In this document: one piece after another, positions 1-64,000 of the stretch | How the letters are laid out: every line of letters begins with the position of its first letter | How positions within the stretch are numbered: position 1 is the first letter of the stretch | Virus record (IMG/VR): IMGVR_UViG_3300029441_000005 | Span: 1-64,000 of that record | Reading direction: 5' to 3' (one strand) | Source of the DNA: a virus | DNA: 64,000 nucleotides | Translations under genes and position numbers: made by a program | Notes under the pieces: model-generated | What the model saw: the letters and a program-made list of their open reading frames with translations, nothing else | What the model was told of the DNA's origin: nothing | The model's database searches: none

Positions 1-104
1 ATCTTGGGAAGTCCATCTGGACCTGGTTCTAAGTCTTCTATCAGCATTATTTCTGCTTCCGAGTTTAATGCCAGTATATACGGAACCAATTCAAACATTT
101 TCAT
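1..104 (-). CDS. hypothetical protein (N-terminal part, continues past window start)
   Basis: The minus-strand ATG at 104-102 overlaps the TGA of the upstream ORF (ATGA junction). The frame stays open to position 1 (MKMFELVPYILALNSEAEIMLIEDLEPG...). Confidence 0.4.
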   Translation of the reverse strand, partial: MKMFELVPYILALNSEAEIMLIEDLEPGPDGLPK

Positions 105-289
105 AACTTTGATTTTATGATATCTCTGATACCTATTAACTTTAGCTTTTGTTCAGGAGTTAAATCAGAGTCTTTCATTGCTTTATTTACTTCGGCATAC
201 AGCTCCTGCATCTTTATCCTGTAGAGAGGTCCTTTGATATGCTTGCATACCCAGTTGTATTCTCTACATATTTTATTAATTGAACTCAT
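101..289 (-). CDS. hypothetical protein
   Basis: 62-aa ORF in the co-directional minus-strand gene chain, with a 4-nt overlap with the upstream ORF. Confidence 0.5.
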   Translation of the reverse strand: MSSINKICREYNWVCKHIKGPLYRIKMQELYAEVNKAMKDSDLTPEQKLKLIGIRDIIKSKL

Positions 290-654
290 GCCCTGATGGT
301 TATTACTAATCCCAGGTTGCAGCTCCCCACCAGTACTTCATCATCCCCAGTGGAGAGAATCTCCTTTATTTGAGTCATTGCTCCTCGGAAACTCATTTTG
401 ACTGCTCCCTCCATTTCATTGAACTTGACCAGGAGTGTATGCTTATATGACTGAGGAATCCGATCCTGGTCATATTTAATCTCTACTTTATAATCGTAGA
501 GTTCCAACCCCAGTCGGGAATCTAACTCTTCTACCATTCCAAGGTAGGTGTCTTGGATTGCTTCCTTGATGCAATCAACCTCTTCCTCATAAATCTTCCC
601 TAACTTGTAGGACTCCTTGAGACCCGTAAGCATAACCTTTTTATAATCTTTCAT
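286..654 (-). CDS. hypothetical protein
   Basis: 122-aa ORF. Its ATG lies 29 nt downstream of early promoter box 684-715. Confidence 0.55.
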   Translation of the reverse strand: MKDYKKVMLTGLKESYKLGKIYEEEVDCIKEAIQDTYLGMVEELDSRLGLELYDYKVEIKYDQDRIPQSYKHTLLVKFNEMEGAVKMSFRGAMTQIKEILSTGDDEVLVGSCNLGLVITIRA

Positions 655-683
655 AATATTAGGGTTTTATCCTTTTCTTATTA

Positions 684-715
684 CAAATATAATGAATTAA
701 ATTTATATTTGCAAA
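684..715 (-). promoter_or_regulatory. Bacteroidota-type promoter (-33 TTTG / -7 TAnnTTTG), early class P1
   Basis: The minus strand reads TTTGCAaatataaatttaattcatTATATTTGtaataag, with a 20-nt spacer, and lies upstream of ORF 286-654. Confidence 0.6.
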
Positions 716-722
716 TAAAAAA

Positions 723-959
723 TCATCGGTCCGAGAATGGTATACCATAGTTTTCGAAGGCATCTTTAGCCTCCTGAGGTAAATATCCGTGTTGTTTGGA
801 TGCAAGGTATACTATACCATTGCAATCGATTACTACCCCGGTGATAGTATGTTCAAAAGGCCATGTAGGCTGAACTGCGACCATTACTGGTGCCTGAGGG
901 TCCATTTCTGATAAAGTTCCTATCAGATCTTCGACGGTGTAAGTACTGTTATATCTCAT
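723..959 (-). CDS. hypothetical protein
   Basis: 78-aa ORF in the minus-strand chain. Confidence 0.5.
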   Translation of the reverse strand: MRYNSTYTVEDLIGTLSEMDPQAPVMVAVQPTWPFEHTITGVVIDCNGIVYLASKQHGYLPQEAKDAFENYGIPFSDR

Positions 960-971
960 GTGATTAAAGTT

Positions 972-1265
972 TTAGTATATCGTTTGGTCGATAGTTCTTT
1001 CTATTATTGTTTCCCGGGTATCTTTTACCCGGTCAATTAAGTATGCCTTAGCAATACTCTCATCGGTTTCGTCTACCCATTTGGCTATATCAACCTTTCG
1101 AGTGAGTTCCACTTCCATGTCATGAGCTACATGGATAGTTTTGTATTGATGGTGATTCTTTAAGTAGAACCAGATAATCAGTTTATATCTTTCTGTGCCA
1201 TATTTTTGATGGTTAGAAGGTGAAATCAATGTAAACTTCCTTGTTACCTTTACGGAGTACTTCAT
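972..1265 (-). CDS. hypothetical protein
   Basis: 97-aa ORF. It overlaps the upstream ORF by 53 nt, so the start is uncertain. Confidence 0.45.
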   Translation of the reverse strand: MKYSVKVTRKFTLISPSNHQKYGTERYKLIIWFYLKNHHQYKTIHVAHDMEVELTRKVDIAKWVDETDESIAKAYLIDRVKDTRETIIERTIDQTIY

Positions 1266-1416
1266 GATTGGTATCTGCCCATTTATAGGTACTGTAGGCT
1301 TTTGCTTCAGGTATGTATTCTCCTCGGACCCATACCTGAGATTCCCGGGGCTCTTCGATTGAACTAAGGGTAAAGTATTCTCCCCTTTTCAGGTCCTTAA
1401 TTGTTTTCTTTTCCAT
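1213..1416 (-). CDS. hypothetical protein
   Basis: 67-aa ORF, the first gene after promoter box 1458-1489. Confidence 0.5.
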   Translation of the reverse strand: MEKKTIKDLKRGEYFTLSSIEEPRESQVWVRGEYIPEAKAYSTYKWADTNHEVLRKGNKEVYIDFTF

Positions 1417-1457
1417 ACCTTAATTATTTTGGGGTTTATTATTTCTTTTTCTTTATA

Positions 1458-1489
1458 CAAATATAAGAATAATATATAATATATGCAAA
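1458..1489 (-). promoter_or_regulatory. Bacteroidota-type promoter, early class P2
   Basis: The minus strand reads TTTGCAtatattatatattattctTATATTTGtataaag, with a 20-nt spacer. Confidence 0.6.
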
Positions 1490-1565
1490 TAAAACTTCTC
1501 GGCATTGGGATGTAGAAAGAGATTCTAGAAACTTTATCTCCTATTTAGGTCAGTTTTATTAGTAA

Positions 1566-1595
1566 AACAAAAAAGACCTCTAGAAAAGAGGTCTT
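1566..1595 (-). terminator. rho-independent terminator
   Basis: 8-bp stem agacctct/agaggtct (1574-1594) with a 5-nt loop, followed on the minus strand by TTTTTT. It lies directly after the stop of ORF 1612-2004. Confidence 0.65.
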
Positions 1596-1611
1596 AATGG
1601 TCCTTTATTTA

Positions 1612-2004
1612 TTAGGCCTTAGCTGGTATGAGAACCGGTTTGTAATAGATATCTCCTTCTGGTATGAGAGGATGTTTTAACAGCTCGAATTCCAGGGCTG
1701 AAGTATCTGGGAACTCTACGTGGATACATATACCGGAATATACTTTCCACCCGGGTCTGTCTTTGATATCATCACTGAATAGGCTTATGATATCTATCCG
1801 TACTTTGTTCTCCACTGGTTTTGTACCGAACAATTTATTAGTAAAGTTGAGTACTATATCTTTGATAGTGGGGTAATACTTCGGGTCGTACGTTTGGTAC
1901 ATTGAGTGGCAGTATAGTCTGCTTGCCCAAATTAAAAGGTCTATTTTCTTATTAATGTGCATAGTTATAAAAAAGTTAACGTTACATGATTTTGTCGAAT
2001 ACAA
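1612..2004 (-). CDS. hypothetical protein
   Basis: 130-aa ORF. An alternative ATG at 1962 (MHINKK...) would remove the 23-nt overlap with the upstream gene. Confidence 0.5.
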   Translation of the reverse strand: MYSTKSCNVNFFITMHINKKIDLLIWASRLYCHSMYQTYDPKYYPTIKDIVLNFTNKLFGTKPVENKVRIDIISLFSDDIKDRPGWKVYSGICIHVEFPDTSALEFELLKHPLIPEGDIYYKPVLIPAKA

Positions 2005-2503
2005 AGTATTTCCCGTTCTCCTCGGGAGTATGAGAGGGGAAATGATAAAGCCCTTTACTGAAGTCTCTATTTATGGTAGTTACTGTACGAAGAGTTCCTT
2101 CTTCATTATCCACCACATCTGATATCATACCCAAGTTTATAAGCTTATCGGTATCGAATGCTCCTAATAGCATTCCGGGACAAATATCATCCATGACTTG
2201 CATACCGATATATTGTCCATCTTCTGATATGGTATCTACATATTTACCATTCTCTACATACTGGAATAGATTGCACCAACCCGTGATAGTATGTATCTTT
2301 ATTTTAGTTGCACAGGCTGATGCGGATAGAGTTACTTTGCTATTAGTACATAACCAACCCTGACGATTTACTTTTTCATCAGTGAAGACAATATCTTCCT
2401 GATAAGGAGAATAAGGTAACCCGAATACTTTAATCTTCTTACCTTCGTTGATAAGTTGATTGATTTTGGCTACCACTTTGGTTGCAGTTAAAACTTCTTT
2501 CAT
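1982..2503 (-). CDS. hypothetical protein
   Basis: 173-aa ORF in the chain. Confidence 0.55.
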   Translation of the reverse strand: MKEVLTATKVVAKINQLINEGKKIKVFGLPYSPYQEDIVFTDEKVNRQGWLCTNSKVTLSASACATKIKIHTITGWCNLFQYVENGKYVDTISEDGQYIGMQVMDDICPGMLLGAFDTDKLINLGMISDVVDNEEGTLRTVTTINRDFSKGLYHFPSHTPEENGKYFVFDKIM

Positions 2504-2517
2504 AGTAGGTGTCTGTG

Positions 2518-2765
2518 TTATAGATTGAACTGAATTTCTGCTTTATATCCTGGCTCTAAACTCCCTGCCGTAAAGGGTATACCCAAATAATGAGGATATG
2601 GATTATGCCAGATGTTGTGGTTAGATAGTTGTTCAGAAGCTTCCTTGATATTATCTTCTCCCGAGATATAGAATCTTATCTCTTTCTCATTGGCCGAAAC
2701 TACTTTGAGAAACCCTGTACAGTTAATGTAACTGTAACATTCCGAGCTTTAATTATTAAGTCCAT
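2518..2765 (-). CDS. small gene readable only with a -1 shift (candidate programmed frameshift or disrupted gene)
   Basis: ATG 2765 lies 22 nt after promoter P3 and opens a 21-codon ORF ending at TAG 2702-2700. A 65-codon open frame without any ATG/GTG/TTG fills 2715-2518 in the -1 frame. The two frames join at the heptamer G_GGT_TTC (2715-2709). Confidence 0.35.
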
Positions 2766-2787
2766 AACCTTTATTTTTATCTTTATA

Positions 2788-2819
2788 CAAATATAAGAAA
2801 TTTAATCTAATTTTGCAAA
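2788..2819 (-). promoter_or_regulatory. Bacteroidota-type promoter, early class P3
   Basis: The minus strand reads TTTGCAaaattagattaaatttctTATATTTGtataaag, with a 20-nt spacer. Confidence 0.6.
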
Positions 2820-2825
2820 TAAAAA

Positions 2826-3674
2826 TCAAAGGTTATCTTCGAGTTCTGGGTCTATTTCTTCGTAGTCTATTCCCTCTTCGATTTCTCGTCTGATTTGGTG
2901 ATGGTCTTCTTCAAAAGCTTTTAAGGCACCCTGGTAGTCTCCTGTTACGCTATCCAATTCGGCCTTTTTGAGAGTTAAGCCCTCTTTATCTCCTCTATTG
3001 CCCTCTTGTTTTGTTGCAACAACAACTGGTAATTCTTTGAAGTCATACTGATTTTCTACATATTCTAACTCTTTTATACCACCCTTGTCAGCAAGCTCTT
3101 TTTGAATCATAGACATGGCTATATCACGGGTTAATACTGGTTCAGACTCACCCGTATTGTTGAATTGATTGTTCTGTTGGTTGAAGATATTTACAGTACC
3201 GCCACCAGACACTGCCCGTACCAAACTCTGAAGAGAGGTTGTAGATTGCTGCTTTAATCCTATGGCTTTATTGACTTCTGCAGTTATAAATGGAGCATAT
3301 CTTCCACCTTGAGAATCCCGAAGTATTTGAACCTGTTGACTTATTTCCATACGGTCCTCAAGTGCCCAGCCTATGCAAGCCCCCATCAGAGAATCAGCAA
3401 TTTCATCCATCTTATTACGGTCAAATAGGCCGTTGTCTAGAAACGTTTGTTTCATCTGCATCTGAATAATTGACGGTTCACATTTTAGAAAATCTGAGAG
3501 CTCATTTACTGAATAAACCCTTGCCCACAATCTCCCATTGTTTACTATCCAGGTATGAATAATGAACTTGGTCAGATTCTTAAGAGCTTCATTATCTCCA
3601 GTATTAGCTTGTAAGGCTAACTGGGTTATCCCTAACCCCCTTGGGAATCGTGGAACTATCTTCTGTTCTTTCAT
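2826..3674 (-). CDS. hypothetical protein (acidic C-terminus)
   Basis: 282-aa ORF. No motif was recognised with confidence. Confidence 0.6.
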   Translation of the reverse strand: MKEQKIVPRFPRGLGITQLALQANTGDNEALKNLTKFIIHTWIVNNGRLWARVYSVNELSDFLKCEPSIIQMQMKQTFLDNGLFDRNKMDEIADSLMGACIGWALEDRMEISQQVQILRDSQGGRYAPFITAEVNKAIGLKQQSTTSLQSLVRAVSGGGTVNIFNQQNNQFNNTGESEPVLTRDIAMSMIQKELADKGGIKELEYVENQYDFKELPVVVATKQEGNRGDKEGLTLKKAELDSVTGDYQGALKAFEEDHHQIRREIEEGIDYEEIDPELEDNL

Positions 3675-3720
3675 GGTGTTTAATTTTGGTATCTAATAGT
3701 TAATCCTGATAAAAATATAT

Positions 3721-3751
3721 AAAAAGGCCCTGTTGTGGCAAGGGCCTTTTT
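3721..3751 (-). terminator. rho-independent terminator (symmetrical A5-stem-T5)
   Basis: The sequence aaaaaggccc-tgttgtggca-agggccttttt forms a perfect stem, with a T-run on the minus strand. It lies after the stop of ORF 3783-4046. Confidence 0.7.
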
Positions 3752-3782
3752 GAACTAACTCTTTGATAGTCAGGTTGCTGGA

Positions 3783-4046
3783 TCATCTGAATAGGCTTAC
3801 CTTCAATTTTGATGAGCTTATTGACAGTTGAAATTCATTTACTTGATTTTCGAACTTAAGCTGGTTACTCAGTGTCAAAAGTCTTGAATATAGCTGGTCT
3901 ACATGTTTGGGGTAAATTACCTCTATAGTAACTGAATTTAATCTATACTCATAACTCAAATCTACCTCTTCTTCTCCGGCTGCCCTGTATGATGTCAGGA
4001 TATTATCCGTTACCATAACAGCCAAGGTTAAAAATGTCCTCATCAA
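3783..4046 (-). CDS. hypothetical protein
   Basis: 87-aa ORF in the chain. Confidence 0.5.
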   Translation of the reverse strand: MMRTFLTLAVMVTDNILTSYRAAGEEEVDLSYEYRLNSVTIEVIYPKHVDQLYSRLLTLSNQLKFENQVNEFQLSISSSKLKVSLFR

Positions 4047-4081
4047 ATCTTAGTAACTTTAGAGTCTTGTATTATTAGGAT

Positions 4082-4591
4082 TTACTTCTTTCCCTTTGCT
4101 TTAGTAGCCTTTACCTTGCCCTCCTTGGCCAAATTTTGGGCAACTCCGTAGGCAACTACGGCCTCCAATATTGGCCTCATTCTCTTTTCTTTCTCCTTGG
4201 CTTCTTTTTGCCTTTCTTCTTCCTCTGCCATAAGTTTAGCTTCTCTTTCCTGGGCCTTTTTACGCCTCTCTTCTATTTCCTCATGAATATTAGGGAATAA
4301 ATTTGCCCTGAGAGGTATTACATGAAGGGCAAAGAATGCTGAGAATAATCCATCGGATAAAGGCCCACCTATCTTCTTCTTGGAAATTTGCCAAAACTTA
4401 TCCTGCTGTTCTTTGATGGCGTGCAGGAATTTTTCATAGGTGAACTGCACCTGCATTTTTTTACATGCAGTAATCATGGCCTCAATACGGTCCTTGAATT
4501 CCTGGCCGAAAGCCTCCATGAATTTTTCCCGGTTAAAGTTGTAATGAGGCTTGTCCAGCTTGAACTGTTTTACATACTCTGCAGTTTTCAT
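4082..4591 (-). CDS. hypothetical protein (Lys/Glu-rich coiled-coil C-terminus)
   Basis: 169-aa ORF. Confidence 0.55.
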   Translation of the reverse strand: MKTAEYVKQFKLDKPHYNFNREKFMEAFGQEFKDRIEAMITACKKMQVQFTYEKFLHAIKEQQDKFWQISKKKIGGPLSDGLFSAFFALHVIPLRANLFPNIHEEIEERRKKAQEREAKLMAEEEERQKEAKEKEKRMRPILEAVVAYGVAQNLAKEGKVKATKAKGKK

Positions 4592-4604
4592 AGTGTCTCG
4601 TTGT

Positions 4605-5024
4605 TTATAAGTGATTTATTAAGTGTTTTAATGCTGATTCTCTAGTTACCACTTGAAAAAGGTAACCTATATACCTATCTTCCCAATATGATAACCAAAC
4701 TGGGTTAGGGAACCTAAACTTATTCCTTTCCTCTATCGGAATATTTCGAGGCATTCCCGAAATGTATAATAAGTGAGGTCCATTAGTATTCTCGATGAAT
4801 ACCGGATGTAACATATTTTCGTCTACCTTAAAATACCCCTTAATGGCATAGTCAGGGATATATTGATTTGACCTTATTCCGCAATCGAATGCCAAATCCT
4901 CTACCTGATATAATTCAGGATTAATAGGGTATTCTTCTTGGGATTGTACCCCTTCCTGAGATTGAAGGTAGTAGGTTATTTTGGATTTATCAAGCGTTAC
5001 ACTTTTTACTCTTTCGGGAAACAT
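4605..5024 (-). CDS. hypothetical protein
   Basis: 139-aa ORF. Confidence 0.55.
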   Translation of the reverse strand: MFPERVKSVTLDKSKITYYLQSQEGVQSQEEYPINPELYQVEDLAFDCGIRSNQYIPDYAIKGYFKVDENMLHPVFIENTNGPHLLYISGMPRNIPIEERNKFRFPNPVWLSYWEDRYIGYLFQVVTRESALKHLINHL

Positions 5025-5289
5025 GGTGCTTATCTTTTAATGGTACATAGTCTTCGATGTCATCCAATCGGTCAGTCACTAAAGCATATACGAATAGCTT
5101 AGCAGGACGAAAGAAGAATCTTCTTATATTCCCCTCCGAAATGTAATAATCGTATATTCTAAAGAATTTCTTCTGGTACTTGTGCTTAAGATTCCGTTGC
5201 GTTAGATATGACTTAAGAACTTCTTTATGTAATTCTAGCAATTCTTTATCTACTTTCTGAATTGCTTTATCTGGTAAGCCAACAACCAT
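4990..5289 (-). CDS. hypothetical protein
   Basis: 99-aa ORF. Confidence 0.5.
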   Translation of the reverse strand: MVVGLPDKAIQKVDKELLELHKEVLKSYLTQRNLKHKYQKKFFRIYDYYISEGNIRRFFFRPAKLFVYALVTDRLDDIEDYVPLKDKHHVSRKSKKCNA

Positions 5290-5322
5290 AATCTTTCATA
5301 TCGTTAAAGGTGATTATACTAA

Positions 5323-5349
5323 GGGGACAGAGCCTTAGCCCTGTACCCC
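5323..5349 (-). terminator. stem-loop after the Lys-rich gene (weak terminator candidate)
   Basis: ggggacag / ctgt(a)cccc stem with a 10-nt loop. Only TT follows on the minus strand. Confidence 0.3.
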
Positions 5350-5366
5350 TCTCCTACTATGAAAGA

Positions 5367-5825
5367 TTAGATTGCAACGGATTCTTTGACGAATTGGTTC
5401 TTGTATTCCAGGTATTCTTTCTTGGCCTTCTTGAACTCTTTCGAATCCTGATTCTCGATTCGGAGCATGGCCAGCTCCAGCTGATGAATCTTGTTTCGGA
5501 CCTGCTGCCGGAACTTCTTCCTGGAAAGGGTGTCTTCGCAGTCGGCGGGATAGATGTATTTGACCTCCCGTTTCGTTACCACCTCCTCTACGAGGTTGGC
5601 TTCGACTTTCTCCTGGGTCTTTGAGATGAGCTTGTCCTTCTTGGACTTTTTCTTTTTCTTTTCTTCGGCCACCGGTGCTGTAGCTTCTTCCTCTTTCTTG
5701 CCCTTTTTCAGAGCCTCCTTGGATTTCTCCACCTTTTCAGCCTTCTCCTCGATGAGGTTGTTGATGCCTTCGACCAGATTAGTCTTTTCCAGTTTCTGAG
5801 CCTTGTTGTTCTTGTTCTTTTTCAT
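5367..5825 (-). CDS. Lys/Glu-rich low-complexity protein
   Basis: 152-aa ORF, visibly GC-richer than its neighbours, with AAG-dominated Lys codons. Contains the motif YIYP...SRKKFRQQVR. Confidence 0.6.
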   Translation of the reverse strand: MKKNKNNKAQKLEKTNLVEGINNLIEEKAEKVEKSKEALKKGKKEEEATAPVAEEKKKKKSKKDKLISKTQEKVEANLVEEVVTKREVKYIYPADCEDTLSRKKFRQQVRNKIHQLELAMLRIENQDSKEFKKAKKEYLEYKNQFVKESVAI

Positions 5826-5889
5826 GGCTTACAATGTTAAAAGTTTGACATTAAATTAAAAAGTTCTTTTTATTTCTTATTTCCTAATG

Positions 5890-5923
5890 CAAATATAGAA
5901 GAACTTTTCTATATATATGCAAA
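5890..5923 (-). promoter_or_regulatory. Bacteroidota-type promoter, early class P4
   Basis: The minus strand reads TTTGCAtatatatagaaaagttcttcTATATTTGcattagg, with a 22-nt spacer. It lies 65 nt upstream of ATG 5825. Confidence 0.5.
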
Positions 5924-6005
5924 TATTTTTATCATTTTCTTTGAGGTTGTGTTCTTGGCTTCTAGTGTGTTAACCTCTTGTGGCTTTTCCCTTTTATTGT
6001 TTATG

Positions 6006-6037
6006 CAAATATAGATATAAAAATCAACCCCTGCAAA
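6006..6037 (-). promoter_or_regulatory. Bacteroidota-type promoter, early class P5 (tandem with P4)
   Basis: The minus strand reads TTTGCAggggttgatttttatatcTATATTTGcataaac, with a 20-nt spacer. The -33 box abuts the stop of ORF 6038-6211. Confidence 0.55.
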
Positions 6038-6211
6038 TTATTTCACTAATTCTTTAGAGGTTCGTTTACGGTATTGGCTAAAGTAATGTATGGATATATC
6101 TGGTGCCCACTTGTACCCACTACTTTCTTCAATGGCTTTTTCCACTACAGCATCAGGGTCCATAAGCCTATCTTTGATTTCCTCTATAGTTGATACTCTT
6201 ACAGGCTTCAT
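6038..6211 (-). CDS. hypothetical protein
   Basis: The start was moved to ATG 6211 (MKPVRVSTIEE...), which forms an ATGA stop/start overlap with ORF 6208-6390. The track ORF began at 6262. Confidence 0.45.
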   Translation of the reverse strand: MKPVRVSTIEEIKDRLMDPDAVVEKAIEESSGYKWAPDISIHYFSQYRKRTSKELVK

Positions 6212-6390
6212 TTCTCGGATAATTTTTTGAGTATCTTTTTGAACGAGGTCATGTAATGGCAATCCTTAATAGAACATTTGCCATCTGGTGTAAGATTCTC
6301 GTTGGCCCCGCATTTAGTCATACCAGTGGCTTTATATGGACAACATTTGCGATGTGCTACACATGCAGCCTTAAACTCTACAGTGCTCAT
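6208..6390 (-). CDS. Cys-rich small protein
   Basis: 60-aa ORF with 7 Cys (CVAHRKCCPY...C...CSIKDC). Confidence 0.45.
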   Translation of the reverse strand: MSTVEFKAACVAHRKCCPYKATGMTKCGANENLTPDGKCSIKDCHYMTSFKKILKKLSEK

Positions 6391-6400
6391 ACTCTAAAAA

Positions 6401-6730
6401 TTATTCAAAGTACTCCCTTACTTTGGTTAAACGGCATTTGAATTTGAACGGCATTACATAGTCTCCCCACCAGCCCGATAGAGGTAAAATACACCCGATA
6501 ATGGCATAGTAGTAGAAAGTTTTTGCAACAAATTGCTGTTTCTCATCGTCCCAAAAAGTATCTACTCTAGCTTTAGCTTCTTCATATTTTTCGGGGTCCA
6601 AATATACCCAATGATATGACAACCTGATAAATAACCATTGCAGTATCAGGATATTTATCCATCCAAGGATAGTCATACCCAATACTTTCTTCCATACCCA
6701 GCTGTTTGTTTGCTTTACTTCTTTTCCCAT
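6401..6730 (-). CDS. membrane protein
   Basis: 109 aa with two or three hydrophobic helices (VLGMTILGWINILILQWLFI; YYYAIIGCILPLSGWW). Confidence 0.55.
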   Translation of the reverse strand: MGKEVKQTNSWVWKKVLGMTILGWINILILQWLFIRLSYHWVYLDPEKYEEAKARVDTFWDDEKQQFVAKTFYYYAIIGCILPLSGWWGDYVMPFKFKCRLTKVREYFE

Positions 6731-7101
6731 AATCCGTAGGTTGGTTGAACGTTTTTAAGTCTATGATATATGTCCAGAGTTTTCCATATTGACTCTGCTT
6801 GTTTTATTACTACATCCTTTGCCTCCTGATGAGTACTAAAGGTATTCCATAATTCCGGAGTGTAGTTGAGACATTCCATACATTCGGGTTCTCCCTGCAC
6901 ATGTTTTACCCTTATGTAGAAATAAACCTCTCGGTCTATTATGTGACCAATACGTTCCCCCTCGAATAGAATCTGAGCTTTTGATTTGAAGTCGAATACA
7001 TTTTTACTTCTGGTACCGTGAACGTATTTGTTTACTTTGAATCTTACTATCCCTGCCATATCAATCCATATTTCTTTCAAAGTATTCGTAGAAGTCCGCA
7101 T
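6715..7101 (-). CDS. hypothetical protein
   Basis: 128-aa ORF. Confidence 0.55.
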   Translation of the reverse strand: MRTSTNTLKEIWIDMAGIVRFKVNKYVHGTRSKNVFDFKSKAQILFEGERIGHIIDREVYFYIRVKHVQGEPECMECLNYTPELWNTFSTHQEAKDVVIKQAESIWKTLDIYHRLKNVQPTYGLWEKK

Positions 7102-7480
7102 CCTCAGTTAACTGGTCCAGTAATTCCTCTACATCCATATCCAAGTGAACTGATGCCCCTGATACTTGTAGAGTTATTCCCGAACTGTAACTACTAGAAG
7201 ACCCATGAAGTTTTAACTCCTTTGGCCTTTCTCCGGTAGATTCGTCTCTGTAGTGAATTATACCGTTTTTGTAGTCATAGCTTTTCACCTCGGATAAATG
7301 CCTTAATTCATCCCAGTTTTTCCAGTGGGGAGTTGCATCTGGGGTAGGTGGAACGGTTTTACCATCCCACAGTATGCAGACTACGCAGAAGGCTGATACT
7401 CCTATTATCATCCTCTTTGCAGCTTCCCAAAGGGTCTTGGCCTCATCTGGTTCTCCGTCTGGTGTGTAATATCTTTTCAT
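7061..7480 (-). CDS. hypothetical membrane-anchored protein
   Basis: The start was moved from TTG 7504 to ATG 7480 (MKRYYTPDG...). One hydrophobic helix is present (MIIGVSAFCVVCILW). Confidence 0.55.
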   Translation of the reverse strand: MKRYYTPDGEPDEAKTLWEAAKRMIIGVSAFCVVCILWDGKTVPPTPDATPHWKNWDELRHLSEVKSYDYKNGIIHYRDESTGERPKELKLHGSSSSYSSGITLQVSGASVHLDMDVEELLDQLTEDADFYEYFERNMD

Positions 7481-7596
7481 AGTTTCAAATTGAATATCCA
7501 ACAAATAAAACTGAATATTAACAATATTATTGAAGCCGTACCATACAATATAAATAAGGGTTTAGCGGCTTCCCACATAGAGTCTCTCTCTTTCAT
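7477..7596 (-). CDS. small transmembrane protein (below the ORF-track length cutoff)
   Basis: 39 codons, MKERDSMWEAAKPLFILYGTASIILLIFSFICWIFNLKL. ATGA stop/start overlaps occur at both ends (7596-7593 and 7480-7477), and the ORF exactly fills an otherwise 112-nt gap. Confidence 0.45.
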   Translation of the reverse strand: MKERDSMWEAAKPLFILYGTASIILLIFSFICWIFNLKL

Positions 7597-7823
7597 AATC
7601 TTTTTCCGGCATACTTATTCCGGATTCTCTTTTCGAATGATTTACCTACTGATTCTCCATTTTGGATATCCTCTTTGAACATCCTGAAGTCGAACTCTGA
7701 TACCGAGTTGTATTGGTATACCTTTTCTCCTTTGAAGGTAATGGTGATATCTCGGGTTTCATCATCCATCACTACCTTCATAATTCGGGATGACCCCGTA
7801 ATTTCAAATGTCTTTTTCATCAT
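7593..7823 (-). CDS. KTSC-domain protein
   Basis: The stretch SSRIMKVVMDDETRDITITFKGEKVYQYNSVSEFDF...GKSFEKRIRNKY matches the KTSC pattern (S-x-I-x-x-V-x-Y-D...L-x-V-x-F-x-x-G-x-x-Y-x-Y). Confidence 0.5.
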   Translation of the reverse strand: MMKKTFEITGSSRIMKVVMDDETRDITITFKGEKVYQYNSVSEFDFRMFKEDIQNGESVGKSFEKRIRNKYAGKRL

Positions 7824-8281
7824 TACTGTCTTTTAAGCTCAAAAGTGTTAAGTCCCATAGCTACCACATTATTTTCTTTCCTGAGTGCTTGACAGGTAAA
7901 GAAAATATCCCAGAGAGTGAAGACAGAATCAGAACTCATTTCCATCAAGTCCTCTTCCATCATATAGAGTGTACTCATTATGGTATTAAACCACCTGTTA
8001 TTTAACCCCTTTACCAGCATGGTTTCAATATCTTCATACCTATTGTTAAAGGTATCTCCCTGAACCCTTTGAAAGGCAGCTATATATTCCCTGGCCATGG
8101 ATTCCACCGCTTCTAGAGAAGTCCCGTAGCAGGGGAATATAATTTTCCATTTATCTAAGCTCTTATCCTCTAAAAGGGATTCCAGCGCCTGAATATGCAC
8201 ATCCATAATCTGATTCCATATTTCCTGGGCAGATAATCGCCTTTGCAATTTCAGTTTGATACAACCTCGGTTTATTTTCAT
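7823..8281 (-). CDS. hypothetical protein
   Basis: 152-aa ORF. Confidence 0.55.
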   Translation of the reverse strand: MKINRGCIKLKLQRRLSAQEIWNQIMDVHIQALESLLEDKSLDKWKIIFPCYGTSLEAVESMAREYIAAFQRVQGDTFNNRYEDIETMLVKGLNNRWFNTIMSTLYMMEEDLMEMSSDSVFTLWDIFFTCQALRKENNVVAMGLNTFELKRQ

Positions 8282-8282
8282 T

Positions 8283-8459
8283 TTAATCCTCGTTATAGAT
8301 ATACAGAATTTGATGGTTCCTATCTAACTCCTTTTCCAAATACTCCCAATGAGTATTGTGGTCTATATGGATATTGACCCTATAATCATCCATTTCTTTG
8401 GGTAATAAATCCAGATAATCTTTCAGATCCTTTACAGTAGTGAATTTTGGTTGTCCCAT
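8283..8459 (-). CDS. hypothetical small protein (below the ORF-track cutoff)
   Basis: 58 codons, MGQPKFTTVKDLKDYLDLLPKEMDDYRVNIHIDHNTHWEYLEKELDRNHQILYIYNED. Its ATG lies 20 nt after promoter P6 and its stop lies 1 nt before the next ATG. Confidence 0.5.
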   Translation of the reverse strand: MGQPKFTTVKDLKDYLDLLPKEMDDYRVNIHIDHNTHWEYLEKELDRNHQILYIYNED

Positions 8460-8479
8460 ACTTATTTTATTTCGTTATG

Positions 8480-8511
8480 CAAATATAATAATTATTATTA
8501 TAATATGCAAA
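8480..8511 (-). promoter_or_regulatory. Bacteroidota-type promoter, early class P6
   Basis: The minus strand reads TTTGCAtattataataataattatTATATTTGcataacg, with a 20-nt spacer. Confidence 0.6.
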
Positions 8512-8544
8512 TCAATTTCAGTGGTGTTGTATAGGTTAGTTCAA

Positions 8545-8577
8545 CAAAGAACCCCGAATCTATATTAGGTTCGGGGT
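8545..8577 (-). terminator. rho-independent terminator
   Basis: 8-bp stem accccgaa/ttcggggt (8551-8577), followed on the minus strand by TCTTTGTT. It lies after the stop of ORF 8608-9150. Confidence 0.55.
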
Positions 8578-8607
8578 AAGAGGTTTCATAAACGATTGCC
8601 TATCGGG

Positions 8608-9150
8608 TTAATCCTCCTCTTTCTTTGTCTTCTTTTTCTTCTTGTCCTTGCCTTCTTTCGAAGGTTTGTCGGCCTTCTTTTCCTTGGCCGACTCTTCTTT
8701 CTTGGGAGCAGCCGCCGGAGCACCTGATGCCAACTCTGCAGCATACTTCTTGCCCTCGGCCTCGGCCTTCTCTTTGGACATGGTCTTCAGAAGAGTACGC
8801 ATCTTCTGACGGTACTTTTTCTTCTGGTCGGAGGTCATCTCCTTGCCGTCCACGGTAGGATAGTCGTAGGCATTTGGGGTACTGGTAACCTTTTCCTTCT
8901 TGGGATGGGCTTCTGGCTTCTGATTCTTTTTAGCCTTCTCTACGGCCTTCTCCTCCGTAGCTGCCCTGGCCTTTTTGTTTCCCAGGTTGATGATGTCTAC
9001 CCAAGCTTGGATTTTCTTTCCATGCTTCTTATGGCCTGTCCAATCTTTCTTGGGGTCGAGATCATTCTCTTCCATGTAGGCCAGCATTTCCTTCTGAGCC
9101 CTGCGTGCTTTCTTTGCGGCCAGGTCTTTCTTGCTGATGTCTTTTGCCAT
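8608..9150 (-). CDS. Lys-rich low-complexity protein
   Basis: 180 aa, GC-richer than its surroundings. Contains the motif YDYP...SDQKKKYRQKMR and a KKKKKTKKEED tail. Confidence 0.6.
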   Translation of the reverse strand: MAKDISKKDLAAKKARRAQKEMLAYMEENDLDPKKDWTGHKKHGKKIQAWVDIINLGNKKARAATEEKAVEKAKKNQKPEAHPKKEKVTSTPNAYDYPTVDGKEMTSDQKKKYRQKMRTLLKTMSKEKAEAEGKKYAAELASGAPAAAPKKEESAKEKKADKPSKEGKDKKKKKTKKEED

Positions 9151-9199
9151 TGTTGTTGAGTTGATTAAATAAAAACTGGTTTGAATTACCTTTGCATGT

Positions 9200-9580
9200 T
9201 TATAGTTTGGTTAAGGAGTTTTTGGTCTGTACTTCCTTTACCTCTGAGATGATTATTTCCATCCCCTGAAGATTTGCCATCAACTTAAGATGGGCAACAG
9301 CATCATCCTGAGAGATATTAGTGTATACAATTCTGTACCTTTCACCAGAATCTTTGTTTTCAAAAGTTATGGTTAAGATGTTTCCATTTGCCAAATCTTC
9401 TATGCGCTTTGCCAGAGATTTTACCTTACCTATTTTTAGGGTTTTATCCTTGATTAAAGCTTGCCTTTTACCGGGAGACAGTCCAGGCATGGATAACCTT
9501 GTATCTATATCCTGAACCATTTTGGTTAGCTCTTTAATCCGATATATCAACCCTTTGACTGAGGAGTTAAATTGTCCCAT
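9200..9580 (-). CDS. hypothetical protein
   Basis: 126-aa ORF. Confidence 0.55.
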   Translation of the reverse strand: MGQFNSSVKGLIYRIKELTKMVQDIDTRLSMPGLSPGKRQALIKDKTLKIGKVKSLAKRIEDLANGNILTITFENKDSGERYRIVYTNISQDDAVAHLKLMANLQGMEIIISEVKEVQTKNSLTKL

Positions 9581-9774
9581 TGAGGTCTTTGAATAGTGGT
9601 GTCATTTCCTATTTTCTGAGCATATTTATCAATCAATTCTTCCGTTCTAGAGATAATATACTCTGTCATCATTCTATTTTCTTCAGAGATATCTTTTTCT
9701 TCCTCTAGTAGCAGCTGATATGATTGTAGCTGATTACATAATGCCAGATATATAATGCTGTCATCGTCTTGCAT
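9547..9774 (-). CDS. hypothetical protein
   Basis: The start was moved to ATG 9774 (MQDDDSIIY...), because the first 20 track codons are the GC-rich terminator hairpin 9791-9828. Confidence 0.45.
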   Translation of the reverse strand: MQDDDSIIYLALCNQLQSYQLLLEEEKDISEENRMMTEYIISRTEELIDKYAQKIGNDTTIQRPQWDNLTPQSKG

Positions 9775-9783
9775 GGCCTTATA

Positions 9784-9830
9784 CAAAAATGGGGAGAACC
9801 CCCGGTCAGATTCCGGATGGGCCTCCCCCC
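9784..9830 (-). terminator. rho-independent terminator (GC-rich compound hairpin)
   Basis: Outer stem ggggag/ctcccc and inner stem ccgg/ccgg, followed on the minus strand by ATTTTTG. It lies after the stop of ORF 9877-10302. Confidence 0.6.
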
Positions 9831-9876
9831 GCATGACTCAAGTAATGATGTCCGAAATGGTTAGGCAGCGTCGAGC

Positions 9877-10302
9877 CTATTCCTCATCGTCTTCGTCCTC
9901 GTCATCCTCGGCATCGGCTGCCTTCCCTTTCTTACCCATGCCGGGCATCTTCGGGACCAGGGTACCGTGCTCTTTCTTGGATTTAACCGATACCCCCGGA
10001 ATGGTGGTATTCGATACGGCGATAACTTTGCCGTCCTTGTCGGTTACGACCGAGGTGATGAGAACTCCGTACTTCCGGACGTTCATAGCGAAGGTCTTTG
10101 CAACGTTGCCGCCGCCCAGGTCGATGATGTCGCACTGTTTGCTGTTCGGTCGCTGACCCGGTGCCCGGTTCTTGAGTCGTTCTTTCATCGCTTCTCGCTT
10201 GGCCTTCTTCTCTTCAGCGGTCAGTTCTTTCTTACCGCCCTTTTTCGTCAATTCCTCTTTCTTTGCAGCTTTTGCTTCTGCTGCCTTTTTCTTAGTTGCC
10301 AT
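9877..10302 (-). CDS. basic N-terminus / acidic C-terminus protein
   Basis: 141 aa, running MATKKKAAEAKAAKKEE... to ...ADAEDDEDEDDEE. The gene is markedly GC-rich. Confidence 0.6.
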   Translation of the reverse strand: MATKKKAAEAKAAKKEELTKKGGKKELTAEEKKAKREAMKERLKNRAPGQRPNSKQCDIIDLGGGNVAKTFAMNVRKYGVLITSVVTDKDGKVIAVSNTTIPGVSVKSKKEHGTLVPKMPGMGKKGKAADAEDDEDEDDEE

Positions 10303-10424
10303 GTTATATTGAATTAGATGGTTTCTTTGATAAGGGAACTCCAGGCTTATTACCCTTGCCTATGGATTTAGTTCTGGATGATTACCTGAAGCTCCCTTGG
10401 ATTTGGTTATAGTCAGAAGGACCC

Positions 10425-10928
10425 TTACTTTTTCTTTTTCTTGGTGTCCTTCTTGGAAGCGGCCTTTGCCTTAGGCAGAGTGATGCCCAGTTCCTTGGCC
10501 ACCGCCTTGCGAAGTTTCTCGACGTCTTCCTCGTCGAATTCATCGGGGTCAGTTTCGAGTTCTTTGTCGTCGCAGAGGTCTTCGAGAGCTTCGAAGTCCA
10601 TCCCGGCCAGATCCTCTGGTGTCACCTCGTCGTCTTCATCTTCGTCCTCGTCGGAATCTTCGTCTTCATCTTCGTCCTCGTCGGAATCTTCGTCTTTGTC
10701 GTCATCGGAATCTTCGTCTTCATCTTCGTCCTCGTCGGAATCTTCGTCCTCGTCGGAATCTTCGTCCTCGTCGGAATCCTCAGATTCCCCGCCGAAGATT
10801 TCCTCGGCGTCTTCTGCCGAGATGGGAGTCAGGAGTGCATAGGAGCCGTCATCGTATTTGATGAGAATTACCCCGTTAGAAAGAACCTTACGTTCTACCT
10901 CTTTTGCTGCAGCTTTTTTCTTTGCCAT
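10425..10928 (-). CDS. hyper-acidic repeat protein with basic termini
   Basis: 167 aa with a central run of about 55 aa of SDEDED-type repeats, and basic termini (MAKKKAAAKE... and ...KKDTKKKKK). The gene is GC-rich. Confidence 0.6.
   Translation of the reverse strand: MAKKKAAAKEVERKVLSNGVILIKYDDGSYALLTPISAEDAEEIFGGESEDSDEDEDSDEDEDSDEDEDEDEDSDDDKDEDSDEDEDEDEDSDEDEDEDDEVTPEDLAGMDFEALEDLCDDKELETDPDEFDEEDVEKLRKAVAKELGITLPKAKAASKKDTKKKKK
10627..10788 (-). repeat. in-frame tandem repeats (18/24/30-nt units) encoding (S)DEDED tracts
   Basis: The plus strand shows tcttcgtcttcatcttcgtcctcgtcggaa three times (the first copy imperfect), a 24-nt variant, and tcttcgtcctcgtcggaa twice, all head to tail. 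Confidence 0.8.
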
Positions 10929-10969
10929 AATTGAATTGATTAAAAGGTGTTTAAAAAATGTTTGATTGA

Positions 10970-11230
10970 TTATAGTTTCGTGATAAACTTTTGAGTATAT
11001 ATCTCTCTGTTTTCTTGGACTGCCATAGCTTTCAAGAATACATTTTTATCCCTGATAGCTTCTACTTTTTGAGTGAACTCATTCTGGTTTTTTACTTCAA
11101 AAGGTTCACCTTCCTGAGTGTATGTATCATCTACTGCATTATCATTTTCGGTATAATACCTTTTGACCCCCACTATGAGTTTTACTCCATCCCATGGGTT
11201 TTCTGGTTCCCTTTTATTTACTACCGTCAT
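10970..11230 (-). CDS. hypothetical protein
   Basis: 86-aa ORF. Confidence 0.5.
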   Translation of the reverse strand: MTVVNKREPENPWDGVKLIVGVKRYYTENDNAVDDTYTQEGEPFEVKNQNEFTQKVEAIRDKNVFLKAMAVQENREIYTQKFITKL

Positions 11231-11769
11231 TTTGCATAACCATTTTTATATGCTGTATAATAGATTCTTGTATATCCTTCCTGTCCTATCCCTGAAAAAG
11301 CTTCACTTATATATCTGTAGCCTTTTTTATTTGCTCGATAATCATGAGCAAAGTGTTCAGGATAGATATAGTGTTCTCCGCATACCTTTTGGTTAGTCAT
11401 TATATAAGCATACCATCCAGTTTTAGTTTTCATCCTGAACTGAGATATTGGTACAAATCCCTGAATTAATAGTTCTTTGAGAATAAACTTCTGTTCAAGT
11501 CTTCTCCTCACCATAGGCATCCCACCCAATCTTCTTAGTACTGCCTTTTGATATTCTGACCAATGTCTTTTAGTCCATTTTATGGAACTGATAACAGAAC
11601 GTTTAGTTATAGCCTTATATGCTAATGCCACTTTTAATTGGTCCCAAGTTAAGTCACTCTTCTTCGTAAAGAGCCTTCTTTCTTTTGGACTCAATCTCTT
11701 TAGCCTTCGATAGCTTAATAAGCTTTTCCGGAATAGGCTTGAGAACAGTTCTATATTCTTTTGTTCCAT
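11227..11769 (-). CDS. basic Tyr/Arg-rich protein
   Basis: 180-aa ORF. Its first 38 codons overlap the upstream gene in another frame, so the start is uncertain. Confidence 0.4.
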   Translation of the reverse strand: MEQKNIELFSSLFRKSLLSYRRLKRLSPKERRLFTKKSDLTWDQLKVALAYKAITKRSVISSIKWTKRHWSEYQKAVLRRLGGMPMVRRRLEQKFILKELLIQGFVPISQFRMKTKTGWYAYIMTNQKVCGEHYIYPEHFAHDYRANKKGYRYISEAFSGIGQEGYTRIYYTAYKNGYAK

Positions 11770-12481
11770 AATTAAACTTATCTACCAAGTTCAAAAAGTA
11801 CTTTTCTTTCTGTTGAGATCCGAGTCTCTTTTTCCGAGCAATTCTTTTCCCTAATTCCCTCTGGGCTGAAGACTTCGAGTTTCGGTATACTTCGGTTAAC
11901 AGTATCTTAGATATTGGCTTCTTCCTTTTCCCAGCAATAAGTAGAGATTGACCTATAACAAACTTCTTCTCTAATGCCGTTTTTCCTTTTATCCAGTGTA
12001 CGGCTTTCAGATTCTCCCTGCCATAATAGGTTAAAAACCTTTTTCTAGCGGCCTTCAATGAATAGAATCCCTGTAATACTACTGCTGGTTCTCCCTTGTA
12101 GTTATAAGACCACGGATACCATTTATGAAGGTAAATCTTGATGTCCCTTTCTTTGATAACCTTTCCAAATCTTCTATGATATTCTCTCCTCCTCTTCTTT
12201 TCCAAGAAATATGCCCTTACATCGGGGGGTAAAGAATCCGGGTCTACTACCCCGTTAATTCTGGTAGCTTCTTTTAGACATTCCCTGTATCTATCCAGAA
12301 AGCGTTTATTCCTTTCCCTATATTTATGAACCTTGATTTTCCCGCAGAGTACTTTCCTTTGCCACTCTTGCTTCATCTTTCGGTTCAATTTTATAACCTG
12401 AGGTGGTACCCATGGAATTCCTAATCTGTAACAGGATTCCTCGAAGTCATCTGCATTTTTAAACCTATAGACTCGTGGCAT
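11654..12481 (-). CDS. basic Arg/Lys/Tyr-rich protein
   Basis: 275-aa ORF. Confidence 0.55.
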   Translation of the reverse strand: MPRVYRFKNADDFEESCYRLGIPWVPPQVIKLNRKMKQEWQRKVLCGKIKVHKYRERNKRFLDRYRECLKEATRINGVVDPDSLPPDVRAYFLEKKRRREYHRRFGKVIKERDIKIYLHKWYPWSYNYKGEPAVVLQGFYSLKAARKRFLTYYGRENLKAVHWIKGKTALEKKFVIGQSLLIAGKRKKPISKILLTEVYRNSKSSAQRELGKRIARKKRLGSQQKEKYFLNLVDKFNYGTKEYRTVLKPIPEKLIKLSKAKEIESKRKKALYEEE

Positions 12482-12487
12482 ATATCT

Positions 12488-13054
12488 CTACTCCTTCTTT
12501 TGTTTACGAAGTGCTGCCCGATACCACTGTTGAATGGATTTCTCTTTGGCATCCGGGAATCTCTTTTGCACTCTCCGAGTAATTCGGTCGATTGATAACC
12601 CTTTATAGGTTAATTCAAATACGTAGGATTTCTTAGTTCCTTTCCAAAGACCATTGTCATCCTTCTCTTTCTTTGGTTTTTTGGGTTTCTCCAACCCCTT
12701 TACCCGTTTGGTCTTTTTCTGTTTAGTGACCGCATCCTCACCTATGAACCCAAGGTTAAGTTGATAATTCCTCATTGGGTCATCTTTGGGATATCCAGCA
12801 AGCTCTAATTGCTGGTCCATCCACTTATCGTATTCATCGATGAGAGCATTATCCGGCTTATTATCCGAATGATGAATCCACGATGCCAGTCCATTGTAGT
12901 CGGCTGAACAAGCATCGGGGAAAGGCATGCCCAGAGCAACTGCTCTTCTCTTCATGTCCTTGTAGGTCATATTTTCTAACCCACTTCCCATGACCTTTAG
13001 CTTCTCCTTGTTGAGCTTTAACGGTCTTTTGTCCTTTTTCTTACTTTTGCGCAT
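12488..13054 (-). CDS. hypothetical basic protein
   Basis: 188-aa ORF, the first gene after promoter P7. Confidence 0.55.
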   Translation of the reverse strand: MRKSKKKDKRPLKLNKEKLKVMGSGLENMTYKDMKRRAVALGMPFPDACSADYNGLASWIHHSDNKPDNALIDEYDKWMDQQLELAGYPKDDPMRNYQLNLGFIGEDAVTKQKKTKRVKGLEKPKKPKKEKDDNGLWKGTKKSYVFELTYKGLSIDRITRRVQKRFPDAKEKSIQQWYRAALRKQKKE

Positions 13055-13094
13055 ATTTATATAGGTATAAAATTATTTTTCTTATTTCGTTATA

Positions 13095-13125
13095 CAAATA
13101 TAATTAAATTTCTCGAAGTTGCAAA
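13095..13125 (-). promoter_or_regulatory. Bacteroidota-type promoter, early class P7
   Basis: The minus strand reads TTTGCAacttcgagaaatttaatTATATTTGtataacg, with a 19-nt spacer. Confidence 0.6.
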
Positions 13126-13142
13126 ATAATTATATAAAAATT

Positions 13143-14072
13143 CTAAGAGTTAGATTTCAAGGTTCTTTTTCTGCGTAACTTATAGGCTGTATCTAGAGTT
13201 TCACAGGTAAAGTCCATATTATTTATTGATTTGTAATTAATAGCTTTCTGTATGACCTCCCTGTATTCCTTCCAGAACTTCAAGCCCCCTTTACTGTCCA
13301 CGGTTTTTTCAAAGTATTGGGTTGCCAATAATCCAAATGTATCTGCAATGGTTTGACTCTCGAATATGTATATTCTCAAATCTGTTATAGCCTTTATTAT
13401 ATCATCCTCGCGTTTGATGGGCATTACTCCATATCCTTCTTCAGGAAAAAGTTCTTCTGATACAATAGCTGTAAAATACCTTCTACTTGAGGGTCCATTT
13501 TTCCAATACTCGGTTATTAACTGCCTTATCTTGAAGTCAGGTATTCTATGTAAGTAAGATAGATATACCTTATCCTTCTTTGTAGACCTCCTTTTATATG
13601 CAGTTGGAGCTTGCAATACTCGGGGCATTATCCTATAATTATTCCACCTATCAAACTCAAGAATCAGAGCATAAAGGTCTTTGTCCCATTTATCCTCTGA
13701 TCCCTTCAGCCTTTTCATATTCTTTATGATACGGGGATTGGTTATAGAATTTAATACCCAAGAAGCATCTCCTGAATGTATTTTAGCTTCTTCTTTGGGT
13801 AGTCTTTTAACCATAGCTCCAAATATGTAATCTCTGAATCTAGGTTCTATGGGAGATTTGGGATTTACTAAAGAAGGATGTAGTTCAAAGTAATCGGAGA
13901 ATAGTTTGAAGAACTTCTCGGCTCTTGCCTTTAATTCTAAGTACTTGTAATGAGACATCTTGAGAATTTCTCCAGCTTCCCAAGTTGATAGGCCTTTGCC
14001 TTCTATAAACATAAGGCTGGCCCTCTCTTGCTCGGTCAAACAATCCCAAGCCAATTCTTGATGTCGTTCCAT
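13143..14072 (-). CDS. HTH protein with sigma-70 region-4/LuxR-like N-terminus
   Basis: The N-terminus LTEQERASLMFIEGKGLSTWEAGEILKMSHYKYLELKARAEKFF follows the region-4 HTH pattern. The remaining 250 aa are unrecognised. Confidence 0.5.
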   Translation of the reverse strand: MERHQELAWDCLTEQERASLMFIEGKGLSTWEAGEILKMSHYKYLELKARAEKFFKLFSDYFELHPSLVNPKSPIEPRFRDYIFGAMVKRLPKEEAKIHSGDASWVLNSITNPRIIKNMKRLKGSEDKWDKDLYALILEFDRWNNYRIMPRVLQAPTAYKRRSTKKDKVYLSYLHRIPDFKIRQLITEYWKNGPSSRRYFTAIVSEELFPEEGYGVMPIKREDDIIKAITDLRIYIFESQTIADTFGLLATQYFEKTVDSKGGLKFWKEYREVIQKAINYKSINNMDFTCETLDTAYKLRRKRTLKSNS

Positions 14073-14073
14073 G

Positions 14074-14784
14074 TTAGTATTGTTTGTTCATTAGAATCTC
14101 TTCGGTACTACCATCGGGAATTTGAGATAAATCTACCTCATAATCAGCTGAGTACATTTTATATTCATCCGATTCGTGATAAGCTGAATAGAGTACATTT
14201 TCCATGGGTACTTCTATCTCTAAACTGCCATCCATTTCAGGGTATATCTTTACCAACATCTTTCTCGTATTTAGATTACTTTCGAGTATTATTGCTGGTA
14301 TTCCCTCAAACGGATATCCCCTTAATACAACGTAATCTCCAATAGCAACACGAGTAATATCATTTACCGAGAATATCTTATTTGCTTTAGACATTCTGCG
14401 ATATTTCTTTACTTCTTCTTTAGTTATGGTGGCTACCATTGAATAATCATCAAAGTCCTCGGCATTATCTACTCTAAGCCTTTTTCTTTTTGGTCTGTAA
14501 TCCAAAGACTTCATAAATGAAAGTATACCTGGGATATCTCTCTTTAGTTTGTTTAAGTAGTATCGGTCAAAAGCTTTTTCGGGCTTCATCTTTATGAACC
14601 CATAGTTGAATAACAATGGTACATCTTCGTACTCATTCTTACCTTTCCTGGACTTCTTAAGTACGCTTATGGTTGGTACTATGGCTTTCACATGTTTATA
14701 CCCCCTACATTTCAAATCAGAATTGATTCTCTTGTAGAATTTCCTGTCAAGCCTGAATATACAGTATACATAGGGGGTCTTCAT
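14074..14784 (-). CDS. NusG/RfaH/UpxY-like transcription elongation (antitermination) factor
   Basis: NGN-like N-terminus (YVYCIF...VKAIVPT...VPLLFNYGFIKM, compare PLFPGYVFV) plus a KOW-like motif (IGDYVVLRGYPFEGIPAIILE). Confidence 0.55.
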   Translation of the reverse strand: MKTPYVYCIFRLDRKFYKRINSDLKCRGYKHVKAIVPTISVLKKSRKGKNEYEDVPLLFNYGFIKMKPEKAFDRYYLNKLKRDIPGILSFMKSLDYRPKRKRLRVDNAEDFDDYSMVATITKEEVKKYRRMSKANKIFSVNDITRVAIGDYVVLRGYPFEGIPAIILESNLNTRKMLVKIYPEMDGSLEIEVPMENVLYSAYHESDEYKMYSADYEVDLSQIPDGSTEEILMNKQY

Positions 14785-14785
14785 A

Positions 14786-15313
14786 TTATTTTAATAATTT
14801 ACGTACATACTTATGTAAATCGCTGTAATCTACCAGTCTCTGTACTTCTCTGAACATATAAACAAAAATATGTATTTTGGGAGTACTTACTTCCATCCGA
14901 GACATTTCGGGAGATTGGGATTTTAAGAAAGAATCTACTTCCTCATTTACCATAAAGAATGCTTCGCCTTTAGGCATAGAATTATACCTCATAATAAGTA
15001 CGGGTATCTTATTAGCTCTTTCAGCATCCCTATTAGCTTGAGTCCAGAAGCTATTTATCTTACAACTCTTCAAACCCAACAGTAAATGTTCAAATTTTAT
15101 ATCCTGGTAACTTTTGCATTCGATAGATAGAGTAAATCTTTTGGCATGCTTTGGGTCAGAGCATACCACATCTGATGATATATTATCGGCTTTTTTCCAT
15201 CTTAATCCCCCACTAGCAGGTGTTCTAGAAAATTCATATCCAGACCAATTTTGGAAAGCTTTACAAACGGATCTCTCAAATCTATTTCCCTTACTTTTAC
15301 TATTCTTTCTCAT
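14786..15313 (-). CDS. Hjc-like PD-(D/E)xK Holliday junction resolvase
   Basis: The N-terminus SKGNRFERSVCKAF...RTPASGG resembles archaeal Hjc KG-x-x-x-ER...SG. An E-x-K motif is present in SIECKS. Confidence 0.55.
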   Translation of the reverse strand: MRKNSKSKGNRFERSVCKAFQNWSGYEFSRTPASGGLRWKKADNISSDVVCSDPKHAKRFTLSIECKSYQDIKFEHLLLGLKSCKINSFWTQANRDAERANKIPVLIMRYNSMPKGEAFFMVNEEVDSFLKSQSPEMSRMEVSTPKIHIFVYMFREVQRLVDYSDLHKYVRKLLK

Positions 15314-15341
15314 GATTTTATACCTTTATGACCAATAGTCA

Positions 15342-17057
15342 CTAGTGGTATTGTGAAAGGCCCCTTTCTCTGGTCACAGTAAGCACCCTGGCATTAGGAA
15401 TTGGCAATGATTCCTGGTGAGATATGAGGTATAGAGTTTTGTCCTTATATATCTTTCTAATTAACCCTATAACCAACTCTACATATTCTGAACTGAGGTT
15501 TTCAAATACCTCATCCAAGAAAGCTATATTTAACCCCTTGGCTTTGGTCATCACATCGTTCATAGCAAATGCTATAGCTAAGTTCACCAAAGTTTTTTGA
15601 CCACCAGATAATTCCTCGTATGATACCTCTATACCATCCATTATTATCTGGGTATTGAAGTCCTTCTTTACTCCTTGTATATCTACATAGAATAGGATAC
15701 TGAACCCAAGTACGTCAGAATATGATTCGAGAGTTTCATTCAAAATATCCATTGAGCTCTCAAATAAAAATGCTTTTATACCTCGGTTCCCAAGAGGGTC
15801 ATCCATTACCCATTTGTAATTATCAACCTTTCCCTTCTGACTTTTCATTCTTTCTTCTACAGTTGATAATTTCTTGGTTAAGGTTGAAAGCTGTGCTTTA
15901 TATTTAGTTATTAACCCATTATTTACTCCCACTTTCTTTTCTGAAGAAAGCCTTTTGATTTCAGATTCTACTTGTTCTATCTCTCTTTGTATCTTCTTTA
16001 CTTCATATTCCTTATCCCTGAGTTCTTCCAGTTCATCTCGATAATTGGATATTCTGTCAGATACCCTGGAATATTTACCTTGTAACCTTTCGATATCTCC
16101 AAAGGCTTTCTTTACCTCGATTAGGTGTTTCAAAGAGTTCTTAATATCACCCCTCTTCAGTAACTTTATTATTCCCTCAATAAACTCTTCTAGAGATACC
16201 TTAGTTTTCTTCCTGGCATCATTTATCTTATTGAGAATATCCCTTTGATTTTCCTTTGCCTCTGATAGCTTCTGTTCAATTCTGTTTTTCTGAGTTACTG
16301 TCTCCTTAAGCTCACTTGACTTTTTTGCCTTAGCTAGCAGTGATAATCTCTTCTCGAGAACCTTAACCTTTGAAGATATGTCGTCTTTTACCGTACTGGC
16401 TTGCTTCTTTAAGTCATCAACCATTCTTTGAATGGACTGCTTCTTACCTTCTAAGGTTCGATATCTTTGAGAGATGTCTTGATACTCCTTCAGGGCTTCT
16501 GTATAGTAGCCCTTAGCAATATCTCTAGCTTTAGATATATATTCTAACTCAAAAATCTCCTCAAACAGTTCTTTCTTGTCAGAGGAAGATTCCTGTATCA
16601 GTCTTTTCATGCCTTGACCGAAAAGTACTGAGTTCATAAAAAGGCTATACGACATACCCAAATCAGCGATTATAAGCGCCTGTATCTCCCCCTTACTTTT
16701 CTCTTGTACTTCAACAGCATCTATCTCATAGATAAGTCTATCTTTGCCCTTGGCTCCATTTACTTCACCCTTATATTTAAGACATCTGGTTATCTTATGA
16801 GTCCTACCATTCTTACCGAAGTATAATTCTACCTTGGTTCCTTGATAAGACTTTGGTCTGTATTTCTCCCAGGTATTCACATCTGACTTACCTTTTAGAT
16901 TCTTACCATAAGCACCCCAAACTAAAGCGGATAAGATGGTAGTCTTACCTTCTCCTGTAGCTCCTCGAATTACGGTTATTCCCTTTGAACTTAGGTTTAA
17001 TTCCAAATGGGATATTGAACAGAAGCCATCGATTATAATATTGCCAAACTGTATCAT
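15342..17057 (-). CDS. Rad50/SbcC-like ATPase (T4 gp46 analogue)
   Basis: Walker A GATGEGKTT, a long coiled-coil middle, ABC signature LSGGQKT, Walker B AFLDEVF and H-loop LISHQ. Confidence 0.85.
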   Translation of the reverse strand: MIQFGNIIIDGFCSISHLELNLSSKGITVIRGATGEGKTTILSALVWGAYGKNLKGKSDVNTWEKYRPKSYQGTKVELYFGKNGRTHKITRCLKYKGEVNGAKGKDRLIYEIDAVEVQEKSKGEIQALIIADLGMSYSLFMNSVLFGQGMKRLIQESSSDKKELFEEIFELEYISKARDIAKGYYTEALKEYQDISQRYRTLEGKKQSIQRMVDDLKKQASTVKDDISSKVKVLEKRLSLLAKAKKSSELKETVTQKNRIEQKLSEAKENQRDILNKINDARKKTKVSLEEFIEGIIKLLKRGDIKNSLKHLIEVKKAFGDIERLQGKYSRVSDRISNYRDELEELRDKEYEVKKIQREIEQVESEIKRLSSEKKVGVNNGLITKYKAQLSTLTKKLSTVEERMKSQKGKVDNYKWVMDDPLGNRGIKAFLFESSMDILNETLESYSDVLGFSILFYVDIQGVKKDFNTQIIMDGIEVSYEELSGGQKTLVNLAIAFAMNDVMTKAKGLNIAFLDEVFENLSSEYVELVIGLIRKIYKDKTLYLISHQESLPIPNARVLTVTRERGLSQYH

Positions 17058-18016
17058 TCTGCCTCCTTAATTACTTTTAATAATGTGGCCTTTTTATTTT
17101 GGTCTTTTATGCCCTTTGCCCTCATATACCTCCTTACCATAGTTTTCTTAGTAAGTTCCCGAGTTATTTGCGGGGCATCTTCCACCGCCACAACCCGATA
17201 CTTGCTAGCAATGACAGTATAATAATTGCCATCATCCTTAATTTCATCTTCTGATGATACATCCACAAATTTAGGAAAGCCTTTGAATGGCTTGAATTCC
17301 ATTGAGAAGTCCTCATATATTTTCCAATATCCAAGTTTACAATTACGGTCTGTTCTCCTTTGTTGTAAAGGAGCTCCTACCATGTATATCTTCTTTCCAA
17401 GCCTCTGAGGTTTATGTATATGGCCTATCAATACTAACTTGAACTTAGATAGAAGATTCACATTCAGATTCTCTACTGTTCCAACTTCAGTATTATCAGT
17501 ATCTTTAGCTCCCGGGTAGTCAGTATGCAATAATAGGATTGTTGGCTTTAACATAGCTTCTTTCAACTCAGCTTTGATTAACCCATCTAACCCCTTGTTA
17601 TGGTCTAAATAGGGAATACCTACTACTCTGAACTTATCAAACTCATGATAAGAGAAGTCCAGATTGTGTAAGAACGAATACCTACGACATAAGTTTGCCC
17701 AGTGTGATGGAGATTGATTAGTTATCGAATTGCTTTTCTGTAGGTCATGGTTTCCAGATATACCATAGATGTTAAATTCCTCGCACCTATTTAACTCTTC
17801 GAACTGTTCAATTATAATTTCATCAAGTGAAGTACTTATATACTCTGGACGGTGCATAAAATCCCCGCAAAAAAATGCCGGGCATTTATACTTAATACAT
17901 AAGTCTTTAATCAAAGAGAGGACCCTGAAAATACTTAGGGTCCTCTTATTATCCTCATTGAACTTAGAGAATTCCCCTAAGTGCAAATCGGAGAATGCTA
18001 TACCTATCACCTTCAT
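17054..18016 (-). CDS. Mre11/SbcD-like nuclease (T4 gp47 analogue)
   Basis: Calcineurin-like phosphoesterase motifs are present: FSDLHLG, GDFMH, GNHD and GHIH. There is a 4-nt overlap with the Rad50-like gene. Confidence 0.85.
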   Translation of the reverse strand: MKVIGIAFSDLHLGEFSKFNEDNKRTLSIFRVLSLIKDLCIKYKCPAFFCGDFMHRPEYISTSLDEIIIEQFEELNRCEEFNIYGISGNHDLQKSNSITNQSPSHWANLCRRYSFLHNLDFSYHEFDKFRVVGIPYLDHNKGLDGLIKAELKEAMLKPTILLLHTDYPGAKDTDNTEVGTVENLNVNLLSKFKLVLIGHIHKPQRLGKKIYMVGAPLQQRRTDRNCKLGYWKIYEDFSMEFKPFKGFPKFVDVSSEDEIKDDGNYYTVIASKYRVVAVEDAPQITRELTKKTMVRRYMRAKGIKDQNKKATLLKVIKEAE

Positions 18017-18675
18017 AACTGAAGAAATTTCTTGATAAGGTGTTTTCTCTTCTCGTAGTTCATCTCATCCAGTATCATGACTTTTATCTTGTAACCCATA
18101 ATTTCCAGTGTACCGGTATTAGGTATACCATTTACATACTGGAGTATATTTGAATCGGGTTTATATCCCCACAGGTCAAGTATACCATACATTACCTGCG
18201 ATACCTGGAATTGATAATACCGAGATAATACTCGTTTACCATTGTCTTCTGTTACCCATTCATTAAAGAAGCTTGCTGAAAAAGGTATGAAAATTAGGTG
18301 AGTACACTGTTGACCCAGTAACATACGACATAAGTCTACTGCATGGTCTAAGTCGCATTCGGCTATCCTGTGAGAAAGTTTGTTGATGAAGTATGCTGCC
18401 GAATCAAAGTATGACCGGTCAGTTACAAAGCTATCTTCTCCCCTGAAAGCTTTGTTACGCAGATTAAGTACTTGCATATCCTGAGCAAATACTGTACTGG
18501 CATCTTGCTGAATCATATCAGCATGAGGCATGTCTCTTGTTTCAGGTACCAAGTCCGAATATGACCCGGATATGAAAGGTATCTTTAACATATCCGCTAC
18601 TTCCTTGGCAATGGTTGTTTTTCCAACCCCAGAAACACCGGTGAACATAATTTGATATTTCCTACCGTTGTACAT
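18013..18675 (-). CDS. P-loop nucleotide/nucleoside kinase-like protein
   Basis: Walker A GVSGVGKTT at the N-terminus, and a DRS...D..AY motif typical of dNMP/dN kinases. Confidence 0.55.
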   Translation of the reverse strand: MYNGRKYQIMFTGVSGVGKTTIAKEVADMLKIPFISGSYSDLVPETRDMPHADMIQQDASTVFAQDMQVLNLRNKAFRGEDSFVTDRSYFDSAAYFINKLSHRIAECDLDHAVDLCRMLLGQQCTHLIFIPFSASFFNEWVTEDNGKRVLSRYYQFQVSQVMYGILDLWGYKPDSNILQYVNGIPNTGTLEIMGYKIKVMILDEMNYEKRKHLIKKFLQL

Positions 18676-19609
18676 AATGTTGTAGTTTTTTGAAAGGTTC
18701 CAAAAAATCGGGTATCTTGAAAGACCTTAAGTTAAACTTGTCAAGTACCATGAATAACCTGTCTTTCCTTATATTATTAGTACATCCTTTTACCCAAGGG
18801 ACTTTCTTGATAGGGTGAAGAGTTAATGCAGTTCTCAAGTCTATAAGAGGCTTGTTCTTCTTGTATAACTCTTCTAGCTGGTCCCTTTCAATGCCCTTGA
18901 ACTCTGCTCCTTTTGCATCTATGAAGTCTGCTATGCTCCCGTATTGTTTCAGGAAAGCCTTAGTCTTCACTTCTCCCATACCATAATAACCAGGTATATC
19001 ATCCGATTTATCTCCATTAAATATTAGGTAGTCAACGCATTCCTCAGCAGAGTAACCCATTATATCCTTACAGGTTTGACTAAGGATTAGGGTATCTTTG
19101 TTAGGATTGAATATCTTGACTCTTTTGTCTAGTAATTGACAGAAGTCTTTGTCAGAGGATATTATGAGAGATTTACCCGGGTGGTTTATTGCCAACCAAG
19201 CAATGTAGTCATCAGATTCATATCCCAAGCCTTTTCTATCGATAATCATCTGAACTCCGAGTAACCTTAGAATCCTTCTCAACAGTGATAGCTGTTTATT
19301 GAAATCTTCATAATCCATACTTATCTTACTCCTATGTGCTTTGTAACCCTCGAGTAGACCATTACGGAAATTAGACTCTTTGCTCTCATGAGTATCGAAT
19401 GTAATTACTACATGGCTTGGTTTAAACCGAGTTAAGTATGAACCGAGGATTCTTAAGAACCCATACACCAACCCGGTACCAGCTCCATTGTTGGCTTTAA
19501 GATTCTTAAACTTATGGTATGAACGGTGAGCAAGATTACTCCCGTCCACTACCATAAGCATCCTCGGTTTTCTACCCCTCGTCCGGGATGTATTCGTCTT
19601 CTTCTGCAT
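18662..19609 (-). CDS. 5'-3' exonuclease / flap endonuclease (RNase H-like)
   Basis: Motifs VVDGSNLAHR, FDTHES..FR...YKAHR, ESDDYIA, SSDKDFCQL and GDKSDDIPG...G.KTA-like. An alternative start at 19561 (MLMVVDG) would remove the overlap with the recA-like gene. Confidence 0.85.
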   Translation of the reverse strand: MQKKTNTSRTRGRKPRMLMVVDGSNLAHRSYHKFKNLKANNGAGTGLVYGFLRILGSYLTRFKPSHVVITFDTHESKESNFRNGLLEGYKAHRSKISMDYEDFNKQLSLLRRILRLLGVQMIIDRKGLGYESDDYIAWLAINHPGKSLIISSDKDFCQLLDKRVKIFNPNKDTLILSQTCKDIMGYSAEECVDYLIFNGDKSDDIPGYYGMGEVKTKAFLKQYGSIADFIDAKGAEFKGIERDQLEELYKKNKPLIDLRTALTLHPIKKVPWVKGCTNNIRKDRLFMVLDKFNLRSFKIPDFLEPFKKLQHYVQR

Positions 19610-20762
19610 CTTCAGATTCTATTTGAGATTCATAGTCTAAGTCTGCATCAACAGGGAACATGTTTCGTGTAATCTTCTTGAGCTTTCGCTTAGTGGTTCC
19701 TATGGTATTTATTCCAGCAGCCTTTAATAGCTTTTTCCTTAACTCACCATCTTCCTCGATTAACCTGTGGAAAGCCTCTTCACCTCGACAGAGTTTCTTT
19801 CCTTCAAACATGTATGTTCCACCACCGAGCTTCTCTATCACTCCAGCATCCTCCAGAGATTCCTCTAACCAGAAGTATCGGTCGAAGCCAACTTCATGGT
19901 ATTTTGGGTTGAAGTATATAGGGGCTTTGGATATGGTTTCTCGAGGAGGAGATACCTTATTCTTTTTCATCTGAACAGTTACATATTTACCTGCTCGTCT
20001 TTCCTTACCCTTATACTTAATCTTGAGAGTCTTACCGGAATAGAAAGCTAACCGGATTGAAGCATAGAACTTGAGTGCTGCTCCACCAGGAGTTGTACTG
20101 GTATCTTGACCAAACCCTGCACCCAGTTTACTACGTAATTGATTGATACATACCATGGTTACTCCGAGTCGATAGAACAATTCGTTCCTTATTCGGAACA
20201 TCTTGTATATCTGCTTTGCCCGGTTTCCCATCTCGGCCTTGCTATCCGCCATCTTTGCATCAATGGCTTCTATAGAATCCAGAGCTGCTATGGAGTCTAT
20301 CACAACTATGATAGGCTCATTATTAGTTAGCTTTGACCTCCAGTATATGGCTAAATCAGCAATAGCATCCGAAATAGTTTCTATTCTGGTATCATTTAAT
20401 ACTGTTACTCGTTCAGGGTCCAGACCATTTTCCTCTGCCCATGAATTCATCCATGCTTGTTCTGCATCCACCCATATTACATGACCCCCGAGTTGTTGTG
20501 CAGCATAAGCAAAGTTGTAAGCTATCAGGGACTTGCCTGAGGATTCTTCTCCCATGATTTCAATTATCTTCCCGAATGGTACACCACCACCCATTTGATA
20601 ATTGAGAGCAAAGAATGTGGATGGAATCCATAGTCCATGGTGATTTATAGTACTGGCCTTGAACTGGAGAGATGACCCGTATTTTTTGAGTATCTCATTC
20701 TGTGTGGGTATCTTAAACTTTTTGCCACCCGATTTTCGGGTAGCTTTAGGTTTTCTTGCCAT
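19572..20762 (-). CDS. RecA/UvsX-like recombinase
   Basis: Walker A GEESSGKS (compare RecA GPESSGKT), Walker B VIVVIDSIAAL, and an acidic C-terminal tail. Confidence 0.85.
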   Translation of the reverse strand: MARKPKATRKSGGKKFKIPTQNEILKKYGSSLQFKASTINHHGLWIPSTFFALNYQMGGGVPFGKIIEIMGEESSGKSLIAYNFAYAAQQLGGHVIWVDAEQAWMNSWAEENGLDPERVTVLNDTRIETISDAIADLAIYWRSKLTNNEPIIVVIDSIAALDSIEAIDAKMADSKAEMGNRAKQIYKMFRIRNELFYRLGVTMVCINQLRSKLGAGFGQDTSTTPGGAALKFYASIRLAFYSGKTLKIKYKGKERRAGKYVTVQMKKNKVSPPRETISKAPIYFNPKYHEVGFDRYFWLEESLEDAGVIEKLGGGTYMFEGKKLCRGEEAFHRLIEEDGELRKKLLKAAGINTIGTTKRKLKKITRNMFPVDADLDYESQIESEDAEEDEYIPDEG

Positions 20763-20780
20763 ACTTGTAATTTATAATAT

Positions 20781-20812
20781 GAAAAGAGTGGGATATAAAC
20801 TATACCCCACTC
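20781..20812 (-). terminator. stem-loop / weak terminator between the SSB-like and recA-like genes
   Basis: 7-bp stem gagtggg/cccactc followed by TTTT on the minus strand. Confidence 0.35.
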
Positions 20813-20841
20813 CTACTTTAGGTATATATATCTAGAAAATC

Positions 20842-21630
20842 TTAGATATCACTCTTATATTTCTTTCCCTTTTTCTTTTTCTTGTCCTCTAGCTTGCTTT
20901 TGGAAGAGGACTTCTTACGTGGTCTTTCATCCTCATCGTCATCATCCCCCTCATTGAGGAATGAAGCCAGCTTCTCCTCGAGTTCGTCGTAGGAAAGGAT
21001 ATTTGCCCGGATTGCTTTCTCCAGGTCTACCTCTCCCCGATACTTCTTGTCCAGCTTGGTTTTCTGGCAGGGTGATACCGAATAACTGGTATCATTCTTA
21101 CCGGTACCAGTACGGGTGATTTTGATATCGTATCCCTCTACGGGGTCGGTCATATCTCCCCAGTCCTCTTCATCGAGGTAAAGGTCGATAATATCCTGAT
21201 ATACCGAACGGGGTACCATCATGGGTTTATCTACCCGGTCTGGGTCAATTTCCTTACCCTTGGTATCTTTGTACCCGAGTACCCCGATGAGATACTTTCT
21301 CTTCGGTACCAGTTTCGAGGCCAAGGCCTTGTCATCGGGGTCATCGGAGTTTTTAAGCTCCTGGAACTTCTCCATGAAAGGGCATGGCTCATCGAAAGTT
21401 GCCGGAGATATAATACCTCCCTCCTTTGGTCCAAGATAGAATTGAATAATCTCTATTCCTAATTCCTCGTCTGCACCACGAGATTTGATACGTACTCGGG
21501 TAGTTCCTTCTTTCGGGTAGATTATTCCACCACCTCCACTACGCTTTTCCAGGTCCTTCTTCCTGGCAAGCATCTTTTCTCGGGTAGTCATTACACTGCC
21601 CTTTTTCTTGGTTGTTTTTTCCTTTTTCAT
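20842..21630 (-). CDS. putative ssDNA-binding protein (T4 gp32-like)
   Basis: The layout resembles gp32: TRVRIKS... (compare IRFLPS), a CP-containing segment, KRKYLIGVLGY (compare KRKTSYWANILVV), and an acidic tail. It lies next to the recombinase gene. The similarity was judged from memory only. Confidence 0.5.
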   Translation of the reverse strand: MKKEKTTKKKGSVMTTREKMLARKKDLEKRSGGGGIIYPKEGTTRVRIKSRGADEELGIEIIQFYLGPKEGGIISPATFDEPCPFMEKFQELKNSDDPDDKALASKLVPKRKYLIGVLGYKDTKGKEIDPDRVDKPMMVPRSVYQDIIDLYLDEEDWGDMTDPVEGYDIKITRTGTGKNDTSYSVSPCQKTKLDKKYRGEVDLEKAIRANILSYDELEEKLASFLNEGDDDDEDERPRKKSSSKSKLEDKKKKKGKKYKSDI

Positions 21631-21634
21631 GGCT

Positions 21635-22009
21635 TTATTTATTGGTTTCGATATAAAGTATCTCGTTCAGAGATAATATAGTTGTTACTTGATTGGGAAG
21701 GTCTACTACATCTAGTTCTTTACCAGCATACAGACCGTATGTAACTACTGCTCCAACCTGAAGACCGGGATATTCTTCACATTGTTCATCGGTGACTGGT
21801 CCTACCTGAATTACTACTCCCTTGCGAGGTACTGTATCTTTATCGTGTTCCTGAGGGATATAAAGTCCTCCTTTGGTTTTGGTATCTGCAGTTACTACCG
21901 GTGATACAATAAGTACTCGACTTCCTGTGGGAGTTCCTAAACCGTTCAGTTTCTCATTCAACTCCCTTGCTTCTTTGACCGAAATAAGGTCTAACTCAAT
22001 TCTTGACAT
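21635..22009 (-). CDS. groES: GroES-type co-chaperonin (T4 gp31 analogue)
   Basis: GGLYIPQEHDKDTVPRKGVVIQVGPV...GAVVTYGLYAGKELDV follows the GroES mobile-loop/beta-barrel pattern. Confidence 0.7.
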   Translation of the reverse strand: MSRIELDLISVKEARELNEKLNGLGTPTGSRVLIVSPVVTADTKTKGGLYIPQEHDKDTVPRKGVVIQVGPVTDEQCEEYPGLQVGAVVTYGLYAGKELDVVDLPNQVTTILSLNEILYIETNK

Positions 22010-22011
22010 AG

Positions 22012-22458
22012 TTACTGTTGTTTACGTAAGTTTGCTGATATCGTTCTTAATATATTCTCTCTTGATTCATAAGCTTTACATATACTTATCATCTTACTCG
22101 CATTGTACTCAGCCTTCATATATCTTTTCAATGCTCCTTGATAAGCTTGGTTGTTCTCTGCTTTGTGTGCTGCAGCATCATTATTGATATTACCCGATTC
22201 TTTGTAGTAAAGCCATGCCTTGCTATATGCTTGGTCCTTTGCCTTTTCAAGTTTATCCCTTTTATATATAAGCCTATCCCTTACCATCACCAATAGAGCA
22301 TAATTAGATGGACTTCTACGTAAAGACTGATTGACCAGGTTCTCGTCAATCATGAGTTCCTGGTCTAAATCAATCTCATAGGTTTTCCCTTGAAATAGAA
22401 TCTTTAGTGTGTTTTTCTTAATCTGGGATAGACGTACTATCTTTTGCCTTTTTTCCAT
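22012..22458 (-). CDS. possible UvsY-like recombination mediator
   Basis: 148 aa, helical. Its size, position and loose pattern (LYYKE...; C-terminal ISICKAYESRENILRTISANLR) recall T4 UvsY. The evidence is weak. Confidence 0.3.
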   Translation of the reverse strand: MEKRQKIVRLSQIKKNTLKILFQGKTYEIDLDQELMIDENLVNQSLRRSPSNYALLVMVRDRLIYKRDKLEKAKDQAYSKAWLYYKESGNINNDAAAHKAENNQAYQGALKRYMKAEYNASKMISICKAYESRENILRTISANLRKQQ

Positions 22459-22931
22459 ATAACACCTCTTTCACTGAAGTATTTATACATGGTCATAATG
22501 CTTATTCCATATTTGACCTTTATCTGTAGGTTACTCATACCACTCTCATAATCTTCTATCATCTTATTTATAGACTCCTCACTCAACTTAGGGCTTGGTA
22601 TATTAAATCTACCGTCTCTTATACATTGTTGAGTATTCTCTTGGTTAGTACACCAATATAGATTTTCTACTTTATTATTTTCTCGATTATTATCCTTATG
22701 ACCCACACACGGTTTATTATCTGGGTTTGGAATGTAGATTAAAGCTACCAACCTATGTATATTAAACGTATACTTAATCCCCTTATTATTTCTTAGGCTT
22801 ACTATCAAGTAACCATTGTTCTTCTTTCTCTTAGCCATTTTCCTCCAAGTAACTCTATCTCTATACTTAGAGTACACATTACCTTCTCGAGTAACATGGT
22901 AACAATCAAAATCTGGTATATTACCTTTCAT
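22437..22931 (-). CDS. HNH homing endonuclease
   Basis: NGYLIVSL...HRLVALIYIPNPDNKPCVGHKDNNRENNKVENLYWCTNQEN is a typical HNH_3/NUMOD-type core. The C-terminus is HTH-like. Confidence 0.8.
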   Translation of the reverse strand: MKGNIPDFDCYHVTREGNVYSKYRDRVTWRKMAKRKKNNGYLIVSLRNNKGIKYTFNIHRLVALIYIPNPDNKPCVGHKDNNRENNKVENLYWCTNQENTQQCIRDGRFNIPSPKLSEESINKMIEDYESGMSNLQIKVKYGISIMTMYKYFSERGVIWKKGKR

Positions 22932-25215
22932 ACATTCTCTTCCTAAACTCTCTCTTATTTTTCTCTATCTCTTCTGGATATAACTTAGGATAATCTTCTA
23001 TTTCAATACCTTTGAACTTACGATGTTCCTCTAAGTACTCATCAGGATTAAAATCTGGTTCAAGCATTTTCCTATAATCATATCCAGGAATAAAAGGTAG
23101 TTCCTCTGCCATAGAACGCCCGATAACGAAGTCCATTGACATACTTACGTCGTCTATCTGGAAGTTGAAGTATTCTTTAGTATTTGGGTTACGGCAAGTT
23201 TCCCAAATCTCGTATACTACCCAGGTATTTATATATTCGGGACTTACCAAGTAATAGGTAGCATCATGAACATTACAAGTCTCTTGCATAAATGGTAACT
23301 TACCTTGCCTCATTTTCCAATAGTTTAGGATTGAAGCGAATAAGTTCATATCAGATGCAGCTGATTGACAAGGCATATTAACTGATAATCTTACTGCGTA
23401 TGCAGCTTCTTGCTCATTATCAGAATATACTTGAGGTAACCTTCTTTTCCTGCCAAACAAAGATTTAATATATCCATGTCTTACCAACACTTTCTCCTGG
23501 TTAATCATGAACTTCTTAATCTTTGGATGCTCTTGGAAGAACTCATTCAACTGTTGTTGAGCTTCGTCAGGGGTTACGATAATACCTGCTTTTGGGTCAG
23601 ATAGTTTAACTGCAAGCAGTTTCTTCTGAATACCGTAGATAATACCGAAACATATCTGCTTTGCCTGCTTCCTTCGATTTTTCCAAAGCTTATAATCTGG
23701 ATGTTGTTCATCGCTGTAAGCTTTGTTTGCTTCCTCGTATGATACACCATACTTGTTTGCTGCAATAGCAAGGTGAGGGTCCTGACCCTTAGCAAATGCC
23801 TCAAGATAAGTCTCATCTCCCGATAGGTGTGCCATGATTCTTAACTCTGCCTGAGAGTAGTCAAGTGCCATGTATAATTTCCCCTTTGGAGCTACTAACT
23901 GTTTCTTAATATTAGCATCTACTGAAGTCTTTGGTATCTGCTGAAGATTTGGTTCAGAACTACTTAGTCGGCCAGAAGTAGTACCAATAATTTTGAATTG
24001 CCCGTGAATTCTATCATCATCCTGAACTTTATCATGCCATCCCTCAATATAGGTTGTATACATTTTCTTTAACCCTCTCAACTCGAGAAGATTATCCAGG
24101 AAAATTGCTTTGGGATTTTCGGGATTTTTAACCGTTAGTCGAAGTTCTACCAATGTATCTTCATCGGTACTCGGCTTATCAGTATCACGATTAGTTTTCT
24201 TATCCTTGGTATATTTTATGATAGGGAATTTGAACCCCTTTTCAGAATACAACAGTAGAGGTAAATCAATTGTACTTCCCAAGTTTACTTCTCGGGTTAA
24301 TTCCAATTCTTTTTTAGTGGTGAATACACCAGCTCGTATATTGGATATTTTTTGCTCCCTGCTTGCTATTTTCCGTGCGTCCTTTGGGTTATGATAATCC
24401 AGGTCTTCAAGTTCACTTTCAATAGATGCAAGGTACTTGCTTATTCTTTCTTGAACAAGCCATCTAGAGAATTTTTTCACTCGTGGAAGATTCAAGCAAT
24501 TAGAAGTTGCTTGTTCAATCTTTGGCTTGTAAGATTCAAGCAGTTCCTGATTGAATTTCCTATCGAGGTATAATCCGGTTTTTTCAGCATGCTGCAATAC
24601 CCTAGAAGCTGGCATAATCAAATGCCTAAACAAGGGGTACATGCCAATCTCTATTAGCTTACTTTCAAAGAACATAGCTAACCTAAGAGTATAATCGGTA
24701 TCCTGACAACCATACTTGCATAATGGTTCCAAGGGTTTCTTATCCCAAGGTATCTTGTCAAACTTCTCTGCCTTCTCGTAATCGCCATGCTCTGGTAGAT
24801 ACCTTCTAACCATTGACTTCAGGTCATTGGGTTTCTCTTCATTTAGAAGATACTTCATAAGCATTCCATCCAGAACAGTACCTCTAACATATATCCCATA
24901 CAACTCGAATATCTGAAGGTCAAACTTCAGATTCCATCCCACTTTAGTTATATTGGGATTCTCAACCACCTTTCTACCAAAATACTTTAACCAACGTTTC
25001 CAATGAGGGTTTTCATATTCGTGGTGACATAATGGAATAGATACACCAGAACCAACTTGAAAGGTTACAGATAAAATTGTGGGTTTGAAGGTTTTATTAT
25101 AAATACCTTCTGCATTTGTCTCGAAGTCGACGGAAGCTATGCCGGTTTTCAAACAAGCTTTCACAAGCCGCTTGACTTGTGAGAAACTTTTGATTATGTC
25201 ATATCTTGACTCCAT
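22921..25215 (-). CDS. family A DNA polymerase with 3'-5' exonuclease domain
   Basis: ExoI VDFET, motif A LDYSQAELRIMAH, motif B RRKQAKQICFGIIYG and motif C NVHDA. Confidence 0.9.
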   Translation of the reverse strand: MESRYDIIKSFSQVKRLVKACLKTGIASVDFETNAEGIYNKTFKPTILSVTFQVGSGVSIPLCHHEYENPHWKRWLKYFGRKVVENPNITKVGWNLKFDLQIFELYGIYVRGTVLDGMLMKYLLNEEKPNDLKSMVRRYLPEHGDYEKAEKFDKIPWDKKPLEPLCKYGCQDTDYTLRLAMFFESKLIEIGMYPLFRHLIMPASRVLQHAEKTGLYLDRKFNQELLESYKPKIEQATSNCLNLPRVKKFSRWLVQERISKYLASIESELEDLDYHNPKDARKIASREQKISNIRAGVFTTKKELELTREVNLGSTIDLPLLLYSEKGFKFPIIKYTKDKKTNRDTDKPSTDEDTLVELRLTVKNPENPKAIFLDNLLELRGLKKMYTTYIEGWHDKVQDDDRIHGQFKIIGTTSGRLSSSEPNLQQIPKTSVDANIKKQLVAPKGKLYMALDYSQAELRIMAHLSGDETYLEAFAKGQDPHLAIAANKYGVSYEEANKAYSDEQHPDYKLWKNRRKQAKQICFGIIYGIQKKLLAVKLSDPKAGIIVTPDEAQQQLNEFFQEHPKIKKFMINQEKVLVRHGYIKSLFGRKRRLPQVYSDNEQEAAYAVRLSVNMPCQSAASDMNLFASILNYWKMRQGKLPFMQETCNVHDATYYLVSPEYINTWVVYEIWETCRNPNTKEYFNFQIDDVSMSMDFVIGRSMAEELPFIPGYDYRKMLEPDFNPDEYLEEHRKFKGIEIEDYPKLYPEEIEKNKREFRKRMYER

Positions 25216-25462
25216 GTTTATTCTTATTATATGCAGTATAGAATAGATTTTTACATGACCCTAAGTCTGATGTATTCTTTACTACTTGAAAGATACCGTT
25301 CTTTACTCTTTTTATATACCCTGCTCTACAAAGAAGACAGCATAACCAATATAAATATGCTGTCTTAGCTCCTGTACTTTGTAAGTAAGTATACCTAAAT
25401 GTCTGACCAACTTCTTTATTTTGTAGAAGTTTTATCAAGTTATATATAATGTCTCCTTTCAT
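25199..25462 (-). CDS. hypothetical small protein
   Basis: The start was set at ATG 25462 (MKGDIIYNLIK...), because the upstream 17 track codons overlap tRNA-Leu. Confidence 0.4.
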   Translation of the reverse strand: MKGDIIYNLIKLLQNKEVGQTFRYTYLQSTGAKTAYLYWLCCLLCRAGYIKRVKNGIFQVVKNTSDLGSCKNLFYTAYNKNKHGVKI

Positions 25463-25480
25463 AAGAATTATAAAATCATG

Positions 25481-25563
25481 TACTCGGAGCGGGAATCGAA
25501 CCCGCAAGGTCAATGACCGTCAGAGCTTAAATCTGATGAGTTTACCTATTTCTCCATCCGAGC
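25481..25563 (-). tRNA. tRNA-Leu (anticodon UAA), type II with long variable arm
   Basis: The minus strand reads GCTCGGA-TG-...-TCAGA-TTTAAGC-TCTGA-CGGTCATTGACCTTG-GCGGG-TTCGATT-CCCGC-TCCGAGT-A. No CCA is encoded. Confidence 0.85.
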
Positions 25564-25569
25564 AATAAA

Positions 25570-25593
25570 AATGAGGAGTTATCAGTACTCCTC
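25570..25593 (-). terminator. hairpin plus T-run inside the tRNA cluster
   Basis: 7-bp stem gaggagt/actcctc with a 7-nt loop, followed on the minus strand by ATTTTTATT. It lies immediately 5' of tRNA-Leu. Confidence 0.4.
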
Positions 25594-25774
25594 TAAACTG
25601 GCCGCTGACAAGATATTACCTCTAGAAAGATATCTCACCATTACAGTATCAATTAAGCATCTTATACTTTATACTTATTTAGGTGTTTTTCCTAAAGGGA
25701 GATACTTACCTTTAGTAATATGATTGATCAGTTCATATTCTCACCCAAATATACCATCTGCTTTTCAATGGTAG

Positions 25775-25849
25775 TACGGAAGACAGGATTCGAACCTGCG
25801 ACCCCTTGCTCCCAAAGCAAGTACACTAACCGGACTGTGCTACTTCCGT
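25775..25849 (-). tRNA. tRNA-Pro (anticodon UGG)
   Basis: The minus strand reads ACGGAAG-TA-GCAC-AGTCCGGTTA-GTGT-A-CTTGC-TTTGGGA-GCAAG-GGGTC-GCAGG-TTCGAAT-CCTGT-CTTCCGT-A. Confidence 0.85.
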
Positions 25850-25938
25850 AAATTAGGTACCAGTCTATATCCCTACCGTCCAGTACCTGGGAATGAATCA
25901 GGACTCGTTGTCCACAGCGCAAAATAAAGATTCATTAG

Positions 25939-26012
<74 letters not shown>

Positions 26013-26016
26013 GGTT

Positions 26017-26086
26017 GAAGGTAACGGCCTTTACTACTAATCTCGGTATGACAGAAAAGAAACTAAGTTCAACCACCGTTACCTTC
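26017..26086 (-). other. perfect 11-bp long-range stem between the ThyA-like gene and the tRNA cluster
   Basis: gaaggtaacgg (26017-26027) pairs with ccgttaccttc (26076-26086), enclosing 48 nt. No T-loop is present, so it is not a tRNA. Confidence 0.4.
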
Positions 26087-26090
26087 TTTG

Positions 26091-26864
26091 TTACCTTAAT
26101 TCGGTCTGGATAGAAGTTTTGAGTTTTACCCAGTCCTTTTTATAACTATGCAAACTATCAATAGTATGATAGAGATAACCAGGTTTGGTACCCACTTCTC
26201 TAGCTACGTATTCCATTAGTTTCCATGCCAAGTATACATCATTTCCAAAGTGAGTTACAAAATCTGATGATCTTTGGTGATAGCAAATATTTAATTGCTT
26301 TTCACCTCGGGCATTCTCCCGTATTAGGAAGTCGTAGTACATTGAACATGGGATGCGCATCTTACCATCCAGGCTTTCAGCATCTGAATATTCTACCTGC
26401 CCATCTTCACCATAGATATTAAGTATGGCTTTACGAGTATCGTTATCATCCTTGAGCAGACCTATAACAGCCTGTAACTTGGTCATTACAATCCCATTAT
26501 ACCTTACTACCTCATTCATTCTCTCTGAATAAGTATAGTCGAAGTACCTACCATTTACAAGAAACTCCCCCCATATTTCAGGACGTAATTTCCAAGCTTC
26601 TCCTGGGTTAATTTGTCCCGGATGGATCCTTTCCTGGAACTCGGCATCTGCCCAATCTTTGGATTGGGTGAATACAAATAGGGGAGCCGGGTCTTCCATG
26701 TGAGTTAAACAGTACTGTTCACATATCAATTCTTTAGTAATAAAGTCATCTTTGCCTTCGATAACTTTATTCTGATAGGTACGGGGTTTTACCTCATTAC
26801 CCATCTCACAAAGATTACGAGCTGTTTCTGACATTAACTCATACGGGTTCGAATATATTCTCAT
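26091..26864 (-). CDS. ThyA-superfamily pyrimidine C5-transferase, dCMP hydroxymethylase-like
   Basis: DTRKAILNIY (compare T4 gp42 DSRRGIMIY), catalytic-Cys motif IPCSMYYDFLIRE, YHQRSSDFVTHFGNDVYLAW (compare gp42 MRSNDVVFGFRNDYAW) and SLHSY (compare SLHVY). The specificity position is Asp, as in gp42, not Asn as in ThyA. Confidence 0.7.
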   Translation of the reverse strand: MRIYSNPYELMSETARNLCEMGNEVKPRTYQNKVIEGKDDFITKELICEQYCLTHMEDPAPLFVFTQSKDWADAEFQERIHPGQINPGEAWKLRPEIWGEFLVNGRYFDYTYSERMNEVVRYNGIVMTKLQAVIGLLKDDNDTRKAILNIYGEDGQVEYSDAESLDGKMRIPCSMYYDFLIRENARGEKQLNICYHQRSSDFVTHFGNDVYLAWKLMEYVAREVGTKPGYLYHTIDSLHSYKKDWVKLKTSIQTELR

Positions 26865-27061
26865 TGTTCGTGATTTTTAATATATTTTCTTATAGATTTT
26901 CGTAGTTCTTTTAGGTCCTGAATATTCATGTTGGGAAGACCTACCCAATAATTAACATTGGTACATACATATAACTCTATGTCCCTGCCATTCCTATCAG
27001 GATATTTACCCTTGAATATCTTTACTCCAAAATAGGGTTTATCTTTCCTCTCGTACTTCAC
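26861..27061 (-). CDS. hypothetical small protein
   Basis: 66-aa ORF whose C-terminus NMNIQDLKELRKSIRKYIKN is shared with the next small ORF. Confidence 0.45.
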   Translation of the reverse strand: MKYERKDKPYFGVKIFKGKYPDRNGRDIELYVCTNVNYWVGLPNMNIQDLKELRKSIRKYIKNHEQ

Positions 27062-27218
27062 TTAGATACCTCCTTATCTTTCTTTTAAGTTGCCTTAAAT
27101 CCTTTACACTGATATTGGCCACGGTATTGAATAACCACCCATCATCCGTGGAGAAAGTTATATCTATATCTCCTCCGAGTTTACTGGTGTAAGGAGATTT
27201 CTTTACCTCTATTTTCAT
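27039..27218 (-). CDS. hypothetical small protein (below the ORF-track cutoff), paralogue of 26861-27061
   Basis: 59 codons, MKIEVKKSPYTSKLGGDIDITFSTDDGWLFNTVANISVKDLRQLKRKIRRYLSEVREER. It fills the gap between annotated ORFs. Confidence 0.4.
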   Translation of the reverse strand: MKIEVKKSPYTSKLGGDIDITFSTDDGWLFNTVANISVKDLRQLKRKIRRYLSEVREER

Positions 27219-27254
27219 TGCATTGGTATTTGCAATTCAATAGACTTCCCTATA

Positions 27255-28043
27255 TTAGAATGGTAGCCAGTCTTCACTACCGAGTGTACAATCCTTTGCC
27301 AGTGTTTTGGGATATTTGAATAATTCTGGTCTGAGTACTTTCAATGCTCTTTTATGTACCTTATACTTTATCTTGTCAGGGTCTACTTTAAGTAGATACT
27401 TCAACCTATCATACCAATTACCATCATATATACCAAGCTTATCACTAAGCTTTAATAGGTCTTCATGAGCATGATACATTAGTAATACAGTATCATCGTT
27501 GAATATCTGACTGAAGTGTATTGATACATGGAATTTCTGTCCGATAGGGAATAAGTATTCCCCTATCCTTTGAATCAGTAATAGGTCACAGATAAGTCTT
27601 TTGGTTACCTCTGATGCCCTCATGAATACCGTTATCATAGGGTAATCCATACCTGCTTTCTTTGATACAGTTAGAGACAACAAGCAATTCTTGCCATGAG
27701 CATGCTTATTATCAAACTGATAGCCTATGTTGAATATCTTCCTTGAGTTTAAGGCTTTTACTACTTCCTGCCTTAAATCAATTATACCGTTTTCATTCAC
27801 ATAATTTGCTACCAAAGACTTCCACTTAGCTGAAGTGTAATTGAAATGCCTGCCGAAATCGAATTCAGGATCTACCAGAGGTTCTTTAATATAGATGACT
27901 AAATCATTTAAGTATTGTGCTTTACCAATTCTTTCAATATCCAAACCGGGAGTATTGAAAAGGAATAATCTGTTAAGTCCCTCCCAAGCTTTCATACTTG
28001 TTTTGAACTTCAACAGGTTATTCTTTAACTTAAACTTACTCAT
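27255..28043 (-). CDS. unknown enzyme-like protein, paralogue A (remote ThyA-like motif order)
   Basis: Shares these motifs with 28036-29025: AWE, DPEFDFGxxFxYTxxKWxxLxxNY, IGYxFxxxHxxGKxCL, ITVxxRxSExxxRLxxDxLL and NDxTxLLxY. Confidence 0.6.
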   Translation of the reverse strand: MSKFKLKNNLLKFKTSMKAWEGLNRLFLFNTPGLDIERIGKAQYLNDLVIYIKEPLVDPEFDFGRHFNYTSAKWKSLVANYVNENGIIDLRQEVVKALNSRKIFNIGYQFDNKHAHGKNCLLSLTVSKKAGMDYPMITVFMRASEVTKRLICDLLLIQRIGEYLFPIGQKFHVSIHFSQIFNDDTVLLMYHAHEDLLKLSDKLGIYDGNWYDRLKYLLKVDPDKIKYKVHKRALKVLRPELFKYPKTLAKDCTLGSEDWLPF

Positions 28044-29025
28044 CTGTTTCAGGAGTTAATTCACTGTCATCCATATCGTCTTCTTCTGAAGAGGAGAATG
28101 ATATCAACTTCTTCCTTTTCTTCTCCCCACTTTCCTCTAGCTTTAGTTTGAGACCATACTTTTCGGTGAACTTTAAGTAGGTCTTTTTTATCATGTTACG
28201 CTTGAGGATAGAGGGACATACCTCGGGCAATGGGATACCATCCCAATCTCCAATTTCTAAGGCTGAGGCTAACATAGATTTCTGTTTATACCCCAAATCT
28301 TTCCTTAATACCTTGAAAGCTCTGAAACTGTTACCATAGGTTTTATAACCTGCTTCATCGCTTGTCATAAGTTTTTTGAGAGATTTACGTATCTTCTTTC
28401 TACGTACTTCATCGGTACAGTTCTCTTTCAATAACTCCTTAATATCTTTTCGATTCTGATACAGCAAGATTGTAGTATCATTTGCCCAAGCTGCTTTGAT
28501 AACCAACTTTAGAGAGAAGTTATCATGGCCATAAATATACTGACCCATACGGCAGAATAGTAGCATATCTATGGGCAACCTTGTAACTATCTCTGAAGAT
28601 CGGAGTATTACTGTTATATCAGGATTTTCAACTCCTATCTTACGAGAGAATATACCGCCCACCAAGCATCCCTTACCACTGCCATGATTATCAGCAAAAT
28701 GGAATCCAATGTGATAATTCCTGTTTACTGTCTTGTTCTCTTCTAACTTCCTTATCATCAGTTTGGCCTGATCAAGTACATCCAAATCCAAGTAGTTGGT
28801 AATTAAACCAGTCCACTTAGTCATGGTGTACCCAAACATCTTACCGAAGTCAAAGTCAGGGTTAAATTTAGCCTCAGCTATTTCTACCATCAAGTCGTAT
28901 GTAAAAAGAGAATCGGTTAAGTTATAACCAATTCCTTCACAAAACCAGTCGGGTTTCTTGATTAAGAAATTTTCCAGTATCTTTTCCCAAGCTTCTATTG
29001 GGTTCTTAGCTTTTACCAAATTCAT
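28036..29025 (-). CDS. unknown enzyme-like protein, paralogue B, with acidic Ser-rich tail
   Basis: The start was moved to ATG 29025 (MNLVKAKNPIEAWEKI...), adjacent to the stop of the upstream gene. The motifs are the same as in paralogue A. Confidence 0.6.
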   Translation of the reverse strand: MNLVKAKNPIEAWEKILENFLIKKPDWFCEGIGYNLTDSLFTYDLMVEIAEAKFNPDFDFGKMFGYTMTKWTGLITNYLDLDVLDQAKLMIRKLEENKTVNRNYHIGFHFADNHGSGKGCLVGGIFSRKIGVENPDITVILRSSEIVTRLPIDMLLFCRMGQYIYGHDNFSLKLVIKAAWANDTTILLYQNRKDIKELLKENCTDEVRRKKIRKSLKKLMTSDEAGYKTYGNSFRAFKVLRKDLGYKQKSMLASALEIGDWDGIPLPEVCPSILKRNMIKKTYLKFTEKYGLKLKLEESGEKKRKKLISFSSSEEDDMDDSELTPETDE

Positions 29026-29026
29026 A

Positions 29027-29938
29027 CTAATACTTCGATTTTTGACGGAACATATTGATACGGTTCTTCTTGAAATAGATGTAGAATACATCATCTGAAC
29101 CCATACCTATCCATCCCAAATACCCACAGAAGTAGATGAAGGCCTTCACTAATTCCGACTGATACTTTAACTCCTGAGTCATTACCTGGGATTGCTTCCA
29201 GGGTTTATTCTTCAGGAAGTTACGAGCAATGTTCAGATGATGGGTTATCTTCCATAACAGATATGGGTAGTTTACTAAGTACTCTACATAATTGAAGTAT
29301 CTACCTCCCTCGAGTAACTTTGTGTTATAGTCCAGATGTGTTTCTGAATCCATGTTCTCGTACCACTTGATAAGGTCTGTGGCATTGTTGTGTAAGATAA
29401 CACTGATATCTCCCTTGACCATTATCCACATTACCCCGAGATTCATTGCTGTACGCAGAATATCATCGTGGTTCTTGTTTAGAGAATCTACCACTGATTG
29501 AGTACAATGGTTGTCCTTTACCCACTTCTCCATATATGTCATTATATCCTCTGGTTGGATATTGGCATATATAAGCAGTTCTATAAAGAAGTGGATTGCA
29601 TCGGCGTTCTCTTCGTTAGCATTCTGCAGATTATTGAGTATCTCTGTATACTCTATGCAATCTCCTTGGGTTTGTACCAACTTGGCATGATTGGCTTCGA
29701 ATAAAGCCATAACATTTTCGAAAGATTCATATCCTTCGGATAACTCCTCAATAACCCGGGCAGTAAAGTCCTTCAATAGTGTTTGAGAAGCCTTTGTATT
29801 GATGTCTACCGGATACTGTGGTAGCCCCTCTATGCCTATATACCCAGACAAGAGGTTCTTTTGCATTTGATATATCTCTTCTAGATACTTATGGTCGGGA
29901 ATTATACCCGGTTCTTCTTTTATATCGCGACTATCCAT
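29027..29938 (-). CDS. all-alpha NTP pyrophosphohydrolase (dimeric dUTPase/dCTPase or MazG-like)
   Basis: The start was moved to ATG 29938 (MDSRDIKEE...). The motifs ARVIEELSEGYE and ENADAIHFFIELLIY resemble the E-x-x-E / E-x-x-D metal-binding helices of the dimeric dUTPase-dCTPase family. Confidence 0.5.
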   Translation of the reverse strand: MDSRDIKEEPGIIPDHKYLEEIYQMQKNLLSGYIGIEGLPQYPVDINTKASQTLLKDFTARVIEELSEGYESFENVMALFEANHAKLVQTQGDCIEYTEILNNLQNANEENADAIHFFIELLIYANIQPEDIMTYMEKWVKDNHCTQSVVDSLNKNHDDILRTAMNLGVMWIMVKGDISVILHNNATDLIKWYENMDSETHLDYNTKLLEGGRYFNYVEYLVNYPYLLWKITHHLNIARNFLKNKPWKQSQVMTQELKYQSELVKAFIYFCGYLGWIGMGSDDVFYIYFKKNRINMFRQKSKY

Positions 29939-29942
29939 GGTC

Positions 29943-30518
29943 TTACTTGTTATCGTGTGCTCCGAATCCTTTGTCTCCTCTTGTACCCCAGTTCTTTGCC
30001 TTCTCTTCGTACTCTTCATTGGTAATCTCTACCGGAGTTGAAAGTATGATGGGAACGTGTACGAATTGCATTATTTTCTTACCTTGGTTCAGAGGAATAC
30101 AAACCTCTTCGGGTGAACCGTTATGAATACCTATGTGCATTTCCCCAGTATAAGGGCTATCCACTATCTCGGCAGTGAACGACAAACCCTCTTTAGTTGC
30201 AATCCCAGATTTATTTGCTGCCATGAGCATGGACTCTTTTGGATTGATAAGTACCTTTATACCAGAAGGGATGAGAAGTCTTCCACCTGGCTTAATTACC
30301 ACATGTACATCATCAGTACCCAACCCATTTAGTTTGATGTAACCTTTACCTAACATCTTCCGATTGATACCGGAAAAGTCATCCTTACCTTTCTCCCCAA
30401 CCTTAAGAATATCTTGGTCGGATAACTGAGGAATGTAGAAATCAAGCCCTGCATCCCCCTCATTTGCTCGGTTAGGGGATTTAACCTCTCGAATCTTTGT
30501 GAACTCTAATTGTACCAT
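29943..30518 (-). CDS. dut: trimeric dUTPase-fold enzyme
   Basis: Motif 1 GDAGLD, motif 2 NKSGIA, motif 3 IVDSPYTGEM, motif 4 KIMQFV and motif 5 RGDKGFG. There is a large insertion after motif 1. Confidence 0.8.
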   Translation of the reverse strand: MVQLEFTKIREVKSPNRANEGDAGLDFYIPQLSDQDILKVGEKGKDDFSGINRKMLGKGYIKLNGLGTDDVHVVIKPGGRLLIPSGIKVLINPKESMLMAANKSGIATKEGLSFTAEIVDSPYTGEMHIGIHNGSPEEVCIPLNQGKKIMQFVHVPIILSTPVEITNEEYEEKAKNWGTRGDKGFGAHDNK

Positions 30519-30519
30519 G

Positions 30520-30921
30520 TTATTTACTGTTGAATTTACGATAAATGTCTCTTGCTTCCTTTCGGGATAACTCGAACTTACTCTGAAGCTTATCGAGTAT
30601 TTCCTTCTTACCCAGTTTTTCTCTTACCAATTTACGGTAGTACTTTTTACAACCTTCTATATCTACCAAAGGTTCCAAATCCTTGAACTGGGTTTCTGCT
30701 TCCAGCTCTTTACGAGTCTTACCCATAAGAGCTGTGAACTTAATACAACAGAGTTCGGAATCTCCGCACATCTTACATTCCTTGGTTGAAAGGTCATAGT
30801 GTTTACCGAAACATGGATCTTGTCCTGAACCAAGTTTGGTGATGTCTATAGGTTCAAGAATATCCCCAGTCTCTAACTCCTTTCTTACTTCCTTAAGTTT
30901 GTCTTTCTTTTTCTTCGCCAT
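30520..30921 (-). CDS. Cys-rich hypothetical protein
   Basis: 133 aa with a CFGKHYDLSTKECKMCGDSELCC cluster. Confidence 0.55.
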   Translation of the reverse strand: MAKKKKDKLKEVRKELETGDILEPIDITKLGSGQDPCFGKHYDLSTKECKMCGDSELCCIKFTALMGKTRKELEAETQFKDLEPLVDIEGCKKYYRKLVREKLGKKEILDKLQSKFELSRKEARDIYRKFNSK

Positions 30922-30928
30922 ATATTTG
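30898..30928 (+). promoter_or_regulatory. plus-strand promoter-like box pointing into the palindromic intergenic region
   Basis: The plus strand reads TTTGtctttctttttcttcgccaTATATTTGatag, with a 19-nt spacer. It lies inside the 5' end of the minus-strand gene 30520-30921, and no plus-strand ORF lies downstream. Confidence 0.4.
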
Positions 30929-31082
30929 ATAGTTTGATATCAAGTGATAGTTAATAGGTATTTCAGTGTCATTGATGTAGAATAGTATATGCACTAACTT
31001 TCTGGTTCACCCTTATACGTGCGTGCGTATTTATATTTAAGCTTTAGCTTAAGTTAATACTTACTAAGTAAGTTAAGTATAA

Positions 31083-31108
31083 GTTTATATAGCTTTAGCT
31101 ATATAAAC
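31083..31108. repeat. inverted repeat, 12-bp arms with a 2-nt spacer
   Basis: The sequence is gtttatatagct-tt-agctatataaac. The core agctttagct also occurs at 31040-31049, inside ttaagct-tt-agcttaa. Confidence 0.85.
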
Positions 31109-31144
31109 CTCTATTAGTATTTAGTATACTAAATACTAATAGAG
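31109..31144. repeat. perfect 36-bp palindrome
   Basis: ctctattagtatttagta|tactaaatactaatagag; every position was checked for complementarity. Confidence 0.9.
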
Positions 31145-31181
31145 TTATAAGTGTGGGTATATACGTGCGCATATATGCGTA

Positions 31182-32612
31182 TTACCCTTCCACTCTGATT
31201 ACCTTTAATTTTTCTTTCTGATAATACATTCGTCTATGGTTACCATGTCTCTTTAGATAATTACCCGGGAATTGAAGATCGTCAAGATAGGCTTTTTTCT
31301 TGTTCATGTGAGTTCGTGCAAGACGTCCCAATATCTGTATGGATTTTTCATTAGAATCCATTGATGCAGTATTCTGCAGATATTTTAATTCAGGGAAGTT
31401 TTGACCTCTAGAAATAATCGTGGTAGCTATTAGTATATCGATTTTACCTTCTCTAAAAGCTTGTAGAATTTCATCACGCCCTTTGGTATTATGATGTACA
31501 TATTGTATGTTGTATTGATTCCCGAGATGTTTAACATAATACCGGTAAAGATTTTCACAATGACCTATAAACTTACATACTATCAAAGCTGGTAATCTCT
31601 TTCTACCAATGTTATACTTGGTACGATCAAGGGATAGTTTCCAAGCTTTAACATTATCTGATATCACTTCCTTGTATTCTGTTGAGTAATCCACATCTTT
31701 AGAGTACTTAAAGGGAGCATATACCAACTTGCAAGTAATAGGGGTAGAATACCCTTTCTCTATCATATCACTTAATTTTATCTGGTTAACCTTATCACCA
31801 ATAAATGACATGATATTCAGGTTATGTATTAACTTCTTCTTCTGATTACTCATGTAGATGGTACCACTCAAACCTACTCGTATTCTAGAGTTATACAGAT
31901 GTTGTATTACTGTTTTATATGTTTTATTATCTATCACGTCAGCCTCATCTATAAGTACCATATCTATTTCTGATAAGAATTTTTGGTACCTACTTATATT
32001 TGAGGCAAGAGACTGTACCATGCACACATTAAAGTTACCCCAGTCATTGCACTTACTTCCCTGTATGAATGCAACCTTTTCACCGGGTAACAGTTCTGGA
32101 ATCTCTTTTTTGAACTGCTTAAATAAGTCTGCACTGTTCAACAACAATACAGTTTTCAATTTCCTCTTGAAAGCCTGGTGTAATCCACAGAACACCAAAG
32201 TCTTTCCGAAATTAACTGCCAAATCAGATGCACAGATAAGAAAAGGAGTATCTCCAACTCGATTATTTAGAATCTTTTCTAGAGCTTCTTTTTGTACTTC
32301 CCGTAATTCTTTATCTCCAAGTATTGTTGGAATTACTGGTTTAACTCCTAACTGGGGTCTATTATCTATGATTTTAACCTCCTGTCCCGTTTTAAGGCAT
32401 TCATTGTAAACCCTATTTAGAAGACCTATTTTGAATTGCCCATAATCAGAGATATATTTTACGTAACCATCCCAGTTCTTTGCCCTGCTATACATCATTA
32501 TATGCCAAGCGTCCGGATGCTTAATCCGGAACATTTCATACAACTTATTTGTGAACTTAGCAGGGCCAGATAATTCACAAACATTGCAATTCTTTATGGT
32601 TATAGTTATCAT
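31182..32612 (-). CDS. SF2 DNA helicase (DEAD/ResIII-type)
   Basis: LREVQKEAL (Q/I region), NFGKT (Walker A), LIDEAD (motif II), SGT (motif III) and the helicase-C motif ILIATTIISRGQNFPEL. Confidence 0.8.
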   Translation of the reverse strand: MITITIKNCNVCELSGPAKFTNKLYEMFRIKHPDAWHIMMYSRAKNWDGYVKYISDYGQFKIGLLNRVYNECLKTGQEVKIIDNRPQLGVKPVIPTILGDKELREVQKEALEKILNNRVGDTPFLICASDLAVNFGKTLVFCGLHQAFKRKLKTVLLLNSADLFKQFKKEIPELLPGEKVAFIQGSKCNDWGNFNVCMVQSLASNISRYQKFLSEIDMVLIDEADVIDNKTYKTVIQHLYNSRIRVGLSGTIYMSNQKKKLIHNLNIMSFIGDKVNQIKLSDMIEKGYSTPITCKLVYAPFKYSKDVDYSTEYKEVISDNVKAWKLSLDRTKYNIGRKRLPALIVCKFIGHCENLYRYYVKHLGNQYNIQYVHHNTKGRDEILQAFREGKIDILIATTIISRGQNFPELKYLQNTASMDSNEKSIQILGRLARTHMNKKKAYLDDLQFPGNYLKRHGNHRRMYYQKEKLKVIRVEG

Positions 32613-32615
32613 ACC

Positions 32616-33452
32616 TTATTTCTTGAAAGCATCCCAATCTACATGTTCCGATTTAGGCCGAGATACTATATTAAATCTTGCCATATAATTAATAACTCTT
32701 TGTCTAGCCTTGTCATTAGATAGATCTTCTATCTTAGGTATACCATTACAGAATTCTAAAGCATAGAACTGAGCTTGAACAAAGGTTTCATAGTCAACTC
32801 CAACTTCATCGGCTAATTTTCTTGCTCTTACAAACCATACATACTCTTGAGGGTTTTTATCGTAAGTATTGTTAATCCCTATTCTGTCAAGAATCTCTTT
32901 AGTATAATATTCATATATTTCTCGGGTATACTGGGGAGCTGAATCTTCTTTTACTTCTCTATCTGCTTCGTATACATCCATAATCCAATTAACTCTCTGA
33001 TGTAACCAATTAGCACAGAAGTTATAGTTAACCCTCTTTGCTTGAGACATGAGCTTAATACCAGTTGTTACAAACTCAATATATCCTTGACGAGGTTCAA
33101 ACCCAAACTTTTGACAGAACTCGTTTACAACAGGTACTAATTCTTTTACTGATGCCCATTGTAAATCTGTTTGCTTTATTTTAGTTACTCCGATGTGTTT
33201 GAGTTGGACTCTAGTAGAATAGATGATATCTGCTAATAAGTTTGCATCTCCTATACTTCCTGAAGCTCTACGAACAGCTTGAGTTTGTACCCTTTTATCA
33301 TCTCCTACCACTGAACGATGGTCCAAAGAGTATTGCCTGGCTTTAGTGAAGAACTCATCTACGAATTCTTCAGATACTCTACCCCCCATTTCCTTCCATA
33401 ATTTACGGAATAAAGTTTTAGAGATATGTATAGAAGGTTCTCGTTGTGCCAT
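32616..33452 (-). CDS. hypothetical protein in the replication operon
   Basis: 278-aa ORF between the helicase and primase genes. Confidence 0.55.
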   Translation of the reverse strand: MAQREPSIHISKTLFRKLWKEMGGRVSEEFVDEFFTKARQYSLDHRSVVGDDKRVQTQAVRRASGSIGDANLLADIIYSTRVQLKHIGVTKIKQTDLQWASVKELVPVVNEFCQKFGFEPRQGYIEFVTTGIKLMSQAKRVNYNFCANWLHQRVNWIMDVYEADREVKEDSAPQYTREIYEYYTKEILDRIGINNTYDKNPQEYVWFVRARKLADEVGVDYETFVQAQFYALEFCNGIPKIEDLSNDKARQRVINYMARFNIVSRPKSEHVDWDAFKK

Positions 33453-34405
33453 TATAATTTTAACTGTGATTTTATAGTTAAAAGTTCTTGATAAGTCTGA
33501 TATGTCGTCTCTCGTACATATTCTAAAGTCCTCTGTTTACCCAGTGAATTGACATCCTCATTATCTGGGAGGAATACTACCTTTACCTTTTTGAAGGGCA
33601 CCAACTTAAATGCCAGGTCCAATGCCTTATCTTTAGCATCAGGGTCAATCAGTATGATGAACTTCTCTACCGGACTCTTGATGAACTTGTTTACTTGATA
33701 TCTGCTGACTGCCTTACCTCCGGTTGCAATCCCATTCTCTCCCAAAGTTTCAGCATTGATTGCACCCTCACAAATATAAATGGTTCGGTATATTTCTAGA
33801 GCATCTGCATTATATATAATAAAACTCTTTCCCAAACCAGTTACATCTACTTCTGGATTGTTATATTTGGGGCCAGCGCCCATATATAATCGGGCATTGA
33901 AGTAAGTTAATTGCCCATGCTCTGTAAAAGGAATAATGATATATCCAAGATACTTACCTGTATTACAATATCCCCATCCTTTACGAGCTAACTCCTCTAT
34001 CTTAAATCCTCGTTTCTTAAGATAATTCCTGGCAGACCTTGCCAATAGAGAAGTACCCATGGATATATTCTTAAAGCCATCAGGAAGGAAGAACTCTTTC
34101 TTACCCTTTAACTCAACCTTCTCTTCTTTGAATACATATCCAGAATAATCTCCCGATTCGAGTATAGATAATACTTCTTGAAAACTATCAGTACTCTCTA
34201 GATACATTACCAGACTTAAGGGAGATGGATGCTCACCACACTTAAAACAATTACATCGATTGTTTGAAAGATTAATGCCAAACTTCTTTTCTCCTCCACA
34301 GTAGGGACAGTCTGACTTCATCCATGAATTGCGGTAGTCGAAGGCTCCGATCTTCTTAATGAAGTACTGGTGCATCTTACCTTTTATATTGCTGTTAAGT
34401 CTCAT
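33452..34405 (-). CDS. DnaG-like primase (zinc finger + TOPRIM)
   Basis: Zinc finger CPYCGGEKKFG...CNCFKCGEH. TOPRIM motifs ICEGAINAETL and ILIDPDAKDKA. Confidence 0.8.
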   Translation of the reverse strand: MRLNSNIKGKMHQYFIKKIGAFDYRNSWMKSDCPYCGGEKKFGINLSNNRCNCFKCGEHPSPLSLVMYLESTDSFQEVLSILESGDYSGYVFKEEKVELKGKKEFFLPDGFKNISMGTSLLARSARNYLKKRGFKIEELARKGWGYCNTGKYLGYIIIPFTEHGQLTYFNARLYMGAGPKYNNPEVDVTGLGKSFIIYNADALEIYRTIYICEGAINAETLGENGIATGGKAVSRYQVNKFIKSPVEKFIILIDPDAKDKALDLAFKLVPFKKVKVVFLPDNEDVNSLGKQRTLEYVRETTYQTYQELLTIKSQLKL

Positions 34406-34452
34406 ATCGTAAACGAAAATACCCGACCATGAATAACATAGCCGGGTAATTA

Positions 34453-34809
34453 TTACTTATTAACTGGTAACTTCTGACATAATTCAGGAACTAGATGATG
34501 GATTATATATCCTCTACGAATCTTCACTAATTCTACTTTGGCTTCTTCTAACCTTAGGAAAGAATTCTTATAAGGTACCTCATACCTATCTATATCTTTA
34601 TACCCCATAGTCCTATGGTTAGGAGTAACCTTATTCCAATTTATAGAGGCCTTTTCTGAAGAGATTGGTACCCACTCACGGAAGAATACTCCTAAACTAT
34701 ACCTCTCTTCAATTGGACATACAACTTGATATCTGTTACCTGGTTGCCTTCTTAAACATATCTCTTTGGAAGCTCTCCTACGAAATATCTTCAATAATCT
34801 TACATTCAT
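34453..34809 (-). CDS. hypothetical protein
   Basis: 118-aa ORF. Confidence 0.5.
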   Translation of the reverse strand: MNVRLLKIFRRRASKEICLRRQPGNRYQVVCPIEERYSLGVFFREWVPISSEKASINWNKVTPNHRTMGYKDIDRYEVPYKNSFLRLEEAKVELVKIRRGYIIHHLVPELCQKLPVNK

Positions 34810-34811
34810 AA

Positions 34812-35021
34812 CTACATGTGTTCAGTAGCTTGGAATACGCCAATATGAATATTATAATGACAGTTAGGGCAAGTGATGCACTCTTCTCCATTATGATCTG
34901 GACCATAACTTAAATCCAAGAATACTTCCTTCTCATTGAAAGCTACCTTGGAATTACAATTTTTACAAACTGTAGTCCTCTCCTGAATTTTAAGAGGCTC
35001 TGTAGTAATAACTCGTGCCAT
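34812..35021 (-). CDS. zinc-ribbon protein
   Basis: 69 aa with the paired motifs CKNC...CPNC. Confidence 0.5.
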   Translation of the reverse strand: MARVITTEPLKIQERTTVCKNCNSKVAFNEKEVFLDLSYGPDHNGEECITCPNCHYNIHIGVFQATEHM

Positions 35022-35046
35022 ACAATTTTAATTATTTAAGGTTTAA

Positions 35047-36513
35047 CTAAATATCACCTGAGGTTTTACTTCTCTTTTCTGGGTCTGCGTTGGGATTACT
35101 TACCCTTTTCTTTTTCTTAAGTAAATCATCTACCTGTTTACCCATGGACTCATCATATTTTGCTCTGGCCTCTTTAGAGAACTCCTTCATACGTTGTCTT
35201 TCTGGGTCCATATTAAACATTACTCTACCAGATGGAACTCCATCACGTTGAACTACAACTTCCATTCTCATGATGTTATGTTCTTCTTCGTCCTGAGTAG
35301 AATTTAATCCCATGACGCATTTTGCATTTCTTATTATAGAAATAGCTGATGCTATATCATTATCCTCGTATCGGGTTTCTTGATGCTTAGCACCTTCTCT
35401 AGTAACATGTTGGGCAGTCCAAATAGCATCTAGTCCCAACTCATCTCCCATATTATCTATATCTATATATACATTGTTGATACGTTCTACATCGTCCCTA
35501 TCTCGAGCAATAGAAGCCAACTTTGCAGCATAGTCAATCATGATAACATTGACCTTAATACCCTTCTCTGTTTCTAATTTCCTAACTAGATTAGTGATGG
35601 TATTACAATCTGCAATGGTTGCAGGTACACGCTCCACAATAAACTCTACACCAAGACGTTTATATTTACGCATGTGCCTTTGCTCCATCTTATCATAATC
35701 ACCAGTTAACATCTCCCTCTTGGTCTTATTGAGAGTAGACTGTATCATACGATCCATTAACTGGTTCTTACCATTTTCAGTATCTATGTATAGAACATTC
35801 TTCTTCATTGCCAGATATCCCCGGGCAATATTGATAAGTGCAAATGTCTTTCTCCGTTTAGGGCGATCAATCAAAACGAAAAGAGAATTCTTGGGATATC
35901 CATCTCCATTACCCAACCTATTCAACTGCCAAAATGGAGTAGGAACTACATCTGGGTCAACCTTTCTCATGAGTTGTCTCATTGCAGTTCCACTAACCAT
36001 AAGCAAAGGCTCGTCTTTCTTTTGTGGTTTTGAATTTTGTAATATTTTGGTTAACTTAACCTGATAAGTTTCATAGGAATTGTAATCCGAAAAATCCATA
36101 CCTTCATTCAAAGCTTTCAACTCAATGTAGGCAATGAATTTATGTATATTTTCCAGGACAATATCTACATCTTTTAGGGGTTTATTGTAAAGCTCAGATA
36201 TTAAACTATGAATATTAGGAATATCATCTTTAGTAACCAAATCAACATAATCCTTACCTTCTAGCAAGGTTTTAACTTGCTCTACCATTAAAACCTCACT
36301 TGGTATTCGTTGGTATTTCTTTACGAATTTTACCAAGGCTTCTACTACTATCGAGTGTTCAATTAAAGTAAAGTACCCAGGTTTTATCTTTGGAATATAT
36401 AGAAGAGCTTCCTTCCCTTGTACCAAGAACCTAAGTACTTCTAGTTGAAACTCTATAGAGAACGTAAACTTATCACAGGAGTTTAACCTCTTCTTTACCT
36501 TATTTGGTTTCAT
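35047..36513 (-). CDS. DnaB-like replicative helicase (RecA-fold C-terminal domain)
   Basis: VLIDRPKRRKTFALINIARGY...YIDTENG, Walker B VIMIDYAAKL, and TAQHVTREG...DIASAISIIRNA...VVVQRDG follow the order of the DnaB C-domain. The Walker A motif is atypical. Confidence 0.6.
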   Translation of the reverse strand: MKPNKVKKRLNSCDKFTFSIEFQLEVLRFLVQGKEALLYIPKIKPGYFTLIEHSIVVEALVKFVKKYQRIPSEVLMVEQVKTLLEGKDYVDLVTKDDIPNIHSLISELYNKPLKDVDIVLENIHKFIAYIELKALNEGMDFSDYNSYETYQVKLTKILQNSKPQKKDEPLLMVSGTAMRQLMRKVDPDVVPTPFWQLNRLGNGDGYPKNSLFVLIDRPKRRKTFALINIARGYLAMKKNVLYIDTENGKNQLMDRMIQSTLNKTKREMLTGDYDKMEQRHMRKYKRLGVEFIVERVPATIADCNTITNLVRKLETEKGIKVNVIMIDYAAKLASIARDRDDVERINNVYIDIDNMGDELGLDAIWTAQHVTREGAKHQETRYEDNDIASAISIIRNAKCVMGLNSTQDEEEHNIMRMEVVVQRDGVPSGRVMFNMDPERQRMKEFSKEARAKYDESMGKQVDDLLKKKKRVSNPNADPEKRSKTSGDI

Positions 36514-36652
36514 ATATTATATAATATTCATGAGTGTATAATCAATAGTATCTGCTAGATAATATAGTTCTCCAAGCTCATTCTCGAACATACTTGAACA
36601 CTAACGGTGAAATATTTTGATAAAAATTCATACAAGTTGTTACTTTATTATT

Positions 36653-36660
36653 TATATTTG
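36653..36660 (+). promoter_or_regulatory. -7 box TATATTTG of the early promoter class, upstream of the only plus-strand gene
   Basis: The plus strand reads ttTATATTTGcattg, 23 nt before ATG 36684. No good TTTG lies at -33. Confidence 0.45.
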
Positions 36661-36683
36661 CATTGTTAAATATATTTACTACT

Positions 36684-37331
36684 ATGAAAGGCAATAACGG
36701 GAGTGAACTACATCGTTTGACAGAATTAAAACCCTATGATGAGGACTTGTTTAATAGGTTATACAAAACCTGCAAACCTTTAATCCGTAGACTGGTAAGA
36801 GGGGTTGATTCTAGAAGATTCAATCTTACGCCAGATATAATTAACTCTTTCTTCTGGGATAAGTTCTTGTATGTATTTAATAAATATCAAGACGAATACG
36901 ATGAAGAAAGGTTGAAAGCAACTCTCTTATCTTCCCTGCAAACTTATAAAAGTAAGTTGTTAAGAAATGCTTATACTAAGCAGGCAGAATTCAATCAAGA
37001 GTTAACATCATTCGAGGTATTATTTGACAATAATAAAGAATTACTCGATGACTCGGATGAAACTCGGATTAAGGAAGAGCAATCCCAAATATTTCATCAA
37101 TACATGAAGGAACACCTTACTCCGGATGAATACTTGGTTATGCAGATACAACTTGAACCTCCCAAGTGGTTTGAATCTCGTATCAAAGATTCTCACGGTA
37201 AGTTATCTATCCTTCACCTGATAGATTACTTTGAGTTGCCTAGAGATAAGTTTGCAGTTAATATGTTCTCCAGAATGAGAAAGACCATACAGAAAACTTT
37301 AGAACAAGCTGCAGTAGATCTTAAACAATGA
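36684..37331 (+). CDS. sigma-70-family (ECF-like) sigma factor candidate
   Basis: Region-2-like FNRLYKTCKPLIRRLV...DIINSFFWDKFLYVF...KSKLLRNAYTK. Region-4-like LTPDEYLVMQIQ...LSILHLIDYFELPRDKFAVNMFSRMRKTIQKTL. The start was moved from TTG 36663 to ATG 36684. Confidence 0.45.
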   Translation: MKGNNGSELHRLTELKPYDEDLFNRLYKTCKPLIRRLVRGVDSRRFNLTPDIINSFFWDKFLYVFNKYQDEYDEERLKATLLSSLQTYKSKLLRNAYTKQAEFNQELTSFEVLFDNNKELLDDSDETRIKEEQSQIFHQYMKEHLTPDEYLVMQIQLEPPKWFESRIKDSHGKLSILHLIDYFELPRDKFAVNMFSRMRKTIQKTLEQAAVDLKQ

Positions 37332-37371
37332 AAAAGGCCAGAGCAAGGTTATTGATAACCTCACTCCGGCC
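37331..37371. terminator. convergent terminator hairpin between the sigma-like gene and the end of the late operon
   Basis: Imperfect long hairpin with ggcc...aggtta-ttga-taacct...ggcc (37336-37371). An A5 run on the plus side gives T5 after the stem on the minus strand. Confidence 0.55.
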
Positions 37372-37400
37372 CCACTTAACCAACTCAACTATGGTTCAGT

Positions 37401-39209
37401 TTAGAAAGGATATGAGGGACGATTGATACAATTAGTGAATAACTCCAACATATCTTCTGGAGCAGTAAAGGTCGTAACAGTTCTAATAGAAAAAATAGTT
37501 ATACTAGTTTCACTTGAAGCCTTGTGTTGTATATACGGGCTTAACTTAAGCTTAGGATAAACTCCACTAGTGCCAGTGGTTTGAGCAAATATCTGGTACT
37601 TAAAAGTATTAACATTACCACTCGAAGGCCAGGTTTCACCTCTTACCAAGAGTAGGTTACTCATCATTCCTAAGTTCTTAACTATCCTTTTGACTATATT
37701 GGAAGCTAATTTAGCCTCTACACCAGAATCGACTAACCAAGTTTCTAAATCTATATCGATATCTTCTGAATTACCTGCGAGATTCTTAAGGTTAAGAGAA
37801 GTTACCAGAGTTATAGAAAATGATGATACTATAATCTTACCACTTATGGAATGTAATTGGGACCCTGAACCTAAGTACTTCTCCAAAAGAGATCTACTAT
37901 AAACCCGGTCAAAGTTATCGAATACCGAACATACAGCAGTACCAAATCTTGTAAGCCCATCCACTTTGGTGGTATTAACCAAACTAATAGCATGACCAGG
38001 TAATATCTTCTCCCCGTTGCCCCGTACAGACACTATCTCAAAGAAAGCCATAGGATAGGCCTGACTTGGTAAACTACTCAGATCCAGAGTACCGTCCCAT
38101 ACTTGATCTTTACTGATAGGTATATTTAGAGCTGCATTAGCCAAACCCCAATTTTCGGGATTAAGAGTGGATTGATTTATATATGGCCTGGTTGAATAAA
38201 TTACTAGCCCTCCACCAGCTTCATACCACTGATAGTTTATCCTTTTTGTTACTGGACTAGAACTTGTAGCTAATACACAACCACTGATTATCAGTTTAGT
38301 AAATACGAATTCGTCTTCTTCACCAAAACTGTTTATGGTGTATTCGGCTTCTACTCCAAAGCCCCAACTACGCATTTGATTACTTACTCGTCTAGCTAAG
38401 TCCCCTACTTCGATTGGTACAGTACTCTGTTCTAATACCCTTACCCTATTATCCAGTCTCATCAAAGAAAAAGGATTCATTCCAAGGGGTTTAGCAGGTA
38501 ATATACCCTGATATGGGTTGATACAGAGTTGATATCCAATAGATTGCATTAATTCCTTCCAACCGGGCAAAAAAGTATTCCAGGAGGGTATCCAACCTAT
38601 CATGTATACCCCTAATAATGTATCAGTATTAGAATTAATAGATACACTACTTTTTTTGGTTACCCAGTCCAATATTTGAGGGTAGTTCATATCGACTATC
38701 TTGTCGATATAATACTCTGGTTCTACATGGGCATTTGTTAACCACGCTACTTTGAAATTAGATAGGCTCGGGACTGGTTCATCCTTATTAGCACTATACC
38801 TATGAGTAGCTATTAAAGCAAATGTTACCATTTTAGATGGGTTAGACATATCTGGCCAACCTCCAGGAGGGTTTTGACCAGTGAGAGTCAGTATATCTGG
38901 TGCTATTGAAAGAAGCCCATCGGGAGTAATAAAGGCATTGAACACCTGACCAGCCGTATTATCTTTATTAGAAAGAAATACTCTTCTTGCACCCCTTTTC
39001 ATATCCTCACGATCGGATGAGAATATACTACCTATAGTCAGGGTATTTTTAGTAGTATCAACCCAGTCGAATCCACATACGGGACCAGTTCCATTGGCTA
39101 TGGCTATGGGTTCCATCACCTCTTTGGACTCTATAAGATCTCCGTATACCTGATAAAGTCTCGGTTGTACTACTCCATTAACAACCTGAGTTTCGTTATT
39201 CTGTGCCAT
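37401..39209 (-). CDS. putative tail fiber / receptor-binding protein
   Basis: 602 aa, the last gene of the late operon, downstream of the baseplate J/I genes. No motif was recognised. The start was set at ATG 39209 (MAQNNETQ), next to the endolysin stop. Confidence 0.4.
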   Translation of the reverse strand: MAQNNETQVVNGVVQPRLYQVYGDLIESKEVMEPIAIANGTGPVCGFDWVDTTKNTLTIGSIFSSDREDMKRGARRVFLSNKDNTAGQVFNAFITPDGLLSIAPDILTLTGQNPPGGWPDMSNPSKMVTFALIATHRYSANKDEPVPSLSNFKVAWLTNAHVEPEYYIDKIVDMNYPQILDWVTKKSSVSINSNTDTLLGVYMIGWIPSWNTFLPGWKELMQSIGYQLCINPYQGILPAKPLGMNPFSLMRLDNRVRVLEQSTVPIEVGDLARRVSNQMRSWGFGVEAEYTINSFGEEDEFVFTKLIISGCVLATSSSPVTKRINYQWYEAGGGLVIYSTRPYINQSTLNPENWGLANAALNIPISKDQVWDGTLDLSSLPSQAYPMAFFEIVSVRGNGEKILPGHAISLVNTTKVDGLTRFGTAVCSVFDNFDRVYSRSLLEKYLGSGSQLHSISGKIIVSSFSITLVTSLNLKNLAGNSEDIDIDLETWLVDSGVEAKLASNIVKRIVKNLGMMSNLLLVRGETWPSSGNVNTFKYQIFAQTTGTSGVYPKLKLSPYIQHKASSETSITIFSIRTVTTFTAPEDMLELFTNCINRPSYPF

Positions 39210-39211
39210 GA

Positions 39212-39838
39212 TTATAATTTTAACCAATCGAGATTATCATCGATAAAAATTAAAGCTTTAGTTAATGACTCCACCAGTCTCTGGTTCACTGAATCGTCCC
39301 CTAATAACTCCACATCGTCGGGATTATCCTGGAATAACCACTCAAGAAGTACTCCCCAGTAATTATTACCCATCAGTACAGTGAAGTTAGCTTCCTTATC
39401 TGGGTCACTATCCGAGAAATCGGTTCGGTGTTTATATCCGTCGGTAGTAGGGAAGTCCTTCTGAAGTTGTTCGAATATTACCGTGGCAAATAAATCCGAA
39501 CGGGTTTGTCCTTTGGTGGTATATATTTCAAATCCCCGGGCAGTGCACCATTCATTTCCCATGCCTGCGGCATTGTTATGAAGTGAGAGCAGAAATTTAG
39601 TTCCCCCTCGAGGAGTATCTAAATTATTTGCAATCTCTTTTCTTCTAGACAACCCGATTTCGGTGTCTTTGGTATTGGTGAATGCTACTTCAAAACCCTC
39701 ATGTTTGAGACTTTCAGCTAACATTTTACCTACTTTCCTACTCCACAGGTATTCCTTGTGTCTACCGTCTGGAGATTGTTTCCCGGCCACATCTGACCCA
39801 TGAGCAAAGTCAATGATGGGCAATAATCTTCGTGCCAT
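39212..39838 (-). CDS. N-acetylmuramoyl-L-alanine amidase (Amidase_3) endolysin
   Basis: IIDFAHGSDVAGKQSPDG..., GFEVAFTN, LSRRKEIANN, LLSLHNNAAG and RGFEIYT follow the MurNAc-LAA motif order. Confidence 0.8.
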   Translation of the reverse strand: MARRLLPIIDFAHGSDVAGKQSPDGRHKEYLWSRKVGKMLAESLKHEGFEVAFTNTKDTEIGLSRRKEIANNLDTPRGGTKFLLSLHNNAAGMGNEWCTARGFEIYTTKGQTRSDLFATVIFEQLQKDFPTTDGYKHRTDFSDSDPDKEANFTVLMGNNYWGVLLEWLFQDNPDDVELLGDDSVNQRLVESLTKALIFIDDNLDWLKL

Positions 39839-39839
39839 G

Positions 39840-40490
39840 TTATAGTTTTTTAAGATACATTAACTTTAATCCATTTAGATACATACCCACTGATTGGTCC
39901 ATATTGGATATTGTGAATTGGTCCTTCGGTATATATATCTGTTCTATTACCATATCTTTAATTGCCTCGTTATCTTGAGGCTCAAAGATATTTACCAGAG
40001 ATTTTCCATTACAGGTGAAGTTTGATAGTAATCCACATAGTTCGGAATACTCATTATTCACCAAGCTCTCTACCTTCTTTACAGTTGACTCTTTGTTGTC
40101 TATATGATTCTCAAATCTGATTCGCAGTATCGCATACTTCAGGATGTGCCCCAAGCAATTGAATTCCCTACGTATCAGTATCTGAGCTTCAGTTATACCT
40201 ATGGTAGAGTCAGCAGCTCCATCAAAGAATTCCTTTACCTGTTGTGATGATTCTGATACCACGGTTACCTTTTTATTTAGGTTCCAGATGGTATATATAA
40301 ACATTACTACCATCACTAAAACCATTACCATGAATATACCGAATATCACTTTGAGTGCCCCATAATTAGAGGCAGCTTCAGCCAGTTCAATCGAAGATTT
40401 AGTTAGAGATTGAACTACATGGTCAAGTTTGGGGTCTTCTTGAGCAAAAGAAGATAGTAGAGTTATTAGAGGGAGGTTAAGCATATACAA
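39840..40490 (-). CDS. single-pass membrane protein next to the endolysin (holin/lysis accessory candidate)
   Basis: One strong transmembrane helix is present, ALKVIFGIFMVMVLVMVVMFIYTIW. The function is inferred only from position. Confidence 0.4.
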   Translation of the reverse strand: MYMLNLPLITLLSSFAQEDPKLDHVVQSLTKSSIELAEAASNYGALKVIFGIFMVMVLVMVVMFIYTIWNLNKKVTVVSESSQQVKEFFDGAADSTIGITEAQILIRREFNCLGHILKYAILRIRFENHIDNKESTVKKVESLVNNEYSELCGLLSNFTCNGKSLVNIFEPQDNEAIKDMVIEQIYIPKDQFTISNMDQSVGMYLNGLKLMYLKKL

Positions 40491-41373
40491 TATAGATTAC
40501 GGCAGTAGTTTGTTCAAATACAACAGAACTGTCCTCGGGTTCAAAATATTTTACATTTACGGGTAGGTACTTGTTGACAATATTTACCAGAGTCTCTCTT
40601 ACCTTATCACTATAGTCGGATGGATGTTCTGATTGTATTTGTTCCCTTTCAGCCTTTATCTCTTCTTCGGTTGCATCGGGATTCATCAGCTTCCACTCTT
40701 CCAATAGTTGTTCTTGAATCTCATGGTCTTTCATTACCATAAAGTCCCACTGACCCTTTGGTATACCAATAGTGAGAATCATTGGGACACATTCCCAACA
40801 ATCTGTCCCGGTATCATAAGTAACTGAAGAAGTATCGAAGTGAGAGATAGTATCATAGTTTACAGAACCATCACCTATAGCTTGAGCTATTGAGGCTTTG
40901 GTACTTTCATCTACTTCAGTTAGAGTAAATGTCACTCCGTAAAAACGGCCTAATATTTCATAAAACCGTCGAGTACCTCTTATCTTGTACAAAGATATGG
41001 CGTATCTTAGAACTAACCGGTAATCAGCAGTGGGAAAACCCCTGTCCTCTTTTACCCAATTCTCTAGATTCTTCTCTGTATAAGGTTCTCCCTTAGTTAA
41101 TACGCCATAGGCATACGGTATGAACCCAAAGTATTCCCATAGATAGTTCAGGAATATAGGATTAGCTTTATCCACATCCAAACATTTCATGAAATTATCT
41201 ATATCGGGCATTACCTCAGTATCGAAATAACCCGAACATACATCTATGAACCTTTCGAATATACCTTTGCCTTCTGAATCCTGGTAGGTATCATTGGATT
41301 TATAGTAATGGTCGAAAAGGTTACTGAAGATGTAATCCCTGAAGAATGTCTTCGCTGGATTAAACCACTTCAT
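40477..41373 (-). CDS. baseplate/tail protein, P2 gpI-like
   Basis: It follows the J-like gene. NPIFLNYLWEYFGF and LRYAISLYKIRGTRRFYEIL resemble gpI family motifs. Confidence 0.55.
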   Translation of the reverse strand: MKWFNPAKTFFRDYIFSNLFDHYYKSNDTYQDSEGKGIFERFIDVCSGYFDTEVMPDIDNFMKCLDVDKANPIFLNYLWEYFGFIPYAYGVLTKGEPYTEKNLENWVKEDRGFPTADYRLVLRYAISLYKIRGTRRFYEILGRFYGVTFTLTEVDESTKASIAQAIGDGSVNYDTISHFDTSSVTYDTGTDCWECVPMILTIGIPKGQWDFMVMKDHEIQEQLLEEWKLMNPDATEEEIKAEREQIQSEHPSDYSDKVRETLVNIVNKYLPVNVKYFEPEDSSVVFEQTTAVIYIVYA

Positions 41374-43135
41374 TGATTATGAGTGTTATGTTATCCGAAC
41401 TGATAGTGGGGATATTGTAGTTGTGAGGAATCAGGTCTATCAATCTGCCGTTGCTTCCCATCGGTTGGGTGGTTAATTGATATACTGTTCCGTTTTCGTA
41501 GTTTGCATTTTCAACCGGTAAGTTGATTGTAAGGCTGAACTTTGACTTGGTCAGAGTTACCTCGAGAGGTTTACCATATTGACCAGAGTATAGAGCATTA
41601 CCCGACAAGTCCTTGTTAGCATACACCTTGTAGAAGGCATTGCCGTTTTCTATTACGGTCTGTATGTAACAATTCTCAAAATCAAATTCCGGAGTAGAGG
41701 CTGTAAATGATATCATCTTGAAGTAGGTGATATTCAGTGCGGGCACTAATACTATCTCTTCCGTATTCTGAGAGTTGATATTTATGGCTATCGGGTACGG
41801 CAGTAAGTACAGCTCGGTTATGGTAAGGAAATCAACCATGGGCTGATTATCCATGAGAGCATACAAGTCAGACTGTCTTACCGGTTTATTGATATCAGAG
41901 TTCTGATAGTTATAAGCGTCCAACAATGCTTTCTTTACCTGGTTGCTTATATCTATGGATTTGAAAGACTTCCTACCAGTAATTTCAGCCGAAAGGTAAA
42001 TCTTGGCTGCATGTGTAGAATACACACTTACTCGAGTGGTTAACACCTTAGAAAATTCCATCCTTTGCTTTACATTGTTAATAAGCTCGGTGCTTGCTTC
42101 TGAACCACCATCTGGAGTGATATATACTTCTACATATTTTCCACAGATGTAGTTACAGTAAGCTTTATCTACTCCATCTATTAACATGGCTATGGCCTCA
42201 TAATCTTCTTTGGTGATGGCCACTCCCAGAGTCTTAATACTTAATGGTATATGCTCTTTGAGGGTATCAAAATCCTCATAGTCAGAGCCCCCGGTAGCAG
42301 CTATAGTATTGGTTAGAGTAAGGCCAGAAGTTACATCGGTCATTACATCTGGAACTTTGTCGAATTGGTTTGCCGGTATATTACCGTTTGCACCATACGT
42401 AAGATAGTACTGCCCCTTGATGAGTGAACCTATGGTTGGTTTCCTACCAAACTGACCATCACCAAATACCAGGTACGGAGTGAGAGTAGTATCAAGTTCT
42501 ACCTTGTACACCTTATCACCAGAACCTGAATAAGCAAAAGTATTCACCAAGGTCCAAGCTTCTCCACCAATAGTAAGTACCATAGAACCTTCTACATACT
42601 TCTTATCCATGGGCAAATCTCCCAAGGTTATGATAATGTCATGAGAAGTATAAGTACCCAGTTCTACTTCCTCCACAGCCTCCTTTTGAGCTACTGGTAC
42701 TTTATAAGTATAAGTACCCCTTTTGATAGTTACATTACGAGTATTTATCCACTGTTTACCATCCTTTGAATTAAAAATGGTGTTCTGCGGTACTTGTATA
42801 TCTACAGGGAAAGGACTTCCATCTTGCATGTAAACAGTTAAGTCTACTGAAGAGGGGATGGCTGATTTTATATGATAATCCACCAGCTTAGCATGTTTGT
42901 ACAGAGATGAATACCTTCGACAAGTTGGGAGGAAAGCTTCCCTTGCCATACCGTCGATGTAGTAATGTATTACCTCGGCAATACCTGCAAATATTGAGAG
43001 TGTAAGGATGAAGATATTACCTTCACTCATATCCGTTATCTCTGGAACCCTTTCATTCAGAGATTGAATCAGTTTGGCTTTTATGTCATTATATGACCTC
43101 TGAAAAGGGGTGAGCCAAGGGTTGCTAGTAGACAT
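41360..43135 (-). CDS. baseplate wedge protein, gpJ / T4 gp6-like
   Basis: 591 aa, lying immediately after the gp25-like gene in the conserved V-W-J-I order. Confidence 0.6.
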   Translation of the reverse strand: MSTSNPWLTPFQRSYNDIKAKLIQSLNERVPEITDMSEGNIFILTLSIFAGIAEVIHYYIDGMAREAFLPTCRRYSSLYKHAKLVDYHIKSAIPSSVDLTVYMQDGSPFPVDIQVPQNTIFNSKDGKQWINTRNVTIKRGTYTYKVPVAQKEAVEEVELGTYTSHDIIITLGDLPMDKKYVEGSMVLTIGGEAWTLVNTFAYSGSGDKVYKVELDTTLTPYLVFGDGQFGRKPTIGSLIKGQYYLTYGANGNIPANQFDKVPDVMTDVTSGLTLTNTIAATGGSDYEDFDTLKEHIPLSIKTLGVAITKEDYEAIAMLIDGVDKAYCNYICGKYVEVYITPDGGSEASTELINNVKQRMEFSKVLTTRVSVYSTHAAKIYLSAEITGRKSFKSIDISNQVKKALLDAYNYQNSDINKPVRQSDLYALMDNQPMVDFLTITELYLLPYPIAININSQNTEEIVLVPALNITYFKMISFTASTPEFDFENCYIQTVIENGNAFYKVYANKDLSGNALYSGQYGKPLEVTLTKSKFSLTINLPVENANYENGTVYQLTTQPMGSNGRLIDLIPHNYNIPTISSDNITLIINEVV

Positions 43136-43601
43136 TTGTTGTAGAGTTATTTAAGTTATACTGAAAGTTTAACTCTTCTACCCTTTGAGAGTTCTGTACC
43201 TTGAAATATATCAAGAGTCTTATAGATTCCTTGGTGGGTTTCAGAGCGAATACCTTTAATGCAGTTATCCGAGGTTCCCAAGCTGCTATGCCATCCTTCA
43301 CGAAATTTTTAATCATGAGATTGAGAGCACTGGTGTTAGGTTCTTCCAAACATTCCCAAGTTCGAGAACCAAAGTCCTCTTGCCTGAACCTTTGGCCTAT
43401 CTGATAGGTTAGGATAGCTGTGAGATTCTGCTTTATTAAAGCAACATCCCCTCGGAGTATATACCACCCTATCTTTGGTACTACTCTTCCATCTGGCAGC
43501 TGTACTGATTCTGGTTTCCCATCACTCCCGAGGGCTTGTTCAAGCTTTATCGGGAAATAGGCACCACTACCAATAGTGTTGAGTTGATTATAGTTTGCCA
43601 T
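43125..43601 (-). CDS. baseplate wedge protein gpW / T4 gp25-like
   Basis: GSGAYFPIKL..., IKQNLTAILTYQIGQRFRQEDFGSRTWECLEEPN and AAWEPRI are the GPW/gp25 signature. Confidence 0.8.
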   Translation of the reverse strand: MANYNQLNTIGSGAYFPIKLEQALGSDGKPESVQLPDGRVVPKIGWYILRGDVALIKQNLTAILTYQIGQRFRQEDFGSRTWECLEEPNTSALNLMIKNFVKDGIAAWEPRITALKVFALKPTKESIRLLIYFKVQNSQRVEELNFQYNLNNSTTNVY

Positions 43602-44296
43602 TAGTTAGGTTGTTTAATTGTTTCACTTTCAATATCCTCCACCTTGGTCTCTTCCAATTTAGAACCAGCCCAAGATGCAGCAGCAGTCTTCAAAGCACCA
43701 CCACCGTCCTGAGGTTTAGGTACCCAGTTAGTAAATGTCTGCTTTATTTTATTTAGGTCTTGCTCAATTTTATTTAACCTCCCTACTACCGAATTGGATT
43801 CAGGAATACCAACTTCTCCCCCCTGCATTATAATGTTATTCGCATCGACGTTTATGTTACCGTCTAGAGACTTAACAATTATATCTTGTTGGATTATTGC
43901 AGTTAATACTCCCGATTCACTTTCATCCAGTATAATCCTATTGCCTTTGGGTGTAATAAACCCAAGTACATGGGGTTTGTCTAAGTCAGGAGGCATCTCT
44001 CCGATTGCCCAGCCATGATAAGACCAGAGGGGGTGTCTTGGGTCTCCATTTTCAAATTCTACATATACTATAGAACCTTCACGAGGAGATAACCATTTGA
44101 ATCCAGAACCAGGACCTCCTTGTTGATGCTTAGGATAGGCCCATACTTCTACACCTCTTAGTATACTCGGGAGATGTACACATACCTTGTTTTGAGAGTC
44201 AGGGTCATTAGAAGTTATTACTATACCTCGATAGGTAGAATAGAATCTTCCAATGGCCTCTATACCTCTTTGTTGAATTATTTCGTATAAGGTCAT
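43601..44296 (-). CDS. baseplate spike, gpV / gp5 OB-fold
   Basis: YRGIVITSNDPDSQNKVCVHLPSIL...VWAYP...REGSIVYVEFENGDPRHPLW is the classical gpV/VgrG OB-fold motif. Confidence 0.8.
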   Translation of the reverse strand: MTLYEIIQQRGIEAIGRFYSTYRGIVITSNDPDSQNKVCVHLPSILRGVEVWAYPKHQQGGPGSGFKWLSPREGSIVYVEFENGDPRHPLWSYHGWAIGEMPPDLDKPHVLGFITPKGNRIILDESESGVLTAIIQQDIIVKSLDGNINVDANNIIMQGGEVGIPESNSVVGRLNKIEQDLNKIKQTFTNWVPKPQDGGGALKTAAASWAGSKLEETKVEDIESETIKQPN

Positions 44297-45939
44297 TATT
44301 CTCTTGGGCTTATGTTCCTACCTACTTGAAAGTCAATTCTTGAATCTACCTCTACTTTATAATCAGCAGGGTTGTCGGGGTTCTGACGTACCACAATTTG
44401 ACGACCAGCTCTTTGAGGATTCTCCTTGTCCTCTTCTGTCCAAGTTGAAGCTCGGTATCTAGCCACCTCAGCCTTAATCTTACTTGGTATTTTCCAAGCA
44501 CCCGTAGTATAAGACTCTTCAGCTATGTCATGAGCTTTTTGGAATACTTCCTGAGTATTGACAGAAGTAGATATTCGATTCAGTATAGAGTTACGTGACT
44601 TCTTCTCAAAAGTAACCTCAGTGAAATATCCCCCGGTATCAAAGCTATGTTCAACCTCTTTTGCATACCAGTCACCAGAGTACTTTTTACCGACATTCTT
44701 TATCTCAATGATTTGAGAAGACTTCATATCGGGGTTACCAACGAACTTGGCTTTTGCTTTAATTTGACTATTCACCGATTCGATGATGTCATTAGACATG
44801 AAGCTTCCCATGGTTGTGAATAAAGGGTCAGCTACTACTCGTACACCTGGTACTTGTATTTCTAATTCCATTTCGGCTAATACCTTAGAACGGTCTGAAC
44901 CGGGATGGTCATAAGGATAATCTCCGTAAGGTCTCTCCTGAGAAGACCCCTGGATGACCAAGCTTACATCGGTTCTCTTCTTCAAAGCATTGTAACCTTG
45001 TCTCCATCGATTTTGCCACTGAGCTGTGCTACTGTTAGGAGCATAATCTATGGGATTCAGCTTTACCAACACCTTTCTCCGAATGACAAAGTTAGATACC
45101 TCATCTGGTGGTGGTGGAAGACTTACATCAGTTTTACCTGAACGTATTGCATCTTCGAACCCCTTAAGTCCATCTTGATACTTTTTCCACTCGGCTTCTA
45201 TCTGAGAATTGTAAGCTTTAACTTCATCCTCAGTTAATGAGGGATTTGAAGCTATCTTCTGTTTAGCATCAGTTACAGAGTTATATACTGGAGGCTTTTT
45301 AGAAGAATTGTTTACCTGACGACATGTAGAGGTACTTGGTATTATAGCCCTTTCGAACTTTGCCATACGAGTAACATCTCTTGGCTCCATAAGTATCTCA
45401 GGCTTATTCCTTCTAACATAAGCATCCGGCTTACATGGGTCATCGTTGGTAGGTATACATTGAACTACCTCTGTTTCCACAGTTTTAGTATCAGGGTCTA
45501 TACTTGAAGCTTTACCAGCTTCTATACTTTGTACGTATTTAGTTTGAACCCTGAACTCTAACAGTTCTCCAGTTCCACCAGCATAGGTATATGCAAATAC
45601 CGTTTTACCTGACTGCTTTCCATTGTGTATCTCTATCTTGTTATCACGAGTGTCTACAAAGTTAGGACCTCCTGGCATAGCCTTAACTATACCCACTAAC
45701 TGAGAGTATTTGTTTAAGAATGTAGCCGAACCTGCAATTACAGTACCTTCTGCAAATGTGGCCGGTATCATCTTTAACTTATATCTATCAGGGTCCTGAG
45801 CAGGTTTAGAAAGGTTCTCTGGAGTCAATTCAAGTATTTTTACTCCTACTAACCCATCATCTATCTCCTCAGAGTTTTGTATTTTTGTATAACAAGGTAA
45901 GCAAGGCTTACTTTTCTCTTTGCTCTGTTTTGCCATCAC
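44296..45939 (-). CDS. baseplate hub-type protein (gpD / gp27 position)
   Basis: 547 aa, between the LysM protein and the spike gene. The assignment rests on gene order only. Confidence 0.4.
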   Translation of the reverse strand: MMAKQSKEKSKPCLPCYTKIQNSEEIDDGLVGVKILELTPENLSKPAQDPDRYKLKMIPATFAEGTVIAGSATFLNKYSQLVGIVKAMPGGPNFVDTRDNKIEIHNGKQSGKTVFAYTYAGGTGELLEFRVQTKYVQSIEAGKASSIDPDTKTVETEVVQCIPTNDDPCKPDAYVRRNKPEILMEPRDVTRMAKFERAIIPSTSTCRQVNNSSKKPPVYNSVTDAKQKIASNPSLTEDEVKAYNSQIEAEWKKYQDGLKGFEDAIRSGKTDVSLPPPPDEVSNFVIRRKVLVKLNPIDYAPNSSTAQWQNRWRQGYNALKKRTDVSLVIQGSSQERPYGDYPYDHPGSDRSKVLAEMELEIQVPGVRVVADPLFTTMGSFMSNDIIESVNSQIKAKAKFVGNPDMKSSQIIEIKNVGKKYSGDWYAKEVEHSFDTGGYFTEVTFEKKSRNSILNRISTSVNTQEVFQKAHDIAEESYTTGAWKIPSKIKAEVARYRASTWTEEDKENPQRAGRQIVVRQNPDNPADYKVEVDSRIDFQVGRNISPRE

Positions 45940-46462
45940 ATGGTTGATTATCGGTTATTACCAGAGCTGTACCAGCTTTCTGAGAGTAATCCGTTACAAT
46001 TAAAGGCATCTTACCCAAGGCTAATTCCTTGAATACCTCCAAGTACTCGGTTTTATTACCCACAAATTTTGAAGGTTCGGCTTCCAAGAACATCTTTGCA
46101 TCAGCAAATTCTATGGTAAACTTTACTCCCTCTGGTGTAAACTCTATCTGATGACTCTTTATGTTGACCAATCTTACAGGACCGGATTTGAAAGAGCTGT
46201 CACTGAATATCCATCCCCACTGTATCTTCAAGGGCATCTTGAATTGTAAAGAGGGATGGTCCACTATTCCTACAAAGTCAGTTACTATAGTAAACTTACC
46301 TTTGTCTCCTTTACCTTCTGTGTACTTGTAGTTGAAGTTCTCGACTTCCATACCGATGGGAATGCCATTGAACTCGTCCATAATAGGAGAGCCAGCTCCA
46401 TCGAATATGGCAAGGTATGGAGTACCATTACCGTTTACGAGAATGGGTTTACTATCCTCCAT
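45908..46462 (-). CDS. tail/baseplate protein
   Basis: 184-aa ORF in the baseplate module. Confidence 0.45.
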   Translation of the reverse strand: MEDSKPILVNGNGTPYLAIFDGAGSPIMDEFNGIPIGMEVENFNYKYTEGKGDKGKFTIVTDFVGIVDHPSLQFKMPLKIQWGWIFSDSSFKSGPVRLVNIKSHQIEFTPEGVKFTIEFADAKMFLEAEPSKFVGNKTEYLEVFKELALGKMPLIVTDYSQKAGTALVITDNQPCDGKTEQREK

Positions 46463-46724
46463 AATTCGGTATGATTAACTCCATATCCTCATGAACATCT
46501 TCGAAAGGATTGAGAATATCATTGGCATCCGCAATTACTCCCCACATTCCAGAATCTCCATAGTATTTGAAGGCGATGTTTTGGATTGTTTCTCCTTCAA
46601 GTACCGAATGAATTATATGGTCTGAAGATATTGCAGATATATTCCTTTCCAAAGATACATCCCCGTCTGGGAACTTTATTACATAACTGTCCTCATAGGG
46701 ACTTGTTCCTGGGATAGTAACCAT
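46452..46724 (-). CDS. LysM-like tail protein (P2 gpX-like)
   Basis: VLEGETIQNIAFKYYGDSGMWGVIADANDI...MELIIP is a LysM-type motif. Confidence 0.6.
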   Translation of the reverse strand: MVTIPGTSPYEDSYVIKFPDGDVSLERNISAISSDHIIHSVLEGETIQNIAFKYYGDSGMWGVIADANDILNPFEDVHEDMELIIPNYGG

Positions 46725-46730
46725 AAGTAT

Positions 46731-47720
46731 TTAATTTTGTGTGCCTACTCTCTCCGTATCGGAGTTTTCTAGAGAATTTACTTCCCCACCATCATAGATT
46801 ACTCCAGGCGTATACTGCAACTTACTAGCAGGGATTATTTCTTCCCAAGTCCGATTGTTTTTAGTTACCCTTTTGAAGGTGAGTGTTTGGGTTGCACAAT
46901 TAGGTAGTAGCTTAAGGTCAAAAGGTTGACTTACAGTACTTGCAATCCTCTGACCAGTCTCTGGGTCATTATCATACCTTTTCCTCATACGAGCTGCATT
47001 TTGAAAATGAGTTAATTCATATGGAGCTGAAGCTAGTATGAAAAGGTCGTCTTCAAATAATCCAGAATTACCCCACTGAATTCTTAGGGTAGGGGGTGAT
47101 GCAGAATAACCGTCAGCTCTTGCCCAGGATTCGAGCAATCTACATTTATTCACCACATCGTCTCTGTGTTCAGCATCTACTGAATACCAAGAGATGTCGA
47201 ATGTTATTGTATCTTCTCCTCCAGTGTAGAAATAAAAGGGGTTATTACGTCCCATGGATTTAACTGCAGCCCAAGTAGCATTAGGTTCTACTCGTAATCT
47301 GTCAGGCCTGTTTTGAATCACTAAACTTACAGCGGGTGATACATTCAGGTTAGCAATAACAATGTCGTTCTTTATCAGTTCAGAAGTCAACTTGTTTGCT
47401 ACAGTATAATCTATGGACTTAGCCTTCAAAATCTGTTCAGGAGAAACCCCAGCTGTTTCAGCAGCTATACGATTCTGAGTCCAAGGGTCCTGAGCCTGAG
47501 CTAAAGAGAACGAACCCTTTCGGGCTACATGCAGATTCTTTGCGTCATAGGCTTTACCCATCTTATTGGGTTCTGCCTTAGCCATTGGAGAAGTAGCCCT
47601 GTTTATGAGTATCAGGGCTCTCCATACTTTATTGAGAGGAGATTGGAATATCCTCCCTTGCTCAAGGTCAACTACTTCTTGAGCTACTTTTCCTAAAGGT
47701 TTTCCTATGAGCGATGCCAT
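46731..47720 (-). CDS. tail protein downstream of the tape measure
   Basis: 329-aa ORF. The role is suggested by position only. Confidence 0.45.
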   Translation of the reverse strand: MASLIGKPLGKVAQEVVDLEQGRIFQSPLNKVWRALILINRATSPMAKAEPNKMGKAYDAKNLHVARKGSFSLAQAQDPWTQNRIAAETAGVSPEQILKAKSIDYTVANKLTSELIKNDIVIANLNVSPAVSLVIQNRPDRLRVEPNATWAAVKSMGRNNPFYFYTGGEDTITFDISWYSVDAEHRDDVVNKCRLLESWARADGYSASPPTLRIQWGNSGLFEDDLFILASAPYELTHFQNAARMRKRYDNDPETGQRIASTVSQPFDLKLLPNCATQTLTFKRVTKNNRTWEEIIPASKLQYTPGVIYDGGEVNSLENSDTERVGTQN

Positions 47721-47726
47721 GATTTA

Positions 47727-49817
47727 TTAGTTTACTCCAGCAGCTACATTTATCTCTGAATCTCTTTCACCAAGGTACTCTTCCAGGAACTTCTTACCAT
47801 CCATATTGATAGTTAAGTGAGTACCTCTATTTTCCCGATTGTTGAGCTTATCAGTATAAACTCCGAGCATCTGTACTAACCACCGTATCTCTTGGATAGT
47901 TAACATTTGGAGATTATCCTTTTGTTTATAACCCTCTCGGCTGGCTTTGATAGCAGATGCCAGGTCATTTGTAGCCCTGGTATTTTCATCTTGAGCAGAC
48001 TTGTTACCTTTAATAGCACTGTATATCATGGGCCCAAATATGGATATACCAGTAATAGCTAACCCAAGTGGACCTCCGAATAACCCGAGTAATCTAGAAC
48101 CAAATCCCAGTATGCCTCTACCCACAGAAGCCAAAGCTCCTCGGGATGCCGCACCTGCTGCTGCCCCTGCAGCGGTACCCATTAAACCCCGAGTCATCTG
48201 ACCCGCATTAGTAGTAGTAACCATTGCAGCAGGTACTGGAGTCCATCCAGAAGCTCCTCTACCAGTTTGGGCATAGTATCTACCATTGGCTCCCATTTTT
48301 GCTGGAATATTACCATTATAGAAATAACCGGGTAATCCAGCCATACCCGCAACGGTAGCCGCACTTGCTCCGATACCAGCCTTCCTTTGAGCTATGATGG
48401 CTCTTTCCATGTTTAAGTAACCCTGAGCAGACATAGTGGCTTGAGACCAGCCGCCCATCATTAACCTTATCATGGTTTTGAAGGATACTTGAGAGTCACC
48501 ATTCAGTAATAACCAACGTGCTCTCAGTCCCATCCAAATAGAACCTATCTTTAAACCAACTGCAGCTATAGCAGCAAATCCCGCTATCCATGGACCAAAT
48601 GGAGTTGCCATTAGGTCACGAAGCTGAGATATGGCCCAACCGAGCATATCCAGAAATCCCATTATAATAGGATTCTTACCCAGGGCTTCACTGAAAGTAG
48701 TCATAAGGTTCTCGGCAGCAGATTGGATAATATCAATTTTACCTGCAAGGGTTTCCATTCGTTTCCCTACTACCTCTTCAGCAAATCCCGCAGAATTGTT
48801 TTGTATCTTATTTAACAGGTCAAAGTAACTTTCAGTATCACGCATGATTGCAACTGCAGCACGCATACCACGTACACCGAAGATACTCTTGAATACGGCA
48901 TTCTGGTCTACAGTTGATAAACCTTGAGTAGCTTCACCAATCTTCTCCAGAATTACTGCAAAATCCTGAAGGTCTCCGTTAGCATCTACAAAATCCTGTT
49001 TTCCCAGTCCTAACTTGGCTAAAGCCTTAGCTCCCTTGAAGTTAGGGTTGGTTAATGACTGAGTCAAGTAGTCTGCCATGTTTCTTATAGAAGTACCTGC
49101 CATAGAACCCTGAATACCTGCATTACCCAGAGTACCTATCATGGCAGCTACTTGTGGTAACTGCTGTCTCAGAGTTACCATGGATGCAGCTGAGTATTTT
49201 ATAGATTCAGCTAAGTCTGCCATGGATACATTTGATGACATAGCCGCCTTAGTAAGCTGGTCTCCAACTACATTAGCTGCATTTTGACCCTCTAATTTGA
49301 AGGTCCTCATAATATTGGTCAGTAAGTCAGCTGTGCCTCCTTTACCTCCCAACTCCATGCCCGTGGCATTAGCCATCATGGCTGCACCAGATATCATTTG
49401 CTGAATCTGGTTTGCATCATTACCTGCCATTGCCAAGTATTTCATACCTGAAGCTATATCCCTTGACATGAACATGGTCCTTAAACCTAATGTTTGGGCA
49501 GTTTCGGATAACCCAGACATTTGATTTTCGGTAGCTCCAGATATAACTCCCACTGAAGTCATCATGTCTATGAAATCAGCTCCGGTTTCGATAGTAGTGG
49601 TTAATGTTGATACTATCGAACTGGCCACACCACTGGCTATATTAGCGTACGACTGAACTGCGGTTAAGTTAGCCTGTACAGCATTTTTAGCATCCCTATG
49701 TAAACCTCTGATAACTGAGCTAGCTTCCCTTGCTTGGTTTGAAAACCTATCTTGAAGGACAAGAGCCACACCTATCTCGAGTTGTCCTGCAGAAGGACTA
49801 CCACTTGTAAAAGCCAT
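47727..49817 (-). CDS. tail tape measure protein
   Basis: 696 aa. It is alpha-helical and Ala/Gly/Met-rich, with hydrophobic Gly-rich C-terminal segments. It lies after the frameshifting chaperone gene. Confidence 0.8.
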   Translation of the reverse strand: MAFTSGSPSAGQLEIGVALVLQDRFSNQAREASSVIRGLHRDAKNAVQANLTAVQSYANIASGVASSIVSTLTTTIETGADFIDMMTSVGVISGATENQMSGLSETAQTLGLRTMFMSRDIASGMKYLAMAGNDANQIQQMISGAAMMANATGMELGGKGGTADLLTNIMRTFKLEGQNAANVVGDQLTKAAMSSNVSMADLAESIKYSAASMVTLRQQLPQVAAMIGTLGNAGIQGSMAGTSIRNMADYLTQSLTNPNFKGAKALAKLGLGKQDFVDANGDLQDFAVILEKIGEATQGLSTVDQNAVFKSIFGVRGMRAAVAIMRDTESYFDLLNKIQNNSAGFAEEVVGKRMETLAGKIDIIQSAAENLMTTFSEALGKNPIIMGFLDMLGWAISQLRDLMATPFGPWIAGFAAIAAVGLKIGSIWMGLRARWLLLNGDSQVSFKTMIRLMMGGWSQATMSAQGYLNMERAIIAQRKAGIGASAATVAGMAGLPGYFYNGNIPAKMGANGRYYAQTGRGASGWTPVPAAMVTTTNAGQMTRGLMGTAAGAAAGAASRGALASVGRGILGFGSRLLGLFGGPLGLAITGISIFGPMIYSAIKGNKSAQDENTRATNDLASAIKASREGYKQKDNLQMLTIQEIRWLVQMLGVYTDKLNNRENRGTHLTINMDGKKFLEEYLGERDSEINVAAGVN

Positions 49818-49833
49818 ATAGTTTCAGATTTAT

Positions 49834-49874
49834 CGAACAAAAGAGAGCTGCCCTACTTTCCTTTGGGCAGCTCT
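49834..49874 (-). terminator. 10-bp hairpin upstream of the tape measure gene (attenuator or RNA-stability element)
   Basis: agagctgccc / gggcagctct (49844-49874), followed on the minus strand by CTTTTGTT. The stop codon of the frameshift extension lies at the junction of the hairpin's 5' arm and loop. Confidence 0.4.
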
Positions 49875-50790
49875 TTCTCAAGGGCATTGTAATATGCTTC
49901 GGCGGCTTCTATAAATTTCTTCCTTCGCCGCCAGGGGAGCTTTGCTAGAGTGTTAAAGTCAATACTAATATTAGCTTTAACAATGTATAGATATACATCT
50001 TCTAGTTCTCCCGTGGGTAGAAAAAATTATCTACCGCCATCACTGGTACCATAATCTTCTGTCCCGTTTCGGGGTCTTCGATTTGAGTAGTACCGTGGAA
50101 TAGGGGGTCAAACCCTTTGATAGCAGACCTTATGTCCATCATATCTTTTGGGCTGAACATCCGGAAGTTCTTCACGGGTTCATAGTTGTCACCAACCCTC
50201 AGTTTGAGATTACGAGCGACTAACTCCTGATTTTTGGTACGTTCACTTGCGGGGAGATTTAAGACGTAGGCTTCCCCGCGGGCATTGAGGAGGTCGAAGC
50301 ACATCTCTTTCCCACTTTTAGTAGTGAACTGTATTTCCGAGGTTTGTTTAGGTACTGGGTAGAATGGGATAGCGTTAGGTTTTGCTTCCATCTCTTCCAT
50401 AGTTGGAACTACACCGTAGTCGAAAAGGAACTCTTCCTGAAGGTTTATTTCATAATCTACTTCACGAACTTGACCATCGGCTGGACCATCCCAAGCATAC
50501 CTGAAGTCAAGTATTTCCCCAAGAGAAAACACCCTGGAATTTACCATGATTGCATACCTGTCGAGTGAGGGCATTTTCTGCACATCTTCGGGGGTAAGCA
50601 ATCGAGTTGCTGTTATATCAGTATCAGTTACAATGCCTGCAATGAACTTTGATATGTTCATGAAGGTTTTGGCATCTACCGGATTAGAAAGGATATCATC
50701 ATCCTCTCCATTCTGTTCCCTTATAGTTACCTCGTAACCACTGGGGAGTTTGAAGGTAAGTTTCTTACCATAAAGTGTTTTGTCTTCCAT
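49853..50790 (-). CDS. tail assembly chaperone, -1 frameshift-extended product
   Basis: A shift at 50026-50020 (aaT TTT TTC) opens a 55-codon extension, LPTGELEDVYLYIVKANISIDFNTLAKLPWRRRKKFIEAAEAYYNALEKELPKGK. A TAA closes the -1 frame immediately upstream of the heptamer. Confidence 0.55.
50002..50790 (-). CDS. tail assembly chaperone (0-frame product)
   Basis: 262-aa ORF between the tube and tape measure genes. It carries the slippery heptamer T_TTT_TTC 5 codons before its stop. Confidence 0.6.
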   Translation of the reverse strand: MEDKTLYGKKLTFKLPSGYEVTIREQNGEDDDILSNPVDAKTFMNISKFIAGIVTDTDITATRLLTPEDVQKMPSLDRYAIMVNSRVFSLGEILDFRYAWDGPADGQVREVDYEINLQEEFLFDYGVVPTMEEMEAKPNAIPFYPVPKQTSEIQFTTKSGKEMCFDLLNARGEAYVLNLPASERTKNQELVARNLKLRVGDNYEPVKNFRMFSPKDMMDIRSAIKGFDPLFHGTTQIEDPETGQKIMVPVMAVDNFFYPREN

Positions 50791-50835
50791 GTTGTTGAGT
50801 TGTTAAGTGTATTCTTCTGAATATAGTCTTGGATA

Positions 50836-50869
50836 CGAAAAAGGGAGAGTTCATTGCTGAGCTCTCCCT
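50836..50869 (-). terminator. rho-independent terminator after the tube gene
   Basis: 7-bp stem gggagag/ctctccc (50843-50868), followed on the minus strand by TTTTT. Confidence 0.6.
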
Positions 50870-50882
50870 TGGTGATTCACTA

Positions 50883-51350
50883 TTACAGCTTCTCGCAGGT
50901 GTCTACTGAGAACTCCAAATCCTCCAGAGTGTTGTCCGAACTCATTCGGTCTAAGTCCTGTCCGTTTACCTTGCAAGGCCATACTCCGGTACAAGTCCAG
51001 GAATTAAGGATAGATACTCCATCCTCGGCCAGCTCATTGATAAGTACGGTTTCCTTGTACTGACTTGGGGTTAAACCTCCCCCGAGCAGCATATCCTGTA
51101 CTGACATCAGCCAATCCCATAACCAGGTATCTGAACCAGAAGTTGTCTCCAGCTTAGATGCAGTTAAGTTACCAACTGATACCCTGCCACCGGTCTTTAC
51201 GTCGTAGTTTACATCCCCGTGTGCAACCTGTTCGATACTTATCTCAGGTACAGTTACCTTCTGAAAGAGGAAGGGGTTGATGGGGTGCTTGACAAATATT
51301 ATTTGCCATAAGAACTTCTTCCTCGGGTTTTTTACTTTAGCTCCTGCCAT
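50883..51350 (-). CDS. tail tube protein
   Basis: 155 aa, directly after the sheath gene. The pattern FLWQIIF...FQKVTVPEISIEQV...LWDW fits the T4 gp19-like tube family. Confidence 0.65.
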   Translation of the reverse strand: MAGAKVKNPRKKFLWQIIFVKHPINPFLFQKVTVPEISIEQVAHGDVNYDVKTGGRVSVGNLTASKLETTSGSDTWLWDWLMSVQDMLLGGGLTPSQYKETVLINELAEDGVSILNSWTCTGVWPCKVNGQDLDRMSSDNTLEDLEFSVDTCEKL

Positions 51351-51371
51351 AGTATTTATCGTATTTATTTG

Positions 51372-53252
51372 TTAGTTATTCTGGGCAGAGATGGATACTT
51401 CACCGGTGCTCTTGTTTACAGCAATGTCGATGATAACATCCATTTCGATATCCTGCATTGGAACAACCTCCTTATACTTCAGCTGAGCCCGATATTTACC
51501 CTGGCGAACGTCGGCCTCATTGTTTATCTGAAGCTCTTCGTAACTCTGGGCATCCTGGTCACCTATCCACTCATAGGAAGTGATGGCATTGCGGGTCTGC
51601 AGGTCATCCAGAATTTCTTTTGCTTCGTGATAAATGAGTTTCCACGTATCGAAGGTATTGGGCTCTTCGATGTAGCTCTCTAAAATCGGCCGGAGGTTTT
51701 TCTTCAGATAGAGATTGAGACGAACTATGGAGATGAATTTCTCCAAATCGTCTACTGGGTTCGAAGTGAAACCATGCCAGAGCATAGTGCGCTGACCCTG
51801 GGTCCTGGTGTTCTTTATTACGAACAGGTTCATGTACCACTGAGCGAACTCGTTAAGAGTATCCACTTCAGCAGGTCCTCCCAAGTTCTTCATCACCGGA
51901 CCGAGTGCCGATACGATTACACCCCGGTTCATACCGGAGAACGAATACCAGGGACCGTAGGTAGAAGCGCAGATGGCATCGAGTCCCACTACCGAACCCA
52001 GCACATCGCATTTCTGGAGAGAGCCATTCTCGTTGTAATACTTGATACCACCTCCGAAATATGCCACTTCTTTCTTGGCACCAATGGTCTGTACCAGAGT
52101 CTTCAGTGCCGAAAGGGTCTCTTCGGGAGTTGCTGGGGTACGAGTGTCAGGAGCATACTTAGGCACTTCCACATACAACATCTGTTCGAAGATGTTGTGT
52201 ACATCGGCAGCTACAGAGGTATATACCTTGGTATAATCCGTAGGCAGATGCTGATGTATGTGAGAAAGGATTACCGAATATGCCTCGTAGTAGGCCTTGC
52301 TTGCCTGATATGCCGAGAGCCATTCGTCTGCCGTAGGAGTAGCCCCTGCATTACCCTCAGTACACTGCATGTATATGTTGGTATCGGAAATTTCCTCGGC
52401 ATCCACGGTACCTTCCGTTATCTTACCCACAGTAATCATCGAGTTCCAGTTGGAGAACTGACGAAGAATGGATATGATATCTTCCATGGTCTGAATACCG
52501 GTTGCCAGATTTGCCATGGTACCCTGACCATCGCCTGCCTTACCCTGGATTGCCTCAAAAGTGATGTTGGGAGCATTATCCAGGAAGTTCTGCAGAGTAT
52601 TCACATTTATAGAGGGATTGGTTACTCCCTCGGAAGTGTTTTCAGATACTGCCGAGAAGAACAGCATTTCGTTGAGCATGCTGTCGTACGTCGGAATATT
52701 GGTAATATCATCCCGGCCACCATACTGAATGATGCTTGCACGGAGTGTTGGTTCCGTGGATACATTCAGCTTCAGGTAAAAAGGACGATTGAGATTAACT
52801 CCCGTATCATCCAATACCGGAGAACCAGCCTCTCGAGTACGTATGGCCATGTGCATAGAGAGACTGTTCTCAGCCCCACTCGGGTCGGAAATAGTAATGG
52901 AAATAACCGAAGAACCGTCTGGTACCGATACCGAGGGAACTGCCTGAGAAGAAGCCGGTGTTACCGACATAGGCTTTGCCCAACCATAAGTAGCCCCAAC
53001 TCCAGCTACTCGTGATACCCGGACTTTTGCACCCATTTCCAGGGCTTTCATGATGTTTGATACCGAACCATCCGGAACTATTTCCGAACCGAAGATGCGA
53101 GTGAACTGTGAGGGAGTTGCAATCAAGTCCTTCGGGTCTTCGAATGGACCCTTAGTAGTACGGGCTACTACATTGATTACACCCAACAGAGGTACACTTG
53201 ATTGTACATTCAGGTCCTTAAAATTGAACCTTACTCTTGGAGTCTGTGGCAT
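51372..53252 (-). CDS. contractile tail sheath protein
   Basis: The start was set at ATG 53252 (MPQTPRVRFNF...). N-terminal PLLGVINVVARTTKGP...FTRIFG and C-terminal LRPILESYIEEPNTFDTWKLIYHEAKEILDDL fit sheath N- and C-domains. The gene is GC-rich. Confidence 0.8.
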   Translation of the reverse strand: MPQTPRVRFNFKDLNVQSSVPLLGVINVVARTTKGPFEDPKDLIATPSQFTRIFGSEIVPDGSVSNIMKALEMGAKVRVSRVAGVGATYGWAKPMSVTPASSQAVPSVSVPDGSSVISITISDPSGAENSLSMHMAIRTREAGSPVLDDTGVNLNRPFYLKLNVSTEPTLRASIIQYGGRDDITNIPTYDSMLNEMLFFSAVSENTSEGVTNPSINVNTLQNFLDNAPNITFEAIQGKAGDGQGTMANLATGIQTMEDIISILRQFSNWNSMITVGKITEGTVDAEEISDTNIYMQCTEGNAGATPTADEWLSAYQASKAYYEAYSVILSHIHQHLPTDYTKVYTSVAADVHNIFEQMLYVEVPKYAPDTRTPATPEETLSALKTLVQTIGAKKEVAYFGGGIKYYNENGSLQKCDVLGSVVGLDAICASTYGPWYSFSGMNRGVIVSALGPVMKNLGGPAEVDTLNEFAQWYMNLFVIKNTRTQGQRTMLWHGFTSNPVDDLEKFISIVRLNLYLKKNLRPILESYIEEPNTFDTWKLIYHEAKEILDDLQTRNAITSYEWIGDQDAQSYEELQINNEADVRQGKYRAQLKYKEVVPMQDIEMDVIIDIAVNKSTGEVSISAQNN

Positions 53253-53279
53253 ATAATTATTGATTAAGGTTATGATAGT

Positions 53280-53334
53280 AAAAAAGAATCCACCTCCACG
53301 TACCCTCAAGTAAGAACCAGGGTCGATTGGAGGT
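53280..53334 (-). terminator. compound hairpin plus T6 just upstream of the sheath gene
   Basis: Outer stem cctcca/tggagg and inner stem accct/agggt, with TTTTTT 6 nt after the stem on the minus strand. Confidence 0.4.
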
Positions 53335-53343
53335 ATAGGTGGG

Positions 53344-54018
53344 TCAGGCTCCTTGGGGAACCTTCAGAGTGTAATCGGCATTTTCTAGAAGCACGGAAAT
53401 ATCTCTTATTGGAGTAATTACCTCTGGAGGAGTGTTACCATCTAAGAGGCAATCCTGTACTTCAAATTGGTATACCTTTTCCATCAACCCATTATCCAAA
53501 TCCGGCATGTTATAAAAATTAACTATCCGGAGGAATATATTTCCTGTGAATAGAAATTTGGGTTCTTCGTATGGTTTTAGGTAGCCTCTTTGAGGAACTG
53601 ACCAGAACATAATCTGATGCAACAGTCTCATGTGTTCTGCAGAATGAGCACACAGTCTTATGTTCATGTATTGTGATAGGGTTTCATAAGGTACTTCAGT
53701 TGCAGTGTAACCTATGCCCTCTTCTTTCTCTATTATCTGTCTCGGTAGTCCAATATCTCCAGGATAGAATCCTTCGGAATCAACCACGATACGGGGGGTT
53801 TCTTTTATACCTTTTGAGTGATTGTTACCCACTCCGAATATACTGACGTAGAAACCCTTTTCGTCAGTGATCTTTTTCAGGTCTTCTTTAAACCGTTCAG
53901 CATTTGCTGCACTGGTTGGAAGATAGTCTTCTGGATTTATAGTGTAGCCCAACTTGATAGCCATATTTAATATAGCCACGTATATGGACCTCTCTATAAT
54001 TTCCTGAGAATTTACCAT
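53344..54018 (-). CDS. neck/tail-completion region protein
   Basis: 224-aa ORF. The role is suggested by position only. Confidence 0.45.
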   Translation of the reverse strand: MVNSQEIIERSIYVAILNMAIKLGYTINPEDYLPTSAANAERFKEDLKKITDEKGFYVSIFGVGNNHSKGIKETPRIVVDSEGFYPGDIGLPRQIIEKEEGIGYTATEVPYETLSQYMNIRLCAHSAEHMRLLHQIMFWSVPQRGYLKPYEEPKFLFTGNIFLRIVNFYNMPDLDNGLMEKVYQFEVQDCLLDGNTPPEVITPIRDISVLLENADYTLKVPQGA

Positions 54019-54578
54019 TTTACTTGATTGGGTCTTACACCATACTTTTGAAGTTCTTTACGTATCTCCGTTAGGATAAGTTGCTTGAGCTTATTCTTAC
54101 CACCAGCGGCTTTAAGAGATGGTGCCCATACGGGCCGGGGTGGAATCCTACCATCGCTGGAACCGAATTCCAACATCATGGCTAGTTGGTTTAGTGTTAG
54201 CTTCTTCTGAGAAGAGCGTCTGGTTCCGATTGGTAATCCTATTAGAACCCTCGATTTATACCTATATAACCCAACTGACCTCGAATAGAGACCAGTCAGG
54301 TTATAAATAGGATGTTGTCCCCACCTTTCAATGGTAGCTGGAGATAATGGTTGCCAAGTTACTCCACCACCCATCGGCGGTATACCCAAAGTTAATGACT
54401 TCTTTACGATTGCAAGGAGGTTACGTGAGAATTGACTCACAGCTTTATCATATCCCCTCTGCATACTTGGCCCAAGGTTACTGACTAAAGATTCTACCTT
54501 TTGCCATTCACCGTTTAGCTTTACCTGAAGTACAAGGTCAGATACTTTGGGAAGTGTGATATTTACCTTCCTTGCCAT
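54012..54578 (-). CDS. HK97 gp10-like neck protein
   Basis: RIPPRPVWAPSL resembles the IPARPF motif of the gp10 family. Confidence 0.45.
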   Translation of the reverse strand: MARKVNITLPKVSDLVLQVKLNGEWQKVESLVSNLGPSMQRGYDKAVSQFSRNLLAIVKKSLTLGIPPMGGGVTWQPLSPATIERWGQHPIYNLTGLYSRSVGLYRYKSRVLIGLPIGTRRSSQKKLTLNQLAMMLEFGSSDGRIPPRPVWAPSLKAAGGKNKLKQLILTEIRKELQKYGVRPNQVKW

Positions 54579-54581
54579 TTG

Positions 54582-55094
54582 TTAGAAGTATTTATTGTAA
54601 AAAGCCTTCAGTTCATCGTAAACAGTCCTGATAATACCATCTTTGTGATAGTGGTACTCGCCAGCATAACCTTCTATTCCTCCGAGTTTATTTGCCCACT
54701 TCTCTGTCCAAAAATCGTAGTAGTTATTAGTACGTTTGTGTAGCATACAATGTAATCCACTACATAAGCCCACGATTGGTAAGTATAATGGACCAAGAAT
54801 TCGAGATTGAATACAATGACCAAACTCGTGATTATATACTGGTTCTCTTAATCCTGACTTCTCTGATAGGAAGATATAGTTTCCTAAACTTACTCCTCCA
54901 TTCATTGTTGGAGCCACATAGAAAGCAGTACTCCTTTGTTTTAGGATTCTTTTCTCACCCCGTAGGATTATTTTATAACCGAGTCCGGCAAGGTTTTGAG
55001 GTAATTGCCAAATATACAAAATGATATGCCCAAGAATATGCAGGAACTTACCAAACTTAGTTTTATGTTGGTGTTCTTTTAAGATACTGGACAT
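54582..55094 (-). CDS. hydrophobic protein with HExxH zinc-peptidase motif
   Basis: YNHEFGHCIQSRILGPLYLPIVGLCSGL contains HEFGH, followed by a hydrophobic helix. Confidence 0.5.
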   Translation of the reverse strand: MSSILKEHQHKTKFGKFLHILGHIILYIWQLPQNLAGLGYKIILRGEKRILKQRSTAFYVAPTMNGGVSLGNYIFLSEKSGLREPVYNHEFGHCIQSRILGPLYLPIVGLCSGLHCMLHKRTNNYYDFWTEKWANKLGGIEGYAGEYHYHKDGIIRTVYDELKAFYNKYF

Positions 55095-55097
55095 TGC

Positions 55098-55289
55098 CTA
55101 TTCTTTCTTAAGAGATGCCTTTACTTTGAGATAGTGAACAAAATAACCGGTAATGAAATACACTATCGGGTATAAGATGAGCAAGAAAGCTACCAACCCA
55201 TTGTCCAACCATCTCCAAATGCAGGAGAAGATAATTACTGAAGCTATGGCCAAGGAAATGTATAGCCATCCAAGTTTTGTAATGTTCAT
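55098..55289 (-). CDS. small two-helix membrane protein
   Basis: 63 aa, LGWLYISLAIASVIIFSCIW...VAFLLILYPIVYFITGYF. Confidence 0.45.
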   Translation of the reverse strand: MNITKLGWLYISLAIASVIIFSCIWRWLDNGLVAFLLILYPIVYFITGYFVHYLKVKASLKKE

Positions 55290-55300
55290 GGTTTATAGTT

Positions 55301-56407
55301 TTAGTTGTATGGAGCCACATTTATAAAGAAATGTTTTACACTTCCCACTACTTGGCAGAGTATGGTGTACACCTTATAACCGGAGGTAGGTGCTACATCG
55401 GCTGCATTCTGGTGCATGTGTATCACACTTGTACTATTTTGTTTACTAAATGTAGGAGTTACATTATATGCACATATAAGTGAAGCTGTTGGGGCTAGGT
55501 TATTGAAAGTATGTTCTAGTAGGGTCAGTGTGGGATTACTTGAACCAGTATACCAAAGAGACTCTTTACCTCTTAGATTCCTAACTACATTTGTACCAGA
55601 TGTATACTCTATCAAACTGGTTGTACCTATATATACCGCATTACCCTCTTTTATAATGTATCTAATGATTTGGTTTTCTGTAGCATGGTCACCTAAATCG
55701 CTAAAAGTAGCCTCGAATAGGAAATATATCTCACGAGTTTCTATCATGAGATAGAATGCAGTAAATAAGTCATTCTGAGTATCACCGTTCCACCACATCA
55801 TACCTATTCCAGAAGAATCTCCAAGGGTTTTAACAGTATTATTACCTGTCATCCATTGTAACTTCCTTAGAGCATCTACTAGAGTATCACCGTTTTGGAT
55901 ATAAGGGTCTTGGACATCACCATACCTAATGATATCTGACCAACTAGATATCCTTAGGTCAGAAAGACTTCCACCACCGCTTACCTCTTCCCAACCAGAA
56001 CCGGCACTTACTTTACCAGATATATACACTTTATACCCACGGAATAAGGTTTTCTTGCCTTGTACCCATAGTAAATATTCTACTCGTCCTATAGTAGGCA
56101 TTAAACCCGTGGCTATGGCTATACCATAATAATTACCAGAAGTTATACCTGTATTAGATGGTCCATTTACTACAGTAGCAGCATCAGCCACGAAGAACTT
56201 TACCTTAGTATTTTGAGTACCATCAGAAAAGGGGGCTGAATCATTAAAATCAGTTATTACTAAACTATTAATGTCAGCCTTACCTTTGAAAAGGTTGGCT
56301 ATATTCTGCAGTGTAGTCCTTTGACTAGCCGATATCTGAATTTTCTCTTTACCTGTTGGAGTTACATCAGTAAACTGAGAACTACCTATCTCATGAAATT
56401 CTGCCAT
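55301..56407 (-). CDS. structural protein of unknown role
   Basis: 368-aa ORF in the head-to-tail region. Confidence 0.5.
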   Translation of the reverse strand: MAEFHEIGSSQFTDVTPTGKEKIQISASQRTTLQNIANLFKGKADINSLVITDFNDSAPFSDGTQNTKVKFFVADAATVVNGPSNTGITSGNYYGIAIATGLMPTIGRVEYLLWVQGKKTLFRGYKVYISGKVSAGSGWEEVSGGGSLSDLRISSWSDIIRYGDVQDPYIQNGDTLVDALRKLQWMTGNNTVKTLGDSSGIGMMWWNGDTQNDLFTAFYLMIETREIYFLFEATFSDLGDHATENQIIRYIIKEGNAVYIGTTSLIEYTSGTNVVRNLRGKESLWYTGSSNPTLTLLEHTFNNLAPTASLICAYNVTPTFSKQNSTSVIHMHQNAADVAPTSGYKVYTILCQVVGSVKHFFINVAPYN

Positions 56408-56427
56408 GATATCTTAATGTTTTACTT

Positions 56428-56727
56428 TTATTTTGCATTCTGTTGCCTATACCCAGCTTTAACATCGTCATAAAGAGATACGATATTATAGAATGTAGCT
56501 ACAATTAGACTATCAGTCATCTGAACTACTGTAAGATAGGCTTCAGCCTGTTGAGCAGTTGCTACTGTATCAGTTGTAGTCCTAAATACCAAAGTCTTCC
56601 TTCTCTCTACTCCAGTAAGATTAGTGTCTGAAGTTATTAGGGATTCAGAACTTCCTCCTATTCCGGTATAATCTATATAAAAATTATCACCAGAGCCGTC
56701 ATCCCAAGGTATAGTAACTTTTGCCAT
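56428..56727 (-). CDS. small beta-rich (BACON/Ig-like?) protein
   Basis: 99 aa. SESLITSDTNLTGVERRKTLVFRTT resembles BACON-type strands; the evidence is weak. Confidence 0.4.
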   Translation of the reverse strand: MAKVTIPWDDGSGDNFYIDYTGIGGSSESLITSDTNLTGVERRKTLVFRTTTDTVATAQQAEAYLTVVQMTDSLIVATFYNIVSLYDDVKAGYRQQNAK

Positions 56728-56751
56728 ACGTTAGTTATTAAATTTAGCGAT

Positions 56752-56777
56752 ATAGATGGGATATCCCACCCATCTAT
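56752..56777 (-). terminator. 9-bp hairpin after the Ig-like gene
   Basis: atagatggg / cccatctat with an 8-nt loop. No clear T-run follows. Confidence 0.3.
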
Positions 56778-56794
56778 ACCAAGACTCCTTAGCC

Positions 56795-57427
56795 CTATGC
56801 CTTTGGAGTAACCGTAAATGTAGTGTTGGTGTCCACAGTGACCTGAACTGCCGAGCCATCCTGAGGCACATCGATTGTAGTCGGAGTAACTTCGATGAAG
56901 GGGTCACCTGCAGTCTGGTTAAGAGTAGTTGTTGCCTTCTGACCACCACTGGCCGTAGCAATAATCTGCTGTTTACGAGCTTCAATGGTTTCGTTAGCTG
57001 CAGCATTCAGTGTAAGAATGAATACATACTTAGCTTTTGCACCTGGGTCACCACTAATTGCAGTACCTGAAGTGGCACTTGAACCATTAGCTTGGAACTG
57101 TATTGCAGCTATATCGGCAGCAATAATATCACCAATACCTTTGCTAAAGGTTATTTTTGAAGTATTGGACTTACCAGTTAAAGTTATCGTACCGCCTTCT
57201 TTATCTACTGCAGGACGGGTATTATCGAACTGGATAAACTCAGCTGCAGGAAGGTGGTTAGCAACAAACTGTTTCTTCTCAGCTACTCCTATACCCTCTA
57301 CCTCAAATGTAGCACTTTGGGCTACACGATTGCCACGATCGGCAACTTCAGCTTTTACCTGTAAAGTGGTATCACCTGAACCAGATGAAGGATTGACAAC
57401 AATGCCGTTTTGTTTTACTTCAGCCAT
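56795..57427 (-). CDS. Ig-like/BACON-like repeat surface (decoration) protein
   Basis: 210 aa with beta-rich segments: SGSGDTTLQVKAEV, GGTITLTGKSNTSKITF and DGSAVQVTVDTNTTFTV. The gene is GC-rich. Confidence 0.45.
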   Translation of the reverse strand: MAEVKQNGIVVNPSSGSGDTTLQVKAEVADRGNRVAQSATFEVEGIGVAEKKQFVANHLPAAEFIQFDNTRPAVDKEGGTITLTGKSNTSKITFSKGIGDIIAADIAAIQFQANGSSATSGTAISGDPGAKAKYVFILTLNAAANETIEARKQQIIATASGGQKATTTLNQTAGDPFIEVTPTTIDVPQDGSAVQVTVDTNTTFTVTPKA

Positions 57428-57434
57428 TTTTTAT

Positions 57435-58031
57435 TTATTTGGGTCTTACCTTAAATGTAGTATTGGTCTTTACGGTAGTTTCATCCTCATAAGAATTAAT
57501 TTCGCTTAGTTGAAGGATATACTTGGTCAATTCTACATACCTATCGATATTCTCCATGTAAGAGAGTATCTTTTTTGTTTCTTCTGGAGTTTCTCTCTTC
57601 AGTACTACAAAAAAGAGCAAAGCTTCATCATGTGCTTGAGCTACTTGAGTATCACCTGTGGGAGAATAGACCTTACCATTGATTACGAACTTGTCCTGTG
57701 CCCAGTCAAAGTTCCAATAACCCTCTTTGGTTAAATGACCATTCTCTTCAAGTGACCTCTTAGTTACATATAACACAATGTTGATACCGTCCAGTTCACC
57801 TGAAACAGTCTCTTTTAATGAAGGCCAAGTTCTTATGTAGTTATACTGAATTAATCCGTCCAGAAAATACGGTTCGTAGTTATTACCAGTATCTTCACCG
57901 TAAGACAGAATCTGGTCAAATCTCTTTAACCAGATTAGAGGTTGTTTACCTGCATCCACTTCAACAAAGTCATTTACAATGGCCTTGTATCGGTCCCATA
58001 CTCCTTTTGTAATCCTTTTCCTCCGTGCCAT
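57435..58031 (-). CDS. head-tail joining region protein
   Basis: 198-aa ORF. Its C-terminal motif TNTTFKVRPK is shared with the next gene. Confidence 0.5.
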   Translation of the reverse strand: MARRKRITKGVWDRYKAIVNDFVEVDAGKQPLIWLKRFDQILSYGEDTGNNYEPYFLDGLIQYNYIRTWPSLKETVSGELDGINIVLYVTKRSLEENGHLTKEGYWNFDWAQDKFVINGKVYSPTGDTQVAQAHDEALLFFVVLKRETPEETKKILSYMENIDRYVELTKYILQLSEINSYEDETTVKTNTTFKVRPK

Positions 58032-58034
58032 ACC

Positions 58035-58898
58035 CTATCTCTTTACAGGGAAGCCTGGGTCTGGGCCATCTAATGGTCCTGGCCTCCGGTGGTTGACTAC
58101 TTTTGGAACTACTACCTTCTTCACTGTTCGGCAAATGGGTAGATAGATGGAAAGTCTTTCAGCAAGCATACACAGATTTTGTTTAAGTATATCAATAACT
58201 CCACCTGGTTGCATTGCTTTTATGACATTTGATGAGGTTTTAGATTCAGAGTCAGTATCGTTGAAGAATTCTACCTCAGTTGGACCTGTTTGTATTCGCT
58301 TAACCTCACCTGAACCCCGGCTTGACTCTGAAGACTCGGATTCAGATGTAGAGGATGAGTTACTCTCTTTAACTGATTCTGCAGTGGCACCAACCATCAA
58401 TGAAATCTGCACTACCATATAATCATAGGCTGCCAATTCCATAATTAGCTGGTTTTCTAGAGCTTCGTAATACAACTCATTATTAAATTCCTCTATAGGT
58501 ACTTCATGATTTACTAGCGGCTGAATATATAGCTGCCATTTTTCAATAAACTGTTGCTTCTCTTTAAGCGTAAGTTTACCGAAGATATCCTCAGGGATAT
58601 AAGTGTCTATCAGCTCGTAGATACTGCCAGACAACTGGGTCTTTACCTCTTCACTAACCCCAATAACCTGAGTCTTGGATAATGCAACTCCTCCGACGTT
58701 GTTAGTTATGGTCATCTTGACCACGTAGTCACCAGAAGCTTCATAAAGATGGGAAGCAGTTACCACACCAACGTGTGATTCTGTCTTCCCATCACCAAAT
58801 ACCCATGTTACTGTAAAGTCGTGGGGTAGTTCATCAGCGAATCCCCTAAACCTTGCATTGAGTCCAACTACGGTAGATAAAAAATCTACCTCTTTCAT
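58035..58898 (-). CDS. PKD-domain protein fused to a gp6-like head-tail connector-type region
   Basis: N-terminal FTVTWVFGDGKTESH...HLYEASGDYVVKMTITNNVGG is a PKD signature. The middle segment ELYYEALENQLIMELAAYDYMVVQ recalls gp6-like connector helices. Confidence 0.5.
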   Translation of the reverse strand: MKEVDFLSTVVGLNARFRGFADELPHDFTVTWVFGDGKTESHVGVVTASHLYEASGDYVVKMTITNNVGGVALSKTQVIGVSEEVKTQLSGSIYELIDTYIPEDIFGKLTLKEKQQFIEKWQLYIQPLVNHEVPIEEFNNELYYEALENQLIMELAAYDYMVVQISLMVGATAESVKESNSSSTSESESSESSRGSGEVKRIQTGPTEVEFFNDTDSESKTSSNVIKAMQPGGVIDILKQNLCMLAERLSIYLPICRTVKKVVVPKVVNHRRPGPLDGPDPGFPVKR

Positions 58899-58901
58899 AG
58901 T

Positions 58902-59327
58902 TTACTCGTCGTCTTCGTCCTTCAGCTCATCGAGGATAGCATTTACCAAGTCAAGCTTAGTGTCACCATCCTCCGGCTCAATCTCCAATGAGATAGCCAA
59001 AGCCTTCAGCTCTTCAGTATTGAACTGTTCTTTGATTTTCTCGGGAGCTTCCTCAGCTTCCACGAGTTCATCGAACTTCTTCCGAACTGCTTCCAGGTCA
59101 ACCTCTTTCTTGGGAGCAGGTGAGCTTTCTTTCTGGCCGGGTGCCTTGAATTCCTCGGCCTTGGCCTCGATGAGATATCCGTTTGCCAAGGCTGCTTTGA
59201 TAACCCGCAGATTAAACTGCTTGTCGGTTAATTCCACAACATCTTTGCAGAGAACCTTAATCTTTGAGGCCTGGTCATAGAAGATACTTGCCTTAGGACT
59301 CAGTTTTACATATCGTTTACTTGCCAT
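58902..59327 (-). CDS. hypothetical acidic protein downstream of the capsid gene
   Basis: 141 aa, GC-rich. Confidence 0.55.
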   Translation of the reverse strand: MASKRYVKLSPKASIFYDQASKIKVLCKDVVELTDKQFNLRVIKAALANGYLIEAKAEEFKAPGQKESSPAPKKEVDLEAVRKKFDELVEAEEAPEKIKEQFNTEELKALAISLEIEPEDGDTKLDLVNAILDELKDEDDE

Positions 59328-59342
59328 AGTTAAATTAGTTAA

Positions 59343-59365
59343 GGGGGCGGTATTAAGCCGCCCCC
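59343..59365 (-). terminator. GC-rich hairpin immediately after the major capsid gene
   Basis: gggggcgg-tattaag-ccgccccc. No U-run follows, so it may stabilise or partially terminate the capsid mRNA. Confidence 0.5.
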
Positions 59366-59384
59366 AGGTTTGAGTTGTTGGGTG

Positions 59385-60494
59385 TTACTCGATGATACCG
59401 GTCAGGTACTTGTCTACGTCCATGTAGTCGGGGAATCCTTTGGTAGCGAAATCCTTCATCGCATCGATGAGGATGGAAGCATCCTGATACATCTTCGAGA
59501 AGCCCGTCGTCAGCGAAGCATAGATAGCCTCGGTCTGATTCGAAACTATACGTTCCGACTCCAGCATCAACTGTTTTGCAGTCAGCTTTATCATGGCTGC
59601 TGCCGGGTCTACGAGCATTACCTCGTCTGCCGGAGTACCACCATGGATATAGAAGTCTGCCGAGTTGGGAACCGGAGTCTTCAGGTTCAGGCGGGCATCG
59701 GTAGTACCCGACGAACGCAGTTTGAACTCGGGGAGGTCGAGAAGGTCGAGTGCCTGCTCTTCACCGCCGATGATGGTACGGAACTGACGGCCGAGGCGTG
59801 ATGCTCGAATCCATACCCGGAGGAGGTCACGATACTGTATACCCTTTGTGGTATCTCCCACACCGATGACCGGAGCCGATTCCGAACCGTCCAGCTTGTT
59901 GCCCTTTACGAGGACATCCATAGCCAGAGCATCCATTGCATAACCCAGCTGAACGCCGAAGTCACGAAGGAAGATTGCCATTACGTCCATCGATACATAG
60001 CTTCGTACCTCGTCGGTAACCTTGAAACCCTTGCCGATTTTGAAGAGGTTGACCGACTTCTGGCCGAAGGATACGGTACCCAGAGGAATGGTCTCGGCCT
60101 CGTTCACCCGTGCAGGGTTAGCGTCGGACATGTTGACGAGCGGCATGATTGCGGTCAGCCCGTTGATAGGCTGGTCGGATGCGATGATGTTGGGATAGAA
60201 CGGTGCTTCACGCATACCCAGATAGATTGCCTCACGGACAATCTCCGGAACGAGCCAGCGGAGTTCGGGATTCGGCATGGAGTATATATTCTCCATCGTG
60301 TCGACTTTGGGATTGAACCCGACGGCTTTGAAGTAATCCTCCTTGGTAATGCCGTATTTCTCCTGGAGCATATCACCCAGATGAATGTCTACCGGGAGAC
60401 TCTTGTTGCTTCCCTGTCGGAAGCCGTCCATATTCTTTACGATTTCGGGAAGCTCCTTTAAGTACTGGTCCCGAGTGAAAGTTTTTTCTGCCAT
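59385..60494 (-). CDS. major capsid protein, HK97 fold
   Basis: 369 aa, GC-rich. It lies downstream of the protease/scaffold and decoration genes. Segments such as NEAETIPLGTVSFGQKSVNLFKIGKGFKVTDEV fit HK97-family capsids. Confidence 0.8.
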   Translation of the reverse strand: MAEKTFTRDQYLKELPEIVKNMDGFRQGSNKSLPVDIHLGDMLQEKYGITKEDYFKAVGFNPKVDTMENIYSMPNPELRWLVPEIVREAIYLGMREAPFYPNIIASDQPINGLTAIMPLVNMSDANPARVNEAETIPLGTVSFGQKSVNLFKIGKGFKVTDEVRSYVSMDVMAIFLRDFGVQLGYAMDALAMDVLVKGNKLDGSESAPVIGVGDTTKGIQYRDLLRVWIRASRLGRQFRTIIGGEEQALDLLDLPEFKLRSSGTTDARLNLKTPVPNSADFYIHGGTPADEVMLVDPAAAMIKLTAKQLMLESERIVSNQTEAIYASLTTGFSKMYQDASILIDAMKDFATKGFPDYMDVDKYLTGIIE

Positions 60495-60518
60495 GTTATA
60501 AAATGTTTTTTTTTCTTG

Positions 60519-60971
60519 TTATTTTGCAAGGATTCGTACCAGTTCGCCCACCCCTGCCGTGTTGATGGCCAGGAAAGGAGTCTCGGCATTCGAAGCCGAC
60601 GGACTGTAGTTAGGATATGTACCACTGTCATCCAGTGTACCGTCTGTCTGAACATAGCCAGTAGTAGCTATGGTGGCTTTTGCGATACCGTGAATAACGG
60701 TGTAACCCTGGACCATAACCGTTACCTCTACGCCAGCTGCCGAAGGTGGATAGGCGGGGTACTGACTGTAACCGATAGCGATACCTATATACATTTCGCC
60801 CTCTGCTCCGGTATATGGAGAGATTGAACCATCGGTGTTCAGTTTTACAGGCTGACCCTGAACGATGATATCGTTTTTCTTTACCGGGAATACCTGATGA
60901 AGCTTGTGCGATTCACTTTTGTAAATCACAGCCTGCGGGGTTCGGGAACCCACTTTGTGTAAGTCTGCCAT
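60519..60971 (-). CDS. head decoration / DUF2190-like protein
   Basis: 150 aa, between the scaffold and capsid genes, with a GQPVKLNTDG...GIAIG pattern. Confidence 0.45.
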   Translation of the reverse strand: MADLHKVGSRTPQAVIYKSESHKLHQVFPVKKNDIIVQGQPVKLNTDGSISPYTGAEGEMYIGIAIGYSQYPAYPPSAAGVEVTVMVQGYTVIHGIAKATIATTGYVQTDGTLDDSGTYPNYSPSASNAETPFLAINTAGVGELVRILAK

Positions 60972-61003
60972 AATTTAATTTGAAATTTAAGTTACTTTCT
61001 CTG

Positions 61004-62530
61004 TTATTTCTTTTCTCCTCGAAGTTTCCGGTCGGCCAAAGCCTGGGCAACTGCCTGAGTGGATTTGTCTCCGTTCTTCGTTTCATCTTCTCCCCCCGGA
61101 TTGATAGAAGATGCCCGGCCCACGTCCTGAGAACCGCAATGGTTGCAGTGCATCGGGAATTTGTCCTCCAGCTGTGCATCGTAGGTCTTACGCAGAGCAC
61201 TGAGTGTCTCCATGGTAGTTCCTTCGTTCTCCAGGAGTGCCAGGATATTCTGGTCTACGTTCTCCTCGCCGGAAACTTTCTTGTAGGCAGCCACCGTCTC
61301 CTCACGGAAGGATTTGATATGACCATCCCAGTTTTTCTTTGCTTCCTTGTAAGACTCTACATCCTTCTCGAGATTTGCTTTCTCTTCTTTAAGAGTCTGA
61401 ATCTCGGTGTCTTTGGAAGCCACGGCCTCTGTGAGGCTCTGATTCTGCTGTACCAGGTTTTTAATCTGGGTGATAGCCAGCTCTGCCGAAACTTCCTGAC
61501 CTTCAGAAAGGGTCAAAAGATTTTCACCAAAGAGGCTCGCCAGCACTTGCTGCAATTCTTTGTCCATGTTTGTTTTATTTGTTTGGTTATTGTGGTTACC
61601 CTTTCCGGCACCCTTTTCATTATTAGATTGGGTGGTATTGTACTTTATATCTTTTTCAGAAAGAACCTTGAAGTCGAACATAGATACCCTCTTTGCTGGG
61701 TCATTTGCTTCGGCAGCTTTTTCTTCAGAGAAAGAATAATACTGACTTCCTGCATAAGCAGGACTGTTTAACTTACCGCTTTTGATAAGCTGGGCGAACG
61801 GGTCTGCCCCATGCCATACCAGAGATGTCTCTTTATAAGAAATAATCTTGGTAACAACCCTACGAATCAACTCTCCATTCTCGTTATAGGTACCAAGTTT
61901 AGAATAGAACTCCCATATATCTTCAAATACATGAGAGGGTTCCCATGCAAACTCTACAGTTACAGAGTTAGAATGTATGGACGGAGGGTCCATTTGAATA
62001 CCACGGGCTATACGAGGATTTGAAAGCCCGTCTATCTTCATGATACCGTTGATACCAGCAGGGATAATTATCCCGGTCTTTTCATCCTGATAAGCTTCTT
62101 GCCACTCTACAGACTTAACTGCCCCAATGGCATTAGCCACATCCGTTTCATGGTCTAGGTTAACTGATTGACCTACCAACAATGGCATTGATTCCTTCAG
62201 TACTGCTTCGGGAAACTCAGTAGGATTATACTTCTTTGCCACTATTGCGGCAGAAAGCATTCGGAACATTGGCTCTATAAAGTCACTGTCCTTTGGCTTT
62301 AACATTTCTGGAGTTACTTCTGGCATGAACTGGTTGACATTCAAAGTGCCTCCCCACATACCAAACCTTTCCAGGGACTTCTTAGGGTCTTCACTGAAGT
62401 TGCCAGTGCCCTTATAGAAGTTTTCAGAGAGAGAGTGAGCATCTATAACTATTTCTGGCACATCTGATACCATCAAGCTATGAGCTGCACTTAACACCAT
62501 TACATCGGTGTTCTGCTGAGTCATTGGCAT
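61004..62530 (-). CDS. prohead protease - scaffold fusion
   Basis: The N-terminal half has LLVGQSVNLDHETDVANAIGAVKSVEW..., like HK97-type prohead proteases. The C-terminal half is a coiled coil (EIQTLKEEKANLEKDVESYKEAKK). Confidence 0.55.
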   Translation of the reverse strand: MPMTQQNTDVMVLSAAHSLMVSDVPEIVIDAHSLSENFYKGTGNFSEDPKKSLERFGMWGGTLNVNQFMPEVTPEMLKPKDSDFIEPMFRMLSAAIVAKKYNPTEFPEAVLKESMPLLVGQSVNLDHETDVANAIGAVKSVEWQEAYQDEKTGIIIPAGINGIMKIDGLSNPRIARGIQMDPPSIHSNSVTVEFAWEPSHVFEDIWEFYSKLGTYNENGELIRRVVTKIISYKETSLVWHGADPFAQLIKSGKLNSPAYAGSQYYSFSEEKAAEANDPAKRVSMFDFKVLSEKDIKYNTTQSNNEKGAGKGNHNNQTNKTNMDKELQQVLASLFGENLLTLSEGQEVSAELAITQIKNLVQQNQSLTEAVASKDTEIQTLKEEKANLEKDVESYKEAKKNWDGHIKSFREETVAAYKKVSGEENVDQNILALLENEGTTMETLSALRKTYDAQLEDKFPMHCNHCGSQDVGRASSINPGGEDETKNGDKSTQAVAQALADRKLRGEKK

Positions 62531-62533
62531 AAT

Positions 62534-64000
62534 TTATCTTGGTTTACTGTCTTGGTCTTTCCTTTTGGGATTAGGATTTGCTTTATCACGGGTTCTACGG
62601 TCTGACTTATCTTTATCGTCTTCTCGTTTCTTTTTCTTCTGACCGGTATCTGAATCACCCGTACCATCTGAATCATCAGATTCTACAGGAGTTCTTGGTT
62701 CTGGTTGGTCTGGGGTTTCATAGCCCATATCCCGTGCAAACTGGTCCTGACTTATTATACCCTGATTGTACAAGGTTACATTTACCCGAGCACGGTATTC
62801 ACGAGCTTGTTGTAACTTGATATCGTCTGAAACAGTTGAAGTTCCAAACTTGATAGTGATTCCCTTGTTGTTAAACCCAGCCAGGCGCAGTTCTAGAGAA
62901 TAAAAGAACTCCAGTACAAAGATTACCAACGTTTGGATATTCTTTAACTGGGATATCATCTTAGACAGCTGTATACCAGCTCCACCTTCAGTACCACTCT
63001 GTGATGCAGATACTCCGATAATAGAACCATTTACTCCCAAGCCGTTTGCCACAGATTGTTGATTCATATTCCAGGGAAGGTTTATATTCTGCATGGAAGC
63101 TGAAGTAGACCTTAGTTCGAATTCGTGGTCATCAATGTAACCAACCACTACTCCATCAGACATACCTCCAACAATATTGGTCTTCATCTTCCTTAGAGTA
63201 CTTTCCAAACGAGCAGCATAGGCTTTTTCACTCTCTCCAGCAGTACGTGGAGGTTTAGCCATCTTAGCTTCAAGGAAACCAACCATACCCATTACCTCCA
63301 TGATATGTTTGAAATTCTTTCTCATGGTATGCTGACCAGCTATAGAATCCAAAGCAGACATAAATGGAGGTACCCCGTAGGGTTCATCGGTATCATTGTA
63401 CATACCTACATAACAATAGGTCTCTGTATTCAATCGTATGAATGAATCTTTGAGACCATCTACCAAACGTGGGTTTCTTTGATATGGGTGATATACTCCA
63501 TTGTTCTCTCTCTTAAACCTTATAGTTTCTGGTTTTATGAAGAGTATGGTTTCCAGTCCTGTTAACTTCTTGTTTGGTACTCCTTCTACTGATATAGCAC
63601 CACCAACGAGAAGCTGAACTATGAATTTATTCACTAACCCGTCAATACCAGCCGTATACTTAGACCACTTTTTTGATACATCCCTCAAGTGCTCCCTCAT
63701 CTTGGTAGACTCTTCTGGAGTATTGTTTGGGAAGTCGATAGTATGACCTGTATTCGACAGCTTGAACATGTCCTGCAATGCAATGCTGACGTCCGGGTTT
63801 ATCTTGTACAGGTCCCGAATGATAGGTATTAGTTCTGTTCTGAACGTTGGGGTAACTAAGTTCGTCATACCATTAAGAGTGGTAATGAGTTCAGAGTTCC
63901 CCACACCATCATCTGGTTGAGAAACTCTGCCCGGACTTATTGAACCCTTTCCCTCATCTTTGTTCTGAGATTCCACAGGCTTAGACCTGGTGAACCAACT
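62534..64000 (-). CDS. portal protein (start not resolved)
   Basis: At least 480 aa, directly upstream of the protease/scaffold gene. The first in-window start candidate is GTG 63976, but the frame stays open to the window edge. Confidence 0.65.
   Translation of the reverse strand, partial: SWFTRSKPVESQNKDEGKGSISPGRVSQPDDGVGNSELITTLNGMTNLVTPTFRTELIPIIRDLYKINPDVSIALQDMFKLSNTGHTIDFPNNTPEESTKMREHLRDVSKKWSKYTAGIDGLVNKFIVQLLVGGAISVEGVPNKKLTGLETILFIKPETIRFKRENNGVYHPYQRNPRLVDGLKDSFIRLNTETYCYVGMYNDTDEPYGVPPFMSALDSIAGQHTMRKNFKHIMEVMGMVGFLEAKMAKPPRTAGESEKAYAARLESTLRKMKTNIVGGMSDGVVVGYIDDHEFELRSTSASMQNINLPWNMNQQSVANGLGVNGSIIGVSASQSGTEGGAGIQLSKMISQLKNIQTLVIFVLEFFYSLELRLAGFNNKGITIKFGTSTVSDDIKLQQAREYRARVNVTLYNQGIISQDQFARDMGYETPDQPEPRTPVESDDSDGTGDSDTGQKKKKREDDKDKSDRRTRDKANPNPKRKDQDSKPR

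Follow-up and report, generated by a model that had tools for sequence, protein, structure and literature searches.

The window analyzed here, a stretch of 64 kb from an uncultured human-gut phage, carries next to a DNA polymerase gene the five adjacent genes of the original prediction, designated A to E. All five open reading frames were found in their predicted places, on the minus strand (Table 1). Their order is kept across 79 IMG/VR loci as well as GenBank relatives, so the module genes are not chance open reading frames. Two small open reading frames inside the module, s1 and s2, are paralogous (E 4e-8) and had no family match in Pfam and PHROG scans. The Cys-rich protein directly upstream had no significant match in Pfam or PHROG either; homologues of it, 127-131 aa long, are found at the equivalent place in loci L007, L009, and L010.

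Table 1. Module genes and further genes discussed, by position in the window.
Gene	Coordinates	Strand	Length (aa)	Assignment	Basis
Kinase	18013..18675	-	220	P-loop kinase, candidate dNMP kinase for the modified nucleotide	PHROG 2107
Polymerase	22921..25215	-		DNA polymerase of family A, presumed to use the modified dNTP	Position downstream of the cassette
A	26091..26864	-	257	ThyA superfamily, predicted dCMP C5-transferase, hydroxymethylase type	PF00303, residue mapping, AF2
s2	26861..27061	-	66	Small ORF inside module	Paralogue of s1
s1	27039..27218	-	59	Small ORF inside module	Paralogue of s2
B	27255..28043	-	262	Divergent ThyA-fold protein	AF2 model, Foldseek, hhalign
C	28036..29025	-	329	Divergent ThyA-fold protein, acidic C-terminal tail	Paralogue of B
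D	29027..29938	-	303	All-alpha NTP pyrophosphatase, candidate dCTPase	Pfam dUTPase_2, T4 gp56 alignment
E	29943..30518	-	191	Trimeric dUTPase, insertion of ~40 aa	PF00692, dut, motifs
Cys-rich	30520..30921	-	133	Cys-rich small protein directly upstream of module	Conserved position

Gene A belongs to the ThyA superfamily, as had been predicted: it matched Pfam Thymidylat_synt with 57.5 bits (cut-off 24.3) and PHROG 160, "thymidylate synthase", at 1.7e-25, and in alignment it keeps every ThyA catalytic residue. We aligned it to T4 gp42 and E. coli ThyA to map its residues, and the alignment reproduced the published T4 numbering (E60, C148, D179). The key residues are E45, W98, Y112, R144, R170 (equivalent to L143), C173, R198, S199, D201 (equivalent to D169, and thus retained), D209 (equivalent to N177), H239, and Y241. 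The Asp had been correctly assigned, and D209 does align with E. coli N177 and T4 D179, although the spacing from D201 is eight residues and not nine; this was a counting slip that leaves the point unchanged. Changing N177 to Asp shifts the preference from dUMP to dCMP (PMC8670742, PMC13326640). Structure prediction agreed with the assignment, the AF2 model of gene A (pLDDT 87) having as its best structural match the CMP hydroxymethylase MilA (E 1e-13, TM 0.70).

In characterized hydroxymethylases the L143 position is occupied by Asp or Glu (PMC13326640), and in T4 by Asp. Because gene A has Arg, it is not a T4-type hydroxymethylase by this published criterion, and its product cannot be read from known rules. 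The original prediction of a 5-hmC-type or further modified base was right about the cytosine-determining Asp, but 5-hmC therefore becomes only one candidate.

Genes B and C are, as predicted, divergent paralogues (32% identity, E 3e-40). Gene C matched an HMM of the B family at 3e-63 and keeps the GKGC...RSSE...D motif; the start originally chosen for it, at 29025, suits the alignment better than the longest-ORF start at 29094. What had been missed is that both are very divergent ThyA-fold enzymes with conserved Cys, Arg, and Asp, and this is the real novelty of the module. The AF2 model of gene B (pLDDT 89.5) had only ThyA-superfamily members as its top Foldseek matches in the PDB, among them the AfhB dCMP hydroxylase (7e-7), MilA (1e-6), and T4 dCMP hydroxymethylase (2e-4), and hhalign against an A/ThyA profile gave an E value of 4e-4 with the Cys, Arg, and Asp aligned. 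Cys120, Arg142, Glu145, and Asp153 of gene B correspond to C146, R166, D169, and N177 of E. coli ThyA, and C120, R142, and D153 are invariant among 55 diverse family members. A Pfam scan of these 55 returned no PF00303 match and none of any kind below E 0.0097; the B family has no Pfam model. The D169 position is Glu in B and C and, judged by eye, apparently Tyr in one actinophage B-like protein, Huwbert gp65. The family alignment contains no recognizable counterpart of the R126/R127 pair, so the substrate of B and C may not be a 5'-monophosphate.

The remaining two genes proved to be the nucleotide hydrolases that had been expected. Gene D, an all-alpha NTP pyrophosphatase, matched Pfam dUTPase_2 (31.3 bits, cut-off 22.9) and the NTP pyrophosphohydrolase PHROGs 12184/173, and its C-terminus aligned with the T4 gp56 dCTPase/dUTPase (E 3e-6). 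Its homologues also include the NTP pyrophosphatases that take this place in the cassettes of CPAS-15 (1e-13) and of Gordonia phage Emalyn (gp49, MazG; 1e-8). Gene E is a classical trimeric dUTPase by its matches to PF00692 (36.4 bits, cut-off 22, 5e-9), PHROG 135 dUTPase (5e-20), and NCBIfam dut (2e-16, against only 4e-3 for dCTP deaminase). It has the five dUTPase motifs (DAGLDF, NKSG, IVDSPYTGE, KIMQ, RGDKGFG) and an ortholog of 46% identity in the same place in the relative L010.

Outside the module, the candidate kinase matched PHROG 2107, "thymidylate kinase", at 8e-9, with weak Pfam P-loop and cytidylate-kinase-like matches. Orthologues occur in L008 and L009, and in other lineages a kinase gene lies directly beside the NTP pyrophosphatase gene. 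The assignment is a weak one, based mainly on P-loop similarity. Scanning the 53 larger open reading frames against Pfam returned no glycosyltransferase, the same outcome as in the original prediction, and no TobZ-like carbamoyltransferase was found in the window.

The pair formed by a B-like gene and an Arg143/Asp177 ThyA-like gene recurs in Clostridium perfringens, Microbacterium, Gordonia, and Streptomyces phages and in a freshwater phage, usually accompanied by genes for dCMP deaminase, a kinase, and a MazG-type pyrophosphatase, and upstream of PolA. In every lineage examined (the window with its close relative L001 (MT121964), L007/L008, L009, L010, CPAS-15, MW202455, Huwbert, Emalyn, and KimJongPhill), the B-like gene adjoins an A-like gene with Arg143, Asp169, and Asp177. 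The same pairing was seen in 78 of the 79 IMG/VR loci, the lone exception being a truncated contig. In a Bacteroides phage whose hydroxymethylase is of the T4 type (Asp143), there was no B-like gene. Downstream of the cassette lies a Pfam DNA_pol_A gene in L007-L010; the gene at that position is annotated as PolA/PolI in CPAS-15, Huwbert, Emalyn, and KimJongPhill, and in MW202455 the annotation reads only "DNA polymerase".

We consider it probable that the module is a pre-replicative pathway making a C5-modified deoxycytidine nucleotide for the phage's family A polymerase. Gene D would hydrolyze dCTP to dCMP, at once removing normal dCTP and supplying the substrate, and gene E would keep dUTP out of the DNA, leaving gene D free to specialize. 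Cys173 of gene A would attack C6 of dCMP, with Asp209 reading the N3/N4 face of cytosine, and a one-carbon unit would be transferred from methylene-tetrahydrofolate, the folate-binding Asp201 being retained. Genes B and C, which retain the nucleophilic Cys, the Arg for phosphate binding, and the Asp for reading cytosine but have lost recognizable folate-binding features, may be obligate partners of the A-type enzyme and catalyze a further C5 reaction, with dCMP or the product of A as substrate, possibly as a B/C heterodimer. The candidate kinase and a host NDP kinase could then phosphorylate the product to the triphosphate level. The final base may be new, given an uncharacterized branch of the ThyA family in a gene set predicted to swap cytosine.

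The original prediction had taken a dCTPase-like enzyme together with a dCMP C5-transferase for the T4 strategy of replacing dC. This is a fair reading, and it is reinforced by distant phages with the same cassette: Huwbert also encodes a canonical ThyA (gp68) and MW202455 a ThyX, so the Asp177 enzyme is not their thymidylate synthase. Full, protective replacement, however, fits badly. A conserved feature of the phage clade is a C5 DNA cytosine methyltransferase, whose gene also occurs on a contig sharing 97% identity with the window (12.8 kb compared). It counts against full replacement because the enzyme would have no substrate if every C were already C5-substituted. GATC is avoided eightfold (31 sites seen, 241 expected), and ATGCAT, CATATG, and CAATTG are avoided too, so restriction apparently continues to exert pressure on this DNA at sites containing C. 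Both the methyltransferase and the avoidance of GATC argue against complete, fully protective dC replacement.

The clade methyltransferase also indicates that 5-methylcytosine is evidently tolerated or useful, and DNA with plain 5-methylcytosine would result if gene A were a dCMP methylase of the kind proposed for Xanthomonas phage XP12, with B and C accessory or inactive. Retention of D169 makes folate use likely, and, according to the literature summarized in PMC8670742, Asp at N177 alone turns ThyA into a dCMP methylase. We nevertheless regard a methylase as unlikely. Gene A has Arg instead of a bulky hydrophobic residue at L143, its protein stops 16 residues past the HxY motif and is without the C-terminal lid with which ThyA shuts its active site for hydride transfer, and its nearest structure is a hydroxymethylase. 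Since the hydrophobic residue and the lid are both absent, the product is more likely to be of the hydroxymethyl type than methyl. A methylase would also leave unexplained the constant attachment of a second family with conserved catalytic residues.

Site avoidance and the methyltransferase would also fit largely canonical DNA, methylated only at specific sites, with the module serving pool management: A and/or B/C would be unusual thymidylate synthases or dUMP-directed enzymes, and D and E would sanitize the pools. Public records do label A-like genes simply as thymidylate synthase. We find this quite unlikely, given that position 177 is Asp and not Asn in gene A and all A-like partners, and that the aligned position is Asp in 55/55 B-family members. 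The ThyA of Huwbert and the ThyX of MW202455, encoded beside the pair, further indicate that the pair is not for dTMP synthesis.

The distribution of dCMP deaminase bears on whether the end product could be a modified uracil or thymine analogue, either because dCMP is C5-modified and then deaminated or because B and C act on a uracil nucleotide. L007/L008, L009, Huwbert, Emalyn, and KimJongPhill carry a deaminase gene within the cassette or adjacent to it, and the MW202455 locus contains a deaminase motif. However, the entire 64-kb window lacks such a motif, and the portions inspected of CPAS-15 (14.7 kb) and L010 (16.9 kb) showed none either. T4, moreover, encodes a dCMP deaminase and yet modifies only cytosine, and we hold such an end product to be very unlikely. 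Hardly credible is that A and B/C work on ribonucleotides or produce some small molecule, leaving the DNA unmodified: the closest solved structure to gene A is indeed that of MilA, from mildiomycin biosynthesis, but the genes sit in a replication cluster beside PolA in every lineage, their neighbors (dUTPase, gp56-like pyrophosphatase, dCMP deaminase) are dNTP-directed, and gene A keeps H239 and Y241, the residues touching the 3'-OH in ThyA, although these do not themselves discriminate at the 2' position.

The pathway we favor, toward a C5-modified deoxycytidine nucleotide, resembles several known systems in part. The T4 pathway consists of gp56 dCTPase/dUTPase, gp42 dCMP hydroxymethylase, gp1 dNMP kinase, and alpha/beta-glucosyltransferases. 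Shared with it are the gp56-like pyrophosphatase, the Glu, Cys, and Asp of gp42 (E60, C148, D179) in gene A, a candidate P-loop kinase, and a setting among T4-like replication and recombination genes (gp32-like, UvsX-like, gp46/47-like). Unlike T4, the phage has Arg in place of gp42 Asp145, two extra ThyA-fold genes, and a separate trimeric dUTPase, and no counterpart of the glucosyltransferases was found among the open reading frames scanned; a PDB sequence search with gene A gave no detectable match to gp42. The clade methyltransferase acts at C5, whereas the one annotated in the T4 stretch examined is the adenine-N6 Dam.

MilA, the mildiomycin CMP 5-hydroxymethylase (PDB 5jnh, 5b6d), was the third-best PDB sequence match to gene A (3e-4) and shares the Asp at N177. 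It differs in having Asp at L143 (PMC13326640), in being ~60 residues longer, and in acting on a ribonucleotide in an antibiotic pathway. The flavin-dependent 5-hydroxy-dCMP synthases, phage HY126 AfhB (PDB 9iqu/9iqc), RB69 gp48, and DLP3 gp80, gave both the best PDB sequence match to gene A (1e-6) and the best PDB structural match to gene B. They too are phage ThyA homologues with Asp at N177, and they perform non-folate chemistry at C5 of dCMP. Their diagnostic D169N is absent here: gene A retains D169 and therefore does not carry this signature, and B and C have Glu. The arabinosyl and glycosyl transferases that accompany them were not found. In the modified-DNA phage contigs of MetaGPA (eLife 2021), which represent 5-hydroxymethylcytosine carbamoyltransferase systems of viromes, an all-alpha pyrophosphohydrolase accompanies an Asp177 ThyA homologue, as it does here, and dCMP deaminase is present as well; the tailoring enzyme there is a TobZ-like carbamoyltransferase, whereas the partner in the present module is a ThyA-fold protein.

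All five ORFs that the original prediction had grouped into a nucleotide module proved to be real, and their order was kept in 71 of 79 related IMG/VR loci. Gene A, the ThyA homologue, matched Pfam PF00303 with 57.5 bits against a cut-off of 24.3, and its AF2 model (pLDDT 87) matched MilA, ThyA and AfhB at E values of 1e-13 to 1e-10, the closest structure being the CMP hydroxymethylase MilA. The A family has 1408 clusters at 90% identity. We aligned A with T4 gp42 and E. coli ThyA, and because the alignment recovered the published T4 residue numbers we considered its register validated. C173, E45, Y112, R198, S199, H239 and Y241 of A corresponded to ThyA Cys146, E58, Y94, R166, S167, H207 and Y209, respectively; the equivalents of W80, R126 and D169 (Asp201 in A) were also retained, and a Ser occupied the H147 position. 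At the N177 position A carries Asp209, as T4 gp42 does with D179, rather than the Asn of canonical ThyA, and D209, C173 and E45 of A thus aligned with T4 D179, Cys148 and Glu60. The assignment of the catalytic Cys and of the Asp in a ThyA-superfamily enzyme that is not an ordinary ThyA therefore held, with one correction: the Asp lies 8 residues after D169, not 9 residues after the conserved Asp as had been claimed.

At the L143 position, A has Arg170 in place of both the bulky hydrophobic residue of canonical ThyA and the acidic residue of gp42 (T4 D145). This Arg143 was present in 74 of the 78 A-like genes of the IMG/VR loci and in all distant partners, and Asp177 was likewise found in all A-like partners. 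A stops 16 residues past the HxY motif, compared with 55 in E. coli ThyA, indicating that the C-terminal lid of ThyA is missing. According to published residue rules, N177D marks dCMP specificity (PMC8670742, PMC13326640), hydroxymethylation goes with an acidic residue at L143 (PMC13326640), and D169N marks the flavin-dependent 5-hydroxy-dCMP synthases AfhB and RB69 gp48 (PMC13326640). Read by these rules, the sequence of A is that of a cytosine-specific and probably folate-dependent enzyme. The D169N signature was absent from A and from genes B and C, which have Glu there; we considered A as a 5-hydroxy-dCMP synthase, AfhB being its best PDB sequence match, and rejected this because D169 is retained. 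The rules also set A apart from canonical ThyA and from the 5-hydroxylases, and its Arg143 matches no characterised class.

Genes B and C had been described as two divergent paralogues. We confirmed the paralogy; what had gone unrecognised is that both have the ThyA fold, which makes them the second and third ThyA-fold genes of the module. Neither matched any Pfam or NCBIfam model, searches of PDB sequences with B, C and the B-family profile returned nothing meaningful, and none of 55 diverse B-family members matched PF00303 at E ≤ 0.1. The kinship was visible only through structure prediction with Foldseek and through a broadened profile-profile comparison. AlphaFold modelled B confidently from 38 homologues (pLDDT 89.5), and all 12 of the model's Foldseek matches in the PDB with E ≤ 0.001 belonged to the ThyA superfamily, in the order phage HY126 dCMP hydroxylase AfhB, MilA, T4 dCMP hydroxymethylase and a ThyA. 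Matches in BFVD outside B's own family were to ThyA or gp42. In BFVD, an uncharacterised protein of the cultured Pseudomonas phage PMBT14 (A0A2I6PI74) ranked third among the structural matches to B (TM 0.64, 18% identity), above annotated ThyA and gp42 proteins.

With a narrow alignment, the hhalign match was weak and two residues off at the Cys. With the broadened alignment, the profile of 55 diverse B-family members matched the A/ThyA profile with an E value of 4e-4, placing Cys120, Arg142, Glu145 and Asp153 of B on ThyA C146, R166, D169 and N177, and C120, R142 and D153 opposite C173, R198 and D209 of A. Cys120, Arg142 and Asp153, together with Lys73 and Tyr81, were invariant in these 55 members, down to 18% identity. 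B and C probably still employ covalent catalysis on an amino-pyrimidine. The residue at the folate-contacting position is changed in both, and the R126/R127 pair is not recognisable. The sole direct sequence link was a match of the B-family HMM to the A-like protein of the Clostridium perfringens phage CPAS-15, at about 1e-3. The family is small: at 50% identity and E ≤ 0.001, a set of 1.84 billion representative proteins yielded about 245 clusters. It is unannotated, being PHROG 34294 of "unknown function" and having no Pfam model. Several B-family proteins of unrelated phages carry strongly acidic C-terminal tails: C ends in ...SSSEEDDMDDSELTPETDE (window 28036-28100), Huwbert gp65 in ...EEEEDDDE and the MW202455 protein in ...DDEGDDE. 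These tails are similar to those through which SSB and gp32-type replication proteins interact with other proteins.

The strongest argument is comparative. In several lineages, a B-like gene adjoins an A-like gene with the R-[IV]-P-C and RS.D.......D signature. Such pairs occurred in distant gut and metagenomic relatives (L007/L008, L009 and L010), in the C. perfringens phages of the CPAS-15/CPD4 group, in the freshwater myovirus MW202455 (where the B-like gene is annotated "pyrimidine hmase synthase"), and in Microbacterium phage Huwbert, Gordonia phage Emalyn and Streptomyces phage KimJongPhill. The usual gene order was kinase, MazG or all-alpha pyrophosphatase, B-like, A-like, dCMP deaminase and PolA; beyond the P-loop, we could not show the window kinase to be orthologous to the kinases of the other cassettes. 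Huwbert encodes an additional textbook ThyA with L143 and N177 (gp68) and MW202455 an additional ThyX; the pair therefore does not serve dTMP production. No B-like gene was present in a Bacteroides phage whose hydroxymethylase is of the T4 type, with Asp143. A-like and B-like genes co-occurred in 78 of the 79 IMG/VR loci, retrieved with the narrower alignment, but as these loci are mostly close relatives the count is not independent evidence; independent support for the coupling comes from five distant lineages. The glycosyltransferase annotation that the B-like gene bears in the CPAS-15/CPD4 group appears to be an error: CPAS15_0021 (L002:6208-6957), labelled "colanic acid biosynthesis glycosyltransferase WcaC", is a B-family member (HMM E value 6e-76; BLASTP against B 8e-11). 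Literature searches on MT121964, the PDB codes, AfhB, C. perfringens phages, Flandersviridae and actinophage modules turned up no description of the B family or of the DNA chemistry of these phages.

The two remaining module genes were of the enzyme types originally predicted. Gene D matched PF08761 with 31.3 bits (cut-off 22.9), and its C-terminal 70 residues matched the T4 gp56 dCTPase/dUTPase (BLASTP E value 3e-6), identifying it as an all-alpha NTP pyrophosphatase; it also aligned with MazG-type enzymes at the equivalent cassette position in other phages. Since a separate dUTPase, gene E, is present, D would be free to act on dCTP, and we infer that it is a candidate dCTPase. E matched PF00692 with 36.4 bits (cut-off 22) and displays the five dUTPase motifs. 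Its score of 59.8 against the NCBIfam dut equivalog lies below the cut-off of 103, which makes it a divergent member of the trimeric dUTPases, yet a complete one. We rejected assignment of E as a dCTP deaminase, as the match to dut (2e-16) was far better than that to dCTP deaminase (4e-3) and the C-terminal RG..GFG motif is present.

Two small ORFs between B and A, s1 and s2, are paralogous to each other (E value 4e-8). In the gut clade both the B-like gene and the small ORF that follows it are duplicated; considered alongside B and C, the paralogy of s1 and s2 suggests that a unit made of a B-like gene and a small ORF was duplicated in tandem. In Huwbert, Emalyn and MW202455, too, small hypothetical ORFs lie on either side of the B-like gene.

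The window is a segment of one phage genome, with nearly every gene on the minus strand. Its right half carries myovirus structural and lysis genes (sheath, baseplate J, baseplate spike, tape measure, capsid and amidase), and its left-centre a T4-like replication and recombination cluster encoding a DnaB-like helicase, primase, SF2 helicase, family A polymerase, HNH endonuclease, GroES-like protein, gp32-like SSB, UvsX/RecA, 5'-3' exonuclease, P-loop kinase, Mre11/Rad50-like proteins and a PD-(D/E)XK nuclease. GenBank MT121964, an uncultured phage from human faeces, was syntenic with the entire window at about 80% nucleotide identity, and the 78.6 kb contig IMGVR_UViG_3300045988_073327 was 97% identical across the 12.8 kb compared; related IMG/VR contigs reached about 79 kb. 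MT121964 has about 1 kb of additional sequence inside the PolA region (about 7696-8741 of its stretch L001), and a DUF559-like endonuclease ORF interrupts PolA in L010 (9852-13484). Together with the HNH ORF of the window, this points to traffic of mobile endonucleases or introns in the polymerase gene of this clade. Homologues (127-131 aa) of the Cys-rich protein next to the module occupy the equivalent position in L007, L009 and L010.

Features in and around the nucleotide module (window coordinates)
Feature	Position	Strand	Remarks
HNH-type endonuclease ORF	22437-22931	minus	directly after PolA gene
tRNA genes Leu(TAA), Pro(TGG), Met(CAT)	25480-26012	minus	between polymerase and gene A
ORF	25728-25922		probably a spurious reading across the three tRNA genes
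Gene A	26091-26864	minus	ThyA homologue, 257 aa
Small ORF s2	26861-27061	minus	66 aa, no family match
Small ORF s1	27039-27218	minus	59 aa, no family match
Gene B	27255-28043	minus	262 aa
Gene C	28036-29025	minus	329 aa
Gene D	29027-29938	minus	all-alpha NTP pyrophosphatase
Gene E	29943-30518	minus	trimeric dUTPase
Cys-rich protein (DPCFGK...ECKMCGD)	30520-30921	minus	133 aa, immediately upstream of module

Of the original prediction of C5-modified cytosine, what stands is that these genes are best read as a module for C5 modification of cytosine, a view we hold with moderate confidence; "5-hmC as in T4" was not established. In a T4-like pre-replicative route, D would turn dCTP into dCMP and A would modify C5 of dCMP, the product most likely being of hydroxymethyl type. 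B and C would catalyse a further reaction at C5, again on the nucleotide. A chemically reasonable, if speculative, role for them would be to regenerate the exocyclic methylene intermediate on 5-hydroxymethyl-dCMP and let a different nucleophile capture it. A kinase (possibly 18013-18675) and the host NDP kinase would yield the triphosphate, which the phage PolA would then incorporate. A bolder proposal, which we advance tentatively and think rather doubtful, is that the Arg143/Asp177 ThyA homologue and its B-like protein form an undescribed two-enzyme system, common to abundant human-gut phages, C. perfringens phages and actinobacteriophages, making a C5-substituted deoxycytidylate other than the methyl, hydroxymethyl or hydroxy form; capture of the methylene intermediate by the B-like enzyme would be one possible route.

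Almost all hypermodified pyrimidines known from phage DNA are reached by way of ThyA-family enzymes, and the characterisation of each new branch, the hydroxymethylases and flavin-dependent hydroxylases among them, has brought a new base. The main novelty here is a third, unannotated and uncharacterised ThyA-fold branch obligately coupled to the distinct Arg143/Asp177 branch, in common gut phages and in several cultured Clostridium, Microbacterium, Gordonia and Streptomyces phages. Because cultured phages carry the cassette, available isolates would allow its chemistry to be tested directly. If a new cytosine derivative is indeed made, it would bear on restriction and CRISPR evasion, on sequencing bias in the gut virome and on the enzymology of the ThyA fold.

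Several observations weigh against complete protective replacement of cytosine. A C5 cytosine DNA methyltransferase (PF00145, 6e-18; L005:4682-5677 in MT121964, and also in the IMG/VR relatives L132 and L151) was present in 58 IMG/VR loci, among them a contig sharing 97% identity with the window across 12.8 kb, and by synteny would lie about 2.4 kb past the window's right end (position 64000). Such an enzyme requires unmodified C5 positions and is hard to reconcile with complete C5 substitution. Across the whole window GATC was about eightfold under-represented (31 observed, 241 expected; maximal-order Markov model), and ATGCAT (0 observed, 14 expected), CATATG (1 and 13.6) and CAATTG (3 and 10.6) were also avoided, suggesting that restriction still exerts pressure on sites containing C; the CpG observed/expected ratio was 0.59. 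The methyltransferase and the site avoidance fit partial modification, a small modification that many nucleases tolerate, or modification with another purpose. Complete dC replacement in the T-even phages goes with a glycosyltransferase and does not need a C5 DNA methylase; here, by contrast, the window ORFs we scanned contained no glycosyltransferase, in agreement with the original prediction, and a C5 methyltransferase is conserved in the phage clade.

Follow-up and report, generated by a model that had tools for sequence, protein, structure and literature searches.

Two tandem genes in a viral DNA stretch of 64,000 nucleotides (the window), named ParA and ParB, encode proteins that are, judged from their predicted structures, a diverged branch of the thymidylate synthase/dCMP hydroxymethylase superfamily. 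They belong to a phage-only family, referred to here as X, which is found in a conserved cassette together with an NTP pyrophosphatase, a ThyA homologue that carries Asp at position 177 and a family A DNA polymerase. The pair is probably a missing enzyme of a cytosine-modification pathway. Our whole explanation, in which we place about as much belief as doubt, is that X is the ThyA-fold, cysteine-dependent cytosine-deoxynucleotide enzyme of this cassette, acting before replication.

Organization of the gene pair and its surroundings

The genes considered here are the following.

18013–18675, minus strand: P-loop nucleotide kinase, thymidylate-kinase-like (best PHROG matches are thymidylate kinases)
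22921–25215, minus strand: family A DNA polymerase (PolA), the conserved downstream end of the cassette
26091–26864, minus strand: ThyA homologue of the Asp177/Arg143/Ser147 type (PF00303, E 1.5e-15)
26861–27218, minus strand: two small ORFs in tandem, paralogous to each other (66 and 59 aa), separating ParA from the ThyA homologue
27255–28043, minus strand: ParA, an ORF of 262 aa, A-type member of the ThyA-fold family X
28036–29025, minus strand: ParB, the B-type paralogue of ParA, 329 aa
29027–30019, minus strand: all-alpha NTP pyrophosphatase (dUTPase_2/MazG-like), 330 aa (PF08761, phrog_12184, phrog_173)
29943–30518, minus strand: trimeric-type dUTPase (PF00692, E 5e-9; phrog_135)

The cassette of the window thus reads all-alpha NTP pyrophosphatase, X (B), X (A), Asp177/Arg143 ThyA homologue and PolA, with the nucleotide kinase nearby. 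Its genes are tightly packed: the ATG of ParA lies within the last codons of ParB, giving an overlap of 8 nt, and cassette genes also overlap in several other lineages. The longest ORF for ParB spans 28036–29094 (352 aa); the start at 29025 (329 aa, MNLVKAK...) is better than that at 29094, because the B-type orthologues are 328–335 aa long and because this ATG follows the stop codon of the upstream gene by one base.

ParA and ParB are true paralogues, with 32% identity over 268 columns (BLASTP, E 3e-40), a similarity well above chance that bears out the homology proposed in the earlier note. The four shared motifs quoted there are all present, with two minor inaccuracies in their wording: ParB has NPDFDFG rather than DP(E/D)FDFG, and its NDTTILLY is one residue short of NDxTxLLxY. 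The succession of a Cys, an RxSE motif and an Asp, likened to that of ThyA and gp42, is confirmed, the Asp standing 11 residues after the Arg and 9 after the Ser; the Arg-to-Asp spacing equals that of Arg166–Asn177 in Escherichia coli ThyA and of Arg168–Asp179 in T4 dCMP hydroxymethylase. Across 222 family members, the conserved core of ParA comprises Y69, K73, W74, Y81, H114, G117, K118, C120, R142, S144, E145, R149, D153, R159 and R232, and the whole of it is kept in ParB. Relative to the A type, ParB carries the changes N112D, T147V, K148T and M189L, together with an additional C-terminal helix (residues 273–290) and a disordered acidic tail (residues 296–329). No Pfam or NCBIfam model matched either protein; ParA matches phrog_34294, of unknown function, with an E value of 4e-8.

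Predicted fold of ParA and ParB

AlphaFold2 models were obtained with a pLDDT of 90.5 for ParA and 84.2 for ParB. When these were compared with the PDB by Foldseek, only ThyA-fold enzymes were matched at E ≤ 0.001, namely AfhB, MilA, T4 dCMP hydroxymethylase and ThyA, with probabilities of 0.99–1.00 and TM scores of 0.36–0.57 for ParA. The best match of both proteins is AfhB (9iqu), with E values of 1.5e-7 for ParA and 1e-5 for ParB, and a structural neighbour in BFVD is a protein of Pseudomonas phage PMBT14 (TM 0.65). The membership of the ThyA/dCMP hydroxymethylase superfamily suggested earlier is therefore upheld at the level of the models, as is the description of ParB, ParA and the gene at 26091–26864 as three ThyA-fold genes in a row.

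Sequence searches of the PDB chains with ParA and with the family profile gave noise only, and PF00303 (Thymidylat_synt) matched neither ParA, ParB nor eight distant members at E ≤ 1. Comparison of family X with a small ThyA alignment gave an hhalign probability of only 6%, with the Cys two residues off relative to E. coli ThyA; the case for a relationship to ThyA is accordingly built on the Foldseek matches and on the hmmsearch alignment with phage ThyA homologues described below. No fused domains were detected in the longer X members, which reach 483 aa.

Active-site residues of family X

The X profile matched phage ThyA homologues with an E value of 3e-6 (hmmsearch, five-sequence set), and in this alignment Cys120 coincides with Cys146, the R-x-S-E motif lies over R-S-C-D, and Asp153 lies over position 177. 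Arg142 accordingly maps to Arg166, Glu145 to Asp169, and Asp153 to the Asn177/Asp179 base-specificity position. Lys73, Tyr81, Cys120, Arg142 and Asp153 are 100% conserved among the 222 X members and Glu145 98%; the Glu145 position is occupied by Asp in many B-type members, and the actinophage branch has R-T-G-Y, with Gly-Tyr where others have Ser-Glu. Cys120, which sits just before strand 121–128 in the ParA model, is by alignment the predicted equivalent of the catalytic Cys146 of ThyA, and Asp153 points to a cytosine-type rather than a uracil substrate.

The remainder of the site differs from that of ThyA, which substantiates the divergent active site noted earlier. The Ser167-equivalent position is variable (Ala, Ser, Val or Thr), no conserved basic pair equivalent to the partner-subunit Arg126'/Arg127' precedes the X strand corresponding to RIIVSAW, and no counterpart of the His-x-Tyr that binds the 3'-OH (His207/Tyr209) was found, in terminal regions whose alignment is unreliable; the mononucleotide 5'-phosphate site of X is therefore only putative. 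The folate site of ThyA (Trp80/Trp83, Leu172-Gly173, Phe176) appears to be lost: its hydrophobic residues give way to Thr-Lys-Arg at positions 171–173 in A-type members, and the B type has Val-Thr-Arg there. The Leu143 equivalent is Gly117, and the acidic residue that a T4-type dCMP hydroxymethylase would have there is absent.

These substitutions bear on two alternatives. X could be a second dCMP hydroxymethylase or methylase (or TS) that is redundant and evolves fast, catalysing the folate-dependent reaction that its neighbour also performs, as the shared fold and the Cys/Arg/acid/Asp core would suggest. We regard this as very unlikely given the replaced folate positions, the Gly at the Leu143 position and the lack of any PF00303 match; moreover, X is kept beside a canonical-looking Asp177 ThyA homologue over vast evolutionary distances, sometimes with a canonical Asn177 TS besides, which argues for a distinct role of X. 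Alternatively, X could act on DNA after replication, flipping out cytosine, 5mC or 5hmC and altering the C5 substituent through addition of the Cys to C6, as aGPT-Pplase2 does on 5-phosphomethyl-dU, but on a ThyA scaffold. The loss of the mononucleotide contacts (Ser167, Arg126'/127', His207/Tyr209), the many conserved basic residues (K73, K118, K148, R149, R159 and R232), the basic C-terminal helix of the ancestral and B-type forms and the precedent for Cys–C6 chemistry on DNA (PMC8989533) would agree with such an activity. However, all the ThyA-fold enzymes matched by Foldseek act on mononucleotides, the closest genomic link of X is with pool enzymes (NTP pyrophosphatase and nucleotide kinase), and a Pfam-type scan detected no DNA-binding domain in X, so that action on DNA appears to us quite unlikely.

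Distribution of family X and conservation of the cassette

At least 558 IMG/VR stretches encode an X relative, and a single ParB cluster holds 3,382 member sequences, X being abundant in the human gut. A search of 185,579 species genomes yielded five matches, all in MAG bins, four of them on contigs of 61–82 kb and one on a contig of 5.7 kb. Among cultured phages, X is carried by Clostridium perfringens phage CPAS-15, as well as by CP3 and Dolk21 of that host, by Gordonia phage GTE2 (orf39) and by Muddy of Mycobacterium (gp47); cultivable phages of Streptomyces are further carriers. The actinophage members, annotated as "hypothetical proteins", fall into the family with an hhalign probability of 97.8% (E 7e-13), PHROGs 34294 and 13667 serving as a bridge. 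No X gene was found in Xanthomonas or T4-type phages by tblastn with ParA, ParB and an actinophage homologue. In annotations, X genes are labelled "hypothetical", apart from one mislabelled as a glycosyltransferase, and literature on MT121964/MT121960, C. perfringens phages, Muddy and cytosine hypermodification yielded no characterization of the family.

Synteny was counted at 79 IMG/VR loci, 76 of which have enough flank. A ThyA homologue lies downstream of X in 76/76 and the NTP pyrophosphatase upstream in 76/76, and the trimeric dUTPase is present in 75 of the 76. The order all-alpha NTP pyrophosphatase, X, Asp177/Arg143 ThyA homologue, PolA is found nearly everywhere X occurs, even with X members only ~20% identical to ParA, and recurs in CPAS-15 and in the actinophages JacoRen57, Muddy, GTE2, Shrew, KimJongPhill and Triscuit. 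In almost all lineages the NTP pyrophosphatase is the immediate upstream neighbour of X, and in lineages other than that of the window it is itself directly preceded by the kinase gene. Asp177, Arg143 and Ser or Thr147 are common to all the ThyA homologues associated with X; Triscuit has a canonical Asn177 TS besides. A canonical TS occupies the B slot at loci L073 and L074, and a role of ParB as a stand-in for thymidylate synthase was considered; it was dropped on account of L071, L078 and L080, which have both B and a canonical TS.

Such constant association could also mean that X is a non- or half-catalytic partner subunit, which would heterodimerize with the Asp177 ThyA homologue (alternatively, A would pair with B) or tether the nucleotide enzymes to the replisome. 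ThyA enzymes are obligate dimers and X lacks the Arg126'/127' pair that normally comes from the partner subunit; together with the strict co-occurrence of X and the Asp177/Arg143 ThyA homologue, the overlaps of adjacent genes (X/TS, pyrophosphatase/X and B/A) and the acidic C-terminal tails of ParB, Shrew gp74 and Triscuit gp64, this lends the idea some weight. It seems unlikely all the same, as the invariance of Cys120, Arg142 and Asp153 at ~15–20% identity is hard to explain without catalysis or specific nucleotide binding. Within our preferred reading, in which X is itself an enzyme, A and B are probably a heterodimer or sub-functionalized duplicates.

A cytosine-type cassette and the proposed role of X

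The ThyA homologue at 26091–26864 keeps W80, Y94, R126, C146, R166, S167, D169, H207 and Y209, as mapped on E. coli ThyA and T4 dCH. It has Asp at the Asn177 position, and the cassette therefore concerns cytosine and not uracil or thymine; its sequence predicts a C5 one-carbon transferase with specificity for cytosine (dCMP). The pyrophosphatase at 29027–30019 is a candidate dCTPase.

A base-modification pathway, as envisaged earlier, does fit the conserved gene cassette; nothing was found in favour of post-replicative thymidine hypermodification. The suggestion that the pair are thymidine hypermodification enzymes of the aGPT-Pplase type (amino-acid:DNA transferases) has only a distant resemblance behind it, in that both are paralogous pairs in which a Cys and a Glu are conserved. 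Cys120 and Glu145 are 25 residues apart rather than adjacent, and the neighbouring ThyA homologue is of cytosine type, with no supply of 5-hmdU evident. As to the 5-hmU DNA kinase and dUMP hydroxymethylase that are partners of aGPT-Pplase, the kinase of the window is thymidylate-kinase-like, with generic P-loop matches only and nothing that marks a 5-hmU DNA kinase, and the ThyA homologue carries Asp177. The absence of a Pfam match at E ≤ 1 and a fold that is ThyA-like, not that of a helix-hairpin-helix glycosylase (PMC8989533), rule this assignment out, and we give it practically no credence.

In published work, modified-cytosine phage contigs were associated with Asp177 ThyA homologues, PRA-PH-type pyrophosphatases, dCMP deaminases and DNA ligase (PMC8670742). 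On modified contigs the dCMP deaminases co-localize with PolA, PRA-PH and ThyA homologues; five deaminase-associated ThyA homologues (Asp177) from metaviromes make 5mdC (bioRxiv 10.1101/2024.12.05.627091). Should these homologues derive from cassettes that include X, and should the assay have lacked X, then X would be dispensable for the first step.

In the pathway that we propose, the pyrophosphatase would convert dCTP to dCMP, and the Asp177 ThyA homologue would transfer a one-carbon group onto C5. The substrate of X would be a cytosine deoxynucleotide (dCMP itself or the product substituted at C5), held by Asp153 and Arg142 while Cys120 adds to C6; X would then carry out a second or alternative reaction at C5 with a co-substrate other than folate. 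The kinase and PolA would bring the product into DNA. Among the points that count against this model are the weak profile-profile similarity to ThyA, the variable Ser167 position, the Gly-Tyr that the actinophage members have for Ser-Glu, and a C5-methyltransferase-like gene in the relative MT121964, which would be pointless if all cytosines were already C5-substituted. A bolder proposal, which we advance tentatively and consider rather unlikely, is that X represents a new type of pyrimidine-modifying enzyme that has abandoned folate. By covalent Cys–C6 catalysis it would introduce or transform a substituent at C5 of a cytosine nucleotide, or of cytosine within DNA, giving an undescribed cytosine modification in a widespread cassette of abundant human-gut phages and of cultured phages.

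Mining by Pfam domains is already directed at this type of cassette (NTP pyrophosphatase, Asp177 ThyA homologue, deaminase and PolA), both for modified-cytosine biology and for sequencing enzymes. Lacking a Pfam or NCBIfam model, X has escaped such mining, conserved and central to the cassette as it is and with a core of catalytic appearance; neighbourhood analyses that work by domains had no means of detecting it. X may thus point to an unrecognized DNA base and, if it is an enzyme, would widen the chemistry of the thymidylate-synthase fold, which recently gained a flavin-dependent hydroxylase. DNA modification shapes the evasion of restriction and CRISPR by phages and is thereby relevant to phage therapy; the occurrence of X in cultivable phages, including the therapeutic mycobacteriophage Muddy, opens the question to direct experiment.

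Comparison with known systems

The likeness to aGPT-Pplase2 and the amino-acid:DNA transferases is a possible mechanistic analogy only, in which a thiolate on C6 activates C5; their genes are often paralogous pairs (PMC8989533), but aGPT-Pplase2 has another fold, acts on 5-phosphomethyl-dU in DNA and shows no sequence relationship to X. MilA, the CMP hydroxymethylase of the mildiomycin pathway, shares the ThyA fold (Foldseek E 7e-7) and uses a cytosine nucleotide as substrate. It differs in belonging to cellular secondary metabolism, in its ribonucleotide substrate and in its folate dependence, and the alignment RMSD is poor (about 15 Å).

The structures closest to X are those of the flavin-dependent 5-hydroxy-dCMP synthases (phage HY126 AfhB, PDB 9iqu/9iqc; RB69 gp48), with an E value of 1.5e-7 and TM scores of 0.49/0.57. 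AfhB and RB69 gp48 have the ThyA fold and have abandoned folate chemistry while dCMP is still their substrate. X differs from AfhB in that identity is 12–13%, TM is only about 0.5 and no arabinosyl- or glycosyltransferase genes were seen nearby. These synthases have a diagnostic Asp169-to-Asn change (PMC13326640); X has Glu or Asp at the 169 position and not this Asn signature, which rules it out as a 5-hydroxy-dCMP synthase.

With T4 gp42 dCMP hydroxymethylase, X shares the ThyA fold (Foldseek E 7e-5 to 5e-4) and, at matching spacing, the catalytic Cys, Arg168, acidic residue 171 and Asp179. Unlike gp42, to which it is ~9–10% identical, X is not matched by PF00303, has a different C-terminal half, carries Gly in place of Asp145 (the water-access position), lacks the Arg123'/124' pair and has replaced folate-site residues; it also stands beside a genuine Asp177 ThyA homologue instead of replacing one. 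At the level of the pathway, the NTP pyrophosphatase, ThyA-fold enzyme and nucleotide kinase of the cassette resemble T4 gp56 dCTPase, gp42 and gp1 kinase.

The likely counterparts of the gene at 26091–26864 are the Asp177 ThyA homologues from phages with modified cytosine (Xp12 dCMP methyltransferase and the MetaGPA homologues); X is set apart from these as a separate gene without a Pfam model. Their published neighbourhood, composed of the ThyA homologue, a PRA-PH-type pyrophosphatase, a dCMP deaminase and PolA (PMC8670742; bioRxiv 10.1101/2024.12.05.627091), matches the cassette in which X is found.

Genes and predicted fold

The window comes from a phage genome, and its replication genes are all on the minus strand; it shares 91% nucleotide identity with a phage contig from human faeces and 81% with Phage DP SC_6_H4_2017. 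The paralogous genes and the nearby tRNA genes are arranged as follows:

27255-28043, minus strand: ParA, A-type paralogue, a real open reading frame
28036-29025, minus strand: ParB, B-type paralogue, a real open reading frame
25480-26012, minus strand: tRNA genes Leu(taa), Pro(tgg) and Met(cat), with the DNA polymerase gene on one side and the ThyA-like gene on the other

ParA and ParB are homologous, as the earlier note had claimed (32% identity, BLASTP E 3e-40), and the motifs quoted there occur in both proteins, with two one-residue slips for ParB. The start it gave for ParB, at 29025, is supported: B-type orthologues are 328–335 residues long and the ATG lies one base past the upstream stop codon. 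The ParA start codon falls within the last codons of ParB, giving an 8-nt overlap. Two small tandem ORFs of 66 and 59 residues (26861-27061 and 27039-27218, minus strand), mutually paralogous (BLASTP E 4e-8), lie between ParA and the ThyA homologue; the former recurs in relatives L001 and L061.

Neither protein matches a Pfam or NCBIfam model, even at E<=1, and ParA alone, not ParB, matches phrog_34294 (function unknown). The AlphaFold2 model of ParA, built with 39 aligned homologues, has a mean pLDDT of 90.5 and a pTM of 0.89. Its significant Foldseek matches in the PDB are exclusively thymidylate-synthase-fold enzymes: the dCMP hydroxylase AfhB of phage HY126 (E 1.5e-7, TM 0.49/0.57), the CMP hydroxymethylase MilA, T4 dCMP hydroxymethylase and many ThyA structures. 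The ParB model (40 sequences, pLDDT 84.2) gives the same result, and is predicted to add a C-terminal helix (273–290) and a disordered acidic tail. The ThyA-like architecture that was the central inference of the earlier note is thus correct. Its alternative, an aGPT-Pplase type, is excluded, since those enzymes are helix-hairpin-helix glycosylase-like and covered by Pfam models (PMC8989533), and neither such a fold nor a Pfam match holds for ParA or ParB.

Acidic, disordered C-terminal tails are present in ParB (residues 296–329, window 28036-28140) and in L100 gp74 and L102 gp64 from two compared loci. Distant members of the family containing ParA and ParB, here termed X, carry them independently, and they resemble the tails through which phage single-strand-binding proteins contact other proteins.

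Conserved core of the X family

Lys73, Tyr81, Cys120, Arg142 and Asp153 (ParA numbering) are invariant among 222 X members and are still kept in an alignment of lineages only 15–20% identical; Tyr69, Trp74, Leu77, Phe110, Gly117, Glu145, Arg149 and Arg232 are near-invariant among the 222. Alignment of the X family HMM to phage ThyA homologues (E 3e-6, five-sequence set) pairs Cys120 with their catalytic Cys, Arg142 with Arg166, Ser144 with Cys168, Glu145 with Asp169, and Asp153 with the residue 11 positions past the Arg, so that a Cys/Arg/acid/Asp core is conserved in the ThyA register. That last position is occupied by Asn177 in ThyA of E. coli and by Asp179 in the T4 dCMP hydroxymethylase; the numbering of the two reference sequences is correct (Cys148, Asp179, Arg123/124, His216, Tyr218). 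Comparison of X with a small ThyA alignment by hhalign recovers the Arg…Asp register, but at a probability of only 6% and with the Cys shifted by two residues.

The pocket geometry around this core is a prediction. X carries Gly at the Leu143 position and a variable residue at that of Ser167; in A-type members the folate-lining positions 171–173 read Thr-Lys-Arg, in B-type members Val-Thr-Arg. The Arg126'/127' pair of ThyA is absent from the X alignment, and a search of X sequences for a His207/Tyr209 equivalent identified none.

Both paralogues keep the full core, with consistent A/B differences at N112D, T147V, K148T and M189L. Single-copy relatives combine an A-like active-site helix with the C-terminal extension of B, a pattern consistent with one ancestral gene having been duplicated and its copies then having sub-functionalised or come to form a heterodimer.

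A phage-restricted cassette

The family is small and restricted to phages: a full HMMER scan found 251 members among 1.84 billion cluster representatives, and only five copies occur among 185,579 species genomes, all in MAG bins (four on 61–82 kb contigs, one on a 5.7 kb contig).

Synteny was counted in 79 IMG/VR relatives, 76 of them with enough flank. X is invariably partnered, with an all-alpha dUTPase_2-type NTP pyrophosphatase directly upstream and a ThyA homologue bearing Asp177 downstream (76/76 each). We consider it unlikely that X is simply a structural or half-site partner of this homologue. The B-A pair, present in 73 loci, is old: at one locus its B copy shares 50% identity with ParB and its A copy about 38% with ParA. 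Where X is about 20% identical to ParA, the order pyrophosphatase, X, ThyA homologue, (ligase), dCMP deaminase, PolA is kept. Throughout the cassette, neighbouring genes commonly overlap by a few bases. The window's pyrophosphatase (29027-30019, minus strand) has 330 residues, versus 118–264 in Clostridium-phage, actinophage and distant metagenomic lineages; its dUTPase_2 match is mainly C-terminal, leaving a large additional region at the N-terminus.

In CPAS-15, a cultured phage of C. perfringens, the genes run kinase, 'dUTPase', X, thymidylate synthase, PolA. The X protein of this phage (CPAS15_0021, L002 6833-7582) bears the annotation 'colanic acid biosynthesis glycosyltransferase WcaC', which appears wrong, since it matches phrog_34294 (E 3e-181) and no Pfam model.

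Following the ThyA homologue led to actinophage cassettes (JacoRen57, Muddy, GTE2, Shrew, KimJongPhill, Triscuit) with the order helicase, nucleotide kinase, dUTPase/MazG, ~296-residue 'hypothetical protein', thymidylate synthase, (dCMP deaminase), DNA polymerase I. These hypothetical proteins, found in 85 records, align with X (hhalign probability 97.8%, E 7e-13) and keep the Cys, the Arg and the Asp 11 residues past it; intermediate members match both phrog_34294 and phrog_13667. By sequence, they are members of the X superfamily. Downstream of the ThyA homologue, 'hypothetical' Muddy gp45 (L099 5167-5709; phmmer E 4e-45) and a 'hypothetical' JacoRen57 gene (L097 4546 onward; E 1e-47) are dCMP-deaminase-like, the JacoRen57 ORF exceeding its annotated CDS in length.

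An HNH/NUMOD4 homing-endonuclease-like ORF (22437-22931, minus strand) abuts the PolA gene (22921-25215). PolA ORFs reach 1040–1100 residues in several relatives versus 764 here, which suggests an insertion or intein, and the related locus L005 encodes a RecA with an intein.

The neighbouring ThyA homologue and cytosine

The homologue at 26091-26864 (minus strand) matches PF00303 (E 1.5e-15) and retains Trp80, Tyr94, Arg126, Cys146, Arg166, Ser167, Asp169, His207 and Tyr209, with Asp for Asn177, Arg for Leu143 and Ser for His147. By these residues it is of the cytosine type and does not rank among the dUMP enzymes. The Asp177/Arg143/Ser-or-Thr147 signature is common to every ThyA homologue found beside an X gene in gut phages, Clostridium phages, actinophages and distant metagenomic lineages. 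Triscuit, a Microbacterium phage, has an additional canonical Leu143/His147/Asn177 thymidylate synthase, and in five relatives (L071, L073, L074, L078, L080) a canonical Asn177 enzyme either separates B from A, separates the pyrophosphatase from B, or takes the position of B, so that as many as four ThyA-fold genes follow one another. That X is merely redundant with the neighbouring homologue seems very doubtful.

The cytosine reading has support in the literature. The Asn177Asp change switches thymidylate synthase to dCMP as substrate; among residues, Asp177 and non-His147 show the strongest association with phage contigs bearing modified cytosine, and ligase, dCMP deaminase and PRA-PH-type pyrophosphatase domains are also associated with these contigs (PMC8670742). 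On modified contigs, dCMP deaminases are found together with ThyA homologues, PRA-PH and PolA; 5-methyl-dC is the product of five such ThyA homologues and of the one from Xp12, and the adjoining deaminases are 5mC-selective (bioRxiv 10.1101/2024.12.05.627091).

Proposed role of X

Our literature search found no paper describing the family, which we would place in the ThyA superfamily as a new variant, so far uncharacterised. We infer that X is an enzyme that would bind a cytosine deoxynucleotide, add Cys120 to C6, and then perform a further or a different reaction at C5 in which the co-substrate is not folate. As caveats to this proposal, several mononucleotide-binding residues are lost, and Asp177 ThyA homologues of deaminase-associated contigs are reported to make 5mdC. 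A DNA-level enzyme, another reading of X, strikes us as rather improbable. The close relative MT121964.1 encodes a C5-cytosine-methyltransferase-like protein (L096 4682-5677) in a region outside the 64-kb window, within which tblastn found no copy; this gene is difficult to square with a complete substitution of cytosine at C5 before replication. Cultured phages carrying X exist, making a direct test possible. As a cytosine-deoxynucleotide enzyme, X would act in a pathway that replaces cytosine before replication, by analogy with gp56/gp42/gp1 of T4.

What the first reader, a model, noticed from the sequence alone, without database searches (positions are those of the whole stretch)
31011..31182. 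Palindrome-dense AT-rich intergenic block upstream of the helicase-primase operon: candidate origin of replication
The 260-nt gap 30922-31181 is the largest ORF-free gap seen in the window. It contains a perfect 36-bp palindrome (31109-31144). Directly abutting that is a 12-bp-arm inverted repeat (31083-31108). A third dyad, ttaagct-tt-agcttaa, shares the core agctttagct. Further elements are acttac-taa-gtaagt and the 12-bp palindrome cgcatatatgcg. The whole block is bracketed by direct repeats, TATACGTGCG...GCGTATT (31014-31030 and 31160-31182), which stand out as GC-rich boxes in AT-rich DNA. The location next to the SF2 helicase, primase and DnaB-like genes fits an origin or another protein-binding hub.
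Basis: partly seen in the sequence, partly recalled or inferred. Interest (0 to 1): 0.65.

Follow-up and report, generated by a model that had tools for sequence, protein, structure and literature searches.

The report
Hairpin-rich, easily melted phage intergenic block
A 260-base non-coding gap in the replication gene cluster of an uncultured Bacteroides-type gut phage holds the genome's longest perfect palindromes in its most easily melted DNA; related phages keep this design with different sequences, so it is a real DNA-level element and a plausible but unproven replication origin.

Summary
The dyads and repeats are real, at the stated coordinates, and far beyond chance. The two longest perfect palindromes (36 bp and 26 bp) and the two longest alternating purine-pyrimidine tracts in the 64 kb all lie within 170 bp. 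That stretch is also the least stable 100-150 bp of duplex in the window.

Two side statements are wrong. All genes are on the minus strand, so the block lies downstream of the DnaB-primase-helicase cluster and upstream of a 133-aa gene and a dUTPase gene. It is also not the largest gap.

About 200 loci from uncultured gut phages were fetched (many are the same contigs fetched twice). Most lineages keep a hairpin array at this position while its sequence turns over. Arms change by compensated substitutions and indels, and a two-hairpin module keeps a CTAAAG centre. Among 300 stem pairs there is no G·T wobble. The block lacks the phage's own promoter and terminator types.

I read it as a DNA-level unwinding and hairpin element, most likely a replication origin or replisome entry site (confidence 0.4). 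No direct origin signal exists: skew is uninformative, no initiator was found, and some relatives lack the block. RNA-level and regulatory readings remain open.

The parts
30922..31010 (-). Conserved proximal block directly upstream of the 133-aa gene: a promoter or leader, or a protein-binding region. It contains a near-invariant core (30969-30999 on the minus strand, AGTTAGTGCATATACTATTCTACATCAATGA) and the family-wide motif GAAAWACCTATTA (30952-30964).
   Evidence: It is almost invariant in 40 distinct relatives, even where the palindrome block is replaced. The motif is kept in lineages with only 57-62% helicase identity. It is unique in the window. No conserved RNA structure was found. There is no canonical Bacteroidetes promoter on this strand.
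31014..31030 (.). Promoter-proximal GC box, TATACGTGCGTGCGTAT: a 17-nt perfect alternating purine-pyrimidine (Z-DNA-prone) tract. Its family consensus on the gene strand is AATGCGYAC.
   Evidence: It is the second-longest alternating tract in the window. An equivalent tract of 16-19 nt sits at the same position in L066, L067, L068 and L111. In the L071 lineage a mirror-repeat polypyrimidine tract takes its place.
31037..31052 (-).
   Evidence: Homologous hairpins in 8 lineages have 7 different arm sequences. All keep the two loop-proximal pairs (T·A invariant; C·G in 7 of 8, with L172 G·C), and 7 of 8 keep centre AA.
31059..31073 (-). Hairpin HpA, ACTTACT-A-AGTAAGT. It sits inside a run of TAAGT/TAAGC short repeats.
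   Evidence: A 6-8 bp hairpin occupies this position in 8 lineages with covarying arms. TAAGT occurs 5 times in 31050-31084.
31083..31108 (.). Palindrome P2: 12-bp arms, 2-nt centre.
   Evidence: It is the second-longest perfect palindrome in the window. The centre reads AA on the gene strand in 47 loci and TT in 1. Contigs L014 and L046 end at its centre.
31109..31144 (.). Palindrome P1: a perfect 36-bp palindrome directly abutting P2.
   Evidence: It is the longest palindrome in the window, and its homolog is the longest in the 75.5-kb relative MT121964. In MT121964 both arms carry a compensated 1-nt insertion. Variants with odd centres ATA and TAT exist. Contig L022 ends 7 nt past its centre.
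31155..31187 (.). Helicase-proximal GC box. It is a 26-nt alternating purine-pyrimidine tract (31157-31182) that includes CGCATATATGCG. It sits inside an imperfect 33-nt dyad that overlaps the helicase stop codon.
   Evidence: It is the longest alternating tract in the window. The single-strand fold pairs GGGTA...TACCC. The homologous box is the longest such tract in MT121964.
31182..32612 (-). UvsW/XPB-like SF2 helicase gene. Its stop codon abuts the block.
   Evidence: Pfam ResIII and Helicase_C, PHROG DNA helicase. PDB sequence matches to T4 UvsW (2oca, E 5.7e-6) and XPB.
30520..30921 (-). 133-aa Lys-rich protein with a Cys cluster, function unknown. It is the first gene downstream of the block.
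   Evidence: Translation. No Pfam or PDB match. It follows the gap in most of the distant lineages whose gene order was read; small ORFs intervene in L069, L072 and L188.

Best explanation
The block is a DNA-level structural element, not a coding region or an ordinary terminator-promoter pair. It is an AT-rich, easily melted core of perfect palindromes, able to extrude as hairpins or cruciforms, flanked by Z-DNA-prone alternating purine-pyrimidine boxes. It lies between the two halves of a T4-like replication gene set.

My preferred mechanism (inferred): it is the phage's replication origin, or one of them, or a replisome entry site. Negative supercoiling would open the core. One source of that supercoiling is transcription leaving the conserved promoter-like block toward the 133-aa gene, as gidA transcription is thought to do at E. 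coli oriC. The gene-strand hairpins, with their conserved C-TAAA-G loops, would then hold the region open and give DnaB and primase a single-stranded entry or priming site.

Shown: the anatomy, its uniqueness in the genome, its physical properties, and conservation of structure rather than sequence.

Inferred: opening, hairpin extrusion in vivo, replisome loading, and any origin activity.
For: 1. The extremes coincide. The two longest perfect palindromes, the two longest alternating Pu/Py tracts and the least stable 100-150 bp of duplex in 64 kb all fall in 31014-31187. In the 75.5-kb relative MT121964 the palindrome and tract extremes also hold genome-wide, and the block ranks third in instability at 100 bp.
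2. It is single-copy. Its motifs occur nowhere else in the window, apart from one extra copy of AGCTTTAGCT at 6569.
3. It sits inside a T4-like replication module: DnaB, primase, UvsW-like helicase, then dUTPase, thymidylate synthase, PolA, SSB, UvsX-like recombinase and SbcCD-like nuclease.
4. Structure is conserved, sequence is not. Lineages with 57-91% helicase identity keep a post-helicase gap with hairpin arrays of different sequence. The L071 lineage again has two directly abutting long perfect palindromes (15-bp and 12-bp arms) of unrelated sequence.
5. Symmetry is maintained. There is a compensated indel in P1, and one compensated pair change in palindrome X and three in palindrome Y between L071 and L084-L093. 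HpA and HpB arms covary.
6. The signature is DNA-type, not RNA-type. Among 24 distinct stems with 300 Watson-Crick pairs there are 8 internal mismatches and none is G·T. Other non-B DNA motifs occupy the same slots in relatives: a mirror-repeat polypyrimidine tract and G6-ATTATA-G6.
7. It is unlike the phage's ordinary signals. Other gaps carry canonical TTTG...TAnnTTTG promoters and GC-stem plus T-tract terminators. This gap has neither on the gene strand.
8. There is precedent. T4 oriF and oriG are about 100 bp, share no sequence motifs, and need only a promoter plus a replaceable AT-rich unwinding element (PMC3016281).
Against: - No replication signal is available. Cumulative GC skew runs straight through the block.
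- GC skew at 4-fold sites shows no change point. The AT-skew change point is unresolved between 30 and 36.5 kb.
- In MT121964 the detrended skew minima map to about 36.3-36.6 kb in window coordinates. That is the divergent region upstream of DnaB, which is a rival origin site.
- No initiator protein or iteron array was identified.
- Relatives L073 (35-nt gap), L069, L072, L095 and L182 lack strong palindromes at this position. An essential origin would then have to lie elsewhere in those phages.
- The loop centre is strand-biased: AA on the gene strand in nearly all independent hairpins. This also fits an RNA-level role.
- Perfect palindromes can be kept perfect by templated mutation, without selection for a function.
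Confidence: 0.4

Rival explanations
1. It is an RNA-level operon boundary. The hairpins form in the sense transcript at the end of the DnaB-primase-helicase message. There they act as factor-dependent or unconventional terminators, as 3'-end stabilisers or RNase III-type processing sites, or as protein-binding hairpins like lambda boxB. The conserved proximal block is the promoter and leader of the next operon.
For: - The position fits: the array starts immediately after a stop codon at the end of a tightly packed gene cluster and is followed by a conserved, unstructured A-rich leader.
- HpA and HpB have covarying stems with a conserved loop and conserved closing pairs, as in protein-bound RNA hairpins.
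- The centre reads AA on the sense strand in nearly all independent hairpins, so one strand matters.
- The terminator scan flagged P1 on the minus strand.
Against: - There is no G·U-type wobble in 300 stem pairs.
- The stems are AT-rich, perfect and up to 18-19 bp, with no U-tract. This differs from the phage's own GC-stem plus T-tract terminators.
- The alternating Pu/Py boxes, the mirror-repeat polypyrimidine tract and the G-runs have no obvious RNA meaning.
- No Rfam family matches.
Confidence: 0.27
2. It is a transcriptional control module for the downstream nucleotide-metabolism operon. The GC boxes (consensus AATGCGYAC) and the paired CCYTAWT-type repeats in the proximal block bind a phage regulator. 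The palindromes and Z-prone tracts make the unusual promoter sensitive to supercoiling.
For: - The proximal block and the GC-box consensus are the most sequence-conserved parts of the gap.
- There is no host-type promoter on the gene strand, so a special promoter is needed or read-through is used.
- The block is unique in the genome.
Against: - In the hairpins the arms vary and the centres are conserved. This is the reverse of dimeric operator sites.
- The spacing between the GC box and the conserved motif varies from about 20 to 60 nt between lineages.
- No regulator was identified.
- Long perfect palindromes are not needed for operator function.
Confidence: 0.13
3. It is a programmed break or recombination hotspot. 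Hairpins formed at the palindromes are cut by the phage SbcCD-like nuclease. The ends are then used by the UvsX-like recombinase to start recombination-dependent replication.
For: - The phage encodes SbcC-like, SbcD-like and UvsX-like proteins and an exonuclease.
- Centre flips (AA/TT, A/T, ATA/TAT) among near-identical genomes are what strand switching at physically formed DNA hairpins would produce.
- Local duplications occur in L011 and L021.
- Three contigs end within 7 nt of a palindrome centre, and six of 63 end in or immediately next to the gap.
- New ORFs are inserted at this junction in L069, L072 and L188.
Against: - Contig ends at palindrome centres are also what assemblers produce.
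- 26-38 bp palindromes are short for efficient SbcCD cleavage (my own knowledge, not tested).
- This reading does not explain the conserved loops or the GC boxes.
Confidence: 0.1
4. It has no dedicated function. The gap is a plastic module junction where AT-rich palindromes arise and are kept perfect by quasi-palindrome templated mutation.
For: - Sequence turnover is high, and some lineages lack palindromes.
- The centre flips are what such strand switching would produce.
Against: - The same architecture recurs in lineages at 57-62% helicase identity: abutting long palindromes, then HpA, HpB, the GC box and the conserved motif.
- The loop and closing pairs are conserved with a strand bias.
- The structural extremes coincide in one 170-bp stretch.
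Confidence: 0.1

Closest known systems
Bacteriophage T4 oriF/oriG (R-loop origins: promoter plus AT-rich downstream unwinding element)
   Same: Both are small, non-coding and AT-rich, and are defined by ease of unwinding rather than by sequence. Both belong to a phage with a T4-like replication and recombination gene set that includes a UvsW-like helicase. T4 origins share no sequence motif and their unwinding element is replaceable (PMC3016281).
   Different: Here no conserved promoter fires into the AT-rich core. The conserved promoter-like block points away from it. The only canonical promoter that points into it (plus strand, 30898-30928) is not conserved in relatives. T4 origins are not built from long perfect palindromes.
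Herpes simplex virus oriS/oriL (AT-rich perfect palindrome flanked by GC-containing recognition boxes)
   Same: Both have a long perfect AT-rich palindrome bracketed by short GC-containing boxes, within a cluster of replication genes. In HSV the origin forms a hairpin when unwound (my own knowledge).
   Different: The boxes here are direct repeats, not inverted. The neighbouring SF2 helicase resembles UvsW/XPB, not the origin-binding UL9. There are four to five separate dyads rather than one. There is no sequence similarity.
Single-strand initiation signals (G4 and M13 complementary-strand origins, plasmid sso/ssi)
   Same: Both are arrays of adjacent hairpins on one DNA strand, with structure conserved and loops important. 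Here the strand bias of the loop centre and the covarying stems fit this type.
   Different: Those signals act on single-stranded replicons or on rolling-circle intermediates. No HUH Rep or rolling-circle gene was seen in this double-stranded DNA phage. Recognition by primase or RNA polymerase was not tested.
Lambda nut boxB-type RNA hairpins and T7 RNase III sites
   Same: Both are short hairpins with a conserved loop and covarying stems, in intergenic positions on the sense strand.
   Different: No G·U pairs are present. The stems are perfect and much longer (P1, P2). DNA-structure motifs flank them. No upstream promoter context was shown and no N-like protein was identified.
PeSL-type promoter/stem-loop cassettes of T4-like phages
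   Same: Both combine a stem-loop and a promoter at junctions where novel ORFs are inserted. This phage has such canonical cassettes at 0.7-13.1 kb.
   Different: The block is single-copy. It has no canonical promoter on the gene strand and no GC-stem plus T-tract hairpin.

Membership tests
T4 oriF/oriG-type R-loop origin | A promoter that fires into the element | tested here: inconclusive
   One canonical TTTG-N19-TATATTTG match lies on the plus strand at 30898-30928 and points into the block. About 2.5 such matches are expected by chance in the window. It is lost in MT121964 (TATATTCG), in variant C and in distant lineages.
T4 oriF/oriG-type R-loop origin | An AT-rich DNA unwinding element | tested here: met
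   31027-31176 is the least stable 100-bp and 150-bp duplex in the window. The core 31031-31156 is 22% GC against 40% for the window.
T4 oriF/oriG-type R-loop origin | Persistent R-loop and origin activity on a plasmid during infection | not testable with these tools
   This needs a cultured phage and host. No cultured relative is present in the phage collection.
Iteron/initiator origins (lambda, plasmid type) | An array of three or more direct repeats of 12-22 bp next to an AT-rich region, with an initiator gene nearby | tested here: not met
   Only two-copy direct repeats of 8-10 nt are present (TATACGTGCG, TGCGTATT, AGCTTTAGCT), plus short TAAGT runs. No initiator family was found in neighbouring proteins.
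Origin supported by compositional skew | A strand-composition inflection at the site | tested here: not met
   Cumulative GC skew is monotonic through 31 kb. GC skew at 4-fold sites shows no change point, and the AT change point is unresolved between 30 and 36.5 kb. The detrended minima in MT121964 map to about 36.3-36.6 kb in the window. All genes are co-oriented, so skew is a weak test here.
Intrinsic (Rho-independent) terminator | A GC-rich stem followed by a T/U tract on the transcribed strand | tested here: not met
   The stems are AT-rich and no T-tract follows them. The scan's single hit (P1) has the tail GTTTATATAG. The phage's real terminators elsewhere are GC-rich with T-runs.
Structured RNA family (Rfam) | A match to a curated covariance model | tested here: not met
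   Only sub-threshold microRNA-hairpin matches were found (15-21 bits against gathering scores of 72-160).
Protelomerase telomere-resolution site / genome terminus | A long palindrome that is the physical genome end, with a protelomerase gene | tested here: not met
   Fifty-seven of 63 contigs read through the site, and the helicase sits at arbitrary positions in contigs of about 77-79 kb. No recombinase-like family was found among the 20 proteins scanned. The contigs that end at palindrome centres can be explained by assembly.
Mobile element (MITE-like insertion) | Terminal inverted repeats inside a target-site duplication, in multiple copies | tested here: not met
   The 10-nt direct repeats are not followed by inverted termini (read). 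The element is single-copy.

The most novel reading that the evidence does not exclude
A widespread family of uncultured Bacteroides-type gut phages (it fits the published description of 'Flandersviridae') has an origin defined by structure rather than sequence. Supercoil-driven or R-loop-driven opening of a palindrome core exposes gene-strand DNA hairpins with a conserved C-TAAA-G loop, and these act as the loading or priming signal for the phage DnaB-primase pair. Alternatively, the hairpins are cut by the phage SbcCD-like nuclease to seed recombination-dependent replication. Interchangeable non-B DNA modules (Z-prone tracts, mirror-repeat tracts, G-runs) would tune the opening.
Probability: 0.12. 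Interest if true: 0.75.

Novelty: new variant of a known kind. Interest (0 to 1): 0.5.

Why it matters
Nothing is known about how these abundant, uncultured gut phages start DNA replication or switch between gene classes. This block is the one clearly singular non-coding element in the genome, and its design is conserved across a large family.

If it is the origin, it would give:
- a handle for building replicons and reporters for Bacteroides phages;
- a reference point for reading coverage-based activity measures in metagenomes;
- an example of an origin specified by DNA structure rather than by sequence.

There is also a practical point. The palindromes break assemblies: six of 63 contigs end in or immediately next to the gap, three of them within 7 nt of a palindrome centre. 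This matters for judging the completeness of viral genomes.

Tried and rejected
- Hidden gene: only meaningless ORFs of 22-33 aa overlap the gap.
- Known RNA: no Rfam match. No conserved RNA fold in the proximal 65 nt across 10 lineages.
- Repeated promoter or dispersed repeat: the conserved core, GAAAAACCTATTA, TATACGTGCG and CTATTAG are unique to the gap or not enriched elsewhere. A broad k-mer scan gave only noise.
- Genome terminus or protelomerase site: rejected (see the membership test).
- MITE with target-site duplication: rejected.
- Neighbouring 278-aa protein as initiator: no Pfam, PHROG or PDB sequence match. The AlphaFold model is confident (pLDDT 85.5, all-helical), but the best PDB fold match has E = 0.35. 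Fourteen of the top 50 weak hits are sigma factors and one is the lambda P loader; none is significant.
- 133-aa protein: no match.
- Skew: uninformative for this site.
- Comparison with the DnaB-upstream region in MT121964: I chose the wrong coordinates and the alignment was meaningless.
- Mosaic or breakpoint profile across the gap: my coordinate extraction was wrong and the result is unusable.
- Literature: no paper on replication or transcription of this phage group was found. One search was too broad to be useful.
- Cultured relatives: none in the phage collection.
Full report
**1. What is there**

Every ORF of 90 aa or more that looks like a gene is on the minus strand. Read 5' to 3' on that strand, the neighbourhood is:
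- DnaB-like helicase, 35047-36513
- a 118-aa ORF
- primase, 33452-34405
- a 278-aa protein of unknown function, 32616-33452
- an SF2 helicase, 31182-32612
- the 260-nt gap, 30922-31181
- a 133-aa Lys-rich and Cys-rich protein, 30520-30921
- a dUTPase and a second pyrophosphohydrolase

Further on lie a thymidylate synthase, three tRNAs, PolA, SSB, a UvsX-like recombinase, an exonuclease, and SbcD-like and SbcC-like proteins. The helicase is closest to T4 UvsW and to XPB among solved structures.

The block is therefore downstream of the DnaB-primase-helicase cluster, not upstream of it. It lies between two halves of a T4-like replication gene set.

**2. The observation**

They are not chance:
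- The 18-bp-arm and 12-bp-arm palindromes are the two longest perfect palindromes in the 64 kb. Shuffled windows reach arms of 9.8 on average and 12 at most.
- The single strand folds into an array of about six hairpins with z = -7.7.

- The two 'GC boxes' are the two longest perfect alternating purine-pyrimidine tracts in the window: 26 nt at 31157-31182 and 17 nt at 31014-31030, with the next longest at 14 nt. Such tracts are Z-DNA-prone.
- By nearest-neighbour energies, 31027-31176 is the least stable 100-bp and 150-bp duplex in the whole window.

In the 75.5-kb relative MT121964 the homologous palindrome is the longest in the genome. The homologous boxes are its two longest alternating tracts, and the block ranks third in instability at 100 bp.

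The gap is not the largest one: 36514-37400 and 2504-2825 are longer.

**3. Comparison with the phage's ordinary signals**

Other gaps carry textbook Bacteroidetes promoters (TTTGCA...TATATTTG). There are seven of them, all on the minus strand between 0.7 and 13.1 kb. The same gaps carry GC-stem plus T-tract terminators. This points to a Bacteroidota host.

The gene order is structural block, then DnaB, primase and PolA, then a long run of unknown small ORFs. Genome size is about 77-80 kb. Both fit the published description of 'Flandersviridae' (PMC8008677). I did not test that assignment phylogenetically.

The 31-kb gap has neither signal type on the gene strand. Its motifs are single-copy.

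**4. Relatives**

About 200 loci were fetched from uncultured gut phages, many of them the same contigs fetched more than once.

Among close relatives (helicase 88-100% identical):
- The 90 nt next to the 133-aa gene are almost invariant.
- The palindrome block exists in at least three forms (A, B, C) with different dyads.

In lineages at 57-83% helicase identity:
- A post-helicase gap of 160-370 nt persists.
- It usually holds a two-hairpin module (HpA, HpB), a GC-rich alternating tract with consensus AATGCGYAC, and the motif GAAAAACCTATTA about 20-40 nt (up to 57 nt in L111) before the next gene.
- The L071/L084 lineage again has two directly abutting long perfect palindromes (15-bp and 12-bp arms) of unrelated sequence. 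A mirror-repeat polypyrimidine tract stands where the alternating tract would be.
- Variant C and L067 have G6-ATTATA-G6.

Five lineages (L069, L072, L073, L095, L182) lack strong palindromes, and in L073 the gap is only 35 nt.

**5. Evidence that symmetry itself is maintained**

- P1 carries a 1-nt insertion in both arms in MT121964.
- Between L071 and L084-L093, palindrome X changed one pair and palindrome Y three pairs, all compensated.
- HpB has seven arm sequences in eight lineages. The two loop-proximal pairs are kept (T·A in all eight, C·G in seven), and the centre is AA in seven of eight.
- Asymmetric centres occur in both orientations among near-identical genomes:
  - P2: AA 47, TT 1
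  - Y: AA 10, TT 1
  - HpA: AA 12, TT 1
  - X: A 6, T 5
  - P1 odd centres: ATA 3, TAT 1

  I read these flips as strand switching at DNA hairpins. That is an inference. The strong AA excess on the gene strand shows that one strand matters.
- Among 24 distinct stems with 300 Watson-Crick pairs there are eight internal mismatches, and none is G·T. RNA structures under selection normally accumulate G·U pairs. This statement rests on my own knowledge.

**6. Interpretation**

The structural extremes coincide, and different non-B DNA motifs substitute for one another at the same slots. Wobble pairs are absent, and the block differs from the phage's own terminators. Together these point to a DNA-level element.

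Its position in a T4-like replication module and its minimal duplex stability make an origin or replisome entry site the best single reading. T4 origins offer a precedent: they are about 100 bp, share no motif, and need only a promoter plus a replaceable unwinding element (PMC3016281). I put this reading at 0.4.

The weaknesses are real:
- Skew gives nothing at this site. If anything it points to the divergent region upstream of DnaB at about 36.5 kb.
- No initiator was found. The 278-aa protein is a confident all-helical model with no significant fold match.
- Some relatives lack the block.
- The strand-biased, conserved loops fit an RNA role equally well.

The rivals are an RNA-level operon boundary (0.27), a promoter-control module (0.13), an SbcCD/UvsX break site (0.10) and neutral palindrome turnover (0.10).

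**7. Assembly note**

Six of 63 contigs end in or immediately next to this 260-nt gap. L046, L014 and L022 end at -1, +3 and +7 nt from a palindrome centre. By my own estimate, about 0.4 contig ends would be expected here by chance. This is most simply an assembler effect of perfect palindromes, but real breaks cannot be excluded.

**8. Verdict**

The origin label is plausible but unproven, and the stated gene orientation was wrong. It is a new variant of a known kind of element, a structured AT-rich intergenic block in a phage replication module, and of moderate interest.

Noticed in passing
window 30898-30928 (+): A perfect match to the Bacteroidetes promoter consensus (TTTG-N19-TATATTTG) lies on the plus strand. 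It overlaps the start codon of the 133-aa gene and points into the palindrome block, antisense to every gene. The seven other matches in the window are all on the minus strand at 0.7-13.1 kb. It is not conserved in MT121964, in variant C or in distant lineages.
   Followed up: partly
window 36514-37400: This is the longest stretch without a minus-strand ORF of 90 aa or more. It holds the only convincing plus-strand ORF (36663-37331, 222 aa, no family match) and an AT-rich divergent region just upstream of DnaB (36514-36680). In MT121964 the detrended cumulative GC and AT skew minima map to about here, so it is a rival origin site.
   Followed up: partly
window 680-13130 (-): Seven near-identical canonical promoters (TTTGCA...TATATTTG) are paired with GC-stem plus T-tract terminators between small unknown ORFs. 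The arrangement resembles the promoter/stem-loop cassettes of T4-like phages.
   Followed up: partly
window 25480-26012 (-): Three tRNA genes (Leu-TAA, Pro-TGG, Met-CAT) lie between the DNA polymerase gene and the thymidylate synthase gene.
   Followed up: yes
L014, L022, L046 (ends); also L035, L039, L042: Public viral contigs end inside or immediately next to the gap. Three of them end within 7 nt of the centre of P1 or P2. This is either an assembly effect of perfect palindromes or real DNA ends.
   Followed up: partly
L071 4471-4823; L084-L093 gaps: In a lineage with 57% helicase identity, a mirror-repeat polypyrimidine tract (T6CT4CT7-GGTAC-T7CT4CT6, triplex-prone) replaces the alternating purine-pyrimidine box. 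CAGGCYA-type short repeats precede the palindromes.
   Followed up: no
L039, L054, L067 gaps: Variant C of the block begins with G6-7-ATTATA-G6 directly after the helicase stop codon.
   Followed up: no
MT121964.1 5718-5795: A second palindrome cluster (14-bp arms with a 5-nt spacer, and 13-bp arms with an 8-nt spacer) lies directly after the annotated DNA cytosine methyltransferase gene of the relative. I did not check whether it has a counterpart in the window.
   Followed up: no
window 32616-33452 (-): The 278-aa protein between the primase and the helicase is conserved across the family. It is confidently predicted as all-helical and has no significant fold match. Fourteen of the top 50 weak structural hits are RNA polymerase sigma factors.
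   Followed up: partly
L068 944-2002; L070 562-1683: Some lineages carry a Sigma54-activator-type AAA+ ATPase gene two genes upstream of the helicase, immediately before the 278-aa homolog.
   Followed up: no
window 30922-31010 and-65 sequences: In most lineages the conserved proximal block contains two similar 10-nt elements (ACCCTAATTGA and AACCTATTAWC) about 18-20 nt apart. They could be a tandem protein-binding site.
   Followed up: no
window 56751-56778: TATAGATGGG-ATATCCCA-CCCATCTATA has 10-bp arms. It is the third-longest perfect inverted repeat in the window and lies at or just inside the start of a structural-region ORF (56731-57006).
   Followed up: no
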